Source: Nitrosopumilus sp. (GTDB lineage Archaea > Thermoproteota > Nitrososphaeria > Nitrososphaerales > Nitrosopumilaceae). From it: a DNA stretch of 64,000 nt. The stretch covers positions 1,216,001 through 1,280,000 of the forward strand of contig OY759726.1 of NCBI GenBank assembly GCA_963662625.1, written 5' to 3'. Positions 1-64,000 of the stretch are shown piece after piece (position 1 is the stretch's first letter; each line of letters starts with the position of its first letter). The translations under genes were made by a program, and so were the position numbers. The notes under the pieces were generated by a model. That model was not told the origin of the DNA and searched no databases. It worked only from the letters and a program-made list of their open reading frames with translations.

Positions 1-1203
1 GTGGTGGCGGTGTTGCCGTTTGACGGCTACAACATCGAGGACGCGATAGTCCTCAGCAAGGCCTCGGTGGACCGCGGCCTGGCAAGGACGTTCTTCTTCA
101 GGATATACGACGCGGAGGCAAAGCAGTACCCCGGGGGCATGCGGGACAACTTTGAGATCCCCAACGCCGAGGACAACATCCGGGGGTTCAAGGGCGAGAA
201 GGCGTACCGCCTGCTCGAGGAGGACGGCGTGGTCGCCGCGGAGTTCCCGGTCAGCGGGGGCGACATACTGATCGGGAAGACCAGCCCTCCCAGGTTCATG
301 GAGGAGTACAGGGAGTTCGAGTCGACTGGTCCCTACAGGCGGGACACCTCGATAGGGATAAGGCCCTCCGAGACGGGCGTGGTCGACACCGTGGTCATGA
401 CCCAGTCAAACGAGGGCGGCAAGATGTACAAGATAAGGGTGCGCGACATGAGGATCCCGGAGATCGGCGACAAGTTCGCCTCGCGCCACGGGCAGAAGGG
501 CGTCCTCGGGATCCTGGCCAAGGCAGAGGACCTGCCGTACACGGCCGACGGGGTGTCGCCCGACGTCCTGATCAACCCGCACGCGTTCCCCTCCAGGATG
601 ACGGTGGGGATGATGATGGAGTCGATCTGCGGCAAGGCCGCCTCGCTCCGGGGAAGCCAGTTCGACGGCTCGGCGTTCGTCGGGGAGAAGATGGACGAGG
701 TGAGGGCCGTGCTGGGCGCGGCGGGATTCGAGTACTCCGGCAAGGAAAAGATGTACGACGGGAGGACGGGCAAGTCGTTCCCGGTCGACGTGTTCATCGG
801 GGTCGTGTATTACCAGAAGCTCCACCACATGGTGGCAGACAAGATCCACGCGAGGGCCCGCGGCCAGGTCCAGATGCTCACGAAGCAGCCCACAGAGGGC
901 AGGGCGAGGGGCGGCGGCCTGAGGTTCGGCGAGATGGAAAGGGACTGCCTCATCGCGTACGGGGCGTCCATGATACTGAAGGACAGGCTGCTTGACGAGT
1001 CCGACAAGTCAGACATCTACGTCTGCGAGAGGTGCGGCCTCGTGGCGTACCATGACGTCAAGCAGAGGAAGTACGTCTGCCGGGTCTGCGGCGACAAGGC
1101 CAAGGTGTCGTCGGTCTCGGTGGCGTACGCCTTCAAGCTGCTGCTGCAGGAGATGCAGAGCCTCAACGTCGCGCCGAGGCTGCTGATCAAGGAGAGGGTG
1201 TGA
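1..1203 (+). CDS. rpoB: DNA-directed RNA polymerase subunit B (C-terminal part; begins before the window)
   Basis: Motifs GDKFASRHGQKG, GGLRFGEMERD and C-terminal zinc ribbon CERCG...CRVCG. Confidence 0.98.
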   Translation: MVAVLPFDGYNIEDAIVLSKASVDRGLARTFFFRIYDAEAKQYPGGMRDNFEIPNAEDNIRGFKGEKAYRLLEEDGVVAAEFPVSGGDILIGKTSPPRFMEEYREFESTGPYRRDTSIGIRPSETGVVDTVVMTQSNEGGKMYKIRVRDMRIPEIGDKFASRHGQKGVLGILAKAEDLPYTADGVSPDVLINPHAFPSRMTVGMMMESICGKAASLRGSQFDGSAFVGEKMDEVRAVLGAAGFEYSGKEKMYDGRTGKSFPVDVFIGVVYYQKLHHMVADKIHARARGQVQMLTKQPTEGRARGGGLRFGEMERDCLIAYGASMILKDRLLDESDKSDIYVCERCGLVAYHDVKQRKYVCRVCGDKAKVSSVSVAYAFKLLLQEMQSLNVAPRLLIKERV

Positions 1204-4200
1204 TGTCGATCCAGGCGATAAAGTCGATCGACGGGATCAGGTTCTCGATATGGTCGCCGACCGAGGTGAGAAAGTATTCCGTGGCCGAGATCACGGCCCC
1301 CGAGACGTACGACGAGGACGGGATGCCAGTCCAGGGGGGGCTCATGGACGGGAGGCTGGGCACGCTGGAGCCGGGGCAGAAGTGCCTTACGTGCGGGAAC
1401 ACCGCCGCCAGGTGCCCTGGGCACTTTGGGCACATAGAGCTCGCCGAGCCGGTCCTGCACATCGCGTTCATCGACAACATCTACAAGCTGCTCCAGTCCA
1501 CGTGCAGGTCGTGCGCCAGGCTCAAGGTCCCGCAGGAGGATCTCGACGAGTTCAAGAGGATCAAGGCAAAGCACGCGGCGTACACCATAATCTCGCAGAA
1601 GAGGATCCCGGAGCAGATCATCGAGAAGGCCAAGAAGGCAAAGACGTGCCCGCACTGCGGCAAGGTGCAGTACGAGCTGATCTTCACGAAGCCGACCATC
1701 TTCGTGGAGAAGACCGAGATCGGCGAGCACAGGCTGCTGCCCATAACGATCAGGGAGAGGTTCTCGCAGATCCTCGACGAGGACCTCCTGCTCCTGGCAT
1801 ACGACCCGGTGACTGCCAGGCCGGAGTGGTTCGTGCTGCAGGCGCTGCCCGTCGCGCCGGTGACCGTCAGGCCGTCGATCATCCTGGAGACCGGCATCCG
1901 CTCCGAGGACGACCTGACGCACAAGATGGTGGACATAATCAGGGTAAACCAGAGGCTGAAGGAGAGCAAGGAGGCGGGCACCCCCCCGCTGATAGTCCAG
2001 GACCTGGTGGATCTCCTGCAGTACCACACCACCACCTATTTTGACAACGAGGTCTCCGGCATCCCCCAGGCGCACCACCGCTCGGGGCGACCGCTGAAGA
2101 CGCTGACGCAGAGGCTCAAGGGCAAGGAGGGGCGCTTCAGGGGCTCGCTGTCCGGCAAGAGGGTCGACTTTTCCAGCAGGACGGTGATCTCGCCGGATCC
2201 CAACCTGGACCTGTCGGAGGTGGGCGTCCCCGAGACGGTCGCCATGAAGCTGACCATCCCGGAGATCGTGACCGAGTGGAACATCGACAGGATGAGGAAG
2301 CTCGTGATCAACGGCCCGGACAAGTTCCCGGGGGTCAACTATATAGTGCGCCCCGACGGCGTCAAGATCCGGCTCGACTTCGTGGAGGACAGGTCCACGA
2401 TCGCCGAGACGCTGGAGATCGGGTACCTCGTGGAGCGCCACCTGGCAAACGGGGACATCGTCATGTTCAACAGGCAGCCGTCGCTCCACCAGATGTCGAT
2501 CATGGCCCACTACGTCAGGGTGCTGCCGGGAAAGACCTTCAGGCTGCACCCGTCAGTGTGCCCCCCGTACAACGCCGACTTTGACGGCGACGAGATGAAC
2601 CTCCACGTGCCGCAGAGCGAGGAGGCGAGGGCCGAGGCGATACTGCTGATGAGGGTCCAGGACCAGCTGATCTCCCCGAGGTACGGCGGCCCGATCATCG
2701 GCGCGCTGAGGGACTTCGTGACCGGCGCGTACCTGCTGACAAAGGACGGCACGACGCTTTCCGTCCAGGAGTTCTCCAACCTGGCGATGCTGGGCGGCTA
2801 TGCCGGAAAGCTGCCGGAGCCGGCGGCAAAGACCAAGGAGGGCCCCGCCTACACGGGAAAGCAGCTCTTCTCGCTGTTCCTGCCGAAGGACTTCAACTAC
2901 GTCATCACGTCAAAGTGGTCGAAGGGCACGAAGGGCAAGCCGAAGGACGTGGTCATCAAGAACGGCGAGCTGATCAGCGGCGTCATCGACAAGTCGTCCA
3001 TCGGCGCAGAGGAGCCCGAAAGCGTCCTGCACAGGATCGCCAAGGACTACGGGAACGACGTCGGCAAGAGGTTCCTCAACTCGATCCTGATCATGGTAAA
3101 GCAGTTCATCACCCACTACGGGTTCAGCTACGGCTACGGAGACCTGGAGGTCCCCGAGAAGGACAAGCGGCGTATCCTGGACGACATCTCTGCCACCTAC
3201 GACGTGATCTCCGATCTCACCTCCCAGTATGAAAAAGGCACACTGAAACTCACGCGCAGGATGAGGCCCGAGGAGGCGCTGGAGGCGTACATCGTAAACG
3301 AGCTCGGCAAGGCAAGGGACAAGGCCGGCTCCACCGCAGACCAGTCGCTCGACCAGGCGAACGCGGGCAGGATAATGGCCACCACCGGGGCCAGGGGGTC
3401 GGCGCTCAACATAGGACAGATGGCAGGCGCGCTGGGGCAGCAGTCCCGGCGGGGGAACAGGCTGCACGACGGGTACAACAACAGGGCGCTGCCGCACTAC
3501 CTGGAGAACGACAAGAACCCCGACGCCCACGGGTTCGTAAAGTCGAACTACAGGGACGGGCTCTCCGCGCTGGAGTTCTTCTTCCACGCCATGGGCGGAA
3601 GGGAGGGGCTCGTGGACACCGCGGTCAGGACGCAGCAGAGCGGGTACATGCAGAGGAGGCTCATCAACGCGCTGGAGCACATCCGGCTGGAGTATGACGG
3701 GACGGTACGCGATCCGCACGGGCACATAATCCAGTTCCTGTACGGCGAGGACGGGATCGACGTGGCAAAGAGCGATCATGGAGAGGCCTTCAACGTGAAC
3801 AGGCTGATCGAGTCCCAGACGATCGTGGATTCCGGAAAGAAGGCCACCAAGGCCGAGATCGAGGACCTGGCCAAAAAATACACGAAGACGTTCAACCCCC
3901 GGCTGGTAGGACTGGTGACGGAGAGCCTGCTGGACTCCAAGCTGAGCAGGGACGGCGTGGAGGCGGTGTGCAAGAAGGGCCTGCTGCTCTACAACAGGGC
4001 CAAGGTGGAGCCCGGCCAGGCGGTGGGGATAATCACCGCGCAGTCCATCGGCGAGCCCGGCACGCAGATGACGCTGAGGACGTTCCACTTTGCGGGGATC
4101 AAGGAGCGGAACGTGACCCTGGGCCTCCCGAGGCTCATCGAGCTGGTCGACGCCAGGAAGAAGCCGGTGACGCCCACCATGGACATCTACCTCGACGAGG

Positions 4201-4994
4201 AGACGAAGAACTCCCGGGAGAAGGCGATCCAGGTGGCCCGCAACGTCCTGCAGACCAAGGTCAGCTCGCTGACCTCGGACGTCGACACCGACTATTCCAC
4301 CGAGATCAGGCTGGTCCTGAGCCCCAACAGGCTCAAGGAAAGGGGGTGCTCGGCGGCCGAGGTGGAGGCGGCGCTCCAGTCCAACAAGAAGTTCAAGATC
4401 GAGGCCACCGGCGAGCTCATCGCGCTGAAACTGGTAGAGGAGTCAGACGCCCCCACGGTGATCGCGCTGCGGAACAAGGTCCTAAACACCACGGTGAAGG
4501 GCGTCCCAGACATCGAGCGCGTCACGCTGGTGCAGGAGGGCGACGAGTGGGTGCTCCAGACGACCGGCTCCAACATCGCCAGGGTGCTCGAGGTGCAGGG
4601 AATCGACAGGAAGAACGTCAGGACGAACAACGTCTTCGAGATCGCCTCCACGCTGGGGATAGAGGCCACGAGAAACGCGCTGATCAACGAGCTGAACAAC
4701 ACGCTGGAGGACCAGGGGCTCGAGGTAGACAACAGGTACATCATGCTGGTGTCCGACCTGATGTGCTCGCGCGGGTACATGCAGCAGATCGGCAGGCACG
4801 GGATCGCCGGGACCAAGGATAGCGTGCTTGCAAGGGCCGCGTTCGAGATAACTGTCCCCACCATCGCGCACGCCGCGCTCGGGGGGGAGGTGGAGATGCT
4901 AAAGGGAATAACGGAGAACGTCATAGTCGGGAGCAACATCCCCATCGGCAGCGGGACGGTGGACCTCTACATGCAGGTCTCCAAAAAGAAGTAG
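1203..4994 (+). CDS. rpoA: DNA-directed RNA polymerase largest subunit (A'/A'' unsplit)
   Basis: NADFDGDEMN catalytic motif, N-terminal Zn sites, QSIGEPGTQMTLRTFH; single 1263-aa ORF; ATG overlaps the rpoB stop (TGATG). Confidence 0.98.
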   Translation: MSIQAIKSIDGIRFSIWSPTEVRKYSVAEITAPETYDEDGMPVQGGLMDGRLGTLEPGQKCLTCGNTAARCPGHFGHIELAEPVLHIAFIDNIYKLLQSTCRSCARLKVPQEDLDEFKRIKAKHAAYTIISQKRIPEQIIEKAKKAKTCPHCGKVQYELIFTKPTIFVEKTEIGEHRLLPITIRERFSQILDEDLLLLAYDPVTARPEWFVLQALPVAPVTVRPSIILETGIRSEDDLTHKMVDIIRVNQRLKESKEAGTPPLIVQDLVDLLQYHTTTYFDNEVSGIPQAHHRSGRPLKTLTQRLKGKEGRFRGSLSGKRVDFSSRTVISPDPNLDLSEVGVPETVAMKLTIPEIVTEWNIDRMRKLVINGPDKFPGVNYIVRPDGVKIRLDFVEDRSTIAETLEIGYLVERHLANGDIVMFNRQPSLHQMSIMAHYVRVLPGKTFRLHPSVCPPYNADFDGDEMNLHVPQSEEARAEAILLMRVQDQLISPRYGGPIIGALRDFVTGAYLLTKDGTTLSVQEFSNLAMLGGYAGKLPEPAAKTKEGPAYTGKQLFSLFLPKDFNYVITSKWSKGTKGKPKDVVIKNGELISGVIDKSSIGAEEPESVLHRIAKDYGNDVGKRFLNSILIMVKQFITHYGFSYGYGDLEVPEKDKRRILDDISATYDVISDLTSQYEKGTLKLTRRMRPEEALEAYIVNELGKARDKAGSTADQSLDQANAGRIMATTGARGSALNIGQMAGALGQQSRRGNRLHDGYNNRALPHYLENDKNPDAHGFVKSNYRDGLSALEFFFHAMGGREGLVDTAVRTQQSGYMQRRLINALEHIRLEYDGTVRDPHGHIIQFLYGEDGIDVAKSDHGEAFNVNRLIESQTIVDSGKKATKAEIEDLAKKYTKTFNPRLVGLVTESLLDSKLSRDGVEAVCKKGLLLYNRAKVEPGQAVGIITAQSIGEPGTQMTLRTFHFAGIKERNVTLGLPRLIELVDARKKPVTPTMDIYLDEETKNSREKAIQVARNVLQTKVSSLTSDVDTDYSTEIRLVLSPNRLKERGCSAAEVEAALQSNKKFKIEATGELIALKLVEESDAPTVIALRNKVLNTTVKGVPDIERVTLVQEGDEWVLQTTGSNIARVLEVQGIDRKNVRTNNVFEIASTLGIEATRNALINELNNTLEDQGLEVDNRYIMLVSDLMCSRGYMQQIGRHGIAGTKDSVLARAAFEITVPTIAHAALGGEVEMLKGITENVIVGSNIPIGSGTVDLYMQVSKKK

Positions 4995-5025
4995 GGTGGA
5001 TCCTGGGGCGCTGGTGTGAGGAGAC

Positions 5026-5259
5026 GTGGCCGACGAAATATCCGATCTGATGTCGAAGAACAGGGACAAGGTGATCTCGCTCCGGCTCCGGGACGACAAG
5101 ACGCTAGAGGGCCGGCTGCGTGACTTTGACGTCCACATGAACCTCACGCTGGACGACGCCCGGGACGTCTCCGGCCCGGATCCGGTGGATCTGGGCAACA
5201 TCCTGCTGCGTGGGGTCAATATCATATCCATCTCGTTGCCCGAGGAAACCGGGGAATAG
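5026..5259 (+). CDS. Sm/LSm-like RNA-binding protein
   Basis: Sm1 motif (GRLRDFDVHMNLTLDDA) and Sm2 motif (ILLRGVNI). Confidence 0.9.
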   Translation: MADEISDLMSKNRDKVISLRLRDDKTLEGRLRDFDVHMNLTLDDARDVSGPDPVDLGNILLRGVNIISISLPEETGE

Positions 5260-5311
5260 CCGCGGCCGGCAGGCGCCGCGCCTCCCAAGTCTTAAATCCG
5301 GCAGGGCCCCC

Positions 5312-6541
5312 GTGAAAGCGTTGATCGACGCGCGCGTGCTTGCCGCACTGTCAGCTGCGGCACTGTCAGCTGCCTCGCTGTCGGCGGCCGCGCTGCCGCC
5401 GGCGTTCGGGGAGGGGATCCCGGACTATGGAAAGCCCTACTCCCCCATATTTACCGACAAGCCGGCGTATTCCTGGACCGACAAGATCCGCGTGAAGATC
5501 GTCGCGCCGAGCTGGAACGCGAGCAGCCACATGGTGGACTCGATAGGGGGCACCGACACGCACCCGATAAAGATATCCACGCGGGGGCATTCCCTGGAGC
5601 CGTACCGGTTTGCGGAGACGGGCCCCGACTCCGGGGTGTTTGCCGCCGAGGTGACCCTGACCGGGTTCCTGCACGACGCCGACGGGGACGGAGACTTTGA
5701 CACTGCCCCGCGCACCGCCGGGCGGGGCCCCACGGGCGGGTTTCTGGAGGCAGACCGCGGCTCGGCGGTGACGATATCATTCGAGTTCGCCGACGGCGTG
5801 GTGGTCGCGGAGTCCGTCCCGGTGCGGTGGAACGTGGGCGCGGTCGAGTTTTCAAGCGGCCGGTACCTCCCGGGCGAGCAGGCCCGGATCACGGTGGTTG
5901 ATCCCGACATGAACCTGGATCCCGAGGCGATCGATCGGGTGCGGGTGCGGGTGTCCTCCGACTCCGACGCCGCGGGAACGGACCTGGACGCGACCGAGAC
6001 CGGCGAGGGCTCCGGGACGTTCGTGGGGAGCCTCTCCTTCACGCAGAGCAGCCCCACGAGCGGAGCCGTGCTGCATGCTGTTCCCGGGGACGCCGTGTAT
6101 GCCAGGTATGACGACCACACGCTGCCCGAGCCCAGCCCCAAATCGGACAGCCTCGCCGTGGGTGCCACGGCAAGGCTGGATCCGGCCGCTGCCCCCACGG
6201 ACAGGGTCACGAACTCCGGGATCCACTTTGCGGACGGCTCGGGAACGCGCGCCACGGAATTCTCGCCGGCCGACCATGTCCAGATCGTCGGGACGCTGGC
6301 CAACGGCCAGGGGTTTTCGCAGCCGTCGGTGTACCTGTTCCAGGTGAAGGACGAATCCGGCATCGTCGTGTCGATCTCCTGGATCCAGGTGGATCTTGCG
6401 CCGGGCCAGGACCTGGCAGTCTCCCAGTCGTGGATGCCGAAGGATCCGGGGACCTACCTGGTCGAGACGTTCGTATGGGACTCGCTCTCCAGAATGTCCC
6501 CCCTGGCGCCGCCGGCGTCGGCGTCGCTCCTTGTGGGATAG
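5312..6541 (+). CDS. Secreted thaumarchaeal S-layer-like/cell-surface protein
   Basis: Ala-rich signal peptide; module YSWTDKI...ETGPDSGVF...DPDMNLDPEA shared with the 39.6-43.2 kb protein; start codon uncertain; TTAAAT upstream. Confidence 0.75.
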   Translation: MKALIDARVLAALSAAALSAASLSAAALPPAFGEGIPDYGKPYSPIFTDKPAYSWTDKIRVKIVAPSWNASSHMVDSIGGTDTHPIKISTRGHSLEPYRFAETGPDSGVFAAEVTLTGFLHDADGDGDFDTAPRTAGRGPTGGFLEADRGSAVTISFEFADGVVVAESVPVRWNVGAVEFSSGRYLPGEQARITVVDPDMNLDPEAIDRVRVRVSSDSDAAGTDLDATETGEGSGTFVGSLSFTQSSPTSGAVLHAVPGDAVYARYDDHTLPEPSPKSDSLAVGATARLDPAAAPTDRVTNSGIHFADGSGTRATEFSPADHVQIVGTLANGQGFSQPSVYLFQVKDESGIVVSISWIQVDLAPGQDLAVSQSWMPKDPGTYLVETFVWDSLSRMSPLAPPASASLLVG

Positions 6542-6866
6542 GCCGCAGGGGAGCCGGCTGGCGCCCGGGCCGGGGGAAAGCGCCTCCCCCTGGCGCACGC
6601 GCGCCGCCCCGCCCTCGTGGGCAATCCCTGCCCGTGGCGCATGCGCCCATCAGGGCGCCCCGCCCGCCCAGCCGCGCGTTCACGCGCGTTTGCAGCCGGA
6701 TGGGCAGGCCGCCGCGCTAGTCGGGCGGGCGCCCCGCCCGCCCAGTCGCGCTGGGCCCGCCCCCGCGGTGGCCGGAGCCGCGCATGCAAACCCAGTGCCC
6801 CCCGCGCCGGGCAGGAGCGCGGCTGCGCCACAAAGCTATAAATCCCCACCAAGACGACCGATATGG

Positions 6867-7187
6867 ATGCCAGCAAACAAGGTGTTGGAAAAACTCCTGA
6901 AGGACGCCCTGAAGGAGGACGCGGTAACGGTGGGCGCCAGGCAGGTGCTGAACTCGGTGGGCGATTCCAAGCTGGTCATAGTCTCCCAGTCCGTCGGAAA
7001 GGAGATGCTCGGGCAGATAGAGTCGCACGCAAAGAAGGCGAACACGCCGCTGGTAAACTTCCGGGGGACCTCGGTCGCGCTGGGCAAGCTGTGCGGCCTG
7101 CAATTCAGGATATCGACGCTGTCGTTTACCTCGCTGCCCGACGCGAGCGTCCAGTCGATCCTAAAGGAGGCCGGGGAGGAGAAATGA
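6867..7187 (+). CDS. rpl30e: 50S ribosomal protein L30e (L7Ae/L30e family)
   Basis: GTSVALGKLCG motif; position directly upstream of nusA. Confidence 0.88.
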   Translation: MPANKVLEKLLKDALKEDAVTVGARQVLNSVGDSKLVIVSQSVGKEMLGQIESHAKKANTPLVNFRGTSVALGKLCGLQFRISTLSFTSLPDASVQSILKEAGEEK

Positions 7188-7248
7188 CGGCCGCCCCGAA
7201 TGAAAGTTTAAATGAGACACGTTTTTTTGGTGATAGAAAGGTATTCTG

Positions 7249-7713
7249 ATGACACAATCTATCAAGCTAACAACAGACCAAATGCGCATGATGTCACTTT
7301 TCCAGAGCGTTACCGGCGCGACCGCCCGGGATTTCTTTGAGGATGAAAACCAGGACCGCGTGACGTTCGTGGTCAACTCCGGGAAGATGGGGCTCGCGAT
7401 AGGCAAGGGAGGCATCCACATAAAGTCCCTGCAGAACATCCTGAAGAAAAGCGTCGATCTGGTGGAGTTCGATGACGATCCCGGGAAATTCCTGTCCAAC
7501 CTGCTCAACCCGAAGCTGGTCTCCGAGGTCAAGGTAAGCACGCGCGAGGACGGCTCAAAGCAGGCGATAGTGCTGGTGGATCCGAGGAAGAAGGGCCTCG
7601 TCGTCGGGCGGGACGGCAGGAACGCGGAGAAGGCGCGGCTGCTGGCCAAGCGGTACTTCGGCATTGCCAGCGTATTCATCAACAGCCCCGAAAAGGCGAC
7701 ACTGGAACTGTAG
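7249..7713 (+). CDS. nusA: Archaeal NusA (KH-domain transcription factor)
   Basis: GLAIGKGG and VVGRDGRN KH motifs; operon context. Confidence 0.93.
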   Translation: MTQSIKLTTDQMRMMSLFQSVTGATARDFFEDENQDRVTFVVNSGKMGLAIGKGGIHIKSLQNILKKSVDLVEFDDDPGKFLSNLLNPKLVSEVKVSTREDGSKQAIVLVDPRKKGLVVGRDGRNAEKARLLAKRYFGIASVFINSPEKATLEL

Positions 7714-7716
7714 GAA

Positions 7717-8154
7717 ATGACCAAGTCACCCCTAGGCTTATTTGCTGGCAGAGTGCTCATCTCGAAGAGGAAGAGGCAGAGGTGGGCGATCTCCAGGTAC
7801 AAGCGGAGGGAGCTCGGGATCGACAAGAAGGCCGACCCGCTGGGCGGGGCCCCGCAGGGCCGCGGGATCGTCCTTGAGAAGGTGGGCATCGCCGCAAAGC
7901 AGCCAAACTCCGCGGTCAGGAAGTGCGTGCGCGTCCAGCTGATCAAGAACGGCAAGACGGTCACCGCGTTCCTGCCGCGTGACGGCGCGATGAACTTCAT
8001 CGACGAGCACGACGAGGTCCACATACAGGGGATGGGGGCGACGCAGGGCGGCGCGATGGGGGACCTCCCGGGCGTCCGGTTCAAGGTATTCAAGGTAAAC
8101 GGCACGTCGCTGCACGAGCTGGTCATAGGCAAGAAGGAGAAGCCGAGGAGATAG
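7717..8154 (+). CDS. rps12: 30S ribosomal protein S12
   Basis: [26 protein letters not shown]. Confidence 0.98.
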
Positions 8155-8157
8155 CTG

Positions 8158-8757
8158 ATGGCGCAGACAAAAAACCTCCTGTTGTTCCGCAAGTGGGACA
8201 TGTCCTACATCGAGATCCGCGACCCGGGGCTGAAGACCGCCATATCCCTGAAGAAGCAGATCCTGCCGTACACCTACGGGCGCTCGGCGCTGAAGAGGTT
8301 CAACAAGGCGGACGTCAACATAGTGGAGCGCCTCTGCAACAAGGTGATGCATTTTGGCAAGAAGTACGCAAAGAACACCGGGAGGATGTCGGGCAAAAAG
8401 CCCAGGGTCATGAACACCGTAAGGCTGGCGTTTGACCTCATATCGATAAAGACTGGCAAGAACCCCGTGGAGGTGCTGGTTAGGGCCGTGGAGTTTTCGG
8501 CCCCAAACGAGGACACCACCAGGATCGTCTACGGCGGCACGGTATACCACGTGTCAGTCGACGTCGCCCCCATACGCAGGGTGGACTTGGCGCTCCGGTT
8601 CATCGCCGACGCGATCAAGGAGGCCACGTTCTCCAACCCGAAGCCCATAGAGGAGCACATGGCCGAGCAGCTTATCCTGGCAGCCTCAAACGATCCGGGC
8701 GCCCCGTCCGTGAAGAAGAAGCACGAGCTGGAAAGGATAGCGCAGGCCTCGCGCTAG
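8158..8757 (+). CDS. rps7: 30S ribosomal protein S7
   Basis: SVDVAPIRRVDLALR, KKHELERIAQASR. Confidence 0.97.
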   Translation: MAQTKNLLLFRKWDMSYIEIRDPGLKTAISLKKQILPYTYGRSALKRFNKADVNIVERLCNKVMHFGKKYAKNTGRMSGKKPRVMNTVRLAFDLISIKTGKNPVEVLVRAVEFSAPNEDTTRIVYGGTVYHVSVDVAPIRRVDLALRFIADAIKEATFSNPKPIEEHMAEQLILAASNDPGAPSVKKKHELERIAQASR

Positions 8758-8777
8758 GGCGATCCGGCAGGGGCGGG

Positions 8778-11276
8778 TCACGGCACGAAGTACTCGGCCT
8801 CCGGGTGGTGCACGACCATGGCGGCAGTCGACTGCTCCGGGACTATCTGCCCCGCGTCGGTCAGGGTCATGCCGGACTCCTCGGGCGCAAGCAGCTCCCA
8901 GACCAGCCTGTGCTGCGCCGTGTCCGGGCAGCTGGGGTACCCCCAGCTGTAGCGCAGCCCGCCCTTGCCGGAGATCCCCCACTCGCCCTTGATCCTCGCG
9001 TTGATCCACGCGGCCATCCCCTCCGCGAACTCCACGGCGAGCCCGTGGAGGTAGTACGCGTCGGAGTACCTGCCGCCCTCGTTCCACTCCGTTATGGTCC
9101 TGGCGACCCTGTCCCCCACGGTCACCGCCTGGAACGCCACCACGTCCTCCCCCCCGAAATAGTCTGCCAGGCACAGGTGCCTGGGCTTCGTGGATCGTGG
9201 GAAATCAAACACGAGCTGCCCGCCCCTCGGCCGGTCTACCGCAAGCCCGTCGCCCCGCGCGTGGCACCCAAAGTACCCGTATACCGCCGTCGGCTCGAAG
9301 AGGCCCTCCTCCAGGATGCGCTCCTTCCACCGGACGAACAGCCTCTCGTGCTCCTCCTCCTGCTCCATGCCAGCCCGCCCCCGCAGGCCCCATGAGAGCT
9401 TGAACAGGGACTTTTTGTCGATCATCTCCCATACCTCCGCGGCGTCGATCTCCGACGGGCCGAGGCGCACGGGGGAGTTGATGCGCGGGGGGGCCGGAGG
9501 CTCGACCGGGACCACGCTGCTTCTCGGGACGTCCGCCTCCGGGGCGCTCGGCGCCGGCGCGTCCTTCCACCTTTCCAGCTTCTCCCTCCAGGAACGCAGC
9601 AGCAGCTGCCTTTCGTCTGACGCCAGGCCGTCCATGGTCTTGAGGCCGTCAAACATGGTGTTGCAGTAAAAGACTCCGGGCTCGTACACGCCGCCCTTCC
9701 TCGCAATCCTGTTTATGAAGTTCGTGTTGATCGCGGCGCCGCCGCACAGGATCGGTATGGTCATGCCGCTCTTCCTCGCGTGGTCCACGAAGAGTTCCAT
9801 CTGCTTTGACGTGGACACGAGCAGCGCGGAGAGCCCCACCGCGTCGGCGCCCACCTCGTCGATCTTGTCGAGGAACTTCTGCATCGGCACCTGCTTGCCC
9901 AGATCGTAGACCGAGTACCCGTTGTTCTCGAAGATCGTCTTTACGAGGTTCTTGCCGATGTCGTGCACGTCGCCGTAGACCGTCCCCAGGACGAGCTTCC
10001 CCTTCGTGGATCCCTCCTCCCTTACGAGGTACTTCTCGAGCTCGGCCACCGCCGCCTTCATGCACTCCGCGGACTTTAGCACGAACGGCAGGATCAGCTC
10101 GCCCGCGCCGAACTTGTCGCCCACCTCCTTCATGGCGGGCAGCAGGTCCTCGTTCAGCGTGGCGATGGCGCCGTCGTGCGTGGCCTCCCTGGGCTCGTCG
10201 ATGGACAGCCTCCCGTCGCCCGAGATCGATCCCGGCCTTGAGATCCTCTCGGCTATCGCCATGACGACGTCGTTTTCTATCCCGTCCCTCAGCCGGTTCA
10301 CGATCCTGAAGTTGGCCCTCCTCCCGGCGGGCCAGGAGGGGTCCACGTCGGCCTTCTTCTTGGCGCCGCCCCCCCCGGCGCCCGCCTTTTCAAAGTGCGC
10401 CACGAGCTCCGGCAGCGCGTCGGGGCGGGAGTTGAAGATCAGGTCCTCGGCGAGCCCGCGCTCCCTCCCGCCGACGTCGCCGTACGGGACGATCTCCTTG
10501 GAGTTCACGATGGCGGTGTCCAGCCCGTGCCTGACCGCGTGGTGCAGGAACACCGAGTTGAGGATCTTCCTTGCGTGGGGGGCCAGGCCGAAGCTTATGT
10601 TGCTGAGCCCGAGGGTCGTGAACGACCCCGGGAAGCGCTCCTTCACCCCCTTTATCCCCTCCAGCGTGTTTATCCCGGCGTTCAGGAACTCCTCCTGGCC
10701 GGTCGCCAGGGTGAACGTGAGCACGTCGAAGATGAACTGTTCGGGCCCCAGGCCGTGCCTCTTCCCGGCCTCGTGGAGCAGCCCCGCGGTCTCCACCTTC
10801 TCGTCGACCGTCTTTGCCATCCCGCCTGGCCCTATGCACAGCGCGATGGCCGGCACGCCGTACCTTGCCATCAGCGGGGCGAGCCTCTCGAACCTGCTCC
10901 CGTCCCCCTCCAGGTTGATCGAGTTGATCACGGGCCTTCCCGGGATCTGCAGCACGGCGGCCTCTATGACGGCGGGATCGGTCGAGTCGATCACCAGCGG
11001 CGCGTCGATCTCCAGGCTGAGCGCCTTCACCAGCCTGGTCATGAACTCCTTCTCGTCGGCGCGCTCGGTGGTGGCCACGCATACGTCCAGGCAGTGGGCA
11101 CCGTTCTCCACCTGATCGCGGGCCAGGTCCACCAGTCCGTCGAGGTCGCCGTTTAGCACCAGCTCCTTGGCCCTCCTAGAGCCCTGGGTGTTCAGGCGCT
11201 CCCCGATGATCATGGGGGGAGGCTCCTGCCTGATGTCCACTGCCTTCAATGCCGAGCTTACCCTGGGAACTGCCAA
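8778..11276 (-). CDS. metH: B12-dependent methionine synthase: pterin-binding, cobalamin-binding and activation domains
   Basis: IIGERLNTQGS, GDVHDIGKNLV (DxHxxG cobalamin motif), RYSWGYPSCPD. Confidence 0.95.
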   Translation of the reverse strand: MAVPRVSSALKAVDIRQEPPPMIIGERLNTQGSRRAKELVLNGDLDGLVDLARDQVENGAHCLDVCVATTERADEKEFMTRLVKALSLEIDAPLVIDSTDPAVIEAAVLQIPGRPVINSINLEGDGSRFERLAPLMARYGVPAIALCIGPGGMAKTVDEKVETAGLLHEAGKRHGLGPEQFIFDVLTFTLATGQEEFLNAGINTLEGIKGVKERFPGSFTTLGLSNISFGLAPHARKILNSVFLHHAVRHGLDTAIVNSKEIVPYGDVGGRERGLAEDLIFNSRPDALPELVAHFEKAGAGGGGAKKKADVDPSWPAGRRANFRIVNRLRDGIENDVVMAIAERISRPGSISGDGRLSIDEPREATHDGAIATLNEDLLPAMKEVGDKFGAGELILPFVLKSAECMKAAVAELEKYLVREEGSTKGKLVLGTVYGDVHDIGKNLVKTIFENNGYSVYDLGKQVPMQKFLDKIDEVGADAVGLSALLVSTSKQMELFVDHARKSGMTIPILCGGAAINTNFINRIARKGGVYEPGVFYCNTMFDGLKTMDGLASDERQLLLRSWREKLERWKDAPAPSAPEADVPRSSVVPVEPPAPPRINSPVRLGPSEIDAAEVWEMIDKKSLFKLSWGLRGRAGMEQEEEHERLFVRWKERILEEGLFEPTAVYGYFGCHARGDGLAVDRPRGGQLVFDFPRSTKPRHLCLADYFGGEDVVAFQAVTVGDRVARTITEWNEGGRYSDAYYLHGLAVEFAEGMAAWINARIKGEWGISGKGGLRYSWGYPSCPDTAQHRLVWELLAPEESGMTLTDAGQIVPEQSTAAMVVHHPEAEYFVP

Positions 11277-11308
11277 CTGCGTACCCTTGCCGTGATTTTT
11301 CTAAATAC

Positions 11309-12277
11309 TTAACCCTTGGCAGGATCGACCATTTCGTCAATTACTTTGCGCAGCGCCCTGATGTGGTCCGGGCCAGTCCCGCAGCACCCGCCGACGATCC
11401 TCACCCTGCCGTAGCTGCGCATAAAGTCGCCCAGCGCCCCCGCCATGTCCCCGGGGGTCATCTTGTAGACTGCCCTCCCGCCCTGGTTTTCCGGCATGCC
11501 CGCATTCGGGACGACCAGCAGGTCGTGCGCCTGGTCGTCGAGCCACCTCACGCTGGGCGTCATCTCGACGGGCCCCGTGGAGCAGTTCAGGCCGAAGACG
11601 TCGATCCCCATGCCCGACACCGTGGTGTACGCGGCCTGGATGCCGGTTCCCAGCAGCATCTTGCCGTACTGGTCCAGCGTGACGTTGGCGATGACGGGGA
11701 CCCTCCTTGCCGTCTTTTCGGCCGCGTTATGGCACGCCTCGATCGCGAGCTTCACCTCCAGTATGTCCTGGCTCGTCTCGATCAGCAGCGCGTCCACGCC
11801 GCCGCGGATCAGCCCCTCTGCCTGCAGCTCGAACGCCCGGCGGATGTCGCCCAGCGGCACCTGCCCCAGGTCAGGATCGTTGGAGCTGGGCAGGTAGCCG
11901 GAGGGGCCCATGGAGCCTATGGCGTACCGGGGCCCCTGGCACTCCGAGCAGGCCCTGGCGGCCAGCTTCGCGATCTTCTCGTTGAGGCCCACGGTCTGGT
12001 CGCCAAAGCCGTACTCGGCGAGCTTTATCCCGTTTGACCCGAAGGAGTTCGTCTCTATGCAGTCGGCCCCCGCCTCCAGGTAACTGCGGTGTACCTGCAT
12101 GATCCACTCCGGGCGGGTGATCGCCAGCCCGTCGTTGAACCCGTCCGCGCCGCCCGGAAAGTCCTCTGGCCTGGGATCGAGCTTTTGGATCTCCGTCCCC
12201 ATGGCCCCGTCAAAGAGCAGGATCCTGTCCTTCATCGCGGACAGGAACGGTTCCTTTTCAGGCAAGGCAGCATTCAA
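11309..12277 (-). CDS. metH: Homocysteine S-methyltransferase domain (N-terminal module of split MetH)
   Basis: DGAMGT, GLNCSTGP, GGCCGTGPDHI; TTG start inferred. Confidence 0.92.
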   Translation of the reverse strand: MNAALPEKEPFLSAMKDRILLFDGAMGTEIQKLDPRPEDFPGGADGFNDGLAITRPEWIMQVHRSYLEAGADCIETNSFGSNGIKLAEYGFGDQTVGLNEKIAKLAARACSECQGPRYAIGSMGPSGYLPSSNDPDLGQVPLGDIRRAFELQAEGLIRGGVDALLIETSQDILEVKLAIEACHNAAEKTARRVPVIANVTLDQYGKMLLGTGIQAAYTTVSGMGIDVFGLNCSTGPVEMTPSVRWLDDQAHDLLVVPNAGMPENQGGRAVYKMTPGDMAGALGDFMRSYGRVRIVGGCCGTGPDHIRALRKVIDEMVDPAKG

Positions 12278-12293
12278 ACGGCCGCGCCGCCGT

Positions 12294-13309
12294 TTAACTC
12301 TTTTCAGCCCGGCGACGAACGGCGCCAAAGCACCGCGCCGCGCCTACGTCAAGAATTTTGTTTACCATGGATTCGTATGTGTATCCTGCAGCTTTTGCGG
12401 CGTAAAAGAATGGGCCGCCCAGGCCAATGCCTGCCATGGAGTTCAACTCAAGGACGTAAAAGCCGTCGTCCTTGCCCATCCTGATGTCGGCCCGGGCGTA
12501 GTCATCAAGGCCCAGAGACGTAAACGCGTTGGTGCACAGCTGCCCCAGCTCCTCCGTCTTTTGTTTGGATAGGGGCGCGGGACACGTCTTGTCTGCACCG
12601 CCCTTCCTGGCCTTGATGCTCGTTGTCTGTATTTTGTCTGGGCCTCCAAGATTTATTTCCACAACGGGTAGAACCTCAAGGTTTGGGGAGTTTCCTATCA
12701 TGCCCACCGCAAACTCCCTGCCTGGGACGAACTGTTCTGCCAGCGCGTCCTGCTGGTACTTGTCAATCTGTTTTTTGGCCGCAACCCTGAGATCGTCCCA
12801 GTTGCGCGCAATCTCTATGCCCATGGATATGGATTCCATTCTTGGCTTTACGATTACCGGGAAAACCAGATCGTCGAACGTGTCTTCGGGTGTTTTAAAG
12901 ACCCAAAAGCCGGGGTCGGCATGTTGTTCCGTTGCAACACGATTTTGGCCATGGCCTTGTCTTGGGCTATGGCGTGTCCTGCCGGTCCTGACCCCGTGTA
13001 GGGAATGCCCAGCATCTCCATCATGGCAGGAACGTGCGTATACCTGTTCCGTCCCTGCATGCCGTATGCCATGTTAAACACCATTCCTGGATTTTCGCCT
13101 TCAGCTGCCTTGGGCATGAATTCGCGCAGCTCGCCTGCGAGGTTGATGCCTGCCTTGATGGACTTGATTGTGTGCCCCCCCTTCTCCAAGGCCCGCGCTA
13201 CCACTTCGACTGCCTCGGGGCTGTAATGTTCATTGTTGGGCATTCCAGAGACGTTGATTACGTCTTCTGGCCGTATGCGTTGATCGTTGTAGACTAGTGC
13301 CACCTTCAA
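12294..13309 (-). pseudogene. D-Ala-D-Ala ligase-like ATP-grasp protein, frameshifted
   Basis: ORFs 12854..13309 (EMLGIPYTGSG...QDKAMAK) and 12294..12839 (EQFVPGREF, RADIR, VLELNSMAG) join if one base is restored in the G-run at 12912-12915 (MPTP|GFWVFKTPED). Confidence 0.8.
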
Positions 13310-13449
13310 CCCAGTGGCCCCTCCTTGCAGGTCGCCAGCCGCACGGCAGCGCAAGCGGCGGCGCGTTCCTTGTAAGGGGGTTGGGTGGGGGCTGCCCCGC
13401 GTGCGGCAGCGGATCCCTTGCCGCGCGTGGGTTCGCCCCCGTCCAGGGG

Positions 13450-13810
13450 AGCTCCACCGCCCCCATCATCCTGTCCACGGGGCGCCCCGACCTGAACATT
13501 ATGAAGGTCGGGATCGACTGCACCCCGAACCTCGCCGCGACTTCCTGGTTCCGGTCAACGTTCACCCTCGCGAACCTTACCCCCGGGTACTTCCTCGACA
13601 GGCTCTCGAACACCGGGTGCATCATCTTGCACGGGCCGCACCACTCGGCCCAAAAGTCCACCAGCGTGGGGCCCTCTGCGGAGACTGCCCGGTCAAAGTC
13701 CCGGCCGTCGAGGTCCGCGACGCCGGGCTCCGCGGGAGCCGGTTCTGCTGCCTCAGCATCTCCTCCAGCTTCCCCTGCTTTATCCTCTCGATCTCCGGAT
13801 CCTCGGCCAT
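13450..13810 (-). pseudogene. trxA: Thioredoxin, frameshifted and with an apparently replaced C-terminus
   Basis: MAEDPEIERIKQGKLEEM in one frame, LVDFWAEWCGPCK...QSIPT in another (shift near 13745); similarity appears to end after GAV. Confidence 0.8.
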
Positions 13811-13940
13811 GCCACTCCTAACGTGGCGCTCTCTTAATCTGTGTTGCCTTCGGCCCTCCAAAAGCTGCCCGGATCCGGCGCCCGGGGCACGTCCCGGCGG
13901 GCCGCGCGCGGATCATGGGCGCGCCTGGCCGCCGCGCGCG

Positions 13941-14036
13941 CTAGCGCCCCCTCCCGGGCACCTTCCAGTTCCCGTCTACCACGCACGCGTCGCACTTTCT
14001 CTTCCCCATGCCTGTCCCAATGCTTGTCTTTCTCAT
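13941..14036 (-). CDS. 31-aa small basic CxxC peptide (MRKTSIGTGMGKRKCDACVVDGNWKVPGRGR)
   Basis: Not in ORF track; strong SD AAAGGAGGTGA 9 nt upstream of ATG; TTAAATA about 190 nt further upstream. Confidence 0.5.
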   Translation of the reverse strand: MRKTSIGTGMGKRKCDACVVDGNWKVPGRGR

Positions 14037-14260
14037 CCTCTCCTGTCACCTCCTTTCGGATGCCTGGCGGGCCGGAAGCTGCACACGCCCACCAGGGCGC
14101 GAAGCCCAGTCACACGGCAGCCCGGATTGTCCCATTCAACAGAAAGGGCGCATGCCCACACCGTACAAGGGGCCGGTCCATCGGGGCAACTACGCCTGGG
14201 TGGTTATCATGTGTTCAAGATGGTCCAATATTTAACACAGTAACTACGCCAACAGGGCCG

Positions 14261-15028
14261 TCACCGCAGCCCCCACCTGGCCATCACCTTGTTCTCCAGC
14301 CTCGCGAACACGACGCCGTCGACGATCAGGCCGATTCCCATTATGACCAGCATTATCGCGATCACCTGCGAGACGTCGTTCAGGGAGCGGCCGGCATGCA
14401 GCAGGAAGCCCAGCCCCAGGTAGGAGAACAGCAGTTCGGCGCCGATGACCCCCCTCCACGCGAAGGCCCACCCCTGCTTGAAGCCCGAGATCATGTACGG
14501 GAACGCGGCGGGGATCAGCACGCTGGTTACGAGCTGCCCCCCCCTCGCGCCCATGTTCCGCGCGGCCTCGATATAGTCCGGATCGATGTTCTTGACTCCC
14601 GTGTACGTGTTGATCGTCACCGCGAATATGGCCCCTATCGCCACGACGAAGACTATCCCCACGTCGCCGAACCCGAACCAGAGGATCGCAAGCGGCACCC
14701 ACGCTATCGACGGGATCGACTGGAGCCCGAGGACCATGGAGCCGATGGTCTGGTTGACGACCTCCACCCTGGCCATGAAGATTCCCATCACCATGCCCCC
14801 GGCGATGGCCACCGCCAGCCCTAGCGAGAGGCGCCACATGCTGGTCGCCATGCCGTAGAACAGGCTCCCGTCCGCGGCGCTGTATGCCAGGTCCTCTGCC
14901 ACCTCGTACGGGGACGGGAAGATGTTGCTGGGCCAGACCCCGGATGCCGCAACGGCCTGCCAGACGGCGATTATCCCCACGTAGAACGCGATCCTCTTTG
15001 CCGTGTAGTTCTTTGCCACGCCGCTCAC
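14261..15028 (-). CDS. ABC transporter permease (SsuC/TauC/NrtB-like)
   Basis: EAARNMGA EAA loop, hydrophobic helices, WRGVIGAE. Confidence 0.92.
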   Translation of the reverse strand: MSGVAKNYTAKRIAFYVGIIAVWQAVAASGVWPSNIFPSPYEVAEDLAYSAADGSLFYGMATSMWRLSLGLAVAIAGGMVMGIFMARVEVVNQTIGSMVLGLQSIPSIAWVPLAILWFGFGDVGIVFVVAIGAIFAVTINTYTGVKNIDPDYIEAARNMGARGGQLVTSVLIPAAFPYMISGFKQGWAFAWRGVIGAELLFSYLGLGFLLHAGRSLNDVSQVIAIMLVIMGIGLIVDGVVFARLENKVMARWGLR

Positions 15029-15789
15029 CCAGGGTTCTTCTTGACCTCGGGCCTCAGCTCGGCCAGGATGTCCTGCTGGAACTGCAGGAGCGACTCGTCC
15101 TCGGTGACCCTGGGCCTGGGAAAGTCGTTCTCGAACTCTTTCTTTATCACCGACGGCCTGTTGCTGAAGATCGCGACCTTGGTCCCTAGGACCGCCGCCT
15201 CGGCTACGTTGTGCGTCACGAACAGGATGGTCTTCTTGGTCTTCTCCCAGATCAGTTGCATCTCCACCAGCAGCAGGTCGCGCGTCTGCGCGTCCAGCGC
15301 CGCAAACGGCTCGTCCATGAGCAGCATCTCGGGATCCATCACGAGGGCGCGGGCGATGGCGACGCGCTGCTTCATCCCTGTGGACAGCTGGTACGTGTAA
15401 GAGTCGGCGAACTTCGTCAGCTGCATCATGTCCAGGTACCTGCCCGATATCTTCGCGCGTTCCTCCCTCGGGATGCCTGCCATCTTCAGCCCGAACTCGA
15501 CGTTGTCTTGCACCTTAAGCCACGGAAACAGCGCGCCCTCCTGGAACACCATTATCCTCTCGGGGCCCGTGCCCGACACGGGGCGGCCGTCGAAGATTAT
15601 CTCCCCCTCGTCGTGTGTATCCAGCCCGGCCACTATGCGCAGGAACGTCGACTTTCCGCACCCGGACGGGCCTACCAGGCACACGAAGTCGCCCGAATCC
15701 ACCATGAGGTTGACCCCTCCCAGCGCCTTCAGCCTGTGGGCGTCGTGGCTGAAGTACTTTACGATGTTCCTTGCCTCCAGCTTCGCCAA
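15025..15789 (-). CDS. ABC transporter ATP-binding protein (SsuB/TauB-like)
   Basis: GPSGCGKST, LSTGMKQR, LLMDEPF. Confidence 0.95.
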   Translation of the reverse strand: MAKLEARNIVKYFSHDAHRLKALGGVNLMVDSGDFVCLVGPSGCGKSTFLRIVAGLDTHDEGEIIFDGRPVSGTGPERIMVFQEGALFPWLKVQDNVEFGLKMAGIPREERAKISGRYLDMMQLTKFADSYTYQLSTGMKQRVAIARALVMDPEMLLMDEPFAALDAQTRDLLLVEMQLIWEKTKKTILFVTHNVAEAAVLGTKVAIFSNRPSVIKKEFENDFPRPRVTEDESLLQFQQDILAELRPEVKKNPG

Positions 15790-16812
15790 TCACGTGCCCT
15801 CCGCGCCCGGCTCCGGGCCCGCGTCGTAAAAGATCCCGGCCAGGTCGTAGCCGTTCCTCCCGAGGTAGCCCAGCGAATCGGCGCGCTCGGCAAAGATGTA
15901 CACGGAGCCCCTGATCGGGTCGGGGGTGATCTCCAGGTTGGACATGGCGGTGTCCACCACCTGATCCGGCAGGGCCTGCCCGTACGTGTCGGCCAGGAAC
16001 CGGTTGAATATGTCCCTTGTCTCCTCCGGGTTCTGGTTGACCCACCGCGCCGTCCGCTCGTGGGACAGCAGCAGGTCCCTTATGACCCCCGGGTTTTCCT
16101 CGGCGTATTCCACGTTCCCGATCAGTAGCACGGACGCAAACTGCCCGCCGGGCCAGAGATCCTCCTCGTAGAACAGCCTGGTCCCGCCTAGGTCGGCCTC
16201 CAGTATGGTGGCCCACGGTTCCGCGACCCACGCGCCGTCGATCTCGCCCTTGACAAACAGGGTGTATATGTCGGGATTCGGCAGGTTGTACACCGTCACG
16301 CTGCCGCCCCTTTCGGCCGGCCTCATCCCGTTCTCGCCCAGATAATGCCGCAGGGACACGTCCTGGGTGTTTCCTATCTGCGGCGCCGCGATCCTCTTTC
16401 CGGGAAAGTCCGAGGTCTCCGCGATGTCGGCGTCCGGGTGTATGACGAAGCTCGCGCCGCCGCTCGCGGCTCCAGACAGTATCCTGATGCTGTTCCCCTC
16501 CGAGTTCAGAAAGCCGTTGATTGCCGGCCCGGGGCCGACGTATGCCACGTCCACCGCGTCTGCGAACAGCGACTCGATCACCTGGGGCCCGCTGTCGAAC
16601 ACCCTGGTCTCGATGACGGTCTCGGGCCCGATCTGGTCCGCGAAGAAGCCCTTCTCGACGCCGACGATCGGTATGGTGTGCCCGATGTTGGGAAAGTACG
16701 CTATCCTGAGGCGATCATCGCCACCCTGGCCGTCGGCCGACACCAGTATGGCCGCGGCTGCCGAGATTATCATGCCAGCCCCGGCCATGGTTGCCACCGC
16801 CCGCCTATTCAT
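15790..16812 (-). CDS. ABC transporter substrate-binding protein (SsuA-like)
   Basis: N-terminal TM, YFPNIGH, YVGPGPAIN, GNTQDV, WVAEPW. Confidence 0.9.
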   Translation of the reverse strand: MNRRAVATMAGAGMIISAAAAILVSADGQGGDDRLRIAYFPNIGHTIPIVGVEKGFFADQIGPETVIETRVFDSGPQVIESLFADAVDVAYVGPGPAINGFLNSEGNSIRILSGAASGGASFVIHPDADIAETSDFPGKRIAAPQIGNTQDVSLRHYLGENGMRPAERGGSVTVYNLPNPDIYTLFVKGEIDGAWVAEPWATILEADLGGTRLFYEEDLWPGGQFASVLLIGNVEYAEENPGVIRDLLLSHERTARWVNQNPEETRDIFNRFLADTYGQALPDQVVDTAMSNLEITPDPIRGSVYIFAERADSLGYLGRNGYDLAGIFYDAGPEPGAEGT

Positions 16813-16930
16813 ACAACAGTGTTATATGTCGGGCCGTTAAATAATCATCGAATTTTAGCTCAAGCTAGCTAATCTGCCACGCGTAATCCGCCGGGCCGCC
16901 TGCCTTCCCGGGCGCGCGCTGCTTCCGGCA

Positions 16931-16986
16931 CCGGGATCCTGCCCGGCGCCCCGCGGGACCGGGATCCTGCCCGGCGCCCCGCGGGA
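16931..16986. repeat. Two tandem 28-bp copies CCGGGATCCTGCCCGGCGCCCCGCGGGA
   Basis: Directly visible intergenic duplication. Confidence 0.9.
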
Positions 16987-17100
16987 CCGGACGCGGCCCA
17001 CCCCGGAACTGCACGTGCCGGGGCGGCCACGCGGCCGGCCGGGAGACGGGGCGGCGTATCACAAGAGATAAATTCGAAAATGCGACGGAGAATATGTTTT

Positions 17101-18300
17101 ATGACCCAAAAAGGCATTCTGGCGTTTTCAGGAGGGCTGGACACGTCAGTCGTCGTCAAATACCTCCAGGAAGAACACGACATGGACGTCATCACGGTGA
17201 CGGTGGACGTGGGCCAGGGGGACGATCGCGGGAAGATCGCCTCAAAGGCAAAGCGGCTCGGCGTAAGGAAGCACTACGACATAGACGCGCGGGAGGAGTT
17301 CGCGAGGGACTACATCATCCCGTCAATCAAGGCGAACGCCCTCTACCAGAAGAAGTACTGCCTTGCGACCGCCCTTGCGCGGCCGTTGATAGCCGAAAAA
17401 GTCCTCGAGATCGCAAGAAAGGAGCGGGTCACGTCGCTTGCGCACGGCTGCTCCGGAAAGGGAAACGACCAGGTGCGGTTCGACATAACGCTGCGTTCGG
17501 GCTCCAGCCTGCCGATCATCGCCCCGATAAGGGACAAGAACCTGGACCGGGTCACCGAGCTGGAGTTCGCAAAGAGGCACGGGATCAAGATCGACACCGT
17601 GGCAAAAAAATTCAGCATCGACCAGAACCTGTGGGGGCGCGCGATCGAGGGAGGGGTCCTCGAGGATCCGTACTCGGAGCCCCCGGAGGACGCGTTTGCC
17701 TGGGTGAGGACGAAGAACCTGCCGGAGCGCCCGGCGTACGTGGAGATCGAGTTCGAGGGGGGAGCCCCGGTGGCGGTGGACGGGAGGCCGCTGGACCCGG
17801 TGAGCCTGGTCGAGCACCTCAACAAGAGGGCCGGGGCCGCCGGGGTGGGCATCGTCGACCACATCGAGGACCGGGTGGTCGGGATAAAGTCGCGGGAGGT
17901 GTACGAGACGCCCGCGGCGGTATGCCTCATCGAGGCCCACGCGGATCTCGAGAAGATGGTGCACACCAAGCACCAGAACAAGTTCAAGTCGATCGTCGAC
18001 GACGAGTGGGCGTACCTGGTATACTCGGGGCTGTGGCAGGATCCGCTGAAGCGGGACCTGGACGGCCTCATCGAGTCCTCCCAGGCCCGGGTGTCGGGGA
18101 AGGTGAGGCTCAGGCTCCACAAGGGGGGCCTCCGGGTCGTGGGAAGGATGTCCGGCAACTCCCTGTACAGCCGCGAGGTGGCCACCTACGGGACGGAGTC
18201 CACGTTTGACCAGCGGCTGGCCAAGGGCTTCGTGGAACTGTGGGGAATGCAGTCAACAGAAGCTAATAAATTACAAAAGAAAAGGTCAACAAGAACATGA
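17101..18300 (+). CDS. argG: Argininosuccinate synthase
   Basis: AFSGGLDTS, HGCSGKGNDQVRF, KSREVYETP. Confidence 0.97.
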   Translation: MTQKGILAFSGGLDTSVVVKYLQEEHDMDVITVTVDVGQGDDRGKIASKAKRLGVRKHYDIDAREEFARDYIIPSIKANALYQKKYCLATALARPLIAEKVLEIARKERVTSLAHGCSGKGNDQVRFDITLRSGSSLPIIAPIRDKNLDRVTELEFAKRHGIKIDTVAKKFSIDQNLWGRAIEGGVLEDPYSEPPEDAFAWVRTKNLPERPAYVEIEFEGGAPVAVDGRPLDPVSLVEHLNKRAGAAGVGIVDHIEDRVVGIKSREVYETPAAVCLIEAHADLEKMVHTKHQNKFKSIVDDEWAYLVYSGLWQDPLKRDLDGLIESSQARVSGKVRLRLHKGGLRVVGRMSGNSLYSREVATYGTESTFDQRLAKGFVELWGMQSTEANKLQKKRSTRT

Positions 18301-18464
18301 ACTGCCCAGAATGTGACGCGACCCTGAACGTCCCAGACGATGCCTCCGTAGGGGAGATAATCTCCTGCCCTGACTGCGGCGCCGACTTTGAGATCGCAAA
18401 AAAAGACGGATCCGACGTCGAACTAAAGCAGGCAGAAAGCGTAGGCGAAGACTGGGGAGAGTAA
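18297..18464 (+). CDS. lysW: Amino-group carrier protein LysW/ArgW (copy 1, ends EDWGE)
   Basis: Not in ORF track; MNCPECD...CPDCG...VGEDWGE, 55 aa. Confidence 0.95.
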   Translation: MNCPECDATLNVPDDASVGEIISCPDCGADFEIAKKDGSDVELKQAESVGEDWGE

Positions 18465-19321
18465 TGCCGAGGCTCTCCATCGTGTTTGACCGCCTCAGGG
18501 CGGAAGAGAAGATGCTCCAAAAGGAGGCCGCCGGCATGGGGCTGGACACGGAGATGCTGGACGCAAAGACGGCCCGCGTCGACACGGACAGCAAAAAGGA
18601 GGACCTCGGGCTGGGGGACGTGGCGCTGGAGAGGTGCGTCAGCTACTTCCGCGGCCTCCACTTCACCTCGTGCCTGGAGTTCATGGGGGTCCCGGTCCTG
18701 AACACGTTCCGCGTGGCCAGCGCCTGCGGGAACAAGATGTTCATGACGCTGCTCCTGAAAAAACACAACGTCCCGACCCCGAGGACGTACTTCTCGTTCT
18801 CGCGCCAGGGCGCCGAGGAGTGCATCAGGGAGGCCGGCTACCCGCTCGTGATAAAGCCGGTCATAGGAAGCTGGGGGCGCGGGGTAGTCAACCTGAAGGA
18901 CAGGGACACGGCAGACGCCATCTTCGAGATCAGGGACGTCACGGACAGCCCGCACGACCGGATCTACTACCTGCAGGAACTGGTCGACAGGCCCCCGAGG
19001 GACATACGCGTGATCACCGTCGGCGACGAGCCGGTGGCCGCCATGTACAGGATGTCCCAGGGCGGCTTCAAGACCAACATCGCCCTGGGGGCCGATCCAG
19101 AGCCGTGCGAGATCACGAAAGAGGTGGAGGACCTGGCGTCCAGGGCCTCGAGGGCAGTGGGCGGGGGCATCCTGGGGATCGACATGATGGAGGACAGGGA
19201 CCGGGGGCTGGTGGTCCACGAGGTGAACAACACGGTGGAGTTCAAGGGGCTGTCAAGGGTGGCCGCGCGGAACATCCCTGGGGAGATGGTCAGGTTCGCG
19301 CTGGACCACGCTAGGAAATAA
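18464..19321 (+). CDS. argX: RimK-family LysW ligase, ArgX-like
   Basis: KPVIGSWGR, C-terminal EFKGL (ArgX-type); follows argG-lysW. Confidence 0.8.
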   Translation: MPRLSIVFDRLRAEEKMLQKEAAGMGLDTEMLDAKTARVDTDSKKEDLGLGDVALERCVSYFRGLHFTSCLEFMGVPVLNTFRVASACGNKMFMTLLLKKHNVPTPRTYFSFSRQGAEECIREAGYPLVIKPVIGSWGRGVVNLKDRDTADAIFEIRDVTDSPHDRIYYLQELVDRPPRDIRVITVGDEPVAAMYRMSQGGFKTNIALGADPEPCEITKEVEDLASRASRAVGGGILGIDMMEDRDRGLVVHEVNNTVEFKGLSRVAARNIPGEMVRFALDHARK

Positions 19322-19349
19322 ATTATACTCCGTGGCGAGGAGGTTTATC

Positions 19350-20396
19350 ATGAAGATAGGGGTCGTCGGCGCGTCTGGATACGTGGGGGGCGAGACGCTG
19401 CGCCTGTTGGTGAACCACCCGGGGGTGGAGATCGCGATGGTGACGTCGAGGCAGCACGTGGGGGAGTACCTGCACAGGGCGCAGCCGAGCCTGAAGGGGT
19501 TCACGGACCTCACCTTTTCCGAGCTGGACTATGACAGGATGTCCGACAAGTGCGACATCGTGTTCACCGCGGTGCCGCACGGCACGTCTACCGAGATAGT
19601 AAAGGCGCTGTACGACCGGGGGCTCAAGGTGATCGACCTCAGCGCCGACTACAGGCTGCACGCTCCGGAGGACTATGACAGGTGGTACGGCTGGGAGCAC
19701 CCGCACCCGGACTACCTGCCCAAGTCGGTCTTCGGCATCCCGGAACTGCACCGCGAGGAGATAAGGAAGGCGCAGCTGGTCTCCTGCCCGGGCTGCATGG
19801 CGGTAACGTCGATACTGGCAATCGCGCCGCTCGTAAGGAACGACATCATAGACACGGATCACATAGTGGTCGACTCCAAGATCGGGTCGTCCGGGGCCGG
19901 CTCGGGTTCCGGGACGGCGCACGCCATGAGGGCGGGGGTGATCAGGCCGTACAAGCCCGCCAAGCACAGGCACACGGGCGAGATCGAGCAGGAACTGAGC
20001 GAGGCCGCGGGGAGGAAGATCCGCGTCTCGATGAGCCCGCACGCGGTGGACGTCGTGCGCGGGATCCTGTGCACCAACCACACGTTCATGAAGAGGGACG
20101 TCGACGAGAAGGAGCTGTGGAAGCTGTACCGCCAGGCGTACGGCGGGGAGGCGTTCGTGCGGCTGATACGCGACAAGAAGGGGCTGTACAAGTTCCCGGA
20201 TCCCAAGTTCCTGGTCGGATCCAACTTCTGCGACATAGGCTTCGACCTGGACGAGGACAACCACAGGCTGATCGCGCTCTCCGCGTCCGACAACCTGATG
20301 AAGGGGGCCGCCGGCTCCGCCATCCAGAACATGAACGTCATGTGCGGGTTTGACGAAATGGACGGGCTCAGGTACACCCCGCTCACCCCGGTATAG
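19350..20396 (+). CDS. lysY: [LysW]-aminoadipate/glutamate phosphate reductase (ArgC/LysY)
   Basis: GASGYVG, DLSADYRL, CPGC, DNLMKGAAG. Confidence 0.95.
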   Translation: MKIGVVGASGYVGGETLRLLVNHPGVEIAMVTSRQHVGEYLHRAQPSLKGFTDLTFSELDYDRMSDKCDIVFTAVPHGTSTEIVKALYDRGLKVIDLSADYRLHAPEDYDRWYGWEHPHPDYLPKSVFGIPELHREEIRKAQLVSCPGCMAVTSILAIAPLVRNDIIDTDHIVVDSKIGSSGAGSGSGTAHAMRAGVIRPYKPAKHRHTGEIEQELSEAAGRKIRVSMSPHAVDVVRGILCTNHTFMKRDVDEKELWKLYRQAYGGEAFVRLIRDKKGLYKFPDPKFLVGSNFCDIGFDLDEDNHRLIALSASDNLMKGAAGSAIQNMNVMCGFDEMDGLRYTPLTPV

Positions 20397-20398
20397 CC

Positions 20399-21202
20399 AT
20401 GATCACGATCAAGATCGGCGGAAGCGTCGTGGACGACCTGCACCCGTCGTTCATCCCGGACGTCAAGAGGGCCGCCGAGCGCGAGGGGCTCGTGCTGGTC
20501 CACGGCGGCGGCAAGGAGGTGACCAAGGTCTGCGGGCAACTGGGAAAGGAGCCGCGGTTCGTCACGTCGCCAAGCGGCATCAGGAGCAGGTACACGGACA
20601 AGGAGACCGCGGAGATCTTCACGATGGTGATGTCCGGCAGGGTGAACAAGGCCATAGTCAGGATGCTGCAGGGGAGCGGGATCGACGCGATCGGCCTCTC
20701 GGGCGTGGACGCCAGGGTGATCCGGGCGGACAGGAAAAAAAGGCTGCTCATCGTAAACGAGAAGGGGAGGAAGCAGGCCATCGACGGCGGGTACACCGGG
20801 AAGATCACCGGGATAAACTCGGGGCTCATCAGGTCCCTGCTGGGGCAGGGGCTGACCCCCGTCATATCGCCGATCGCGCTAAGCGAGGAGTGCGACTTCC
20901 TGAACGTGGACGGGGACCGGGCCGCGGCATACGTGGCAGGCGGCGTGGGGGCGGACAGGGTGATCTTCATCACTGACGTCGACGGGCTGCTGGTGGACGA
21001 CAGGCTCGTCCCGCGGCTGACGCTGGCCGGGGCGAGGGAGATGCGGCCGAAGATCGGCCCCGGGATGGAAAAAAAGATCCTCGCCTCCACCGAGGCGCTG
21101 GACATGGGGGTCGGGGAGGCGCTGATCGCCAACGGGCAGAGGGAAAACCCCATATCCTCGGCGCTCGCACACGAGTCATGCACGGTGATCCGGGATGAGT
21201 GA
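20399..21202 (+). CDS. lysZ: [LysW]-aminoadipate/glutamate kinase (ArgB/LysZ)
   Basis: KIGGS, VHGGG, LNVDGDRAA. Confidence 0.95.
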   Translation: MITIKIGGSVVDDLHPSFIPDVKRAAEREGLVLVHGGGKEVTKVCGQLGKEPRFVTSPSGIRSRYTDKETAEIFTMVMSGRVNKAIVRMLQGSGIDAIGLSGVDARVIRADRKKRLLIVNEKGRKQAIDGGYTGKITGINSGLIRSLLGQGLTPVISPIALSEECDFLNVDGDRAAAYVAGGVGADRVIFITDVDGLLVDDRLVPRLTLAGAREMRPKIGPGMEKKILASTEALDMGVGEALIANGQRENPISSALAHESCTVIRDE

Positions 21203-22370
21203 AGACAGGTACATGGGGAACCTGTACCAGAGGTTCCCCGTCACCGTGGAGAGGGGGGAGGGCGCCCGCGTGTGGGACGCCGACGGCAGGGAGTACATCG
21301 ACTGCATGGGGGGGTACGGCGTGGCCCTCGTGGGGCACCGGAACGCCAGGGTCAGGGACGCGATAAAGGGGCAGGCCGACAAGATCATCACCGTCCACAG
21401 CTCGCTGTACAACAAGACGAGGGAGGAGTTCCTGGAGGTCCTGATCGGCCTCGCGCCGCCCGGGCTGACCCAGGTCCACCTCAACAACAGCGGCGCCGAG
21501 GCGGTGGAGGCGGCCATAAAGTTCGCGAGGAAGTTCACCGGGAAGAAGGGGATGGTGGCCATGAAGGGCTCCTACCACGGCAAGTCGCTCGGGGCCCTGT
21601 CCGTCACGTTCAACCCCAAGTACCGGAAGGCCTTCGAGCCGCTCGTGGAGCGGGTCACCTACGCGCCGTTTGGCGACATCGACGCGCTGCGCGAGGCGGT
21701 CGACGGGGACACCGCGTTCGTGATCCTCGAGCCGATCCAGGGGGAGAGCGGCATCAACGTGGCGCCCGACGGGTTCCTGCAACAGGTGAGGGGGCTCTGC
21801 GACGAAAAGGGCATACTGCTGATCTTCGACGAGATCCAGGCGGGGCTGGGCCGGACGGGGCGGATGTGGGCGTGCGAGCACTGGAACGCGTTCCCCGACA
21901 TCCTGTGCCTGGCCAAGGGGATAGCGGGGGGCGTCCCGATGGGCGCGACGCTGGTGCGGCCGGACATACTCGCCGCGATGGCCAAGGGGGAGCACTCGTC
22001 GACGTTCGGCGGGAACCCTCTGTCGTGCGCCGCCGGGACGGCCGCGCTCAGGGCGTTGACCGAGGACGGCCTGGTCGAGAACTCCGAAAGGATGGGGAGG
22101 CTCTTCCGGGAGGGGCTGGAGGGGCTGAGGGAGAGGCACCCGATAATCCGGGAGGTCCGGGGCAAGGGCCTGATGATAGGGGTGGAGCTCAGGTTCGACG
22201 TCAGGGAGATCCTGATGGCGCTGATCAGGGAGGGAGTCCTGATGCTGTACTCCGGCAGGAACATCCTGCGGATCCTGCCGCCGCTGGTAATAACCGGGGA
22301 GGAGGTTGCAAAAGTTTTACAAACCCTTGATTCCGTACTTACAGCGGAGGAGCGGAAGAGGAATGCATAA
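21195..22370 (+). CDS. lysJ: [LysW]-aminoadipate semialdehyde aminotransferase (ArgD/LysJ)
   Basis: NSGAEAVEAA, DEIQAGLGRTG, AKGIAGG, HSSTFGGNP. Confidence 0.95.
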   Translation: MSEDRYMGNLYQRFPVTVERGEGARVWDADGREYIDCMGGYGVALVGHRNARVRDAIKGQADKIITVHSSLYNKTREEFLEVLIGLAPPGLTQVHLNNSGAEAVEAAIKFARKFTGKKGMVAMKGSYHGKSLGALSVTFNPKYRKAFEPLVERVTYAPFGDIDALREAVDGDTAFVILEPIQGESGINVAPDGFLQQVRGLCDEKGILLIFDEIQAGLGRTGRMWACEHWNAFPDILCLAKGIAGGVPMGATLVRPDILAAMAKGEHSSTFGGNPLSCAAGTAALRALTEDGLVENSERMGRLFREGLEGLRERHPIIREVRGKGLMIGVELRFDVREILMALIREGVLMLYSGRNILRILPPLVITGEEVAKVLQTLDSVLTAEERKRNA

Positions 22371-22782
22371 GGACAAGACCGACGCCAAGATAATAGCCTA
22401 CCTGAAGGACAACTCCAGGGAGTCCTTCGTGGACATCGGGAAGAGCCTGGGCCTGTCCGAGTCGGCCATACGGAGGAGGGTGAAGAACCTGACGGAGAAC
22501 GGGACGATCAAGAGGTTCACCGTCGAGATCAGCGAGGAGGAGGCCACCAGCGCAATCGTCCTGATCTCGGTGGACTCTGCGACGGACACGGCGAAGGTCT
22601 CGCTGAAGCTCGCAAAGCTGGAGAGGGTGAAGACCGTCTACGAGATAACGGGCCAGTACGACATCACCACGATAATCAGCGCGCCGAGCATATCGGGGAT
22701 CAACTCGTGCATCGACGCGCTCAGGAAGATCCCGGGAGTGATGGACACCAACACGGTGATAATACTGAGGAAGATCGCCTAG
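22363..22782 (+). CDS. lysM: Lrp/AsnC-family regulator LysM
   Basis: N-terminal HTH (GLSESAIRRRV), EITGQYD; located within the lys cluster. Confidence 0.85.
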   Translation: MHKDKTDAKIIAYLKDNSRESFVDIGKSLGLSESAIRRRVKNLTENGTIKRFTVEISEEEATSAIVLISVDSATDTAKVSLKLAKLERVKTVYEITGQYDITTIISAPSISGINSCIDALRKIPGVMDTNTVIILRKIA

Positions 22783-22899
22783 GGCTGGATCTCGTCCGGG
22801 ATCCGCCAGAATGGCCCGGATCGGGATCAGCGGCGGCATTTTCCAGCGATGTTAGTACGAATATGTTTATATTCCCAATTATTTATAACGAATTCTGTA

Positions 22900-24066
22900 A
22901 TGAAGGATCCGAATCACTATGCGAACCTCTACAACGCCTACGACAGGAACCCTGCGAGGATACGCGTGCTGGACAGCACCCTGAGGGAGGGTGAGCAGCA
23001 CCCGGGGGTGTCGTTTACCAACAAGCAGCGTATACAGATAGCGTGGATGCTGGACTATTTCGGCGTGGACCAGATCGAGATCTCCCCGGTCATATCGAGC
23101 GACCACAGGGAGGCCACCAAGACGATAATCAAGCAGGGGCTGACGGCCGACATCGTGTCCCACGGGAGGGCGCTCAGGGAGGACATCGACGTGTCCCTGG
23201 CATGCGACGCGCGGTGGTGCGCGGCGTACCTGGGGGTCTCGGACATACACCTGCGCGACAAGCTCCGCATCACGCGGGAGCAGGCGCTGGAGAGGGCCGT
23301 CCGGACGGTGGAATACGCAAAGTCCCACGGGCTGAAGATCCGGTTCACGGTGGAGGACGGCAGCAGGGCCGACCCGGAGTTCCTGCTGGAGGTGTGCCGG
23401 GCGATCGAGGCCGCCGGCGTGGACAGGATCAGCCTTCCAGACACGATAGGCATCCTGCGCCCGGTCGGGATGCGCAACTTTGTCAAGCTGGTGAGGGGCG
23501 CGGTAGGCGTCCCGCTCGACGCGCACGTGCACAACGACATGGGGTTCGCGCTGGCAAACGCCTTCTCGGCGTGCGACGCGGGGGTGGACCAGATACACAC
23601 CACCATAGACGGGATCGGCGAGAGGACCGGGATCCCGCCGCTGGCCGAGGTCGCGGTGGCGCTGACCTACCTCTACAAGTCCCCCAACGACTTCAGGCTG
23701 GACATGCTGCTGGACCTGTCGAGGCTGATCGAGGAGTACACCTCCATAGCGCCGTACGACTCCAAGCCGATCGTGGGCGCGTCGGCCTACAAGCACAAGG
23801 CAGGCACGCACCTCGCTGCCATACTCAGGAACCCGGCCGCGTACGAGCCCATACCCCCCAGGGCGGTGGGAAACCGGCGCAGGATAGTGTTCGGGGAGCT
23901 CGCCGGCAAGACCGGGGCCGCGTACCTCATGTCGCTGCTGGGCCTCGGGAGGGACGAGGCGCAGGCAAGGGACGTCGCGCTGGGGCTGAAGAGGCTGAGG
24001 ATGGGGGACCTGATCGAGATCCCGCTGGAGAACGCGCTTGAAAAAAAGATAATTAATGACAAATAA
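22900..24066 (+). CDS. Homocitrate synthase (LeuA/HCS family)
   Basis: DSTLREGEQ, HVHNDMG, GIGERTG; no LeuA regulatory domain; lys cluster context. Confidence 0.88.
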   Translation: MKDPNHYANLYNAYDRNPARIRVLDSTLREGEQHPGVSFTNKQRIQIAWMLDYFGVDQIEISPVISSDHREATKTIIKQGLTADIVSHGRALREDIDVSLACDARWCAAYLGVSDIHLRDKLRITREQALERAVRTVEYAKSHGLKIRFTVEDGSRADPEFLLEVCRAIEAAGVDRISLPDTIGILRPVGMRNFVKLVRGAVGVPLDAHVHNDMGFALANAFSACDAGVDQIHTTIDGIGERTGIPPLAEVAVALTYLYKSPNDFRLDMLLDLSRLIEEYTSIAPYDSKPIVGASAYKHKAGTHLAAILRNPAAYEPIPPRAVGNRRRIVFGELAGKTGAAYLMSLLGLGRDEAQARDVALGLKRLRMGDLIEIPLENALEKKIINDK

Positions 24067-24089
24067 GGAGGAAAGGGGGATGGAAAGAC

Positions 24090-24257
24090 ATGACCAAATG
24101 CGATGAATGCGACGCGGACATCCCCGTTCCGGCCGACGCGCTGGAGGGGGAGATCGTGACGTGCCCCGAATGCGGCGCCAGCTTCGAGCTGGCAAAGGGC
24201 CAGGACGGCTTCGCACTAAAGCCCGCCCAGACGGTCGGCGAGGACTGGGGGCAGTGA
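24090..24257 (+). CDS. lysW: Amino-group carrier protein LysW (copy 2, ends EDWGQ)
   Basis: Not in ORF track; MTKCDECD...CPECG...VGEDWGQ, 55 aa. Confidence 0.93.
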   Translation: MTKCDECDADIPVPADALEGEIVTCPECGASFELAKGQDGFALKPAQTVGEDWGQ

Positions 24258-25099
24258 GTCCTGACGTCACCGTCCTCTACGATACAATCCGCTGGGAAGA
24301 AAAGGCGCTGCTAGAAGCGGGAAGAAAGAACGGCGTCAGCGTCAGGATGGTGGACTGCAAGAAACTGTCGCTGGATCTGGAGGGGAATCCCGGGGATTAC
24401 GGGGTGGTGATCCAGCGGTGCGTGAGCTACTACAGGAACCTGCACTCGACGGCCGCGCTGGAGGGGATGGGCGTAGACGTGATCAACTGCCTCGACACGG
24501 GGATCTTCGCGGGAAACAAGCTGTTCACGCACATGCTGCTCAAGAAGGCGGGAGTCCCGACGCCGCGCGCCACGGTCGCGTTCTCCAAGGACGCCGCGCT
24601 GGAGGCGCTGGACTGCCAGGGATACCCCCGGGTGATCAAGCCCACCGTGGGAAGCTGGGGGAGGATGGTCTCCAAGCTGAACGACAGGGACTCGGCCGAG
24701 GGGATAATGGAGGGCAGGGAGTCCATGTACCCGATATACCGGGTCCACTACCTGGAGGAGTTCGTCAAGAGGCCCCCCCGGGACATCCGGGCGATCGTGG
24801 TGGGGGACAGGATCGTGGCGGCGATATACAGGTCGTCTGCGGACGGCAGCTGGAAGACCAACATGGCGCTGGGAGGCACCGCGCAGGAATGCAAGGTGAC
24901 CCCCGAGATGGAGGAGATCTGCATCAGGGCGAAAAAAGCGGTCCGGGGGGAGATCGTGGGGGTGGACCTGATGGAGAGCGAGGATGGGGGGCTGGTAGTC
25001 CACGAGGTGAACAATACCACTGAATACAAGAACACGGTCAGGGTGTGCGGGGTCGACATCCCGTCGCTGATGCTCGACCATGCGAGATCGGCAAGGTAG
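24254..25099 (+). CDS. lysX: Alpha-aminoadipate-LysW ligase LysX
   Basis: KPTVGSWGR, C-terminal EYKNT (LysX-type); GTG start overlaps the lysW stop. Confidence 0.85.
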   Translation: MSPDVTVLYDTIRWEEKALLEAGRKNGVSVRMVDCKKLSLDLEGNPGDYGVVIQRCVSYYRNLHSTAALEGMGVDVINCLDTGIFAGNKLFTHMLLKKAGVPTPRATVAFSKDAALEALDCQGYPRVIKPTVGSWGRMVSKLNDRDSAEGIMEGRESMYPIYRVHYLEEFVKRPPRDIRAIVVGDRIVAAIYRSSADGSWKTNMALGGTAQECKVTPEMEEICIRAKKAVRGEIVGVDLMESEDGGLVVHEVNNTTEYKNTVRVCGVDIPSLMLDHARSAR

Positions 25100-25101
25100 G
25101 A

Positions 25102-26244
25102 ATGGACCCCACGTTTACCGTCACTCCGCGGCTCGCAGTGAAGATGCTGGAGACGGCCCTCCGCCTGTACACCCCGTCGCTGGACGAGAAGCCTATGGCG
25201 GAGTTCCTCGAGGACAAGTGCGACGACCTGGGATTCTACGACATATCTGTAGACGAGGTCGGGAACCTGATCGCCAAGAAGGGCTCGGGCTCCCCGCGAA
25301 TAATGCTCTGCGGGCACATGGACGTGGTGCCCGGCAAGGTCAGGGTGCGCAGGGAGGGCGACGCGCTCTACGGGAGGGGGGCCTCCGACGCAAAGGCGCC
25401 GCTCATGGCGATGCTGCTCGCGGCTGCGTCCGTCGGGGAAGGAGACGGGACGATCACCTTCGTGGGGGCAGTCGACGAGGAGGGCAACGCGACCGGGATC
25501 AAGAACCTGGTGAAGAAGGAGATGGGCGTGGACTATGCGGTGTTCGGCGAGCCCAGCGGGGTCAGGCAGGTGACCATCGCGTACAAGGGAAGGCTGGCGA
25601 TCAACCTGATGATAAACGTGGGGGACAGCTCGCATGCCAGCGCTCCCTGGCTCTCCAAGAACGCGATAGAGGAGACGATGATCTTCTCGAGGGAGCTCAG
25701 GGAGGGGCTGGAGTCCGGCCAGGAGGGCAGGACCAAGGGCATGCTCCTCACTGCCACCCTCACCGAGATGGCCGGCGGGACTAGCCACAACGTGACGCCG
25801 AGGGAGTGCAAGTCCGTCTTTGACATACGGATACCGGTGGACATGGACTGCAAGGGCGTGGAGCAGAGGATCTCGATACTGGTAAAGGACATCGCCCGGA
25901 GGCGCGGGGTGGAGGCGTTCTACTCCATACTGGACGAGACCGAGCCCTTCGAGGCACCGCACGACTCCCCCATAGTCAGGGCGCTGACCCTGGGGATATG
26001 CGACGTGGAGAACGCCAGGCCGACCCTGATCCGGAAGACGGGCACGGGCGACATGAACGTACTCGGAAACCAGTGGAAGATCCCGGTAGTCACGTACGGC
26101 CCGGGCGATCCGCACGAGTCCCACACGATCGACGAGAAGGTCTCGATCGACGAGTACCTCCGCGGAATCGAGATCCTGAAGCGGACCCTGGCCCACCTGA
26201 AGAGGCTCCACGACAGGAAGGCGCGCCGATGCTCTGGTTCGTAG
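25102..26244 (+). CDS. lysK: [LysW]-lysine/ornithine hydrolase (M20, ArgE/LysK)
   Basis: GHMDVVPG, GRGASDAK, DEEG, TGTGDMN. Confidence 0.93.
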   Translation: MDPTFTVTPRLAVKMLETALRLYTPSLDEKPMAEFLEDKCDDLGFYDISVDEVGNLIAKKGSGSPRIMLCGHMDVVPGKVRVRREGDALYGRGASDAKAPLMAMLLAAASVGEGDGTITFVGAVDEEGNATGIKNLVKKEMGVDYAVFGEPSGVRQVTIAYKGRLAINLMINVGDSSHASAPWLSKNAIEETMIFSRELREGLESGQEGRTKGMLLTATLTEMAGGTSHNVTPRECKSVFDIRIPVDMDCKGVEQRISILVKDIARRRGVEAFYSILDETEPFEAPHDSPIVRALTLGICDVENARPTLIRKTGTGDMNVLGNQWKIPVVTYGPGDPHESHTIDEKVSIDEYLRGIEILKRTLAHLKRLHDRKARRCSGS

Positions 26245-27266
26245 GCCTGGGGATATCCGCCCCCGGGTCGATCCCGGCCGAGGCGTCGGGGATCCTCTCG
26301 GCGGCTGACGTGGTGTACGTGGAGCAGTTCACCAGCCCGGTCGCCGCGGCGGACCTCGAGCAGATCGGGGAGGCGGCCGGCGGCCGGCTCAGGCTTGCAA
26401 AGAGGTGGATGGTGGAGGACGGGAAGGAGATCCTGGGCAACGCGCGGGACAAGAACGTCGTCCTGCTCTCGTACGGGGACCCGTACGTCGCCACCACGCA
26501 CGCGGAGCTGAGGACGAGGGCCGCCAGGGAGAACATAGAGACCCGCTCGGTGCACGCCTCGTCGTCCCTGACGGCGGCGGTGGGGGAGTGCGGCCTGCAC
26601 TTCTACAAGATCGGGAGGATCGCCACGGTAATGGGGGACCCGAAGTCGCTTGCCACCCCCTACTACATCGTCTACAGGAACGCCGTCGAGGGAAACCACA
26701 CCGTCCTGCTGCTGGAGTACGACCAGGACGGGGGCTTTTTCCTTGACCCGAAGGACGCGCTAGGCGCCCTGGTGCGCGCCGAAGAGGGGCAGGGGAGGGG
26801 CGTGGTGGGCCCCTCCACCTTCGCCGTCGTGGCGTCAAGGATAGGGTCCGGGGACCAGGCCGTCACATGCGGCCTGGTGTCGAGCCTGGAGGGAGCCGAC
26901 CTGGGCAGGCCGCCGCATACCCTGATAATCCCGGGCCGGCTGCACTTCACCGAGGCCGACGCGCTGAGGGCACTCTGCACCTGCCTGGACGAGCCCCGGG
27001 ACAACGAGGTGCGGAAGATCTCCTCCCAGATGATGGAAAAGTACGTCCCGATGGTGAGGGAGGCCCTCGAGGAGGTGAGGCCGCGCTGCGAGGGCAGGGG
27101 GTACGACGGCATACTGGAGAACGCGGAGCTTTACGTGCGCGACGCCGAAAAGTTCCTGGAGGACGGCCAGGACGAGGTGGCCATACTCAGCATAGGCTAC
27201 GCCGACGGGCTGGTGGACGCGCTGAGGCTCGCCACGGGGATGGATCCGAAGTCATCGATGAATTAA
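26229..27266 (+). CDS. dph5: Diphthine synthase with C-terminal DUF357-like domain
   Basis: GDPYVATTH, GLHFYKIG, LHFTEADAL, SIGYADGLVDAL. Confidence 0.92.
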   Translation: MLWFVGLGISAPGSIPAEASGILSAADVVYVEQFTSPVAAADLEQIGEAAGGRLRLAKRWMVEDGKEILGNARDKNVVLLSYGDPYVATTHAELRTRAARENIETRSVHASSSLTAAVGECGLHFYKIGRIATVMGDPKSLATPYYIVYRNAVEGNHTVLLLEYDQDGGFFLDPKDALGALVRAEEGQGRGVVGPSTFAVVASRIGSGDQAVTCGLVSSLEGADLGRPPHTLIIPGRLHFTEADALRALCTCLDEPRDNEVRKISSQMMEKYVPMVREALEEVRPRCEGRGYDGILENAELYVRDAEKFLEDGQDEVAILSIGYADGLVDALRLATGMDPKSSMN

Positions 27267-27292
27267 AGAGAGGGTGCCCCGCAGGGAGTGCC

Positions 27293-27910
27293 GTGGACGC
27301 GCTGGAAAGATCGATCCTGACGTGCATGTACGTGGCCGGGATCAGCGGCCGGGATCCCTACGACCTACTGGGGGAGAGGAACGCGACCCCGAGGGCCGTG
27401 ATCGACTCCTGCACCGGCGGGCTCGTAAGGAACGGCCTGGTGGACGGGGACGGCAGGACCCTGACGGAACTCGGGCGGAACTCCCTGAGGGTGGTCCTTG
27501 CGGGGGGCGTGTTTGACATCATCCACCCGGGCCACATCCACACCCTGAATGCCGCCAGGGCGCTGGGGGACGTCCTGGTGGTGGTGGTGGCCACCGACAA
27601 CACGGCGGTACGGATGAAGAAGAGGAGGCCGCTCCACGATCAGGGGCAGAGGCAGGAGCTCGTCAACTCCCTCGCCATGGTGGATTTCGGCCTGGTGGGA
27701 CAGGAGGACGACATCTTCAGGACCGTGAGCCTCGTGAGGCCACAGATCATCGCGCTTGGCTACGACCAGGCGCACCAGGAGAAGTTCATCGTCGAGGGGT
27801 GCCAGAGGATCAACCTCGACGCAAGCGTCGCGAGGCTGCAGTCGCCCATCCCGGGGAGCTCCAGCTCGAAGATCGAGCGGGAGTACGGCCGATCCATACA
27901 CGGGATCTGA
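27293..27910 (+). CDS. ribL: FAD synthase / cytidylyltransferase family
   Basis: GGVFDIIHPGHI (HxGH), IALGYDQ, SSSKI; start inferred. Confidence 0.85.
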   Translation: MDALERSILTCMYVAGISGRDPYDLLGERNATPRAVIDSCTGGLVRNGLVDGDGRTLTELGRNSLRVVLAGGVFDIIHPGHIHTLNAARALGDVLVVVVATDNTAVRMKKRRPLHDQGQRQELVNSLAMVDFGLVGQEDDIFRTVSLVRPQIIALGYDQAHQEKFIVEGCQRINLDASVARLQSPIPGSSSSKIEREYGRSIHGI

Positions 27911-27917
27911 CCGCCGC

Positions 27918-28565
27918 CTACCATACCACGTGTACCAGGTCCTTGAGGTTCCGCCTGGGCTTCGGGTGCTTCATCTTCGGCGCGTAGCCGATGCACATCA
28001 CGCAGGACGGGATCAGTTTGGTGCCGATTATGTCCGCCACCTCCTGCTCGTCAAACTTCCCGATCCATATGGAGCTGAGCCCCAGCGCGTGCGCCGCCAG
28101 CTGGGAATAAGCTGCGGCCAGGGTGGCGTCCTGTATGGCGAACTTCTTCAGGGTGTACTCGCTAAAGTCAAGCTTCACCCTGGCAGGGTTCTTGCAGAAG
28201 ACCAGGACCAGGGGCGCGTTCACGTAGGCCTGGTTGTTGCAGGCCCCGACCAGCCTCTCTTTCTTCTCGGGGCTCTTCACGTAGTAGATCTCGAACCCCT
28301 GGAAGTTCCCGGCGGTCGGCGCCGTGTCGGCCGCGGAGATTATCTTGTCCACCTTTATGGTCTCGACGGGCCTGTTGGTGAACTTCCTCGTGGAGCGCCG
28401 CTTGGCCATTATGGCAAACAGGTCGGTGTCGACCGACGCCTCCGGCGCGGACTCCAGTATGTGGTTGAGCAGCTCGTTGTGGATGCCGGGGTGCAGCTCG
28501 GGGATGGTCTCAGACGGTTCGTAGCCAAGCGGGTATATCCTTTCTGGCTCGCCGTGCTGCGCCAT
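27918..28565 (-). CDS. Nitroreductase family protein
   Basis: KRRSTRKF, APTAGNFQ, GLSSIWIG. Confidence 0.9.
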   Translation of the reverse strand: MAQHGEPERIYPLGYEPSETIPELHPGIHNELLNHILESAPEASVDTDLFAIMAKRRSTRKFTNRPVETIKVDKIISAADTAPTAGNFQGFEIYYVKSPEKKERLVGACNNQAYVNAPLVLVFCKNPARVKLDFSEYTLKKFAIQDATLAAAYSQLAAHALGLSSIWIGKFDEQEVADIIGTKLIPSCVMCIGYAPKMKHPKPRRNLKDLVHVVW

Positions 28566-28648
28566 GTCGCTACTCTGAATCTTGTAATATAACCTTTTGG
28601 TTGCCGCGCAGGCACGGCCGCCGGGCACGGGGCCCGGGGGCGCGGCGC

Positions 28649-29329
28649 CTAGGGATCGGGCCGGACCTCTATCAGGACCCTCGAACCGTCCTTCAGCCTG
28701 CCGGAATCCCTTATGCATGTCCCGGAGATCACCTCGATTATGGAGTCGTCGTGGTGCGTGCGTTCCAGGATCACCAGCTCGCCCCTGATGGACCCGTTCA
28801 CCGTGCAGCCAAAGCACTTTACCCACCCGTAGGTCCTCTTCCCGTCCGAGAAGCCGTTGATCCTGACTCCCTCCAAATTCCCGAGCTGCTTGATCGCGTC
28901 CCGGTGCAGCTTGCTTTCAAGCCTCACGTTGAGGGTTCCGGGGAACGGCACGTAGCCGATCTTGGACTTGAACTGCCTGGCGTACCCCCTGAGGGACATG
29001 TAGTAGGCGCCCTCGCCCATCCCGGAGACCAGCCTTCCCTCCAGTTCCACGCCGGACGTGGAACCCAGGCTCCTCTGGAGGACCGACGAGAGCTTCAGCA
29101 CCTCCGAGTGCCCCTTGGCGGTGACCCTGATCGAGACGTTCCTGCCGTCGATCGCCCTCTCCACGAACCTGCCGTTCTCCAGCTCCAGCAGGTGCCTTGA
29201 CGCCGCCTGCTGGGACTTTTTGATGCTCCTTCCGAGCTCGGCGGTGGTGACTGCGACAAAGTTGCGCCTTGCCCCCTTCGAGAGCAGGTGGGCGAGAGTT
29301 AGGATGTGCTGAATCTTTAGTTCAGTCAT
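28649..29329 (-). CDS. ribK: CTP-dependent riboflavin kinase with N-terminal HTH
   Basis: SQQAASRHL HTH, SGMGEGAYY, PFPGTLNV. Confidence 0.93.
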   Translation of the reverse strand: MTELKIQHILTLAHLLSKGARRNFVAVTTAELGRSIKKSQQAASRHLLELENGRFVERAIDGRNVSIRVTAKGHSEVLKLSSVLQRSLGSTSGVELEGRLVSGMGEGAYYMSLRGYARQFKSKIGYVPFPGTLNVRLESKLHRDAIKQLGNLEGVRINGFSDGKRTYGWVKCFGCTVNGSIRGELVILERTHHDDSIIEVISGTCIRDSGRLKDGSRVLIEVRPDP

Positions 29330-29336
29330 CTAGATC

Positions 29337-30479
29337 CTATGAAACGCCAAGGTCGCCGAACGTCTTCAGCTTCAACCCGTCCGAGTTGGACAGCTTTGCG
29401 ACCCTGTGGCCTATGACCACCTGGATCCCTGCCTTCTTGGCGCCCTCCAAGAGCCTCTGGGTGATTATGCCGTCCAGCAGGAGGTACTTGATCCCGGACT
29501 GGGTAGAGAGCTTGCTGACCACCTCGCTTATCGGGACCTTGAAGATCTCCTTCTGCTTGTCGTCAAGCGCGACCGCCTCGAGCGTCTCGTTCAGTTTCGG
29601 GTATATCTTCGAGACCATGTCTGCCATCGGCTTGTCGGACTCGTTTTTCAGCGTGGGCGCGGCCTTGCCGTGCTTGATCTCGTCGGCGACGGGCCTGAGG
29701 ATCTCGTCTATGCGTTTCGGGCTGAGCTCCTCCACCTCCATCCCGTTGTCCGCCCTAAGCTCGTAGTCGATCGGGACGACGGACCTGAGCTCCTTCAGGA
29801 TGAACCCGCCGGCGCGGTCGCCGTCGGTGAATGCCACCACGGTGTCCTTGGAATTGCACAGCTTCTTGATGGACTCGTCGATCTTCGCGCCCTCGATGGC
29901 AATCGAGTTGCCGTACCCTGCCCTAAGTAGGTTGATCACGTCGGCCCTCCCCTCGACCAGGATGATCCAGCCCGACTCCATCGCGCTCGGGCCGCAGGCC
30001 AGCTTGGACGGCCCGTACGCCGAGATCTTCCTGCCGTCCCCGGCATGTACGTCCTTCAGCATGCTCTCCCCCTCGCTGACGGTCTTTGTCGCCCAGCGTT
30101 GCTTGATCTCCTTTGCGCGCTTTACGATGTCGTCCTTCTTCGCGGCCCTGACGTCGTCGATCGAGTCGAGCTTGAAACTGCATTCGAACGGCCCGACCTT
30201 GTCGATGCTCTCTATGCCCGCGGCGATCAGCGCGCATGTGTCGATATCGGTGCTCATGGGGATGATCACGGCCCCGGAAGTCGTGTTGGAGGTGGTTCTG
30301 GAGGTTACCTCTATGCGGCCCACCTTGGACACGCGCTGCAGCTCGTTCAGGTTCATCTCCGGGCCCAGCAGTCCCTCTGTCTGGCCGAAGATTGCGCCGA
30401 TTATGTCTGCTCTTTCAACGAGCCCGTCAACTTCGTAGGAAAGCTTAACATGATACTTGACAATTCCCGATTGAGGCAT
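29337..30479 (-). CDS. dnaG: Archaeal DnaG-type primase / exosome-associated protein
   Basis: GAIFGQTEGLLG, VEGRADV, TDGDRAG (TOPRIM). Confidence 0.95.
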   Translation of the reverse strand: MPQSGIVKYHVKLSYEVDGLVERADIIGAIFGQTEGLLGPEMNLNELQRVSKVGRIEVTSRTTSNTTSGAVIIPMSTDIDTCALIAAGIESIDKVGPFECSFKLDSIDDVRAAKKDDIVKRAKEIKQRWATKTVSEGESMLKDVHAGDGRKISAYGPSKLACGPSAMESGWIILVEGRADVINLLRAGYGNSIAIEGAKIDESIKKLCNSKDTVVAFTDGDRAGGFILKELRSVVPIDYELRADNGMEVEELSPKRIDEILRPVADEIKHGKAAPTLKNESDKPMADMVSKIYPKLNETLEAVALDDKQKEIFKVPISEVVSKLSTQSGIKYLLLDGIITQRLLEGAKKAGIQVVIGHRVAKLSNSDGLKLKTFGDLGVS

Positions 30480-30723
30480 AAATTATTCATCTCCTTAATT
30501 ATCATACAGTTCCATCTCAGTCTCTATATATGAGGGTATCGCAAGAAATGCCGCAAAAACCCCGAAAATTGCCCAAAATCGGGCGTTTTTTGGCCCGGCT
30601 GCCACGGCGCGCAGTCTATTGCTGGCCCGGTTTTCAGACAAAAAACAACCCGCAAAGGCAGATTTGGGCAGGGCTGTGCCACAGCCTGGCTGGGCGGGAC
30701 GGATTAAAAATGGGGGTTGTGGG

Positions 30724-31074
30724 TTACTCGGTGCTAAACGAGTGGCCGCACGAGCAGGACTTTACGACGTTCGGGTTGTTGATCTTGAACCCCGAGCCCA
30801 TGAGGCTCTCGATATAGTCCACGTTTGCACCTTTCAGGTGATCCACGCTGTAGCTGTCTACCAGGAGCTTGACCCCGTTCTCCTCCATGACTAGGTCGTC
30901 CTCTTCGGCCGCCTTCTCAAAGCCCATTCCGTAGGACAGGCCCGAACACCCGCCGCCCTGGACGTATACGCGCAGGTACTCGGGTTTCTCGGCTTCATCC
31001 TTCATGAACTCCTTGATCTTTTCGGCGGCCTTTGGCGTGACCGTGATCATCTTCTGGGTCTGTTCAGATGCCAT
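30724..31074 (-). CDS. A-type Fe-S cluster carrier (IscA/ErpA/HesB family)
   Basis: GGGCSG and SCSCGHSF motifs. Confidence 0.95.
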   Translation of the reverse strand: MASEQTQKMITVTPKAAEKIKEFMKDEAEKPEYLRVYVQGGGCSGLSYGMGFEKAAEEDDLVMEENGVKLLVDSYSVDHLKGANVDYIESLMGSGFKINNPNVVKSCSCGHSFSTE

Positions 31075-31131
31075 ATTGACTAAGGCCGCGTTAAATTATA
31101 ATAACCTTTTTGTCAGCCCTCGCCCGTCAAT

Positions 31132-32167
31132 TGTAGGGAAAGTCGGTCCGCATCGGATCAAGAGGACGGTAGCCGGCCATTTTAGGCTGTACCGATCACG
31201 GAAGGCCATGACAGGAAGACTTGCTGAGGGGTCCCGGAAGTACCTGGTCAGGCAGCGAGAGAAGGGCGTGCCGTCATCCCAAGTGGCGCGGGATCTGGGA
31301 ATCGCCGCCAGGCACGTGCGGGGGCCGTGGGCGGGGTTCCCGGAGGCCGGAACGGCGGCGGCGGGGACGGGCAGGCCGCGCGCCTGCATGACCGCCGCCA
31401 TGATGCGGCTGGTCACCGGCGCCCACGGGAGGCGCCCTGCGGGCGTGGTGCGCACCGCGAGGCGCCCCAGGAGGGACCATGATACAAGCTGCCGCCCCGC
31501 ATGCCGGATACTGGAGAAGGCCGGGGCGGCGGCCGCGTCTGCCGCAAAACCGGGGAGGCGCGAGCGGGCGCGCCACGGGCGCAAATGCCCGGACGCCACG
31601 TGGCACGCCGGCTGGCACGGGACGAAGGACCCCCGGTTCAGGGGCCCCCGGCTGGTCGCGTACCCGGGCGGCGCCCCGCGGTGCGCGGTGGCCGCGCGCG
31701 TGCTCGCGCAGGCCACGCCGGGGAACGCCGTGCCGGCGCCCAGGGACGCGATCGGGCGGTTCGGCACGCCGGCCACCGTGCTCCCCGGCAACGGCCCGTG
31801 CTTCGTGGGCCGGAACGGACGCAGGAAGGCCCCTCCCCGGCCGTGGAAGCCCACCGCGTCCGGGGCGGAGCTGCCGGGCCTCGGGATCGAGCTCATAGAC
31901 GCCAGGCCGCACCGCCCCCAGACCAACGGGAAGGCCGGGAGGTTCTTCCGGAGCGCGGGGGACGGGACATGGCGCCACGGGAGCATGTCCGAGCACGTGG
32001 CGTACTGCAACGAGGACAGGCCGCGCTTCTCCCCGGACACCGGCAACTGCCAGACCCCGCTGAAGGCCTTCCATGGCAAGTAGGCCGTGGCAGCGATCAG
32101 GGAGAGCAACCCGGGATGGATGGAGGCGGAGGCGGATGGCTAGCGGACCGACTTTTCATACACTACA
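31132..32167 (+). mobile_element. Degenerate IS481-family insertion sequence
   Basis: TGT...ACA ends; imperfect IRs (TGTAGGGAAAGTCGGTCCG / CGGACCGACTTTTCATACACTACA); 15-bp direct repeat GTCAGCCCTCGCCCG at 31112-31126 and 32168-32182; rve-like ORF with RPHRPQTNGK. Confidence 0.85.
31208..32143 (+). pseudogene. IS481 transposase relic; catalytic acidic residues replaced by Gly; internal TAG at 32081
   Basis: WHAGWH, YPGGAPR, LPGNGPCF, GKAGRFF read as degenerate WHxDW, YLDDASR, LSDNG, GKxERFF. Confidence 0.8.
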
Positions 32168-32348
32168 GTCAGCCCTCGCCCGGGGCGTGCGTGCACGGCC
32201 GTCACACGGGGAGCGATCCGGACGGCCCGCGTTCCCCGGGCAGCAGCCCACGCGCGTGCGTGCGACGCGGCGCTGCTGGACGCGGCGTGGCCGGCCCGGA
32301 GGCGCCTAGGCCGGGACTGACCTGGCCCCCGCATACTGGCTTGCCGGG

Positions 32349-32455
32349 GTGATGCGCCGGCGGCCGCCCCGGCAGGACAGTGACCCGCCACGGGGTCGAA
32401 TCCCGCGCAGGGCTCCGTGTGATGCGCCGGCGGCCGCCCCGGCAGGACAGTGACC
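32349..32455. repeat. Two identical 37-bp direct repeats separated by 33 bp
   Basis: GTGATGCGCCGGCGGCCGCCCCGGCAGGACAGTGACC at 32349-32385 and 32419-32455. Confidence 0.9.
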
Positions 32456-32764
32456 GCGGCCCCGGGACGCTCCCCCCAGGCGGCCATGCCACGGGATCCT
32501 CGCACGATGCGGCGTCGGATCCGGATCCCCGGCCGTGTGGGGAGCCGCGCGGCCACCGGCGAACCGCACGGCACCGCCACCCGGCGAAATCACTGCTGTC
32601 CCGGCAGCCATCCCCTGACGCCACCCCGTGGCGGCACTGCCTCGGCTGGGGGCACGTTCCGCACGGCCTCCCTCCAAGCCCGCCGCCACGCCGGGAACGG
32701 CCGATCGCCCCGAAGATCGATCCAAATAGCAATCGAAAAATACCGGTCAGCATCCAGTCCACTT

Positions 32765-32868
32765 GCAGAGGTATCGAAGCCCGGTCAACCGAGAAGGACT
32801 CAAGATCTTTCAGTTAGGAAATCCTTTCTCTTAGGAGTTCGTGGGTTCAAATCCCGCCCTCTGCACCA
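32765..32868 (+). tRNA. tRNA-Leu(CAA) with ~16-nt intron (about 32805-32820) and encoded CCA
   Basis: Acceptor stem GCAGAGG/CCTCTGC, anticodon stem AAGGA/TCCTT with CAA at 32801-32803, long variable arm, GGTTCAAATCC T-arm. Confidence 0.92.
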
Positions 32869-32955
32869 TTGTCCGGCGGCCGCGAGGCCGACAGAGTTGA
32901 ATAAACCCGGACGCCTGCATTTTTCTTACCGTGGCCCGGGGAACGCCAGCTCGCG

Positions 32956-33078
32956 TCATGCGGTGATTGCCTTTACTTTGGTCACCGAGTGGTTTGAAAT
33001 CCGCTTGTGCATGTCTGCAAGCTGCTTCTCTTTAAAGGAAAGACTGCACCTGAAACATCTCCAAACGACCTCGGACAT
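32956..33078 (-). CDS. 40-aa C2H2-type zinc-finger microprotein
   Basis: Not in ORF track; MSEVVWRCFRCSLSFKEKQLADMHKRISNH...; AT-rich TATA-like sequence upstream. Confidence 0.7.
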   Translation of the reverse strand: MSEVVWRCFRCSLSFKEKQLADMHKRISNHSVTKVKAITA

Positions 33079-33322
33079 GTAGTATATAACGCACATTTTG
33101 CTTATAAATATATTGAATGAAGGATCCGTATCCGCCCCGATTGACGGATATCGTCCGTCATTTCGTCATTCCAGCACGAAAGCGCACACCGTTGCAGCTG
33201 CGCGCAACATGGGGTGCGGACGCCGCCGCGATCGACATCCTGCGGGGCTTCCCGGAACTTTTCGCCGCGCCCCCGGCCCGCCGATCCAAAGGGTTTAGAA
33301 ACAAACCGCCACGACACCAGTC

Positions 33323-33943
33323 ATGGCAGATTTTTTTGAGCTCTTCGCCGAGTACTCGTACTTTGGGATATTCCTAGTGCTGGTGGCAATCAACGCGTCC
33401 CCAGTCCTCATGCCGCCCACCTGGATAGTCCTCTCGTCGTTTTACGCGTTTGATCCCTCCTTGGACCCGCTCGCCCTTGCGCTGGTCGGGGCGACGGGGG
33501 CCACCGCGGGACGCTTCGCCCTCAAGCGGGCCAGCGGGATGTTCAGGAAGTTCGTGGCGCCCGAGCAAAAGTCCAACCTGGACGTAATCGGGGACTTCCT
33601 GAACCGGAAAAAATACGGCTACGTCGCGGCGTCGTTTCTTTTTGCGGCCACCCCGCTGCCAAGCAACATGCTTTTTGTCGCCTACGGCCTCATGCGCGCA
33701 AGGGGAATCGGCCTGTACCTGGGCTTCTGGGCCGGGCGCGTCCTGTCCTACTATGTCATGGTAAGCATAAGCGGCATAGTCCTCACGCCATTCCTCCAGA
33801 TCTTCGAGGAGCGCTACATCGGCATCATCGCGGCCGACGCGCTGGGGGTGGGCGTGGTGATCCTGTTCGCCTCGATCCGCTGGGATCTGCTGATAACCCA
33901 GAGGAGGCTAAAGTTTGTAAGGCCGCGGCTGTGGAGGTTCTAG
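33323..33943 (+). CDS. Membrane protein (DedA/VTT-like)
   Basis: Multiple TM helices, FAATPLPSN motif. Confidence 0.75.
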   Translation: MADFFELFAEYSYFGIFLVLVAINASPVLMPPTWIVLSSFYAFDPSLDPLALALVGATGATAGRFALKRASGMFRKFVAPEQKSNLDVIGDFLNRKKYGYVAASFLFAATPLPSNMLFVAYGLMRARGIGLYLGFWAGRVLSYYVMVSISGIVLTPFLQIFEERYIGIIAADALGVGVVILFASIRWDLLITQRRLKFVRPRLWRF

Positions 33944-33944
33944 C

Positions 33945-34564
33945 GTGGAAGTGTCGGAATCCCTGGCGCGCGAGGTAAGGTCCAGGATGGCAAACGACCC
34001 ATCTCACGACTTCGGCCACGTGATGCGGGTGTGCGGCAACGCCAAAAGAATATGCCGGGACGAGGGCGCCGACGAGCGGCTCGTCCTCGCCGCCGCCATG
34101 CTCCACGACCTCGTGTCCCTCCCAAAGTCGGACCGGCGCCCGGGCCTCTCCGCTGCAGAAAGCGCCCGGGAGGCGGGGCGGATCCTGCAGAGGCACGGCT
34201 TCACGCCCGCCGAGACGCGGGTGGTCTGCGACGCCATACGCGACCACAGCTTTCGGGAAACGCTGCCCCGGGTTCCCGCGAGGGCAGGATCCTCCAGGAT
34301 GCCGACCGGCTCGACGCCATGGGCGCCATAGGCATAGCGCGGGTCTTCGGGGTGAGCGGCTCCGAGGGGCGGCCGTTTTACAACCGGGACGATCCCTTCT
34401 GCACGGGGCGGGAGCCGGACGACAAGGCGTGGGCGCTGGACCATTTCTACAGCAAGCTGCTGAGGCTGGAGCCTATGATGCACACTAGGTACGGGAGGGC
34501 CGAGGCCGCGAAAAGGACCGCGGTGCTGAGGGATTTCCTGGCGCGGCTCAGGGAAGAGATCTAG
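33945..34564 (+). pseudogene. HD-domain phosphohydrolase, frameshifted
   Basis: SHDFGHVMRV...MLHD in one frame, QDADRLDAMGAIGIAR in another; rejoined by one extra T at the TTT run 34251-34253 (DHSF|SGN). Confidence 0.82.
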
Positions 34565-34872
34565 CCGTAGTCCACGTACCTGTCGTACCTCTTCTCGACC
34601 TCCTTGTTTTCCCCCGACAGGATCTTCCCGAACTCCTCCTCCTTCCTGAACTCTATGTACCTGCTCATGTCGGCAAGCCTCTCGTCAGGGCCGTAGCTGC
34701 CAAACAGCGGCTCCAGCATCCTCAGGTATTCCAGGGTCTTTTCCCTGTACTGCTGGCGCGTGGGCCTCCTTACCCCGTTCATCCTGAACCATATCACCGC
34801 CCAGCTGGAGCCCACGACGTGCGGCAGCAGGTCGAAGGCCCTTTCTATCTCAAAGCGCTCGTCGTTTCTCAT
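34561..34872 (-). CDS. Hypothetical protein (103 aa)
   Basis: ATGA overlap with the hemB stop; host-like codon usage. Confidence 0.75.
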   Translation of the reverse strand: MRNDERFEIERAFDLLPHVVGSSWAVIWFRMNGVRRPTRQQYREKTLEYLRMLEPLFGSYGPDERLADMSRYIEFRKEEEFGKILSGENKEVEKRYDRYVDYG

Positions 34873-35849
34873 GACTGCCCGAGGAACCCAGCCGCTGACT
34901 TTGCAAAGTACGTCACTATCATGTCGGCGCCGGCGCGCTTTATCGAGTACAGGATCTCCTCGGTGACGGCCCTCTCGTCGACCCACCCCCGGCTAGCGGC
35001 GCCCTTGACCAGGGCGTACTCCCCCGACACGCTGTACGCCGCCACCGGCACGTTGAACCTCCTCCTGGCCTCGGCGATCAGGTCCAGGTATGCCAGCGCC
35101 GGCTTTATCATCACGATGTCCACGCCCTCCGCGACGTCGGACTCGACCTCCCTCATGGACTCCCTGGGGTTGGTAAACGGGACTTGGTACGCCTTCCTGT
35201 CCCCGAACTTGGGCGTGCACTCCGCGGCGTCCCTGAACGGCGAGTAAAATGACGAGCGGTGCTTTGCCGAGTGGGACATGATCGACACGTCCGCAAACCC
35301 CTCGTCGTCCAGCGCGGACCTGATCGCGGCCACCTGCCCGTCCATCATGGCAGACGGCGACACCGTGTCGACCCCGGCCCTGGCCTGGCTCACCGCGATC
35401 TTTGCCAGGGTCTCGACGCTGCGGTCGTTGTCTATCGTGCCGCCGCCCACGATCCCGCAGTGGCCCGCCGTCGTGTACTGGCACAGGCAGACGTCTGCCA
35501 TCACCACCATCCTGTCGCCAAAGTTCTGGCGGATGCTGGAGATCGCCCCCTGCACCACCCCGTCCTCGGCAAACGCGGACGACCCCGCGTCGTCCTTGGC
35601 CGCCGGGATGCCGAACAGCATCACCGCCGGTATTCCCAGGTCCGCGATGGCCCCGACCTCGTCGCTGACGTCGCCCGGCGGCAGCCTTTCCACCCCGGAC
35701 ATCGAGCCCACCCCGGCCCTGGCCTTGAGGCCCTCATGCACGAAGACCGGGCAGATGAGATCCCCCGCAGACAACGCCGTCTCCTTGGCCAGCTCCCTCA
35801 TGCCCGGGGAGGACCTCATCCTTCTGAGCCGCCTGGCGGGAAATGACAT
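34869..35849 (-). CDS. hemB: Porphobilinogen synthase
   Basis: DVCLCQYTTAGHCG, SAMMDG, FYSPFRDA, AYSVSGEY. Confidence 0.97.
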   Translation of the reverse strand: MSFPARRLRRMRSSPGMRELAKETALSAGDLICPVFVHEGLKARAGVGSMSGVERLPPGDVSDEVGAIADLGIPAVMLFGIPAAKDDAGSSAFAEDGVVQGAISSIRQNFGDRMVVMADVCLCQYTTAGHCGIVGGGTIDNDRSVETLAKIAVSQARAGVDTVSPSAMMDGQVAAIRSALDDEGFADVSIMSHSAKHRSSFYSPFRDAAECTPKFGDRKAYQVPFTNPRESMREVESDVAEGVDIVMIKPALAYLDLIAEARRRFNVPVAAYSVSGEYALVKGAASRGWVDERAVTEEILYSIKRAGADMIVTYFAKSAAGFLGQS

Positions 35850-35879
35850 GCCGGGGGTCGGGCTTCGCAAAATATAATC

Positions 35880-37142
35880 CTAGTCCGGCCTGCCCTGCTT
35901 GTAGTCGAACAGCCTGCTTGCGGCATCCAGGACGCCGGGCTTCCCCTGCTCGGTGGCCTTGCGGAGGTTGTTCATAGGGGTCGACACTATGCTCTCCACC
36001 ACCGCCTTGGTCAGCTCCTCGATGATCTTGATCCTCTCCTCGTCCGTCTCGTCGAGCATCTGCAGCGCCTTCTTCAGCTCCCTCTCGCGGAGCGCGTCGA
36101 CGCTCTTGAAGACGTCCTTGACCAGCGGTTCTGCATCCAATCTCTTCATAGAGGCCTCTAGTACGTTCACCTCCTCGTTAATTATATTTTCAATCGCCTT
36201 GACCTTGCCCCGGCGCGCCTTCATGTTCTTCTCCACCATCTCGGCGATCTGGTCCAGGTTCATCAGCTTGACCCCCCCTATGGTGGCCACCCTCTCGTCG
36301 ACGGTCCTCGGGTTCGACAGGTCCAGGATCATCATCCCGCCGTCGCGCCCCCCCATGGCGCCCGTGATCCTGCCGAACGTCACCAGGAAGTACGGGGCCG
36401 TCGTGGCTACGAACAGCACGTCGTAGTTCTCGAACCCGGCTAGCACGTCCTCGAACCTTACCGGCGCGCCGCCCATAGTCTCGCAGAACGCCTTGGACCT
36501 GTTGAGCGTCCTGCTGGTCACGTCAAACCCGTAGCCCCTGCGCCTCAGCGACTTTGCCACCAGCGTGGAGACCTCGCCGGTCCCGATCAGCAGGATCCTC
36601 CTCGACTTCATCCCGTCGACGTTCTCCTCGGCCAGCTTCACCGCCATGGATCCCACCGAGATCCCGCCCCTGCTGATGCCGCTGGAGTTCCGTATCCGGG
36701 TGCCGATCCTGATCGCCTTGTCAAACAGCGTGTTGAGGTGCTGCCCCGAGGCCCTCGCCCCCCTAGCGGACGCGATGGAGTCCTTTATCTGCCCCAGGAT
36801 CTGCTCCTCGCCCAGCACCATAGAGTCGAGCCCCGAGGTCAGCTTGAGCAGGTGGCGCATCGCGTCCCTGTCCTCGACCGCCTCCAGGTTCTCCCTGAAC
36901 GCGGCCTCCTCCAGCCCGGTTATGGACGCCCACGTCTTCTTGATCCTCTCCAGGTCGCAGCGCCCTGACTTCCCGAACAGCTCGATCCTGTTGCACGTCT
37001 GGATGATCACGCACTCGTCCAGGCCCGAGTGTTGCATGAACTGCCCGTACGCATCCCCCACGTCCCTGATCGTGAACCGCTCCAGGACGTGTATCGGGGA
37101 GTTCCTGAACGTGACCCGTGCGTTTATTATCTTTTGATTCAT
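35880..37142 (-). CDS. hemA: Glutamyl-tRNA reductase
   Basis: QTCNRIE, SGLDSMVLGEEQILGQ, IGTGE. Confidence 0.97.
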   Translation of the reverse strand: MNQKIINARVTFRNSPIHVLERFTIRDVGDAYGQFMQHSGLDECVIIQTCNRIELFGKSGRCDLERIKKTWASITGLEEAAFRENLEAVEDRDAMRHLLKLTSGLDSMVLGEEQILGQIKDSIASARGARASGQHLNTLFDKAIRIGTRIRNSSGISRGGISVGSMAVKLAEENVDGMKSRRILLIGTGEVSTLVAKSLRRRGYGFDVTSRTLNRSKAFCETMGGAPVRFEDVLAGFENYDVLFVATTAPYFLVTFGRITGAMGGRDGGMMILDLSNPRTVDERVATIGGVKLMNLDQIAEMVEKNMKARRGKVKAIENIINEEVNVLEASMKRLDAEPLVKDVFKSVDALRERELKKALQMLDETDEERIKIIEELTKAVVESIVSTPMNNLRKATEQGKPGVLDAASRLFDYKQGRPD

Positions 37143-37792
37143 CCCAAGTCCCTCAGCATGGCGGCCACCCTGTCTTCCGCCTTGTCCAGCATCCCGTCTT
37201 TTATTAACTGTTTAATTCCCTCGTCCCCGGCGACCCCAGCGAGGAACGCCTTCCTTGCCTCCTGGGACGGGATCCTCTCCAGCGCCATGCCCCTGGCGAT
37301 CTCCTGCAGCCTGATCTGGCCTATGTCCTCTCTGGAGACTATCCTCCCGACGTTCTTCTCGATGTTTGCCCTCAGCCTCCTTGCCATGCCCGGGCTCCGC
37401 CCCCCGGTGTATACGGCGATCTGCACGGCGCCCTCCACGTCCACGGTGGCCAGGTTCGCAAAGTCGCTCGACTCCGGGTCGTCCGAGCTGTAGGCGGTGA
37501 TCCTCCTCTCCCTCGCGTGGGACACTATCCTCCGGTTCAGCCCGCGGTCGTCCGTGGTGGCCATGACCACGTCCGGCCCGTACGCCTCGAAGAACCCCAT
37601 GTCGCCGACCTTCTCCTCCACGAGCCTTACCCTGCCCCCGCCGGCCAGCGCGGCGATCCTGGGATCCGTCGCGTCGCTGATCACGGTTATCCTGCACCGC
37701 TCGCCCAGCAGTGAGCTGATCCTCTTGAAGGCCTCGCGGCCGCCCCCCACGACCACCACGTCCCTGCCCTGGAGGTTCAGGTTGACTATCAA
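37139..37792 (-). CDS. sirC: Precorrin-2 dehydrogenase / sirohydrochlorin ferrochelatase (SirC/CysG N-terminal type)
   Basis: VVVGGG, ATTDDRGLN, TGGRSP. Confidence 0.9.
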   Translation of the reverse strand: MIVNLNLQGRDVVVVGGGREAFKRISSLLGERCRITVISDATDPRIAALAGGGRVRLVEEKVGDMGFFEAYGPDVVMATTDDRGLNRRIVSHARERRITAYSSDDPESSDFANLATVDVEGAVQIAVYTGGRSPGMARRLRANIEKNVGRIVSREDIGQIRLQEIARGMALERIPSQEARKAFLAGVAGDEGIKQLIKDGMLDKAEDRVAAMLRDLG

Positions 37793-38120
37793 CGATCAAA
37801 AAATCCCGGGTTTCTATTTATGTATTCGACGGGCGCAGGCGTGCGTGCCCCGCCCCGGCCAGATCCGCGCAGCCGGCCCGCGAGCCCGGGCATGCGCCCC
37901 CTGCCCTGCCCCTCCCGGGCCGGCGGATTCCGGGACCGCCATGCCGCGCGGGGGGATGCCGCCGCGGGCAAACCGGACGGGGGGAACGCCGCACGGGACG
38001 GGGGGGGGGGGGGCTGCGGCCCGGGGACGTGCCTTGTTTACGGGCAGTCGGGCCCATGCCCCGCTGATCTGGCCGGCGTGGCCTTCCCTTGGCCGCGCCC
38101 GGCCGGGACATGCGAAGCCG

Positions 38121-38627
38121 TCACTCCAGGTAAAGGCTGATTGCCTGCCTTATTCCGTGGTACTCCGTGTCGGACTTGGCAAGGTTCCCGACTTCGTCCC
38201 AGTTGATCTTTGGGGCACAGCGGACGGCCAGCCTCCGTAGGTCTTCAATGTCTTGGTCGCGCCCTGCCCGGAACTTTGCGACGATCAGCCCTTCCAGGGA
38301 GATGGCATCGACGGTAGTCCCTTTCCCGTCCACGGGTACCGCCGTTGCGGTCTTTATGATGTGACCAAGCGGGATGCCGTTCAGGTCCCGCCTGTCGTAC
38401 GCGTCAATCCTGTACCCCCTTGGCGTGGTTTTTCTGGCATTTTGGTGGTCTATTTTGTACCCCTTGTTCAAAAACTCGTCGGTGGTAACCTGTCCGGCAA
38501 CAACGAGATCCAGATCCTGATACTGCCGTTGCTCACGGGCGTGCAACATAACCGCGACTGCCCCGACGAACGTGGCGGTTCCAAAGTCACGGGAAATGCA
38601 CACAGCTTCCCTAATTATCGGGTTCAC
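38121..38627 (-). CDS. Nucleotidyltransferase (AbiEii/DUF6036-like), putative toxin
   Basis: VGAVAV...R...DLDL NTase motif and C-terminal LIVAKFRAGRDQDIEDL. Confidence 0.75.
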   Translation of the reverse strand: MNPIIREAVCISRDFGTATFVGAVAVMLHAREQRQYQDLDLVVAGQVTTDEFLNKGYKIDHQNARKTTPRGYRIDAYDRRDLNGIPLGHIIKTATAVPVDGKGTTVDAISLEGLIVAKFRAGRDQDIEDLRRLAVRCAPKINWDEVGNLAKSDTEYHGIRQAISLYLE

Positions 38628-39309
38628 TTGGCAGGCCCTCTTGGACTTTCAGCACGGTGTCCCACGCAAACCTGACCCTGGTCTTTATCGCGTCCCCGTG
38701 GGTCAGCATGATGGCGGCGGCGTCCAGAAAGTCCCGTCCCCCGCTTGCCACGCAGTCAAGGAAGACCCGCTCGATCTGATTCTCAAAAGAGCCGATCTTT
38801 GGAAGCAGCACGACGTTGCCCCTCTTTCCCTCCCTGAACCCGCAGCCCTTCAGGAACCTGGAGACTTTCTCCACGTCGTTCACGTAGACGTACAGGTCGA
38901 GCGGGGTCTGGAACCCCGTCAGCTCGTGGGCCATGTGATCAAGCGTTATGATGGAACCCTCAGGAAGGTGTTTTTTCATAAATCTGACGTCGGTCGGCCT
39001 GTAATATCGCCCGAACCTTCTGGCCTTCTTGAGTGCCATCAGGGAAGGGGCTATCCTGCGCAAGACGGCGTACGGCTGGGAAACCACCTCTCTTTTTACC
39101 GTAAACCTCCCGCGGTCGTAGTCTGCCAGCCCCATCTCTTCCAGAACGGCCAGCCTTCTTCTGATTGTCCTGGCAGACAGGTTGACCGCGCCTTCCACGT
39201 CCCTTAGGTTATAGGCCGGCCTGGGGGGCAGCTTCTGCGCGAACCCGATCGCGCCGCTTGCCTTCTCGAACACCGGCACGGGTTCCTGCATCTTCATATG
39301 ATCAATCAT
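38611..39309 (-). CDS. Winged-HTH protein, putative type IV antitoxin-like regulator
   Basis: N-terminal HTH (NLSARTIRRRLAVLEEMGL), C-terminal ERVFLDC (AbiEi-like); overlaps the NTase start. Confidence 0.65.
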   Translation of the reverse strand: MIDHMKMQEPVPVFEKASGAIGFAQKLPPRPAYNLRDVEGAVNLSARTIRRRLAVLEEMGLADYDRGRFTVKREVVSQPYAVLRRIAPSLMALKKARRFGRYYRPTDVRFMKKHLPEGSIITLDHMAHELTGFQTPLDLYVYVNDVEKVSRFLKGCGFREGKRGNVVLLPKIGSFENQIERVFLDCVASGGRDFLDAAAIMLTHGDAIKTRVRFAWDTVLKVQEGLPSEPDN

Positions 39310-39655
39310 GCTTATGCACCATATTTATACTTTGGACAAGTTTGCCCATTTGTATATCATAACACATACAAAAATGGTTGCCAAGTGCAGGCCCGGGCAG
39401 CCTGCCCATGATCCCCGCGTCCTGCCGCGGCGTACCGCTGCCGCGTAGCGCGCAGGCTGTCCGTCCCCCGTGGGGTGGCCATCATGCGTCCGCGCGCGTC
39501 CCGCCCCTTTGCCGTTGCACGTTTGCCTGCTCTCGGCTTTCCCGATCCAGTCCCGTACCTTTTTTAGGCCAGGGCTGCCGCCTGGCTGCCTTGATCGGGG
39601 CACGCATGACGCAATTGATGCACGCGGTTTATTAACTGCACGAACAACCACCGCC

Positions 39656-42600
39656 ATGGCGGGTCGTCATTTGGTGGGTAGGCTGCAACTTTGTGCTGCG
39701 GCAGCAGCCATATGTGCAATGGCTGCCGGCAGCCTTGGTGCGGCAGGCGGCCAGTCCGTCCCGTCCCACTCGTCTGTGGCCGCTTGGGAGGCCGCAGCCC
39801 CTGGCCAGTCCGCAACCATGCCCGCTGGTGGCGCCGCCGGGAGCCACGTGATCGACTGGGGCGAGGGCAGCGCCGCCACGCGCGAGGGGGGCGCCAGCAA
39901 TGCGTACGGTGTTGCCGGGGCCTCCGTAGCTGAGATGCCCGGCGGCTTTGCCGGAGCTAATCTGGGGGACGATGCGGCAGACGGGGACATGCCGCGCCCC
40001 ATGGGCGGGACCGCGCCCCGGCCCGTTCCCGCCGGCCATGCAAAGAGTGCATACGGCACCGCGATCGCCGCCACGGACCTCCTCGGGCTGCCACCATCCC
40101 ACTCAAAGCACGCGGCCACGGTGCCAGGCGGCGCCGTTTCCGCCCATGCCAAAGTGACTGGAACCGTGTTCTTCGACGCGGACGGCGACGGAATTCAGGA
40201 TCCGGGAGAGAAAGGCGTTGAAGGGTACACCATGCACGCGATTGACCTCGTGACGGGCCAAGCCAGATCTGCCGACACCGCGGCCGGCGGCACGTACGCC
40301 TTTGAGCGCGTAAGGGCGGGCGAGACGACTCTGATACAGACCTGCTTCTTCCCGCCCGGACACACCGTGGCAGGCGCGGGATCGTCGTGGTTCTCGTACG
40401 CATCGCCGGCAGGCGGCCAGACGGCCACGTTTGATGTGGGTTTCTACCCGGTGCCGGAAGACCGGCGGGTCACGCTGGACCTCACGGCATTCCTGGACGA
40501 GAACCGCAACGGCGTAATGGACGCGGGAGAAGTGGGAGTCGGGGGTCTCAACCTTACGGTATACACCTACGCCGTAGGATCCGCGACCGTGACCACCGAT
40601 GCCTCCGGCACGGTGACAAGGGCCGACCTGCTGCCCGTCGACTGGGCCGTAACAGGCATGCCGGGGGAGTACCTGGTGACAGCATACAGGTACGAGAGAT
40701 CCGACGATACGGCAGGAAAGTTCTACGATCCCACTTTCCTGCTAGCGGACGAGCCGGAGCCCGGCTCGGTGCACACGATCGGGATAGGGCTGGTGCGAGC
40801 AGGTGCCGGCACGGGCGCCGGATCCATAAGCCTCGACAGGGGAGTGTACCCCGTCCCGATCGGCCCCGGCGCGCTCAAGATGAAAGACGGAAGCTACCTT
40901 CCGCAGGGCGAACTGACCGTCCATGTCAGGGTCAGCGACGCGGACTATGACCTGTCCGCCGCCGCCACGGACACGATAGACGAACCCGGCACGGGCCCGG
41001 TCAGGGTCTCCGTCATGAGGGGATCCGCGCAGGTCGTGCTAGGCTATGCGGGGGGCGCCGCCCCGGAGGGCGACCGCTTTGGCCCGATCAGGGAGATTGC
41101 CCCAGACGCCGGAATCTTCGAGGCGGGCATTGCGATCAGTCACGCCGACGGGCCTGAGAGCCCCAAGTGCGCGCCAGGCGGCGGGGCGTGCGTCCTGAGT
41201 GGGGATACTATCCTGGTGGAATACGCCGACGCCGATGATGGGTCAGGCGAGCCAAACATGGCGACCGACTCTGCCACGTTTGCCCTCCGGGACGCCGCAC
41301 TCCAGTCCGACAAGACAATCTACGTCGTAGGCCGCGACATACTCCTGACCCTCACCGAACCCGACTTTGACCTGGACAGCGCCCGCGCAGAGGCATACCC
41401 GCTCAACCTGATCGAGTGGGACTCTGACGCCGCCACCCTTGCCCTCGGCAGCGACGCCGCGTTTGTCCCCGAACCGCCCTATCTGGGGGAGACCGGCACC
41501 GGCACCGGCATCTTCCAGACTGTCATCCGGATGCCTGAAAGCCTTGCCGGCGACACTCTGGACCGGGCCGAGGAGATCCAGCTCGAATACGCCGACTGGG
41601 GCCCGTCTGGATCTGGCTATGTGGGAGACCTGCACAAGGACGTCGGCGCGACGATCTACACCTCCTACTTCGGAGCAACCGTGGAACTCGACCAGAATGC
41701 CTACACGTGGACTGACAAGGTATACATCACCATCGTAGCGCCAGACTACAACTTCGACGCCGACCTGGCCGACGAAATCGGCGACACCGACTCGAACCCC
41801 GTAAAGATTTCGACCAGGGGAGCAGACCTTGACAGCTACAAGCTAGTCGAGACGGGCCCCGACACGGGCATCTTCGCCGGCGAGGTCACCCTCACCGGCT
41901 TCACGCACGATGCCGACGGTGACACTACCACCGGCCCCGGCGGCAACGACGTAATGGATCGTCCGCCGCATGGCGGCGGCCCGACCGATGGCACGCTGCC
42001 ATCCGATGACTACGACGGCATCACCGTCTCCTTTGAAGTCTCAGAGGACTACACGGTAGTCAGCTCGGCGCTAATCCGGTGGAACATCGGCGAGGTCCAG
42101 TGGCTTGAGGCCGGCTACCCGGCTGATGGAGCCGGCACCGTGAGGGTGATTGATCCGGACATGAACCTGGATCCGGAGGCAGCCGACAGCTTTGGCATCG
42201 ACGTGTGGTCCGAGACCGACCTCGCGGGAGTTGGCCTTACAGTGACCGAGACCGGCGAGGCTACCGGGATCTTCGAGGGCACGACGTCCTTCACCGCCAC
42301 CGACGGGTCGTCCGCCCACACGCTCAGGGTGGCAGGGGGTGGCGCCGCCACCGCGGGATATGAGGACAACACCCTGCCCGATCCATACACAACCGTGGAT
42401 GAACGTCGCATCCTCGCCGTCGCAGCAATCCAGGGAACCGGCAAGACAGTCGACGGCGGCGGGAACAGGATAGGGCTAGACCAGGCAGCCTACACGTGGA
42501 CTGACAAGGTATACGTCACCATCGCCGCGCCGGGCCACAACCTGGATGGCGGGCTGGCCGAAGAGATAGGCGCAACCCCTTCGGACTCGGTAAGGATCTC

Positions 42601-43246
42601 CACCAGGGATGCGTACCTTGACAGCTACAAGCTAGTCGAGACGGGCCCCGACACGGGCATCTTCGCCGGCGAGGTCACACTCACCGGCTTCGCGCACGAT
42701 GCCGACGGCGATGCCGCCACCGGCAACGAAGACGGAGACGACACGGAGTACCGTGCACCGTCCGGAAGCGGCCCGACTGACGGAACGCTGCCAACCAGCG
42801 GCAACGGCGGCGTTGCCGTCTCCTTCAAGTTCTCAGAGGATGAGACGATCGTCGGGTCGGCGCTTGTACGGTGGAGCATCGGCGAGATCCGCTGGCTTGA
42901 GGCAAGCCACCCGGCGACGGGAACCGGAGTCGTAAGGGTAACCGATCCGGACATGAACCTGGATCCGGAAGCACTCGACAGCTTCAACGTCGACGTGTGG
43001 TCCGACTCAGACGCCGGAGGCGTCGACCTTACCGTGACCGAGACCGGCGAGGCTACCGGGATCTTCGAGGGCACGGTGTCCTTCGCCGTCACCGGCGAGT
43101 CGTCCGGCCACAGGCTCAGGGTCGCAGGGGGCGACACCGTCACCGCGGGATATGAGGACAACACGCTGCCCGTCCCATACACGACTGCAGACGAGCTCGA
43201 CATCTCGGCCACATCGTCAATCAGGGCGCCCCCGAGCCAGCCATGA
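39656..43246 (+). CDS. Large chimeric cell-surface protein (SdrD-B-like domains + S-layer-like modules)
   Basis: Signal peptide; GTVFFDADGDGIQDPGE and DENRNGVMDAGE SdrD-like motifs; repeated YTWTDKV/ETGPDTGIF/DPDMNLDPEA modules; TTTATTAA at 39628. Confidence 0.8.
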   Translation: MAGRHLVGRLQLCAAAAAICAMAAGSLGAAGGQSVPSHSSVAAWEAAAPGQSATMPAGGAAGSHVIDWGEGSAATREGGASNAYGVAGASVAEMPGGFAGANLGDDAADGDMPRPMGGTAPRPVPAGHAKSAYGTAIAATDLLGLPPSHSKHAATVPGGAVSAHAKVTGTVFFDADGDGIQDPGEKGVEGYTMHAIDLVTGQARSADTAAGGTYAFERVRAGETTLIQTCFFPPGHTVAGAGSSWFSYASPAGGQTATFDVGFYPVPEDRRVTLDLTAFLDENRNGVMDAGEVGVGGLNLTVYTYAVGSATVTTDASGTVTRADLLPVDWAVTGMPGEYLVTAYRYERSDDTAGKFYDPTFLLADEPEPGSVHTIGIGLVRAGAGTGAGSISLDRGVYPVPIGPGALKMKDGSYLPQGELTVHVRVSDADYDLSAAATDTIDEPGTGPVRVSVMRGSAQVVLGYAGGAAPEGDRFGPIREIAPDAGIFEAGIAISHADGPESPKCAPGGGACVLSGDTILVEYADADDGSGEPNMATDSATFALRDAALQSDKTIYVVGRDILLTLTEPDFDLDSARAEAYPLNLIEWDSDAATLALGSDAAFVPEPPYLGETGTGTGIFQTVIRMPESLAGDTLDRAEEIQLEYADWGPSGSGYVGDLHKDVGATIYTSYFGATVELDQNAYTWTDKVYITIVAPDYNFDADLADEIGDTDSNPVKISTRGADLDSYKLVETGPDTGIFAGEVTLTGFTHDADGDTTTGPGGNDVMDRPPHGGGPTDGTLPSDDYDGITVSFEVSEDYTVVSSALIRWNIGEVQWLEAGYPADGAGTVRVIDPDMNLDPEAADSFGIDVWSETDLAGVGLTVTETGEATGIFEGTTSFTATDGSSAHTLRVAGGGAATAGYEDNTLPDPYTTVDERRILAVAAIQGTGKTVDGGGNRIGLDQAAYTWTDKVYVTIAAPGHNLDGGLAEEIGATPSDSVRISTRDAYLDSYKLVETGPDTGIFAGEVTLTGFAHDADGDAATGNEDGDDTEYRAPSGSGPTDGTLPTSGNGGVAVSFKFSEDETIVGSALVRWSIGEIRWLEASHPATGTGVVRVTDPDMNLDPEALDSFNVDVWSDSDAGGVDLTVTETGEATGIFEGTVSFAVTGESSGHRLRVAGGDTVTAGYEDNTLPVPYTTADELDISATSSIRAPPSQP
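41702..43200 (+). repeat. Internal ~790-bp module duplication within the surface protein gene
   Basis: Identical tracts TACACGTGGACTGACAAGGTATAC (41702/42491) and ACAGCTACAAGCTAGTCGAGACGGGCCCCGACACGGGCATC (41832/42621). Confidence 0.85.
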
Positions 43247-43365
43247 CCGGCGTGATCTTCCGGTCTGGAAATGCCGCCAAAGCGGCCCGGCCGATCCGGC
43301 GGGGGATCGGACATGCGCCCGTGGGCTCGCTACATTTTTAATTGAACCGGCCCGGTACTGAGGCA

Positions 43366-44391
43366 TTGAGCCAGCAGATGGATGCCTTGGACAGGGAGCT
43401 CCTCAACGAGATCCAGTGGACGTTCCCGCTGGTCCCGAGGCCGTTTGACGCGATCGCCGGGAAGTTTGGCACGTCCCCCAAGTCGGTCAAGGAGCGCCTG
43501 CTCCGCCTCAAGGAGGCCGGGATACTCCGGCAGCTGAGCGCGATATTTGACACCCGCCGCCTCGGCTACACCAGCTCGCTGGTCGCCATGGAGGTGGAAC
43601 CTGAGATGCTGGAACACGTCGCCAACCAGGTCAACCGACACCCCGGCGTCAGCCACAACTATGAGCGCGACCACCGGTTCAACCTCTGGTTCACGCTTGC
43701 GGTGCCGCCGGGCTCCGACCTTGAGACCGAGGTGGGCAGGTTCTCGGCGCTGGACGGGATAAGGAACGTCCGCATGCTGCCCACGCTGCAGCTGTTCAAG
43801 ATAGGCGTAAAGCTGGAGATGGTGGACGGGAAGAAGCGCAGCGTCGCCCCCTCCGAGGAGAAGAAGGAGGTCAGGGACGTAAAGTTCGTCCCCACGGAGG
43901 AGGACAAGTCGTTCGTGCGCGAGCTGCAAAAGGACCTTGAGATCACGGACAGGCCGTTCCTGAAGCCGGCCGAGCGGCTGGGGCTCGGGGAGGCGCAGGT
44001 CTTCGAGAGGCTGAGGCACTACGAGGAGATAGGCGTGATGCGGAGGTTCGCCGCGATCTTGCGGCACAGGCAGGCCGGGTTCACGGCAAACGGCATGATA
44101 GTCTGGAACGTCCCCGAGGACAGGATATCCGAGGTGGGGTCAAAGCTGGGAGCCTTCCCGCAGGTCAGCCACTGCTACCAGAGGCCCACCTACCCGGACT
44201 GGCCCTACAGCGTGTTTTCCATGATACACTGCAAGACCAGGGACGAGGCCGGCCGGATGGCCCGGGAGATACAGGGCCAGGTGCGCGTGGACGACTACAG
44301 GATCCTCTTCAGCTCCCGCGAGTTCAAGAAGACCCGCGTCGAGTATTTCGTGGAGGGCAAGTTCAGCCTGGAGGAGACCGTCTCCGCCTAG
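43366..44391 (+). CDS. ahbA: Siroheme decarboxylase (fused AhbA/AhbB, Lrp/AsnC-like)
   Basis: GVSHNYER, FNLWFTL, VSHCYQRP, PYSVFSMIH; start uncertain. Confidence 0.88.
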   Translation: MSQQMDALDRELLNEIQWTFPLVPRPFDAIAGKFGTSPKSVKERLLRLKEAGILRQLSAIFDTRRLGYTSSLVAMEVEPEMLEHVANQVNRHPGVSHNYERDHRFNLWFTLAVPPGSDLETEVGRFSALDGIRNVRMLPTLQLFKIGVKLEMVDGKKRSVAPSEEKKEVRDVKFVPTEEDKSFVRELQKDLEITDRPFLKPAERLGLGEAQVFERLRHYEEIGVMRRFAAILRHRQAGFTANGMIVWNVPEDRISEVGSKLGAFPQVSHCYQRPTYPDWPYSVFSMIHCKTRDEAGRMAREIQGQVRVDDYRILFSSREFKKTRVEYFVEGKFSLEETVSA

Positions 44392-45383
44392 CCCGCCCCG
44401 GGGGTGGCCTTCAGCTCGTAGGGGGGCCACGTGTCGTACAGGGCCTCGATCTCTGCCATGTCCCGCGCCGGGACGTAGCTTCCAGACATGCCGGCGTAGC
44501 CCGCGATCTCCTCCACGTCGACCATGGTGGGAAAGACGGAGGCAAAGCCCTTCTTGGAGAGGATGAACTTGATGGCAAGCTCCGTCATGCTGAGCCCGTT
44601 CCTCTGGGCGATCGGCCTCAGCTGCTCGACCTTCTCGAGGGCTGACCTTACCCACTCCCTCTTCCTGACCGCCCTGTGGTCGTTCTCGTCGATCTTCGTC
44701 TCCGCGTTGACCTTCCCCGTCAGGACCCCTGACGCCTCCGGCACCCTTACGAGGACGCCGACCTGCCTCTCCAGCGCCCTCTCCATGAGCTCGTTGCCCG
44801 GCGTCTGCTCCAGTATGTTGTATACCGTCTGGACCGCGCTGATGTTCTTCCTGTCCATCGCCTCCAGGCCCTCCCGCGTCCACCCTATCGCGGGGCCCAG
44901 GGCGACCTGGTACGTCCCGATCTTCCCCTCCTCCACGAGGCCGTCCAGCACGTCGAAGATCCCGTCGTCCCTCACGTGGTGCAGCTTTGGGTTGTGCAGC
45001 CCGTACATGTCGAGGCGGTCGGTCTGCAGCCTCTCCAGGCTGGCCCTGAGCGCCTTCCTCGTGAACTCCTCGTCGAACCTCTGGGGCAGCTCGCTGTGGC
45101 CGATCTGCTCCACCCCGCCAAAGTCGTACCCGTACTTTGTCGAGATGACCACCTCGTCCCTCATGTCCCTGAAGACCTCGCCGATCAGCCTCTCGCTCTT
45201 TCCCTTCCCGTACATGTCGCCGGTCTCGAAGAAGTTGATCCCCACGTCGTACGCCTTCTTCAGCATCCTCTTTGCCTCGTCCTCCTGGATCTCCTTGCCC
45301 CACCAGTTAAGCGCGATGGACCACGCCCCGAAGCCGACCTCCGAGACCATGGCGTCCGTCTTGCCCAGCCTGTTGTAGTTCAA
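44388..45383 (-). CDS. Aldo/keto reductase
   Basis: SEVGFGAW, ETGDMYGKGKSE, STKYG, SLERLQTD. Confidence 0.92.
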   Translation of the reverse strand: MNYNRLGKTDAMVSEVGFGAWSIALNWWGKEIQEDEAKRMLKKAYDVGINFFETGDMYGKGKSERLIGEVFRDMRDEVVISTKYGYDFGGVEQIGHSELPQRFDEEFTRKALRASLERLQTDRLDMYGLHNPKLHHVRDDGIFDVLDGLVEEGKIGTYQVALGPAIGWTREGLEAMDRKNISAVQTVYNILEQTPGNELMERALERQVGVLVRVPEASGVLTGKVNAETKIDENDHRAVRKREWVRSALEKVEQLRPIAQRNGLSMTELAIKFILSKKGFASVFPTMVDVEEIAGYAGMSGSYVPARDMAEIEALYDTWPPYELKATPGAG

Positions 45384-45919
45384 CCCGTGATCTCCCTGAA
45401 CTCGGCGAGCCTTGCCCCGATCTCCGCGTCGCCCAAGACCTGCTCCCCGTCCGGGATCTCCCAGTCTATCTCTATCCAGGACTTGCACCCCTGGTACTCC
45501 TGCCTAACGGGCACGTGGAACTCCGGGATCCTGAACACCTTCAGGAACATCGCCTTCATGGGCCTCTCCTCCTTCCACCCCATCCTCCCGTCGATGCACG
45601 ACTTGCTCCATATGTGGAACTTTGACAGCATGTCTATCCTCTCCCCGGAAGTGACGTCGGCCTCTGCCAGGACCTCGGCGTACGACGATATCCTGTTGTG
45701 GCCCTCCATTGGCGGGCCTTCCTTCCCGATGAGCCCGTGGAACCGCTCCTTGATGTTGGCGCGGCCCTGGTGCTCCGTGGTGGGAAACAGCAGGAACCTG
45801 TCCGACTCCACCCTGAACCCCGACGCGGTCTCCATGATCCCGCCCTTCCTCAGCAGGACGGTCTGCTCGCCGCCCTCCAGCGCGCTGACGACTGCCGCCC
45901 ATTCCTTGAGGGACTTCAT
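45380..45919 (-). CDS. DUF1802-like protein
   Basis: LKEWAAV...LLRKGGI...FLLFPT..H and GCKSWI. Confidence 0.8.
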   Translation of the reverse strand: MKSLKEWAAVVSALEGGEQTVLLRKGGIMETASGFRVESDRFLLFPTTEHQGRANIKERFHGLIGKEGPPMEGHNRISSYAEVLAEADVTSGERIDMLSKFHIWSKSCIDGRMGWKEERPMKAMFLKVFRIPEFHVPVRQEYQGCKSWIEIDWEIPDGEQVLGDAEIGARLAEFREITG

Positions 45920-46596
45920 CACCCCAGACTCCTTATCAGCGGGACGACGTCCTTTTTGACGCATACTATCATCGGGATGTCGTTTTTCACGTACCTTGAG
46001 ACCCTCGTCTCCCTCAGGTCCATTATCAGGTCCTGGAAGTCCCTGATGTCGTCGGCCTCGAACGCCAGCATAAAGTCCTCGTCGTGGATCCCGAACGAGT
46101 AGGTGGTGTTCAGGACTATCTGGGGGTATTTCTTGCTGACCTCTATGTGCTCGTCCATGATCTCCTGCCTCTCCTCCCTCGGCAGCAGGTACCACTCGCG
46201 GCTCTTGGTGAACGGGTAGACTATGACGTACCCCTTCGCCTCGTCGCCCGAGACAAACCCGGACTGCTTCGCGTCCTTCACGTAGATCGACGGCCTGGTG
46301 CAGGACAGGTACGTCCTGGAGGGGGCGATGTACTTGCCAAACACGGTGGAGTACAGCCTCTCGGCCGCGCCCTGGATCTCGTCCACGCTCTCCGCGGCAA
46401 ACCAGAACAGGAAGTCCGCGTCGTCCCTCAGGCCCAGGTTCGAGTACGTCCTGAACCTTACCCCAGAGTTCCTGATCACGTTTTCCACCTCCTTGGCGGA
46501 CTCTTCCTTTGCGAGGTCTGCCATCCACCTCCACTTGGGATCCAGCTTGAAGAACGAGAAATTGAAGAAGTACTGCCGGCCCGCGCCCTGCCCCAT
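45919..46596 (-). CDS. Chlorite dismutase / coproheme decarboxylase (ChdC/HemQ) family
   Basis: YPFTKSREWYLL, MDEHI, YSFGIHDEDF. Confidence 0.9.
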   Translation of the reverse strand: MGQGAGRQYFFNFSFFKLDPKWRWMADLAKEESAKEVENVIRNSGVRFRTYSNLGLRDDADFLFWFAAESVDEIQGAAERLYSTVFGKYIAPSRTYLSCTRPSIYVKDAKQSGFVSGDEAKGYVIVYPFTKSREWYLLPREERQEIMDEHIEVSKKYPQIVLNTTYSFGIHDEDFMLAFEADDIRDFQDLIMDLRETRVSRYVKNDIPMIVCVKKDVVPLIRSLG

Positions 46597-46653
46597 GGCT
46601 TCATTGGCCCCCTGAACCCTATTTAAACAGAAACGCGGCCGCCCGGCCAGCGC

Positions 46654-47424
46654 TCATGCGGCCTGCTCGAGGACCCAGTCGTAGCCGTCGCTTTCCAGCT
46701 TGTCGGCAAGGGAGGCGTCACCCGTCTTCAGGACCCTGCCCTTGGCAAAGACGTGGACGAAGTCCAGCTTGTCCAGGAACTTCAGGATCCTCGCATAGTG
46801 CGTGATCACGACGACCGTTGCGTCCTCCCCTGAGACCTGGCTGATCGACTTTGCGACCGCCTGCACCGCGTCGATGTCCAGGCCGGAGTCGGGCTCGTCC
46901 AGGATCGAGATCTTAGGCTTCAGCACAGCCATCTGCAGTACCTCCGCGCGCTTCTTTTCGCCGCCGGAGAACCCCTCGTTGAGGTACCTTGACAGGAACT
47001 CTTCTTTCAGCCCCACCTTGTCGAGGTTCTCCTTCAGGTACTTTTGGAACTCCCTCACGGTGATGAATACCTCCCTGTCTTCCCCCTGCAGCGCCTTGCT
47101 GAGCGAGTTGTACGCCGTCCTCAGGAAATGCGAAAAGCCGACCCCAGACACCTCCGTGGGGTACTGGAACCCCAGGAACAGGCCCCTCTTTGCGCGCTCG
47201 TCGGCGGTAAGATCCATTATGCTCTGGCCGTCCAGGAGGATGTCCCCCTTGGTGACCTCGTACTTTGGGTGCGCGAGCAGCGTGTACGCGAGAGTGCTTT
47301 TTCCCGAGCCGTTCGGGCCCATTATGGCGTGCACCTCCCCCGGGCCGGTCTTCAGGTTGACGCCGGTGAGGATCTCCTTCCCGTCCCTTGTGACGTGCAG
47401 ATCCTTGATCTCCAGAACTGCCAT
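46654..47424 (-). CDS. sufC: Fe-S cluster assembly ATPase SufC
   Basis: MGPNGSGKST, GFSGGEKKR, DEPDSGLDID. Confidence 0.96.
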   Translation of the reverse strand: MAVLEIKDLHVTRDGKEILTGVNLKTGPGEVHAIMGPNGSGKSTLAYTLLAHPKYEVTKGDILLDGQSIMDLTADERAKRGLFLGFQYPTEVSGVGFSHFLRTAYNSLSKALQGEDREVFITVREFQKYLKENLDKVGLKEEFLSRYLNEGFSGGEKKRAEVLQMAVLKPKISILDEPDSGLDIDAVQAVAKSISQVSGEDATVVVITHYARILKFLDKLDFVHVFAKGRVLKTGDASLADKLESDGYDWVLEQAA

Positions 47425-47673
47425 GCCGCCAGTTGGCTCGCTTCTATATATAATGCCCGCGAAATTTAGCTGATCCTAACGGGACGGCCCGCGCCGGCCC
47501 GCTCCGTGCAGGCCGCGCGGCGCCGCCGGCGGGCCCCGGGCGGGGGGACGCAGCGCCGGCCCCCGGGCGGGAAGGGGCGCCGGGCCCGCCCAGCCCCGGC
47601 GGGGCCAGATCGCCGGCGGCGCCGCGCGCAAAATGGAATTGGTTTTATACTGCACGGCCCAACTAACCCAGTA

Positions 47674-47898
47674 ATGAAGCCGAAGAGCAAGATTTCGTTT
47701 ACCATGTCCCGCGAAGAGGAGGGCGGGTACAGCGCGCAGTGCATCGAGTTTCCCGGGATCATCACCCAGGCCGACACGAAAGCCGACCTGAGGAAGATGA
47801 TAAACGACGCGGCGGCCGGGTACTTCGAGTCGTTTCCGGAGGAACGGGACAGGCTGCAGCAGATCAAGAAGAACGAGGTGATGGAAGTCAATGTCTAA
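47674..47898 (+). CDS. hicB: HicB-family antitoxin
   Basis: EEEGGYSAQCIEFPGIITQADT motif. Confidence 0.85.
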   Translation: MKPKSKISFTMSREEEGGYSAQCIEFPGIITQADTKADLRKMINDAAAGYFESFPEERDRLQQIKKNEVMEVNV

Positions 47899-48091
47899 GA
47901 AGATGCCGGCCCTCGCCCTGAGGGACATCCTGAACGTCCTCCGCAAGCAGGGGTTCTGGCAAAGCGGGCAGACTGGGTGCCACATATTCATGACCGACGG
48001 GAAACACAGGGTCACGATCCCCCGGAAAAAAGAGATGAAGAAGGGGACGCTGACGTCGATAATCGTCCAGTCCTCGTACCCGGTGGCCTAG
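47891..48091 (+). CDS. hicA: HicA-family toxin (possibly C-terminally truncated)
   Basis: LRKQGF...QTGCH...VTIP...GTLTSI. Confidence 0.78.
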   Translation: MSKKMPALALRDILNVLRKQGFWQSGQTGCHIFMTDGKHRVTIPRKKEMKKGTLTSIIVQSSYPVA

Positions 48092-48272
48092 GCGCCGGAA
48101 GTCCCGAATCACATGCCGTGGCTTTCACGGATGACCGCAACCCGATTTGGGACCACCGCACGGTTGATACACGCGAATGGGGCGTACTGTAGTCGGCGCA
48201 CCGTGGGGTCCTTGAGCGATGCATCTGCCAGCACGCACCTTGTGGGCAAATCCGCGACTGCCACCCTGTAGG

Positions 48273-51200
48273 TCACTTGCTTGCCCAGTCTCTGGCAACT
48301 ACCTCTGCCTGACGCAAAACGGTTTCAGTTGCCTTTTTCTGCCTGTCCGGCGGATAGCCGTGTTTTTTCAGTATCTTTTTTACCTTCAAGCGGATCGCTG
48401 CCTGGACGCTCTCCCTGCGCGTCCAGTCGATCGTGACGCTGTTTCTTATCGTCTCTGTTAGCTCAACGGCGATCTTTCTCAGCGTCTTGTCTCCCAGGAT
48501 CCGTACCGCGCTGTCGTTTACCCCCAAGGCATCGTAAAACGCTATCTCGTCTTCGCTCATGTTTTCTGCCTTTCCCCTGTTCTTTTCATCCCTTACCTGT
48601 CTTGCAAGATCTATCAACTCTTTAATCACCTGTGCCGCCTCCACGCTCCTGTTCGTGTATTTCCTTATTGACCTGTCAAGCAACTCCATGAAGGACTTGC
48701 CTTGGACGATGTTTTTCTTTGAGATGATTCGGATCTCGTCGCTTAGCAGCTTCTTGAGTGCCTCAAACGCCAGATTACGCTGCGGCATCTCCCTGACATC
48801 GTTGAGGAATCCTTCGGAAAGGACTGACATCTCCGGCTTTTGAATCCCTGCAGCCTCGAAGATGTCGATTATCCTGTCAGATATAACCGCCTTTGAGAGG
48901 ATCTGTCTTATCGCGGTGTCGAACTTTTCCCTCCTCCCTTTCTCGGTTTCGGTAGTTTTGGCTATTGCGGCCTTTATTGCCTGGAAGAACCCCACATCAT
49001 CCTTGATTTTCATTGCCTTGCGGTGTGGGACGGCAAGTGAGAACGCCTTTATCAGTGCAGATGTCTCCCTGTAGAACCTCTCCTTTCCGTCCTTTTCTTT
49101 CAAAATGTGCTCCATTGCGTTTGGAACGAACGATATTCTCTCACTGGACCTTAACTCGAAGAATTTTTTATAGTCAAACCCGTGGAACATGTCCCTCACA
49201 ACCTCGTATTTTTCAAGCATAAGGGACACCGCGGCGTCTTGATCAAAGGTTGGCCTTCCCCTCCCGCCGCTTGCAGTATAGTCGGAGAGGGCTTTTCTCA
49301 GATCTGCCCCCACCCCCATGTAGTCTACTACCAAGCCCCCTTCCTTGCCGGGGTACACCCTGTTTACTCTGGCAATCGCCTGCATGAGCGTGTGCCCCCT
49401 GATCGGCTTGTCAAGATACATGGTGTGGAGGGAGGGCGCGTCAAACCCCGTAAGGAACATGTCCCTCACTATGAGGATTCTTGGTTTCTGGCCAGGTTTC
49501 TTGAAGCTGTCCCCGATCTTTTTTCTTCTCCTTTTGTTTCGTATGTGTTCCTGCCATTCCTTGGGATCCGAAGCAGATCCTGTCATGACCACCTTTATCG
49601 TACCACGGTCGTCTTTTTTGTCGTACCACCCGCGTCTGAGATCGACGATCGCATCGTGCAGGCTGACGCATATCCTTCTTGACATGCAGACAACCAGCGC
49701 CTTGCCTTCAAGCACTGCCGTTCTTTCCTCAAAATGGTTTACTATGTCGCTGGCAACCCTCCTGACCCTGGTTGGCGAGCCAACCACCTTTTCCACCCTC
49801 GACCACTCGCTCTTTAGCCTCTCCTTTCCTACGACCTCCTCCCCCTCGGTCACGCCTTCGAAATCCTTGTCTATCTTCGGCCTCTCCTCGGGCTTTAGCT
49901 CCAGTTTTGCAAGCCTGCTCTCGTAATAGATCTTCACCGTGGAGCCGTCGTCCACTGCCTGTTCGATGTCGTACGCGTCCACATACTTGCCAAAGACGGC
50001 AGGGGTGGACCTGTCTGCCTCTTCTATGGGCGTTCCCGTAAATCCGATAAACGACGCGTTGGGCAGAGCGTCTCTCAGGTATTTTGCGTATCCGTACGTT
50101 ATCAGAGTCTTGTCTTTTTTGCTCAGGATTCTTGCGGAGAACCCGTACTGGCTTCTGTGCGCCTCGTCAGCAATCACTACGATGTTGTCACGTCCGGACA
50201 AGACCTCGTGTTTCTCCCCTTCCTCTCCTGGAAGGAACTTCTGTATCGTTGTAAACACCATGCCTCCCGAAGCCACCTTGAGAAGCCTTGTAAGGTCCTT
50301 TCTGCGTTCGGCATGTATCGGTGCCTGCCTCAGGATGTCTTGGCACCTCCCAAACGTTTCATACAGCTGGTCATCAAGGTCGTTCCGGTCGGTCAGAACT
50401 ATAATGGTGGGGTTGTCAAGTTCTCTTGCCAGAATCCCGGCATAAAATATCATGGTGAGGGATTTTCCGGATCCCTGGGTGTGCCAGACTATGCCTGCCT
50501 TCCTGTTGCCCTTTCTTGCCTTGGTGGTGGACTCTACTGCCTTGTTTGCCGCCCAATACTGGTGGTATGCGGCAAGTTTCTTTGCGGCCACATTGTCTTT
50601 CTCAAACACGACAAAATTCCTCACGATGTCCAAAAATCTTTTCCTGTCACACATACCCCGCAGCAAAACCTCTACCTCGGTCAGGCCCTTCCTTGGCTCC
50701 CCGCCATCGATGGTCTTCCACCGCATGAACCTTTCCTTTACTGAACTGATGGTTCCTGCCCTTGCCTCTATGCCGTCGCTTATCACCAGGATTTCGTTGA
50801 ATCTAAACAGGTATGGAATTTGATCCATGTATGTCTGGAATTGGTCGTATGCAGCCCAGATGTCTGCACGCTCGTCGGCCAGGTTTTTTAACTCAAGTAT
50901 TAGCAGCGGGATTCCGTTGACAAACAAAACAACGTCCGGCCTCCTTTCGACGCTGTTTTCTATAACGGTGAACTGGTTCGTAGCCATGAAGTCGTTGTCT
51001 TTGATCTTACTTGGGTCAAATTCGAAGAGCCAGACCTTCTTGTAGCGTTCCCCGTCTTTTGCCTTGACCGGAACGTCCACTCCGTCCACCAGCATCCTAT
51101 GGAATTCCTCGTTGTCTGCGACAAGCTTCTGGCCAGCACTACGCCTGACCTGCCTGATTGCGTCCTCTATTGCGTATCCCGGGACAGCCGGGTTGATTTT

Positions 51201-51377
51201 ATTTAGGGCATCACGAAGCCTGCCTGCCAGTATGACTTCCTTGTAATTGTCTCTCAATGCTTGGCATCCATCTGGAAGATAGTCCTCGTTGTCTCCGCGG
51301 ATTATCTCATGCCCAAGATCTCTCAGAATGGACAGGACGCTTTCTTCCACGTCTGCTTCGGTGATTGCTTTTCTCAT
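48273..51377 (-). CDS. hsdR: Type I restriction enzyme subunit R
   Basis: RPDVVLFVNGIPLLILELK, HTQGSGKS, DEAHRSQY, FTGTP, QAIARVNR. Confidence 0.97.
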   Translation of the reverse strand: MRKAITEADVEESVLSILRDLGHEIIRGDNEDYLPDGCQALRDNYKEVILAGRLRDALNKINPAVPGYAIEDAIRQVRRSAGQKLVADNEEFHRMLVDGVDVPVKAKDGERYKKVWLFEFDPSKIKDNDFMATNQFTVIENSVERRPDVVLFVNGIPLLILELKNLADERADIWAAYDQFQTYMDQIPYLFRFNEILVISDGIEARAGTISSVKERFMRWKTIDGGEPRKGLTEVEVLLRGMCDRKRFLDIVRNFVVFEKDNVAAKKLAAYHQYWAANKAVESTTKARKGNRKAGIVWHTQGSGKSLTMIFYAGILARELDNPTIIVLTDRNDLDDQLYETFGRCQDILRQAPIHAERRKDLTRLLKVASGGMVFTTIQKFLPGEEGEKHEVLSGRDNIVVIADEAHRSQYGFSARILSKKDKTLITYGYAKYLRDALPNASFIGFTGTPIEEADRSTPAVFGKYVDAYDIEQAVDDGSTVKIYYESRLAKLELKPEERPKIDKDFEGVTEGEEVVGKERLKSEWSRVEKVVGSPTRVRRVASDIVNHFEERTAVLEGKALVVCMSRRICVSLHDAIVDLRRGWYDKKDDRGTIKVVMTGSASDPKEWQEHIRNKRRRKKIGDSFKKPGQKPRILIVRDMFLTGFDAPSLHTMYLDKPIRGHTLMQAIARVNRVYPGKEGGLVVDYMGVGADLRKALSDYTASGGRGRPTFDQDAAVSLMLEKYEVVRDMFHGFDYKKFFELRSSERISFVPNAMEHILKEKDGKERFYRETSALIKAFSLAVPHRKAMKIKDDVGFFQAIKAAIAKTTETEKGRREKFDTAIRQILSKAVISDRIIDIFEAAGIQKPEMSVLSEGFLNDVREMPQRNLAFEALKKLLSDEIRIISKKNIVQGKSFMELLDRSIRKYTNRSVEAAQVIKELIDLARQVRDEKNRGKAENMSEDEIAFYDALGVNDSAVRILGDKTLRKIAVELTETIRNSVTIDWTRRESVQAAIRLKVKKILKKHGYPPDRQKKATETVLRQAEVVARDWASK

Positions 51378-52708
51378 TTTTTGGCTCCTGTCGGCACACG
51401 GATTTTACCGGACATTAATTTTGGTACAAGCAAGTCTCTTAATTCAACTAGTATTTTGATTTGCCGTTCGTAGTGTTTGATTTGGGACCAAATAGGATAA
51501 ACAGTTTTATGAAATAAGTCTATTAGAAATCTAGGAGGTAGTATAATTGGTAATTTTCTAAACGTGCTTCTCCCAATCTCTAAAAAAGTAGTCCCATTTG
51601 CATTTTCAATGAATTCCTTAACTCTGTGTTTAAAATTACAGTAGAGATAAAACAGATCAGTATCGTTTCTAGTTTCAATGATTATGAATCCTTGATTTGC
51701 TGCACAGGGAATCGTGTTTATTGCAAAATATCCAATACTAGCTCTAGATGTCATAAATATTGAATTCTCTGGATGCAGTTTAGAAGCGCAGTTATCTAAT
51801 CCTTTTTCCGTGATTTTTCTTACGGTGTCTTTAAGAAACACATGATCTGATTTTGTAAGATCGGATGGAACAGCCCAGCTGATGCCTCCTTCCCAAAAAC
51901 TTGGGTTTTTTGTTGATGGTGTCCCGCCTCCAAATGTATCACATACTTGCATTATTGATTTAATCCCCCATCCCTTTGGGACATACTTTTCCAATTCATC
52001 ACTATACATCATTTCCCCGCCGGATGATCTGTACGGCATCCCTTTTTCGTCTGGGAACTCATAGTCGATAAACCACGATTTGAATACTGCTTGGGCCATC
52101 CACTCTAAGGTATTGTTCATTTTATGGTTTAACTCGATTTTGGCGTCTAAGTCGAATAGGATTTTTGCAATCTTCTGTTGTTCCGTAAGTGAGGGTAGTG
52201 GTATAAACAACCGAACAACATCCCTTTGATATAAATGGGGGATAACGGAACCTTCGATTCGACTTTTAACTAATTCTTTAAAGAAATTAGAATTAAAATA
52301 TTGATAGAGATAACCTTGATGCAACCTGCTTGATGAGCTACGAATTAGGAATATTCCAGAAGCCAAAGTTGCCAGTTCTGGAAGCTGTGTTATGTAGGCA
52401 GTTTTTCCAATAGTCCCATCTTTCGTCATCAATATGTCGTTCAATTTTACAGAAATTTCTTCTGACTCATCATATCTCCATTTGGGAACTCTTAAACAAT
52501 TACTCCAATCCACTTTGCCATTTTTTATATCCGGGCCATTGATAATAATTACGCCGCTATTCCCAAATTCAGATTTTTTGAGTCCTTTCCAACCAATTCG
52601 CCCCTTAATGAAAACCAATTCTTCCAATTTGTTTAGTCCCCACTCTTCGGGAATAACTCCTATCTCAGTTTGCTTGAATTTATTATTCTGCCCCACCAAT
52701 TGTCTCAC
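51374..52708 (-). CDS. hsdS: Type I restriction enzyme specificity subunit S
   Basis: Two TRDs, PLPSLTEQQKIA conserved region, LRDLLVPKLMSG. Confidence 0.95.
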   Translation of the reverse strand: MRQLVGQNNKFKQTEIGVIPEEWGLNKLEELVFIKGRIGWKGLKKSEFGNSGVIIINGPDIKNGKVDWSNCLRVPKWRYDESEEISVKLNDILMTKDGTIGKTAYITQLPELATLASGIFLIRSSSSRLHQGYLYQYFNSNFFKELVKSRIEGSVIPHLYQRDVVRLFIPLPSLTEQQKIAKILFDLDAKIELNHKMNNTLEWMAQAVFKSWFIDYEFPDEKGMPYRSSGGEMMYSDELEKYVPKGWGIKSIMQVCDTFGGGTPSTKNPSFWEGGISWAVPSDLTKSDHVFLKDTVRKITEKGLDNCASKLHPENSIFMTSRASIGYFAINTIPCAANQGFIIIETRNDTDLFYLYCNFKHRVKEFIENANGTTFLEIGRSTFRKLPIILPPRFLIDLFHKTVYPIWSQIKHYERQIKILVELRDLLVPKLMSGKIRVPTGAKK

Positions 52709-53654
52709 CTTGAATCGTTAGAATCTCGTTGGCGCTCTCGTCAAATAATACATTTACACCCGCTTCCCTATCAGAAATTTTGATTTTACTAACAAAACAC
52801 ACCATATTTTCAAAATACGCTGCACTTTCATCTAGCGATGAAAATATCTCTTTAAGTAGAATTGGAGAATCAATTATGTCTTCAGTTAAAGAAATAACAC
52901 TAACGTTTTCTGCCCGAATATCAAACTCTGACACAATCATTTGTTCTAGCTTGGAAATTAGATATTGCTTCCTAGCTATTGCATCGTATTTTTTTTCACG
53001 TATTTTTTTAGCATACGTTGACTTTAGTTCAGATGTTAGTTCATACATTGATTTAATTATTTTAAAATTAATGTCAACGATCATACAGCCATCGAAATCC
53101 TTATCATGTGTGAATAAAATCACATTGGAACAACCATTTTTGATGCTGTGCTTGATTAATGTTTCCCAAATAATGGCATCTTTGAAGCCAGAGTTTTTAC
53201 CAACTTTGAAAGGAGGTTTTGACTCAATAACCCCTTGAACTAATGAATCTAGTACAGAAGCTTTTTTGCCATCTTCAATTTTGATGGTTGTAATGCTATT
53301 CTCTTGTAGAAACATCGTGACTTTTGGATTGAGGTATTCAACGCAATCAAAGGAATCGTCAGGGAGATCAAAGTCTGGAATGGAAATATTTTTTAAAGTT
53401 TTGAGTCTTTTAGATGCGGAAATTAGATCCACTTTGTCTTTTTCATAAGCTTTCTTTTTTTGCACAAGTAATTCTTGCAAGGTCATATCAGCAACTGCCA
53501 AAATTATGTTTTCCGATAGGCTATTTTCCTCAATAAAATTTTTTAGTGTTTTAAATTCATGATCAAAACCAAAGCTATCATAACGCGGAGATTTGCCAAA
53601 CATGCTTCGGATTTTGTTTGTATCCATCAGGATGAGAGTTTTATCAGAATTCAT
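52683..53654 (-). CDS. PIN-domain protein (DUF4935-like)
   Basis: LMDTN...GFKDAIIWET...FTHDKDF acidic PIN residues; very AT-rich. Confidence 0.8.
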   Translation of the reverse strand: MNSDKTLILMDTNKIRSMFGKSPRYDSFGFDHEFKTLKNFIEENSLSENIILAVADMTLQELLVQKKKAYEKDKVDLISASKRLKTLKNISIPDFDLPDDSFDCVEYLNPKVTMFLQENSITTIKIEDGKKASVLDSLVQGVIESKPPFKVGKNSGFKDAIIWETLIKHSIKNGCSNVILFTHDKDFDGCMIVDINFKIIKSMYELTSELKSTYAKKIREKKYDAIARKQYLISKLEQMIVSEFDIRAENVSVISLTEDIIDSPILLKEIFSSLDESAAYFENMVCFVSKIKISDREAGVNVLFDESANEILTIQGETIGGAE

Positions 53655-55184
53655 ATCCGATATCAGCCAAGTTTTTCCTTATTTCTGTATCGAGCCTTTT
53701 ACTTTCCTTCATCTGCTTTGCAAGATCTGATGTTAGACGCTTTATTTTTTCTTCAAATTCCTCCGGATCTTCCTCCTCATATTCCATTCCGACGTACCTG
53801 CCAGGTGTCAGAACCCACTCGTGTTTTCTTATCTCTTCCCAAGAAGCAGATTTGCAGAACCCTGGAATGTCTTTGTATTTTCTATCTGTTTCGCCTTCCA
53901 TGCATGATAAGTGCTGGAGATTCTTGCTATGTCATCTGCAGTTAGCTCCCTGTGCCGTCTATCCACCATGGAGCCAAGTCGCCTAGCATCTATGAATAAT
54001 ATTTGTTCTCTTCTATCTCTAAATCTGTGGTTTTTCTTATCGCGTGAAACAAACCATAAGCATGCTGGAATCATTGTGTTGTAGAATAACTGTGAAGGTA
54101 AAGCTACCATACAATCTACTAAATCTGATTCGATAATGTTCTTGCGAATATTTCCCTCACCTGATGTGTTGGAAGACATAGAGCCATTTGCCAAAACAAA
54201 TCCTGCAATCCCAACAGGTGAGAGATGGTGTATGAAATTTTGTACCCATGCAAAGTTTGCATTACCTTTGGGCGGAGTTCCAAAATTCCACCTTACATCA
54301 TCTGTAAGAAGTTCACCATTCCAATCACTGTCATTAAATGGGGGGTTGGCTAAGATGAAATCTGCTTTCAAGTCTTTAAATTGGTCATCACTAAAGGAGT
54401 TTCCCCATTCAATGCCTGCATCTATGCCTCTGATCGCCATGTTCATCTTGCATAAACGCCAAGTGGTCTGGTTACTTTCTTGGCCAAAGACAGAAACATC
54501 CCCGATTTTCCCACCGTGAGCTTCGATGAACCTCTCACTCTGGACGAACATTCCTCCTGAACCACAACACGGATCAAATATCCTTCCTTTGTATGGTTCT
54601 AGCATCTCAACTAGAAGGCGGACAATACTTCTTGGGGTATAAAACTGTCCTCCTTTCTTGCCCTCTGCGTCAGCAAACTGACCCAAAAAGTATTCGTAAA
54701 CCCGGCCAAGAATATCCCTACTTTTACTTTCTTTATCGCCTAAACCAATAGTGCCGATCATGTCAATTAATTCTCCAAGCCTTTGCTTGTTCAGTGTTTG
54801 TCGGGCATAATTTTTTTGAAGGACTCCTTTCAGAGAACGGTTGTCTCTTTCTATTGCGTCCATAGCATCGTCGATCATTTGGCCAATCTCGGGTTTTTTT
54901 GCGTTATTTTCAAGATAGTTCCACCTTGCCTTTTTAGGAACCCAGAAAATCCTTCTTGCGATGTATTCGTCAACATCTTCGGGATCTGAAGCTGAGTCTT
55001 TTTCCAGCTCCTCGTAGGCCTCTGTAAAAGCGTCAGAGATGTACTTTAAGAAGATCAGGCCAAGAACGACATGTTTGTATTCGGCTGCGTCCATGTTGCT
55101 TCGAAGCTTATCGGCTGCTATCCAGAGTGTTCTCTCAAGGCCCAACGTGGCTTCGTTTTTGCCCTTTTTTAGACCCATGATCAA
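53644..55184 (-). pseudogene. hsdM: Type I methyltransferase subunit M, frameshifted near the 3' end
   Basis: [18 protein letters not shown] in 53829..55184; C-terminal DIPGFCKSA...VLTPGRYVG in 53644..53901; 1-nt shift near 53897 (HAW|KGETD). Confidence 0.88.
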
Positions 55185-55251
55185 GCCACCGAGTCAGTGT
55201 CATAAAAATACACCCCTGCAGGCAGTAGGAATGATCCAAATGCGAGTATTA

Positions 55252-56889
55252 TTATACGAGATTCAGTTCCACGCTATAGCGTTTATTCATTGCCTTGATC
55301 ATCTCGTTAGCAATCAACGGCATTGCGGGATATCCCCTACCATGCTTCAACAGCTCTTTGTTTCTGAAATCCACCATATCGATTGCATTCAACAGTTCAT
55401 CAAGATCCAAATTCAGCTCCAGATCTTTTTCAAGAAGCTTGTCTAGAACCAGCAACAGGGCATTCACAGTAGTAAACCTCGTCAACCCAAATTCCTTGTT
55501 GTTCAACCATTTGTCTTTCTCTGGATCCTCATCTCGTACCTTATTTCTTATAATGCCAAAAAACCTTACAAGGATGCTTGCCTGTTTTTTGAATGCCTCC
55601 TGATTTCCTCTGTCTGAGAACGGCTTTGCAACATCAAATTTTGCCACATTGTACAGATTTCCAGAGTATGTGTTTGTTTTTTTGTCATACCCTAAAAGTG
55701 TGTGGAGTAGTTTTGTCTTTGCAAAGCCAGATATTGTAATTGGTTTTTTGGTATCCATCTCTGATACTTTTATCATGCCCTTCCAGGGATCTCTCTTGTT
55801 TAACTCGGAGACTAACAGGCTTGGCCAAGTGATTTCATGCTTGAGATCTTGGATTATTGTTGCAAGGTCATTGAACAAAACTGCATCGATTTTTTTCTGA
55901 TAATAGTTTATGTTCACGAATGCCTTATTTTGTTTTATGGGGGATAATTTATCAAAAACTACGACTGGAATTTTGAAATCATCGTTATCATCCATATTCC
56001 AATCCTTATATCTGGGATGGTCTTTGAACCCAAAAATCCTGTGCTGTCCATCTATTATCCAAGCTGAGCAGTACGAGGTCGGAAATGTTAATTTGTTTGA
56101 TCTAAATCTAATTTTCTCCTGAACTTTTTGACTATCATCAAACACGATAATTACGGGATTTGGCAGCATCAGATCATCTGATTCGTTAAAGAATTTTGAA
56201 ATGTTCCTGATCCTATCCCTTGTAATTATTCTCTGATATGCGTTGGGCTTGTTACTTGTTCTTCTATATACATAGGCCATCTTTAACAATAATCCTGGAT
56301 GTATTCCCAGCATGTACATGGAGTTATCTCCTTGTTTGATTTCCACAGCATCCTCTTCGTGGGTATCTTTTGCTGCCAATTTAACGTCAAATTCTTTCAA
56401 AATCTCGTGTTTAGTTATAGACCTAAGAATGTTGGAAATTCTGGCATAATACTTGACTGCCTTGTCATCCCAAAAGAGAAATCCGGCGCTTTCAATACGT
56501 TTTTGCGTATTCACCCCGGCTAATTTTTTTGTAAAAGCATAACAGCATTTTATTTCGGCAATTCTCTTTAGGACGTTATCGGATATGAAGTGAGAAGAAC
56601 TGCCAATAACTCTGAAATTTTTGTCCTGCACATTTTGTATGTATTTCTGCGTTGAGTTTATTTCCTTTTTTAAGCCTGGAATCCTTTCTCTGTCCTTGCA
56701 TTGGAATACTAACAGTGTTTTTTTATGTACTGCGCAAACGTCTATAGAAAATTCAGGTTCGTTATCACCATCAGTGTCTATGTCCACTTCGGTATCCGCA
56801 AATTCAAAACCCGAATTCTCGAGGATTTTTTTTATGCTTTTTTTTAGCCTTTTGTGCCCCGGGGTTTCGGTAAGCATAGTCTCTGTCAT
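55252..56889 (-). CDS. Mrr-like PD-(D/E)XK nuclease fused to a DGQHR (DndB/ParB-like) domain
   Basis: IDVCA...VFQCK in the N-terminus; YQR, PNPVII, IIDGQHR, FVNIN..QKKI. Confidence 0.85.
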   Translation of the reverse strand: MTETMLTETPGHKRLKKSIKKILENSGFEFADTEVDIDTDGDNEPEFSIDVCAVHKKTLLVFQCKDRERIPGLKKEINSTQKYIQNVQDKNFRVIGSSSHFISDNVLKRIAEIKCCYAFTKKLAGVNTQKRIESAGFLFWDDKAVKYYARISNILRSITKHEILKEFDVKLAAKDTHEEDAVEIKQGDNSMYMLGIHPGLLLKMAYVYRRTSNKPNAYQRIITRDRIRNISKFFNESDDLMLPNPVIIVFDDSQKVQEKIRFRSNKLTFPTSYCSAWIIDGQHRIFGFKDHPRYKDWNMDDNDDFKIPVVVFDKLSPIKQNKAFVNINYYQKKIDAVLFNDLATIIQDLKHEITWPSLLVSELNKRDPWKGMIKVSEMDTKKPITISGFAKTKLLHTLLGYDKKTNTYSGNLYNVAKFDVAKPFSDRGNQEAFKKQASILVRFFGIIRNKVRDEDPEKDKWLNNKEFGLTRFTTVNALLLVLDKLLEKDLELNLDLDELLNAIDMVDFRNKELLKHGRGYPAMPLIANEMIKAMNKRYSVELNLV

Positions 56890-57203
56890 ATAATGTTGCT
56901 TAATAAGGTGTATTCAGAAGTTCTTAGTGGCTTTCTGTAACACTTTTGATTGTTACACTTTCTCTTTATTTTCGTTAAGATGTCTGAGTGTATGTTGTTG
57001 TATTTGCGATCTACTCTACGCCTCTGTTAAGAATGGTTTTGAATATGCCTGTTAACCCCACAATTTTTTATCTGGAAGAAACACTATGGAAAGTTCAATT
57101 GAGTTCTACTCAACAGTTTTGGGAATATGCTTGAAATCGTTGTGAACAACTTGATTTGACATGGGATCAACTCCCTATGTTTTTGAATACGTGATTAGGC
57201 GTA

Positions 57204-58580
57204 CTAATGCCCTTGTGCTTTTGTCACCTCGTACATCTCTCCGGCGCCCTTCTTTTTGCCAGTGTTCTTCAAAAACCCCTCATACTCCAATACATCAATT
57301 ACGGCCTTGATCGGCTGCCTGTTTTCAACTAGTCTGGAAGGGAGAATTTCATTCAGCTGGGCTTTGTGAAAAGCGTGCGACGGGAGTGAGTTCAGTACAA
57401 CACATAACGGAGACTTGGGTTCTGAAACGCTTCCTATCCTAATTCTGGTGGGGTCGTTGCTTCTCGCCATTATGTAACAAATCCACTGGCCCCTCTTGTT
57501 TTTGTAATACAGGTAATTTCCGCGCATGCCCAGAACCTCTTTTGATGACGGTTTTGAAAAAATAAACCTGAAGCCGCTGGGAACCTTTGAAATGTCCAAG
57601 TGCGCGTCTGCTTTTTTCCCGGACTCCTCGCCATCAGACCAGTTTATCGGGTGATAAACAGGGATCATAAAGTTTGACAGCACGATTCGTTCGCCCAAGC
57701 GCTTTTTTGCTAATTTGACGTACTCTGATCTCTTGTCAATCCCAATAAATCTGCGATTGAGATGATGTGCAATCTTTGTTGTTTGCCCGCTGCCGTTCAT
57801 TGGATCCAAGACCACGTCTCCTTCCTTGGAATATAGTTTGATCAGTCTCCAGGGTATCTGCTCTGGAAAAACCGCCGGATGGCCGATTGATCGTGGAGGC
57901 ACTGGGGTGATGTCCCAAATGGGTTTTTCTGATTCCTTTTTGACGGCCTCGTCAACAGGCAAGTCCCATATCGAGAGGGATACTTGGCGTTTCATTGCCC
58001 TGTTGAGCGGAATTTTCTTTGTTGTTGCCTTGTTAATTTCACGCCTCTGCGGCCCTTTCTCCAAGATGATTATGTATTCGTGCATTATGTTGCTTCTGTA
58101 ATAGGTGGGCAGAGGGTTTTGAACGAATATGCCGAACCTGTTTCCAGATCCATGTCTTCCCGCGGTAACCTTGTTCCAAATGATCATATCTCGCAGTTTC
58201 CATCCGCCACTGGAAGAATCATCTTCTTTTACCAACTTGGAAATCAGAAGGCTGGGCAGCGGGATCAACCTCCCGTTATCCACCTCGTCTCCAATTACTA
58301 TGCAACAAAATCCCCCGGGAATGGTTGCCTTGTAGACCTCTAGAAAAATTTTTTCCATGTCGCCCAAGTATTCTGACGTTTTTAGCCCTACGTCACCGCG
58401 AAATCTGTCATTTTTCTTATTTTTTACATTTGTCACATGCCGGGAATAATTTATGGCGTTTCTGTAAGGCGGGGATGTTATCGTCAGCGCCACGCTTTCT
58501 GACTCCACATAATCGCTGAGATTTTTACTGTCTGCCTTGATAATGTCGTTTATAATCGGTTTTGGCTTTGCCACAATCAA
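57204..58580 (-). CDS. Beta-class N4/N6 DNA methyltransferase with C-terminal extension
   Basis: TSPPY (motif IV), HPAVFP, VLDPMNGSGQT (motif I); ~140 extra C-terminal residues. Confidence 0.92.
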   Translation of the reverse strand: MIVAKPKPIINDIIKADSKNLSDYVESESVALTITSPPYRNAINYSRHVTNVKNKKNDRFRGDVGLKTSEYLGDMEKIFLEVYKATIPGGFCCIVIGDEVDNGRLIPLPSLLISKLVKEDDSSSGGWKLRDMIIWNKVTAGRHGSGNRFGIFVQNPLPTYYRSNIMHEYIIILEKGPQRREINKATTKKIPLNRAMKRQVSLSIWDLPVDEAVKKESEKPIWDITPVPPRSIGHPAVFPEQIPWRLIKLYSKEGDVVLDPMNGSGQTTKIAHHLNRRFIGIDKRSEYVKLAKKRLGERIVLSNFMIPVYHPINWSDGEESGKKADAHLDISKVPSGFRFIFSKPSSKEVLGMRGNYLYYKNKRGQWICYIMARSNDPTRIRIGSVSEPKSPLCVVLNSLPSHAFHKAQLNEILPSRLVENRQPIKAVIDVLEYEGFLKNTGKKKGAGEMYEVTKAQGH

Positions 58581-58772
58581 GGTCTTTTTCTGGATCTATT
58601 TAGCTTTTTCTGGAGCGAAAATTAAGCGAAATGTGTGCCGGATTGAGATGGGATTCATGCTCGTGTTTGCCCAAAACTTCCACTATGACTAATTTGAGTT
58701 TGCACTTCACTTCACTGAGCAGTGTCGGCAGTATCCTTACCCGTTCCTCTTATCTGTGCATAGCCGGGCACC

Positions 58773-58919
58773 TTAGGTGGCCATATGCCGGTCGTAGTCT
58801 ATCGCGTTTCGGTAGGGCGGGGAGGTCACAGTCAACGCGACGGAGCCCGGCCTGACGTGCCTGTCCAGCTCCCGCGCGTCGGCCTGCATGATCACGTTCT
58901 CGCGGTATTTTTGCGCCAA
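58773..58919 (-). pseudogene. Truncated 5' fragment of a paralogous SPPY DNA methyltransferase
   Basis: Not in ORF track; LAQKYRENVIMQADARELDRHVRPGSVALTVTSPPYRNAIDYDRHMAT* aligns with the N-terminus of 57204..58580. Confidence 0.85.
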
Positions 58920-59304
58920 CACACACTACTCGATGCCAAGTATTCAAAAACCTTCCCAGGCAGCAGGCAGGCAAAATGATCGCGCGGCGGCCGGGGGCAG
59001 GCCCGCCGGGATGCCTGCAACGTGCCGCACCGCGACGGCGCCGGCAGATCTGCGGGGAAGGCGCCGTGCGCGTGCGGCGGTTCCCATCAGTTTTAAAACG
59101 GGCAGGGACAACACCCGTGGGCCGCAATGAAGAATCAGAGTTATATCTGAACGAATGATGTGAAGGCATTTGTCTGAGCTGCCTAAACCAGGCCCGGCAC
59201 CCGTCGGCCGCCTTTCCGGCCCTGCCGCCGGCCGCACGGCCCCTTTCGGCGACCTGGGCCGCGCTCGCCTTCGGGCTTAAATAACGGCCGCTGTGACGTG
59301 CTGT

Positions 59305-59457
59305 ATGAACTGCAACCGCTGCCACCACACGGACGAGGCGCACGTGCCAGAAGAGGGCAGCAGGTCGCTGGTAAAACTCGGCCAGTGCAAGGTCACGTAC
59401 TGCACGTGCAGGCAGTACGTGGAGCCGATCCGGGAAATCGACGAAGACCTTATGTGA
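59305..59457 (+). CDS. 50-aa Cys/His-rich (putative zinc-binding) microprotein
   Basis: Not in ORF track; MNCNRCHHTDEAH...CKVTYCTC; TTAAATA about 25 nt upstream. Confidence 0.75.
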   Translation: MNCNRCHHTDEAHVPEEGSRSLVKLGQCKVTYCTCRQYVEPIREIDEDLM

Positions 59458-59481
59458 CCCCCCCCGGGGGGGGGGCGGGCC

Positions 59482-60818
59482 CAGTAGATCGAAATGTACT
59501 AGCCGCCAGACGACTGGTTGGGCCACGCCCGGCAGCCATCCGTCCCGCCCGCAGCCATCCCCACCATGCACTCCAGCATGACCGCCAGCCGGATCGAGGC
59601 GGTGTCGCGGCTCCCGTACCACCCGGCGGACCATTCCACCGACATCATCCACAGGTTGTACATCACCAGCGCCATGAAGAACAGGAACGTCCTGACCGAG
59701 GCGTCCGGGCTGGTGGTCCTGGGCCTGGCCTTCTCGGCGTCCCTGTACCCGGTCTCTATCCCCCACCTCTTCCGGTACTCGTCAGGGACGTCGGCGGCGC
59801 GCACCGCCCTGCCGGCGTCCGCGTTGGTGGCGTACGCCAGGTACCTCTCCTGCGCGTCCCCCGAGTCCCACCCGTCCTCGCCCTCCTTCTTCGGGACTAT
59901 CACCAGGGTGAACGGCTCGCTGGCCTTCCTGTCCTGGGGCGTCAGGGCGTGCGGGGACACCGCGGCCCTCTCCCCGCGGGCGTGCTCCCCCACGGCCCTC
60001 TTTATCCCGGCAGTCCGCGACGCGGGCATGATGAACCTGTGGCCCGACCCGGACAGCTCCCCGACGACCCCTGCCGAGAAGAATCCCCGGCCCGGCAGGA
60101 CCAGCCTGGGGCGGACGCCCACGCCAGCGCAGTCACGCAGCAGCTCGCGCACGATTCCGGCCCCCGTGCTCCCCCCCTTGGGCCTGCACGCCAGGTTCAG
60201 CCCCGGCCCGTCCACCATCTGGGCGGTGGCGTACCCCCCGGAGCGCGACGTCCCGGACCTGTGCCTCGCGCGCACCAGCTGCTCCTCCCTGGTCGCGGGA
60301 TCCCTGTCGTACCTGGGTATCAGGTGGTAGTCCAGGGCCACGACGCAGCGGATCCGCCTGAGGATCCTCGACCGCCCGGCATCCCGCACGGTGGATGCGA
60401 GGGCGCCGGCGCACCGCTCCCGCATGGCGTCCGGTTCGGGGCACGCCCCCCGTATCCTGGAGAGCACCCACGCCGACGACGGCACGCGGCGGGGCCCGTG
60501 GCGCACGGCGAGCGTCCCGGTGGCGCCAGACGCGCACGCGCGGTCCCTGCACATGGACACCAGAACGCGCACGAAGTCGGCCATGCCGTACACGGCGTTG
60601 TGCCGGCCCGAGAACCCGATGCCCGCCCTCTCCAGCAGCCCGGGCAACATTTTAAACGCCTTGCCGGCCACCCTGAGTCGGTGCCCCTGCGGTTCGTTTT
60701 GGTTGTACATGACGGATGACAGGGGCGCCTGATCCATTGGTTTTTCTGTCCAAAACGTTCCAGTGCCAGGTCAATACATGCTGGCCAACGCCCCACAGGG
60801 GTACATTTCGATCTACTG
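59482..60818 (-). mobile_element. ISH3-like (IS4 superfamily) insertion sequence
   Basis: Perfect 18-bp TIR CAGTAGATCGAAATGTAC and 5-bp target duplication GGGCC (59477-59481, 60819-60823). Confidence 0.92.
59499..60737 (-). CDS. ISH3/IS4-type DDE transposase, probably inactive
   Basis: ALDYHLIPRY, YRKRWGIETGYR; expected LLDRGF reads LPGRGF. Confidence 0.85.
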   Translation of the reverse strand: MDQAPLSSVMYNQNEPQGHRLRVAGKAFKMLPGLLERAGIGFSGRHNAVYGMADFVRVLVSMCRDRACASGATGTLAVRHGPRRVPSSAWVLSRIRGACPEPDAMRERCAGALASTVRDAGRSRILRRIRCVVALDYHLIPRYDRDPATREEQLVRARHRSGTSRSGGYATAQMVDGPGLNLACRPKGGSTGAGIVRELLRDCAGVGVRPRLVLPGRGFFSAGVVGELSGSGHRFIMPASRTAGIKRAVGEHARGERAAVSPHALTPQDRKASEPFTLVIVPKKEGEDGWDSGDAQERYLAYATNADAGRAVRAADVPDEYRKRWGIETGYRDAEKARPRTTSPDASVRTFLFFMALVMYNLWMMSVEWSAGWYGSRDTASIRLAVMLECMVGMAAGGTDGCRAWPNQSSGG

Positions 60819-60865
60819 GGGCCGCAGCCACAACCCATATAGCAAAAACAATCCTGGCACATAGC

Positions 60866-61099
60866 ATGGAAAAACACAAACCATCAGAAGAAATGCTGAG
60901 GGACCTGGACAACCTGCTGTCCAAAATCAACGCGATGGAAATCGTCGCAAAGGACGAGTTCCAGAGGGCGACGGTACAGGCGCTGCGGGCGCTGGTGCAC
61001 GGGCAGATGCACTCGGTAAGGGAGTTTGACCACCTGAAAAAGGCGATCGACCTGCTGACGGTGGAACTGTTCGGCGTCAAGGACAAGGTCAGGGGTTGA
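60866..61099 (+). CDS. Small helical hypothetical protein (77 aa)
   Basis: Clean ORF from ATG 60866 with host-like codon usage. Confidence 0.7.
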   Translation: MEKHKPSEEMLRDLDNLLSKINAMEIVAKDEFQRATVQALRALVHGQMHSVREFDHLKKAIDLLTVELFGVKDKVRG

Positions 61100-61751
61100 G
61101 CCGCGTGTCGCTGATCCCGCACCCGGAACAGCGTATCACGGTCGTCTTTTCAAGCACCCGCTCGACCTCCATCTCGGATCCACAGCACGGGCAGTGGACC
61201 TTCGGCCCGGGCGGCTCCGCCTCCTTCGGCCCGGGCGGCTCCGCCTCCTTCGGCCCGGGCGGCTCCGCCTCCTTCGGCCCGGGCGGCTCCGCCTCCTTCG
61301 GCCCGGGCGGCTCCGCCTCCTTCGGCCCGGGCGGCTCCGCCTCCTTCGGCCCGGGCGGCTCCGCCTCCTTCGGCCCGGGCGGCTCCGCCTCCTTCGAGCC
61401 CACCCTGTACGGTGGGGCCGCCGGGGACTCCTCGTCATTGCACGCGGGCTTGTAGTGCGCGATGATCTTCCTGGTGACGCGAGCCCGCTGTTCCCCGGTC
61501 GACTCGAACAGTGGCAGAATCGCGAGGTACAGCGACTTCTCCGATCCCGCCTGGCTTGCCCAGCACTTGAAGGCCGGGTTGCCCACGAAGAACGCCTTCT
61601 CGTCAGTCTTTTCGCAGTCCCCAGCGTACAGCATCCGGAAGGAGTCCTTGTCGCGTCCCAGGATCAGGTAGACCACCTTCTCCATGGGCGGGCCCCACTC
61701 GCCGAGGCTTACCGGCCCCAGGAACTCGTACTGCAGGATCTGGATGCTCAC
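61089..61751 (-). CDS. Hypothetical protein with Pro-rich repeat linker and C-terminal zinc ribbon
   Basis: N-terminal domain (VYLI...LYAG, possibly GIY-YIG-like), KEAEPPGP repeats, CPCCG...CSGCG. Confidence 0.8.
   Translation of the reverse strand: MSIQILQYEFLGPVSLGEWGPPMEKVVYLILGRDKDSFRMLYAGDCEKTDEKAFFVGNPAFKCWASQAGSEKSLYLAILPLFESTGEQRARVTRKIIAHYKPACNDEESPAAPPYRVGSKEAEPPGPKEAEPPGPKEAEPPGPKEAEPPGPKEAEPPGPKEAEPPGPKEAEPPGPKEAEPPGPKVHCPCCGSEMEVERVLEKTTVIRCSGCGISDTRLNP
61201..61392. repeat. Perfect 24-bp tandem repeat x8 (encodes KEAEPPGP)
   Basis: TTCGGCCCGGGCGGCTCCGCCTCC repeated eight times. Confidence 0.97.
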
Positions 61752-61870
61752 AGGTACCGTTCACCGCACTGGTTTTTCTCTTTTTCCCGTAAAACCCCGC
61801 GCGGCGGCTGGTTTGATCGCGCGGGCGGCCCTTGAAAGGATTAAATTCCCGGGCCTCGGATCTTGGGCAG

Positions 61871-62119
61871 ATGAGCGACCCTCACAACCATGCCAAGGTG
61901 GGCTACGCCATGATCGTGGTGGCCGCCAGCCTCACGGCCATCGCGCTGATCGGCCTCGCGATCGGGGACGACGTCCTTTACGCGGACCACATACAGAGGA
62001 ACAACACGGCGCACTTCAACGAGTGCAAGGCCAACGACTTCAAGACCGATGGCTGCGAAAAGTACTGGGACAGGATAAACAACGAGATCTCCGGGATTTA
62101 CGTGGATCTGGAAGGCTAG
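61871..62119 (+). CDS. Small membrane protein
   Basis: One TM helix, two Cys; ATTAAA upstream. Confidence 0.7.
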   Translation: MSDPHNHAKVGYAMIVVAASLTAIALIGLAIGDDVLYADHIQRNNTAHFNECKANDFKTDGCEKYWDRINNEISGIYVDLEG

Positions 62120-62121
62120 CC

Positions 62122-62811
62122 TCAGAACCCGTTGGCAAAGTCCTCCATCGCGTTCTGGTTGCGGGTCAGCCTGTTCATCGCGAAGAGCGCCCCGCCGACC
62201 ACCCCTGCCTGGTAGAACGTGTACAGGAACACCCCCGAGGAGGTGGGATCCGACTTTGTGAAGCTCAGGATCAGCATGGAAAAGAAGATGAACGTCCCCA
62301 GGAACGTGGTCATCCTGGCGACGACCCCCGAGTTCATGCCCACCATGCGCTTCGTGGCCGCCGCCATCAGGGTGATGCTGGAGACTATCAGGAACGTGGC
62401 GCCCCCGTTGTGCAGGATGAACGCGTTGAGCCATTCCAAGAGCCCGACCTCCAGGACCTGGATCTCGGGCATGACGCTGCCGCCGTTTATCGCAAAGTTC
62501 ACGGAGCTGAACATGCCGCCGATCACGAACAGGAACAGGAAGACCTTGACGATCGACCTCTTGACGGGGCTGCGTATCTCCGACGGCTTTACCGCCCTCT
62601 CGGTGATCCGCACCCCGTAGAGGAAGCCCACGGCCATCGCCGGGACGAACATGACGTTTATCAGGATGGTGGACTCGCGGTTGATCGCGTCAATCTGGGG
62701 GTAGAACGCCAGGAACAGGACCGCCGACAGGCAGGCCGCCGCCGCGAACAGCGCGAGGTTCAGGTACCTGTGGCCTTGCGGCTCGTGCGATTCGTCGTTC
62801 CAGCCGTACAT
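62122..62811 (-). CDS. Multi-pass membrane protein
   Basis: About six hydrophobic segments. Confidence 0.8.
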   Translation of the reverse strand: MYGWNDESHEPQGHRYLNLALFAAAACLSAVLFLAFYPQIDAINRESTILINVMFVPAMAVGFLYGVRITERAVKPSEIRSPVKRSIVKVFLFLFVIGGMFSSVNFAINGGSVMPEIQVLEVGLLEWLNAFILHNGGATFLIVSSITLMAAATKRMVGMNSGVVARMTTFLGTFIFFSMLILSFTKSDPTSSGVFLYTFYQAGVVGGALFAMNRLTRNQNAMEDFANGF

Positions 62812-62914
62812 TTTTCCGGATCGGGGAGGCCGGATTAAAGGTCAAATCAAAAAATCATTTGGTCAAATTATCAATTCTGTTTGCCTTTTTTTACGGCGGC
62901 GTGCCAGGATCCGC

Positions 62915-63124
62915 GTGAATGCGGCGGTGTCGGCGATGGCGGCGGGCGCGGCGGCCCTCGCGCTGGGGGTGGTCTTCCACCTGCAGGGCCGGGCGGTGCT
63001 GGGGCCGGAGTCCTCGTTCATGTACTCGAACCCCGACTGGACGTCTTACGGCGTCCAGATTGCCGCCTGCGGGGCGGCGGTGATCGCGGCGGGGGCGGTA
63101 CTGGCGCTTGCCAGGCGCCGCTAG
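62915..63124 (+). CDS. Small two-TM membrane protein
   Basis: Hairpin of TMs flanking HLQG..LGPESSFMYSNPDW. Confidence 0.7.
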   Translation: MNAAVSAMAAGAAALALGVVFHLQGRAVLGPESSFMYSNPDWTSYGVQIAACGAAVIAAGAVLALARRR

Positions 63125-63354
63125 TCGGCGACCCGGAGCGTGACCGTGCTACGGATCTTTTCCAGCTTCCTTATCCCGGACGCGATTATCCGGTCCATCT
63201 CGTCGGCGCTGCCGGTCTCAAACTCCGCGACGAGGTCGTAGTTCCCGTAAGTGACGATGCAGCCCTTGATCCCGGGGAACTCCATGAGCCTGGAATGCAG
63301 GGAGTGCTCCTCCCCCACCTCGCAGCTGATCAGCACGTACGTCTTCTCTGCCAT
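63121..63354 (-). CDS. Stand-alone Lrp/AsnC ligand-binding (RAM) domain protein
   Basis: YVLISCEVG, TYGNYDLV, IRSTVTL. Confidence 0.85.
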   Translation of the reverse strand: MAEKTYVLISCEVGEEHSLHSRLMEFPGIKGCIVTYGNYDLVAEFETGSADEMDRIIASGIRKLEKIRSTVTLRVAD

Positions 63355-63400
63355 GATTCCCTTGTGGGGCTCCACGGTAACTTAAACACATCCCGCCGCC

Positions 63401-64000
63401 CTAGAAGCCTGCCAGGATGGGATCCGCGGGCTTCATGATCTCGCGCAGCAGGATGGTGGCAAAGGATCCGCGCGACAGGGTGAACTCCACGGTGTCGCCT
63501 CCCGCCGCGTACCCGGTGCAGCGGATCGCGCTCTGCCTGAAGCCCCCCTCCCCGCTGACCTCCTGCATCTCCTTGATGAAAAAGTCCCCGGGTGACACCC
63601 CCTCCGACTCTAGGACCGCCGAGACGTGGCGGTGGAACCTGGTCTTCCTGTAGTAGGAATGCCCGACAAACGGCACCGCCAGGCGGCTCCCTGGCTCCCC
63701 GGCGCTCTTCCCGATCGCCCCGTCGGCGCCGAAGCACACGTCGTCCTCCCGGGGCCCGAACAGGTCCTCTCCCTGCGCGAAGGCCTCGCTGAGCGTGCGG
63801 TTGAACAGGTACGACTGGTATGCCTGCACGTAGAACCGCCTCATCTGCACGGGGATTGAGCGCAGCGCCCTCAGGGGATCGCCGTGCTCGACCATCCCCC
63901 GCAGCACGGCGCGCTCGGTGTCCATCCGGGGTGGCACCGTGCCGAGGCACCTCCTGTAGTTTGCCGCGTCCGAGAGATCCCGCCGCACCCCGGCGTCCTC
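63401..64000 (-). CDS. truD: tRNA pseudouridine(13) synthase (C-terminal part; extends beyond the window)
   Basis: FYVQAYQSYLFN and FTLSRGSFATILLREIMK. Confidence 0.92.
   Translation of the reverse strand, partial: EDAGVRRDLSDAANYRRCLGTVPPRMDTERAVLRGMVEHGDPLRALRSIPVQMRRFYVQAYQSYLFNRTLSEAFAQGEDLFGPREDDVCFGADGAIGKSAGEPGSRLAVPFVGHSYYRKTRFHRHVSAVLESEGVSPGDFFIKEMQEVSGEGGFRQSAIRCTGYAAGGDTVEFTLSRGSFATILLREIMKPADPILAGF

Follow-up and report, generated by a model that had tools for sequence, protein, structure and literature searches.

Why should a transposon relic decay almost entirely by A:T>G:C transitions in a frame that stays open, and is the cause aimed at mobile DNA or does it act on the whole chromosome? 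The element that raises this question lies in a window of 64,000 nucleotides (the whole stretch of DNA analysed) from a thaumarchaeal, repeat-rich genome of 63.4% G+C, and was originally predicted to be an IS481 relic at positions 31132 to 32167. Its identity held, but its extent had to be enlarged slightly: TCAAT before TGTAGGG at 31132 is common to all five full-length copies in the genome, which places the start of the element at 31127. The complete IS481-like element, here called copy W, spans 31127-32167 and measures 1,041 bp, with 72.4% G+C (0.724, versus 0.661 in the intact copy described below). Near its ends, positions 31132-31151 and 32143-32162 form an inverted pair of 20 nt that is 90% complementary. 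Target duplications of IS481 elements are 4-15 bp long (ISfinder), so that the 15 bp found at copy W are at the upper end. Alignment of the copies places a duplication at the same position in the intact copy, with 14/15 positions matching. ARAGORN found no tRNA gene in 30000-34000.

The IS481-like family is represented in this genome by five full-length copies and about twenty fragments (30 DNA matches in the genome search, 5 of them full length; 27 HSPs by blastn). The sole intact copy in the genome, c1674 (G000:C1:1674241-1675281), encodes a 311-aa transposase. The NCBIfam IS481 model (NF033577) was the best-scoring model for copy W (61.3 bits, E=1e-16), for the intact copy (164.1 bits, E=4.9e-48), and for the outgroup P0002 (173.6 bits); all three fall below its equivalog cut-off of 224 bits, which points to a divergent archaeal branch. 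The intact copy also matches Pfam rve (PF00665) at 46.5 bits, above the 32.6-bit cut-off, and on copy W Pfam returned rve_3 alone (E=0.099). The element resembles the IS481 family in its single DDE/rve transposase frame, its multiple copies, its short imperfect terminal inverted repeats, and its target duplication; copy W differs in having lost the DDE triad, which is intact in c1674 and c720. Judged by its sequence, copy W is a relic of an IS481-type family and no active member of it. Its features are collected in Table 1.

Table 1. Features of copy W and its flanks, in window coordinates
Feature	Position	Strand	Basis
Copy W, whole IS481-like element	31127..32167	+	end-to-end alignment with four other full-length copies, 87-94% identity
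Target-site duplication, left copy, 15 bp GTCAGCCCTCGCCCG	31112..31126	.	100% identical to 32168-32182; adjoins element end
Target-site duplication, right copy, 15 bp GTCAGCCCTCGCCCG	32168..32182	.	direct repeat, 15/15 bp
Terminal inverted repeat, left	31127..31151	+	imperfect, 25 bp
Terminal inverted repeat, right	32143..32167	+	imperfect, 25 bp
Transposase frame, remnant, not functional	31208..32083	+	291 codons + TAG
Premature TAG	32081..32083	+	G>T at 32081; GAG in all other full-length copies
First catalytic Asp codon, now GGC (Gly)	31610..31612	+	within doublet TCGA>CCGG at 31608/31611
Second catalytic Asp codon, now GGC (Gly)	31787..31789	+	within 4-base-spaced doublet TCCGA>CCCGG at 31784/31788
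Catalytic Glu codon, now GGG (Gly)	31937..31939	+	within doublet TCGA>CCGG at 31935/31938
Fourteen TNNA>CNNG doublets and four doublets spaced by 4 bases	31500..32043	.	versus intact copy

Aligned with the intact copy over 1,041 columns, copy W has 0 indel columns and differs by 41 A>G, 34 T>C, 5 G>A, 3 C>T, and 4 transversions, that is, by 75 A:T>G:C transitions versus 8 reverse transitions. At the protein level there are 77 differences, led by E>G (9), S>P (7), D>G (7), L>P (6), Y>C (5), and V>A (5). The catalytic motifs have changed from WHVDWH to WHAGWH, from LSDNGS to LPGNGP, and from GKIERFF to GKAGRFF, and the conserved YLDDASR now reads YPGGAPR. The only stop in the frame lies 19 codons upstream of the natural stop of the family and arose from an unrelated G>T change; the frame is otherwise open, as there are no indels and neither A>G nor T>C can ever produce TAA, TAG, or TGA. 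What had been read from copy W by itself, namely a frame without indels and with one stop, deviations almost all of the A->G or T->C kind, and glycine at all three catalytic acidic positions, was thus borne out by the comparison with intact DNA.

The changes in copy W are also paired. Its fourteen TNNA>CNNG doublets account for 28 of the 75 A:T>G:C transitions, and 7 of the 14 are TCGA>CCGG. The intact copy has 37 TNNA sites, at which copy W is changed at both ends in 14 cases, at the T only in 1, at the A only in 1, at neither end in 20, and otherwise in 1. It is because of this doublet structure that L>P or S>P so often stands directly before D>G or E>G.

To establish the direction of change, polymorphic sites of the IS481-like copies were polarised against 11 outgroup coding sequences. 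This yielded 265 polarised sites, with 157 left out (105 ambiguous, 38 without an outgroup, 11 weak, and 3 without a shared state), and counts of 98 A>G, 71 T>C, 25 G>A, 20 C>T, and 70 transversions. The transition sites divide into 169 A:T>G:C and 45 G:C>A:T, or 0.65 changes per A/T site versus 0.145 per G/C site; the spectrum is GC-ward rather than symmetric or AT-biased, and polarisation by outgroups excludes chance as the source of the skew. Majority-rule polarisation of singletons gave 70 A:T>G:C versus 118 G:C>A:T and was rejected, as the majority state is often the derived one according to the outgroups. The skew is found in 22/22 copies (78:4 in W, 80:7 in c1615, 75:1 in c392183, and 25:6 in the intact c1674) and shows no strand bias, with a fraction of 0.53 of A sites and 0.58 of T sites hit. 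Four other IS families have the same A:T>G:C pattern. In fam1422, copies of 63.3% and 77.3% G+C differ over 1.4 kb by 199 A:T>G:C changes, 1 reverse transition, and 4 transversions, and two younger copies differ by 44:0:0 in the same order; the figures are 70:9:4 for fam1263 and 63:8:24 for fam1277. For the IS copies, equilibrium G+C is estimated at 0.82, near the crude gene GC3 of 0.84.

Copies with a larger fraction of other differences also have a larger hit fraction (rho 0.72 over 57 IS copies), consistent with clock-like accumulation. A regional effect was considered and rejected, as the hit fraction does not track the local GC3 of neighbouring genes in the same 57 copies (rho 0.08). The dependence on sequence context is modest: by 3' neighbour, the fraction of sites hit is 0.66 for NAC, 0.61 for NAG, 0.49 for NAT, and 0.40 for NAA, the most-hit contexts being GAC, GAG, and TAC. 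A rule based on 5'-NAC-3' alone was discarded, since the other NAN contexts are hit too. The ratio of A:T>G:C transitions to other differences ranges among copies from about 1:1 to 40:1, an unevenness not expected under a perfectly uniform rate.

The pairing seen in copy W recurs throughout the IS relics. A T>C change at position i with an A>G change at i+3 was observed 432 times versus 73 expected, and other spacings occur at 0.5-2.5 times expectation. Ancestral TNNA cells in five families are changed at both ends in 407 cases, at the T only in 52, at the A only in 43, and unchanged in 1,415. Expressed as both/(both+single), the proportion is 0.76 at spacing 3, compared with 0.06-0.39 for the remaining spacings and 0.12-0.26 when the polarity is reversed. 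In near-identical young copies nearly all changes are doublets (e.g., 4/4 and 14/16). An A with T at -3 is hit in a fraction of 0.24 of cells, versus 0.09-0.14 with other bases at -3; a sequential model, in which a first hit leaves a C at -3 that draws the second, was rejected, as an ancestral C at -3 gives 0.14 versus 0.24 for T. Extending the logo beyond the doublets reveals no more than a weak G-TCGA-C preference. Tetranucleotide counts were uninformative as evidence, being dominated by coding constraints: TCGA is not depleted (observed/expected 1.56 against a mononucleotide expectation), and likewise in other high-GC relatives. Limited searches of the literature, covering listings and the opening lines of abstracts, returned neither opposite-strand A>G doublets nor a natural double-strand DNA adenine deaminase.

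The same doublet has left its footprint in ordinary genes. Our gene set consisted of 617 single-copy non-repeat genes taken from a crude ORF filter (highest GC3) rather than from an annotation. For the fourfold third positions of two neighbouring codons, (TA x CG)/(TG x CA) came to an odds ratio of 4.66, versus 1.85 in the reverse polarity, giving a polarity ratio of 2.53 (z about 10.6) that declines to 1.28 at two codons and 1.08 at three. When sorted by middle dinucleotide, the gene odds ratio follows the doublet frequency in the IS relics (Spearman 0.93, p=0.0009, n=8), from CG at the top of the ranking to GC at the bottom. In 53 core orthologues that could be polarised, sites with ancestral T3,A3 are now CG in 42 cases, TA in 9, TG in 6, and CA in 4, an odds ratio of 15.8 (Fisher p=1.3e-4) versus 1.1 in the reverse polarity. 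In single-copy non-ORF DNA the polarity ratio is 1.43 for bases spaced by 3 and 1.01 for those spaced by 6.

The footprint is absent in 6/7 relatives (polarity ratios: G005, 0.84; G015, 0.29, a noisy value; G002, 1.12; G014, 1.09; G008, 1.30; G033, 0.94) and ambiguous in one, G003, whose ratio of 2.34 comes from a low reverse-polarity value and is still 1.83 at two codons, so that this control is not perfectly clean. Four of these relatives, G014, G008, G003, and G033, are high in G+C and show no clear footprint. The change in composition has been large: G+C at the dnaG locus is 62.4% here versus 41.5% and 39.2% in two congeners, and the congeners have about 40-48%. Ancestral fourfold A was kept at 216/1,632 sites (87% changed) and ancestral T at 65/894 (93% changed). 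One plausibly intergenic stretch, upstream of a gene of the L7Ae family (domain start near 6885), does have the extreme composition previously noted for it (51/60 G+C at 6541-6600). Two further sources of unconstrained non-IS DNA gave little. A tblastn search of this genome with ORFs of at least 100 aa taken from 160 kb of two relatives, 143 of which matched, yielded a handful of partial or stop-containing matches as non-IS pseudogenes, too few for a spectrum. A low-GC island (window about 50.5-59.4 kb) was considered as young non-IS DNA and set aside, since its best DNA match among 400 family genomes, 76% identical, is too far.

In this genome, then, copy W has decayed in one direction and in doublets, and the doublets have marked single-copy genes as well; since the footprint is found in ordinary genes, we read the process as genome-wide rather than RIP-like. 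A GC-directed mutational process had been proposed for copy W from the start, and this remains the best reading of a change so strongly one-directional. That it is a genome-wide, lineage-specific mutation process, and not one targeted at transposons, is in our judgment probable.

The silencing of mobile DNA that the original prediction also entertained would take the form of a defence-like hypermutation aimed at transposons or at foreign or repeated DNA, either a mirror image of RIP or an editing of transposition intermediates, with genes spared or hit far less. Fungal RIP changes C:G to T:A, lowers G+C, creates stops, and is triggered by duplication. The likeness lies in transposon copies riddled with one transition class in a short context, their frames destroyed without indels, whereas here the change is A:T>G:C, G+C is raised, stops are impossible, and single-copy genes are imprinted too. 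Several observations do fit a targeted process: the IS spectrum is extremely pure, as the fam1422 comparisons illustrate (199:1:4 and 44:0:0), whereas W>S changes at fourfold sites of genes are mixed, 862/2,149 (40%) being transversions (525 A>C and 337 T>G) compared with about 2% or less in the IS relics; the intensity is uneven among copies; and a non-IS duplicate of 6.9 kb, 98.3% identical, has 115 differences and no spacing-3 doublet, although it should hold few neutral TNNA sites. Changes found in a single IS481 copy, which presumably arose in situ, are likewise unskewed in number (63 A:T>G:C, 83 G:C>A:T, and 72 transversions) and include 0 doublets; very dense, recurrent hits at hot sites might explain this. 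A targeted process nonetheless fails to account for the polarity- and spacing-specific coupling in the 617 genes, the 53 orthologues, and single-copy non-ORF DNA, or for a middle-dinucleotide ranking that is the same in genes and relics. Many identical young IS copies are, moreover, untouched, and the hit fraction rises with other divergence, as expected for time spent in the chromosome. We consider targeted hypermutation unlikely. The 40% share of transversions among W>S changes in genes implies either that the doublet process is not the sole cause of high G+C or that codon-choice selection reshuffles G and C.

A less likely source of the skew, to which we give little credence, is ordinary mutation pressure, by independent adenine deamination under nitrosative stress or by replication errors left uncorrected because EndoV, NucS, and MutS/MutL are missing. 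Searches of this genome, which is 99.5% complete, indeed turned up no EndoV (PF04493), NucS (PF01939), or MutS (PF00488); it carries two UDG-family genes, which would restrain C>U, and the changes are strand-symmetric transitions with modest context dependence. The repair-gene inventory therefore agrees with the original suggestion as far as the missing genes go, but not as to a loss specific to the lineage: EndoV was not found in 20/24 family genomes nor NucS in 22/24, both low-GC congeners (about 40-48% G+C) included. A Y-family polymerase occurs in 24/24 family genomes and a dCMP-deaminase-type gene in 22/24, both being present here, as are Ham1 and HhH-GPD. As candidates for the cause, the Y-family polymerase, the dCMP-deaminase-type gene, EndoV, and NucS were all rejected, as none distinguishes this lineage among the genomes compared. 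Above all, independent lesions, deaminations among them, cannot yield 407 double versus 95 single states at TNNA, with the two hits on opposite strands exactly three bases apart.

The comparison with known forms of mutation pressure leads to the same point. Mismatch-repair-deficient bacteria resemble this lineage in having almost only transitions, an excess of A:T>G:C, strand symmetry, and some context dependence, along with the missing MutS and NucS; E. coli mutL, studied by Lee et al. in 2012, reportedly has a transition-dominated, A:T>G:C-rich spectrum with a few-fold bias and no opposite-strand doublets. The bias here is tens- to hundreds-fold, and low-GC relatives lack a detectable NucS as well. 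Directional mutation pressure, and the amelioration of foreign DNA toward host composition, are concepts said to go back to Sueoka and to Lawrence and Ochman. As they would have it, unconstrained DNA here drifts to the composition set by the substitution bias of the genome, and weakly constrained sites change GC-ward genome-wide, as the ancestral A and T lost at fourfold sites and the crude GC3 indicate. The bias of prokaryotic mutation is, however, reportedly AT-ward as a rule (Hershberg and Petrov in 2010 and Hildebrand et al. in 2010 are said to have found this), whereas it is GC-ward here, and independent point mutations do not predict doublets. Relics and genes share the doublet coupling and the dinucleotide preference, and differ in their proportion of W>S transversions.

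Gene conversion biased toward GC, whether between IS copies or with DNA from outside, could fix G/C alleles, and derived G/C states are in fact shared in patterns that fit no single tree (e.g., wwSwS at 10 sites and SSSwS at 19 sites), with a mosaic of D/E>G states among copies. Conversion, however, spreads only existing alleles, and the GC-richest copies hold private changes (12 in c392183, 8 in W); there is no preference for W>S transversions, and neither a fixed 3-base, polarity-specific coupling nor coupling at synonymous sites of single-copy genes is predicted, making this explanation very improbable. An artefact of assembly or base calling, such as systematic A>G miscalls at methylated palindromes, deserves mention because TCGA is a palindrome of the kind marked by adenine methyltransferases and errors on both strands would mimic doublets, but its probability is negligible: contigs of four runs (three samples, one study) are letter-identical to the window over the single-copy pieces listed between 14.5 and 31.2 kb, with all listed differences inside copy W and derived from paralogous IS copies; the same contexts are changed in some IS copies and unchanged in others; genes are normally conserved, DnaG being 84-85% identical to the proteins of congeners; and the gene footprint is confined to synonymous sites.

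Returning to a genome-wide process, we suggest that it would convert A:T to G:C by transition across the whole chromosome of the lineage. Its preferred target would be a pair of adenines, one on each strand, at a distance of three base pairs (5'-TNNA-3' -> 5'-CNNG-3'), with TCGA as the best substrate. In functional genes, doublet hits would get past selection chiefly where a third position is synonymous; a dead transposase would be free to change anywhere, and hits would pile up at codon positions 1 and 2, turning codons for D and E into G, L and S into P, T into A, Y into C or H, and V into A, with loss of the DDE triad. We infer that each doublet is a single event caused by a two-fold symmetric agent. 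Such an agent might be, for example, a dimeric enzyme spanning the minor groove to reach both adenines and convert each to a G-like base, the opposite T then being replaced before replication. Tentatively, and with less than even confidence, we propose that the lineage carries or meets a two-fold symmetric activity that turns paired adenines of duplex DNA into G-like bases (TNNA>CNNG), that the conversion becomes fixed in both strands ahead of replication, and that this activity drove the genome from about 40% to 63% G+C while eroding its transposons.

The only nameable known kind of agent with paired-adenine hits is that producing colibactin-type lesions. The motif of colibactin has the opposite polarity (A...T, AT-rich), and its outcome is T>N changes and single-T deletions, whereas here both strands show clean A>G, and there is no sign of such a compound in this case. 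The likeness is that a colibactin-type lesion joins one adenine to another on the opposite strand, a few base pairs away, according to the passages available from PMC12154741 and others.

The dead transposons of this genome amount to a built-in mutation-accumulation record. The relics show that the change is mutational in kind, consisting of transitions only and destroying protein function, and the same signature in genes ties the composition of the genome to a specific, testable molecular process; the doublet coupling at fourfold sites of single-copy genes is new here. Since no stop codon can arise by A>G or T>C, long open frames in such genomes are no evidence of function. Twenty single-copy ORFs here have a flat, very high G+C; 19 have no Pfam match at E<=0.05, and the lone match, far below cut-off, is taken as chance. 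If the symmetric adenine activity is real, it would be a new natural mutational mechanism and a natural A-to-G activity on double-stranded DNA. An enzyme as the cause would be of direct interest for base-editing technology; should the cause instead be a chemical or some property of a polymerase, it would provide a new mutational signature worth seeking in other genomes. In the passages available from PMC6697440 and PMC7848895, several symbiotic sponge-associated Thaumarchaeota have 47-67% G+C versus 32-34% in free-living marine ones and transposases are enriched in some of them, with no substitution spectrum or doublets described in those passages. The mechanisms behind the high G+C are said there to need further investigation (PMC6697440), and it is on this question, why some thaumarchaeal lineages are so much richer in G+C than their relatives (PMC6697440, in the part available), that our finding bears.

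The genome of this Nitrosopumilus sp. is a single contig of 1,858,698 bp at 63.4% G+C; the window covers G000:C1:1216001-1280000, and its GC-richest kilobase is 31001-32000 (0.708 G+C). The IS481-like relic found there, hereafter W, has 30 DNA matches in the genome, five of them full length and 90-92% identical to W; all five full-length copies start with TCAATTGTA and end with ACTACA. The copy used here as the intact reference (G000:C1:1674241-1675281), which returned 27 HSPs as a blastn query against the genome, has an open frame of 311 codons with a Pfam rve match over the cut-off (E=4.6e-12), whereas W has only rve_3 at E=0.099. IS481 is the best NCBIfam model of the intact copy at 164.1 bits, under the cut-off of 224 bits, and W scores 61.3 bits with it; the reading of W in the original prediction as a relic of IS481 type is supported, with both scores below that cut-off. 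The transposase family is large (799 proteins at E<=0.001 among 8000 candidates scored), the sole named protein match among those candidates being a transposase of a Nitrosopumilaceae archaeon, and relatives of the element are present in 9 of 41 related genomes and 38 of 401 family genomes. The N-terminal domain of the intact copy has itself lost the RRLW motif conserved in outgroup proteins, which now reads RGPR. Adjoining the intact copy is an open 384-aa frame of an IS4/IS5-type transposase (L002:254-1405, minus strand; Pfam DDE_Tnp_1, E=1.3e-21), and such IS clusters are numerous in the genome.

Features of the IS481-like relic W and its left flank, in window positions
Feature	Position	Strand	Remarks
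Complete insertion sequence W	31127-32167	+	Ends common to all full-length copies
Terminal inverted repeat, imperfect	31132-31151 with 32143-32162		20 nt, 90% complementary
Direct repeat flanking W, perfect, 15 bp, GTCAGCCCTCGCCCG	31112-31126 and 32168-32182		Repeat search
Fe-S assembly gene, intact, left neighbour of W	30727-31074	minus	Pfam Fe-S_biosyn E=5e-22

The target duplication of W holds just 8 A/T positions across both copies and is therefore little informative. Just to the right of W, a perfect 37-nt direct repeat (32349-32385 and 32419-32455, 70 bp apart) sits in a non-coding stretch of ~70% G+C; neither a Pfam match of the ORF over it nor a tRNA (ARAGORN) was found. Contigs of four public runs (X1-X4, three samples) carry no other letter in the listed pieces of 14492-31183, and one of them spans the left junction of W; these runs come from one study and may include the source of the assembly, so they support the sequence rather than the biology. 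The differences listed inside W stem from contigs of paralogous copies and nearly always replace a G of W by A or a C by T; several sit 3 bases from each other. Contigs of three of the four runs also join both ends of 25956-26581, skipping 624 bases (depths 243, 148, and 38), while other contigs are continuous, which reflects either a length variant or a repeat collapse within a gene. At 21195-22373, a 393-aa protein conserved at full length in two relatives (82% and 79% identity) has a counterpart in which the tblastn alignment shows one in-frame stop; possible reasons are a recent pseudogene, a recoded codon, or an effect of the alignment.

W differs from the intact copy by no indels in 1041 columns and by 41 A>G, 34 T>C, 5 G>A, 3 C>T, and 4 transversions, that is, 75 A:T>G:C changes against 8 reverse transitions. 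Because third positions were already saturated, the change is concentrated on codon positions 1 and 2 (G+C by codon position 0.608/0.524/0.904 in the intact copy and 0.678/0.656/0.907 in W). The encoded proteins accordingly show 77 amino-acid differences, most often E>G (9), S>P (7), D>G (7), L>P (6), Y>C (5), and V>A (5). Glycine stands at all three catalytic residues and at the conserved DD of YLDDASR, and a G>T change at 32081 created the sole stop of W. That the frame is open does not point to function, since A>G and T>C changes cannot make TAA, TAG, or TGA from a sense codon, a property derived from the genetic code itself. What had been read from the sequence of W was thus confirmed by alignment to the other copies, namely a frame kept without indels and with one stop, a predominance of D->G, E->G, L->P, and S->P, and the replacement of all three catalytic acidic positions by Gly; a recount likewise gave 51/60 G+C at 6541-6600, a stretch upstream of an L7Ae-family gene.

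To polarise the changes, the copies were aligned with 11 outgroup coding sequences of other genomes, 59-79% identical to the intact copy in nucleotides, and a polymorphic site was used only if the outgroups backed one of the in-genome states. This polarised 265 sites, mostly at codon positions 1 and 2, and dropped 157 (105 ambiguous, 38 without outgroup, 11 weak, and 3 without a shared state). The polarised changes comprised 98 A>G, 71 T>C, 25 G>A, 20 C>T, and 70 transversions; the claim of GC-directed decay therefore holds, with 169 A:T>G:C changes against 45 reverse transitions. Changes per A/T site (0.65) exceed those per G/C site (0.145), implying an equilibrium of 0.82 G+C; the skew is present in every copy, including the "intact" one (25:6), and A and T sites are hit equally (0.53 and 0.58). 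A majority-rule count of singletons gives a different picture, with 70 A:T>G:C versus 118 G:C>A:T, as do strictly private changes (63 A:T>G:C, 83 G:C>A:T, and 72 transversions). This is partly polarity error (in the intact copy, 4 of 9 "private G:C>A:T" changes are two TNNA sites kept by that copy alone), but the remainder shows that there is a background of other changes too, and these counts are evidence against a purely one-way process. The closest outgroup copy (L051, G386:C1:1346446-1350381) has 79% nucleotide identity, 59% G+C, and a GC3 of 0.76 in a locus of 40% G+C overall, which suggests that GC-rich IS copies move horizontally into low-GC relatives.

Repeats make up 13.6% of the genome by self-comparison (249 segments of at least 200 bp and at least 75% identity) and 18.6% by a more sensitive search, and the same gradient among copies was seen in four other IS families. 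In fam1422, a relic of 77.3% G+C differs from a copy of 63.3% by 199 A:T>G:C changes, 1 reverse transition, and 4 transversions, and two younger copies differ from each other by 44:0:0; the corresponding counts were 70:9:4 in fam1263, 63:8:24 and 44:1:14 in fam1277, and 120:24:77 among old copies of fam1373, seven copies of which are 99.3-100% identical. A near-intact copy of a different IS family (59471-60836, ~1.37 kb, ~21 genome copies) is 99.6% identical to G000:C1:297327-298699; its only four A:T>G:C changes form two TNNA>CNNG doublets, with one other difference. It adjoins a low-GC island at ~50500-59400 (36-53% G+C versus 63% in the genome) that has a DNA match in 20 of the 400 other genomes of the family, with best matches only 63-76% identical; this is probably a recent foreign insert, still un-ameliorated.

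A TNNA>CNNG doublet combines T>C at position i with A>G at i+3, so that the affected adenines lie on opposite strands. In alignments of the five IS families, where counts are of cells rather than events and inherited changes are counted repeatedly, this combination was found 432 times versus 73 expected from each copy's own hit rates; other spacings gave 0.5-2.5x expectation, with +4 at 2.5x. At the level of copies, ancestral TNNA was changed at both ends in 407 cases, at T only in 52, at A only in 43, and at neither in 1415, and at the level of sites TCGA showed the double state at 24 sites, A-only at 2, and T-only at 1. The share of both/(both+single) was 0.76 at spacing 3; at eight other spacings it was 0.06-0.39, and in the reverse polarity A...T, 0.12-0.26. 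Shared ancestry does not explain the doublets, because it would couple sites at any distance; in copies 96-99.8% identical to the reference, the changes are mostly doublets (4/4, 2/2, 14/16, and 8/10). The adenine hit fraction is 0.24 with T at -3, which places a partner adenine on the opposite strand, and 0.14, 0.10, and 0.09 with C, A, and G. The middle dinucleotide also matters, the double-state share being 42% for CG, 22-28% for CC/GG, 8% for GC, and 3% for TA; flanking bases have little effect. In W, 28 of the 75 transitions form 14 doublets, 7 of them TCGA>CCGG, and a further 8 form four doublets at spacing 4; the 37 TNNA sites of the intact copy were changed at both ends in 14 cases, at one end in 2, at neither in 20, and in some other way in 1. 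Of the catalytic changes, two each make up one half of a TCGA doublet (V-D > A-G and I-E > A-G), and the third is half of a 4-spaced doublet (S-D > P-G), which is why L>P, S>P, and V>A occur beside D>G and E>G.

The shift in composition extends to the lineage as a whole. The dnaG locus has 62.4% G+C here versus 41.5% and 39.2% in two congeners and ~35% in most of the family, with DnaG proteins 84-85% identical to those of the congeners; longer pieces of relatives have 48.2% (27 kb of G002), 39.7% (6.5 kb of G001), 35.2%, and 33.7%. In adjacent codons, fourfold third positions are 3 bases apart, so a doublet process acting on the chromosome would leave un-hit T+A or hit C+G together in the T...A polarity only. 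The test set was 617 non-repeat ORFs (at least 150 codons, GC3 above both GC1 and GC2 by >0.1; our own filter, not an annotation), in which the odds ratio (TA x CG)/(TG x CA) was 4.66 versus 1.85 in the reverse polarity, a ratio of 2.53 (z ~10.6), falling to 1.28 at two codons and 1.08 at three; across all five GC3 bins it was 1.8-5.2. The odds ratio runs from 10.05 (CG) down to 2.94 (GC) by middle bases, a ranking that follows doublet frequency in the IS relics (Spearman 0.93, p=0.0009, n=8). Ancestral states were also taken from 53 orthologues, at fourfold sites with the same base in two low-GC outgroups: ancestral T3,A3 pairs (n=140) now read CG 42, TA 9, TG 6, and CA 4 (odds ratio 15.8, Fisher p=1.3e-4), and A3,T3 pairs (n=84) are now GC 20, AT 1, AC 9, and GT 2 (odds ratio 1.1). 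Outside ORFs, single-copy DNA had polarity ratios of 1.43 (spacing 3) and 1.01 (spacing 6). We conclude that ordinary genes, too, bear the mark of the process that rewrote W, which is therefore most likely genome-wide rather than aimed at transposons; this speaks against the RIP-like silencing of mobile DNA put forward as one possible cause. Ratios in control genomes were 0.84 (G005, 62 ORFs), 0.29 (G015, 69 ORFs, few counts), and 1.12 (G002, 23 ORFs), and in 200 kb each of other high-GC relatives 1.09 (G014), 1.30 (G008), and 0.94 (G033); 200 kb of high-GC G003 gave 2.34, but with a T...A odds ratio of just 1.27 and a ratio of 1.83 at two codons. Among the genomes tested, the process is peculiar to this lineage, G003 being ambiguous. 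Among 57 IS copies, those with a larger fraction of other differences also have a higher hit fraction (rho 0.72), which is unrelated to local GC3 (rho 0.08); both patterns fit time-dependent accumulation in place. Twenty single-copy stretches (L129-L148, including G000:C1:540318-541253) have long open frames with flat, very high G+C of ~0.72-0.80 at all codon positions, 55-65% Gly/Ala/Arg/Pro, and no meaningful Pfam match; possibly they are genes or elements in deep decay whose frames stay "open" because the mutation spectrum makes no stops.

Unrepaired adenine deamination had been the other suggested cause. Searches of the genome for EndoV, NucS, and MutS found none, and it has two UDG-family genes and one each of an HhH-GPD glycosylase, a Y-family polymerase, Ham1, and a dCMP-deaminase-type gene. 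EndoV was likewise not found in 20 of 24 family genomes searched and NucS in 22 of 24, the low-GC congeners among them; the Y-family polymerase is present in 24/24 and the dCMP-deaminase-type gene in 22/24. The repair inventory suggested in the original prediction thus offers no answer peculiar to this lineage. The original prediction was right about the direction and a mutational cause, while its RIP-like targeting and a simple loss of repair genes are incorrect or, at the least, lack support. TNNA has one adenine on each strand, and each is shifted in the 3' direction; in B-form DNA, opposite-strand nucleotides offset in this way face each other across the minor groove. A hit is about twice as likely where a partner adenine is present, and spacings 2 and 4 show weak enrichment, which suggests a single two-fold symmetric agent with some play. 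Opposite-strand lesions segregate to different daughter molecules, so bringing both changes onto one chromosome would need a special step: the opposite T might be replaced before replication, e.g., by a glycosylase treating hypoxanthine:T as a G:T mismatch, or both changes might be written on one strand within one short repair patch. With low confidence, our order of preference would be a dimeric adenine-converting activity, then a short error-prone patch, then a bifunctional chemical.

Several observations do not fit. Ancestral fourfold A in the 53 orthologues is now G 849, C 525, A 216, and T 42, and ancestral T is now C 438, G 337, T 65, and A 54; transversions thus make up 40% of A/T to G/C changes at fourfold sites (862/2149), whereas in IS relics the share is at most ~2%. 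Genes were either subject to a second GC-ward force (an earlier regime, codon-choice selection, or conversion) or had G and C reshuffled by selection. In the congener G002, GC3 is raised without a transition excess (A>C 21 versus A>G 10, 7 genes), a possible sign of an older component of another kind. Copies also vary widely in their ratio of A:T>G:C transitions to other differences, and the private changes of IS481 copies contained no doublets. Hit density would account for the latter: in each copy 20-50% of A/T sites are changed and a site is represented by about nine copies, so that most hits would fall where another copy is hit too. Finally, W and two other copies (c1364 and c1615) have in common Gly at the three catalytic positions plus 25 other derived sites; with hits this dense, either one dead copy may have moved in trans or the hits may have been parallel. 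Other copies carry only one of the three catalytic changes, which favours parallel hits.

According to passages of two papers, several sponge-associated Thaumarchaeota have elevated G+C, some with transposases enriched, and the mechanism of their high G+C is still open (PMC6697440, PMC7848895). A literature search of listings and abstract beginnings returned no description of A>G doublets on opposite strands or of a natural adenine deaminase acting on double-stranded DNA. W itself is an ordinary dead IS; the process that it records is unusual and, as far as these searches reach, undescribed, and its doublet footprint in the ordinary genes of this Nitrosopumilus sp. is new evidence here.
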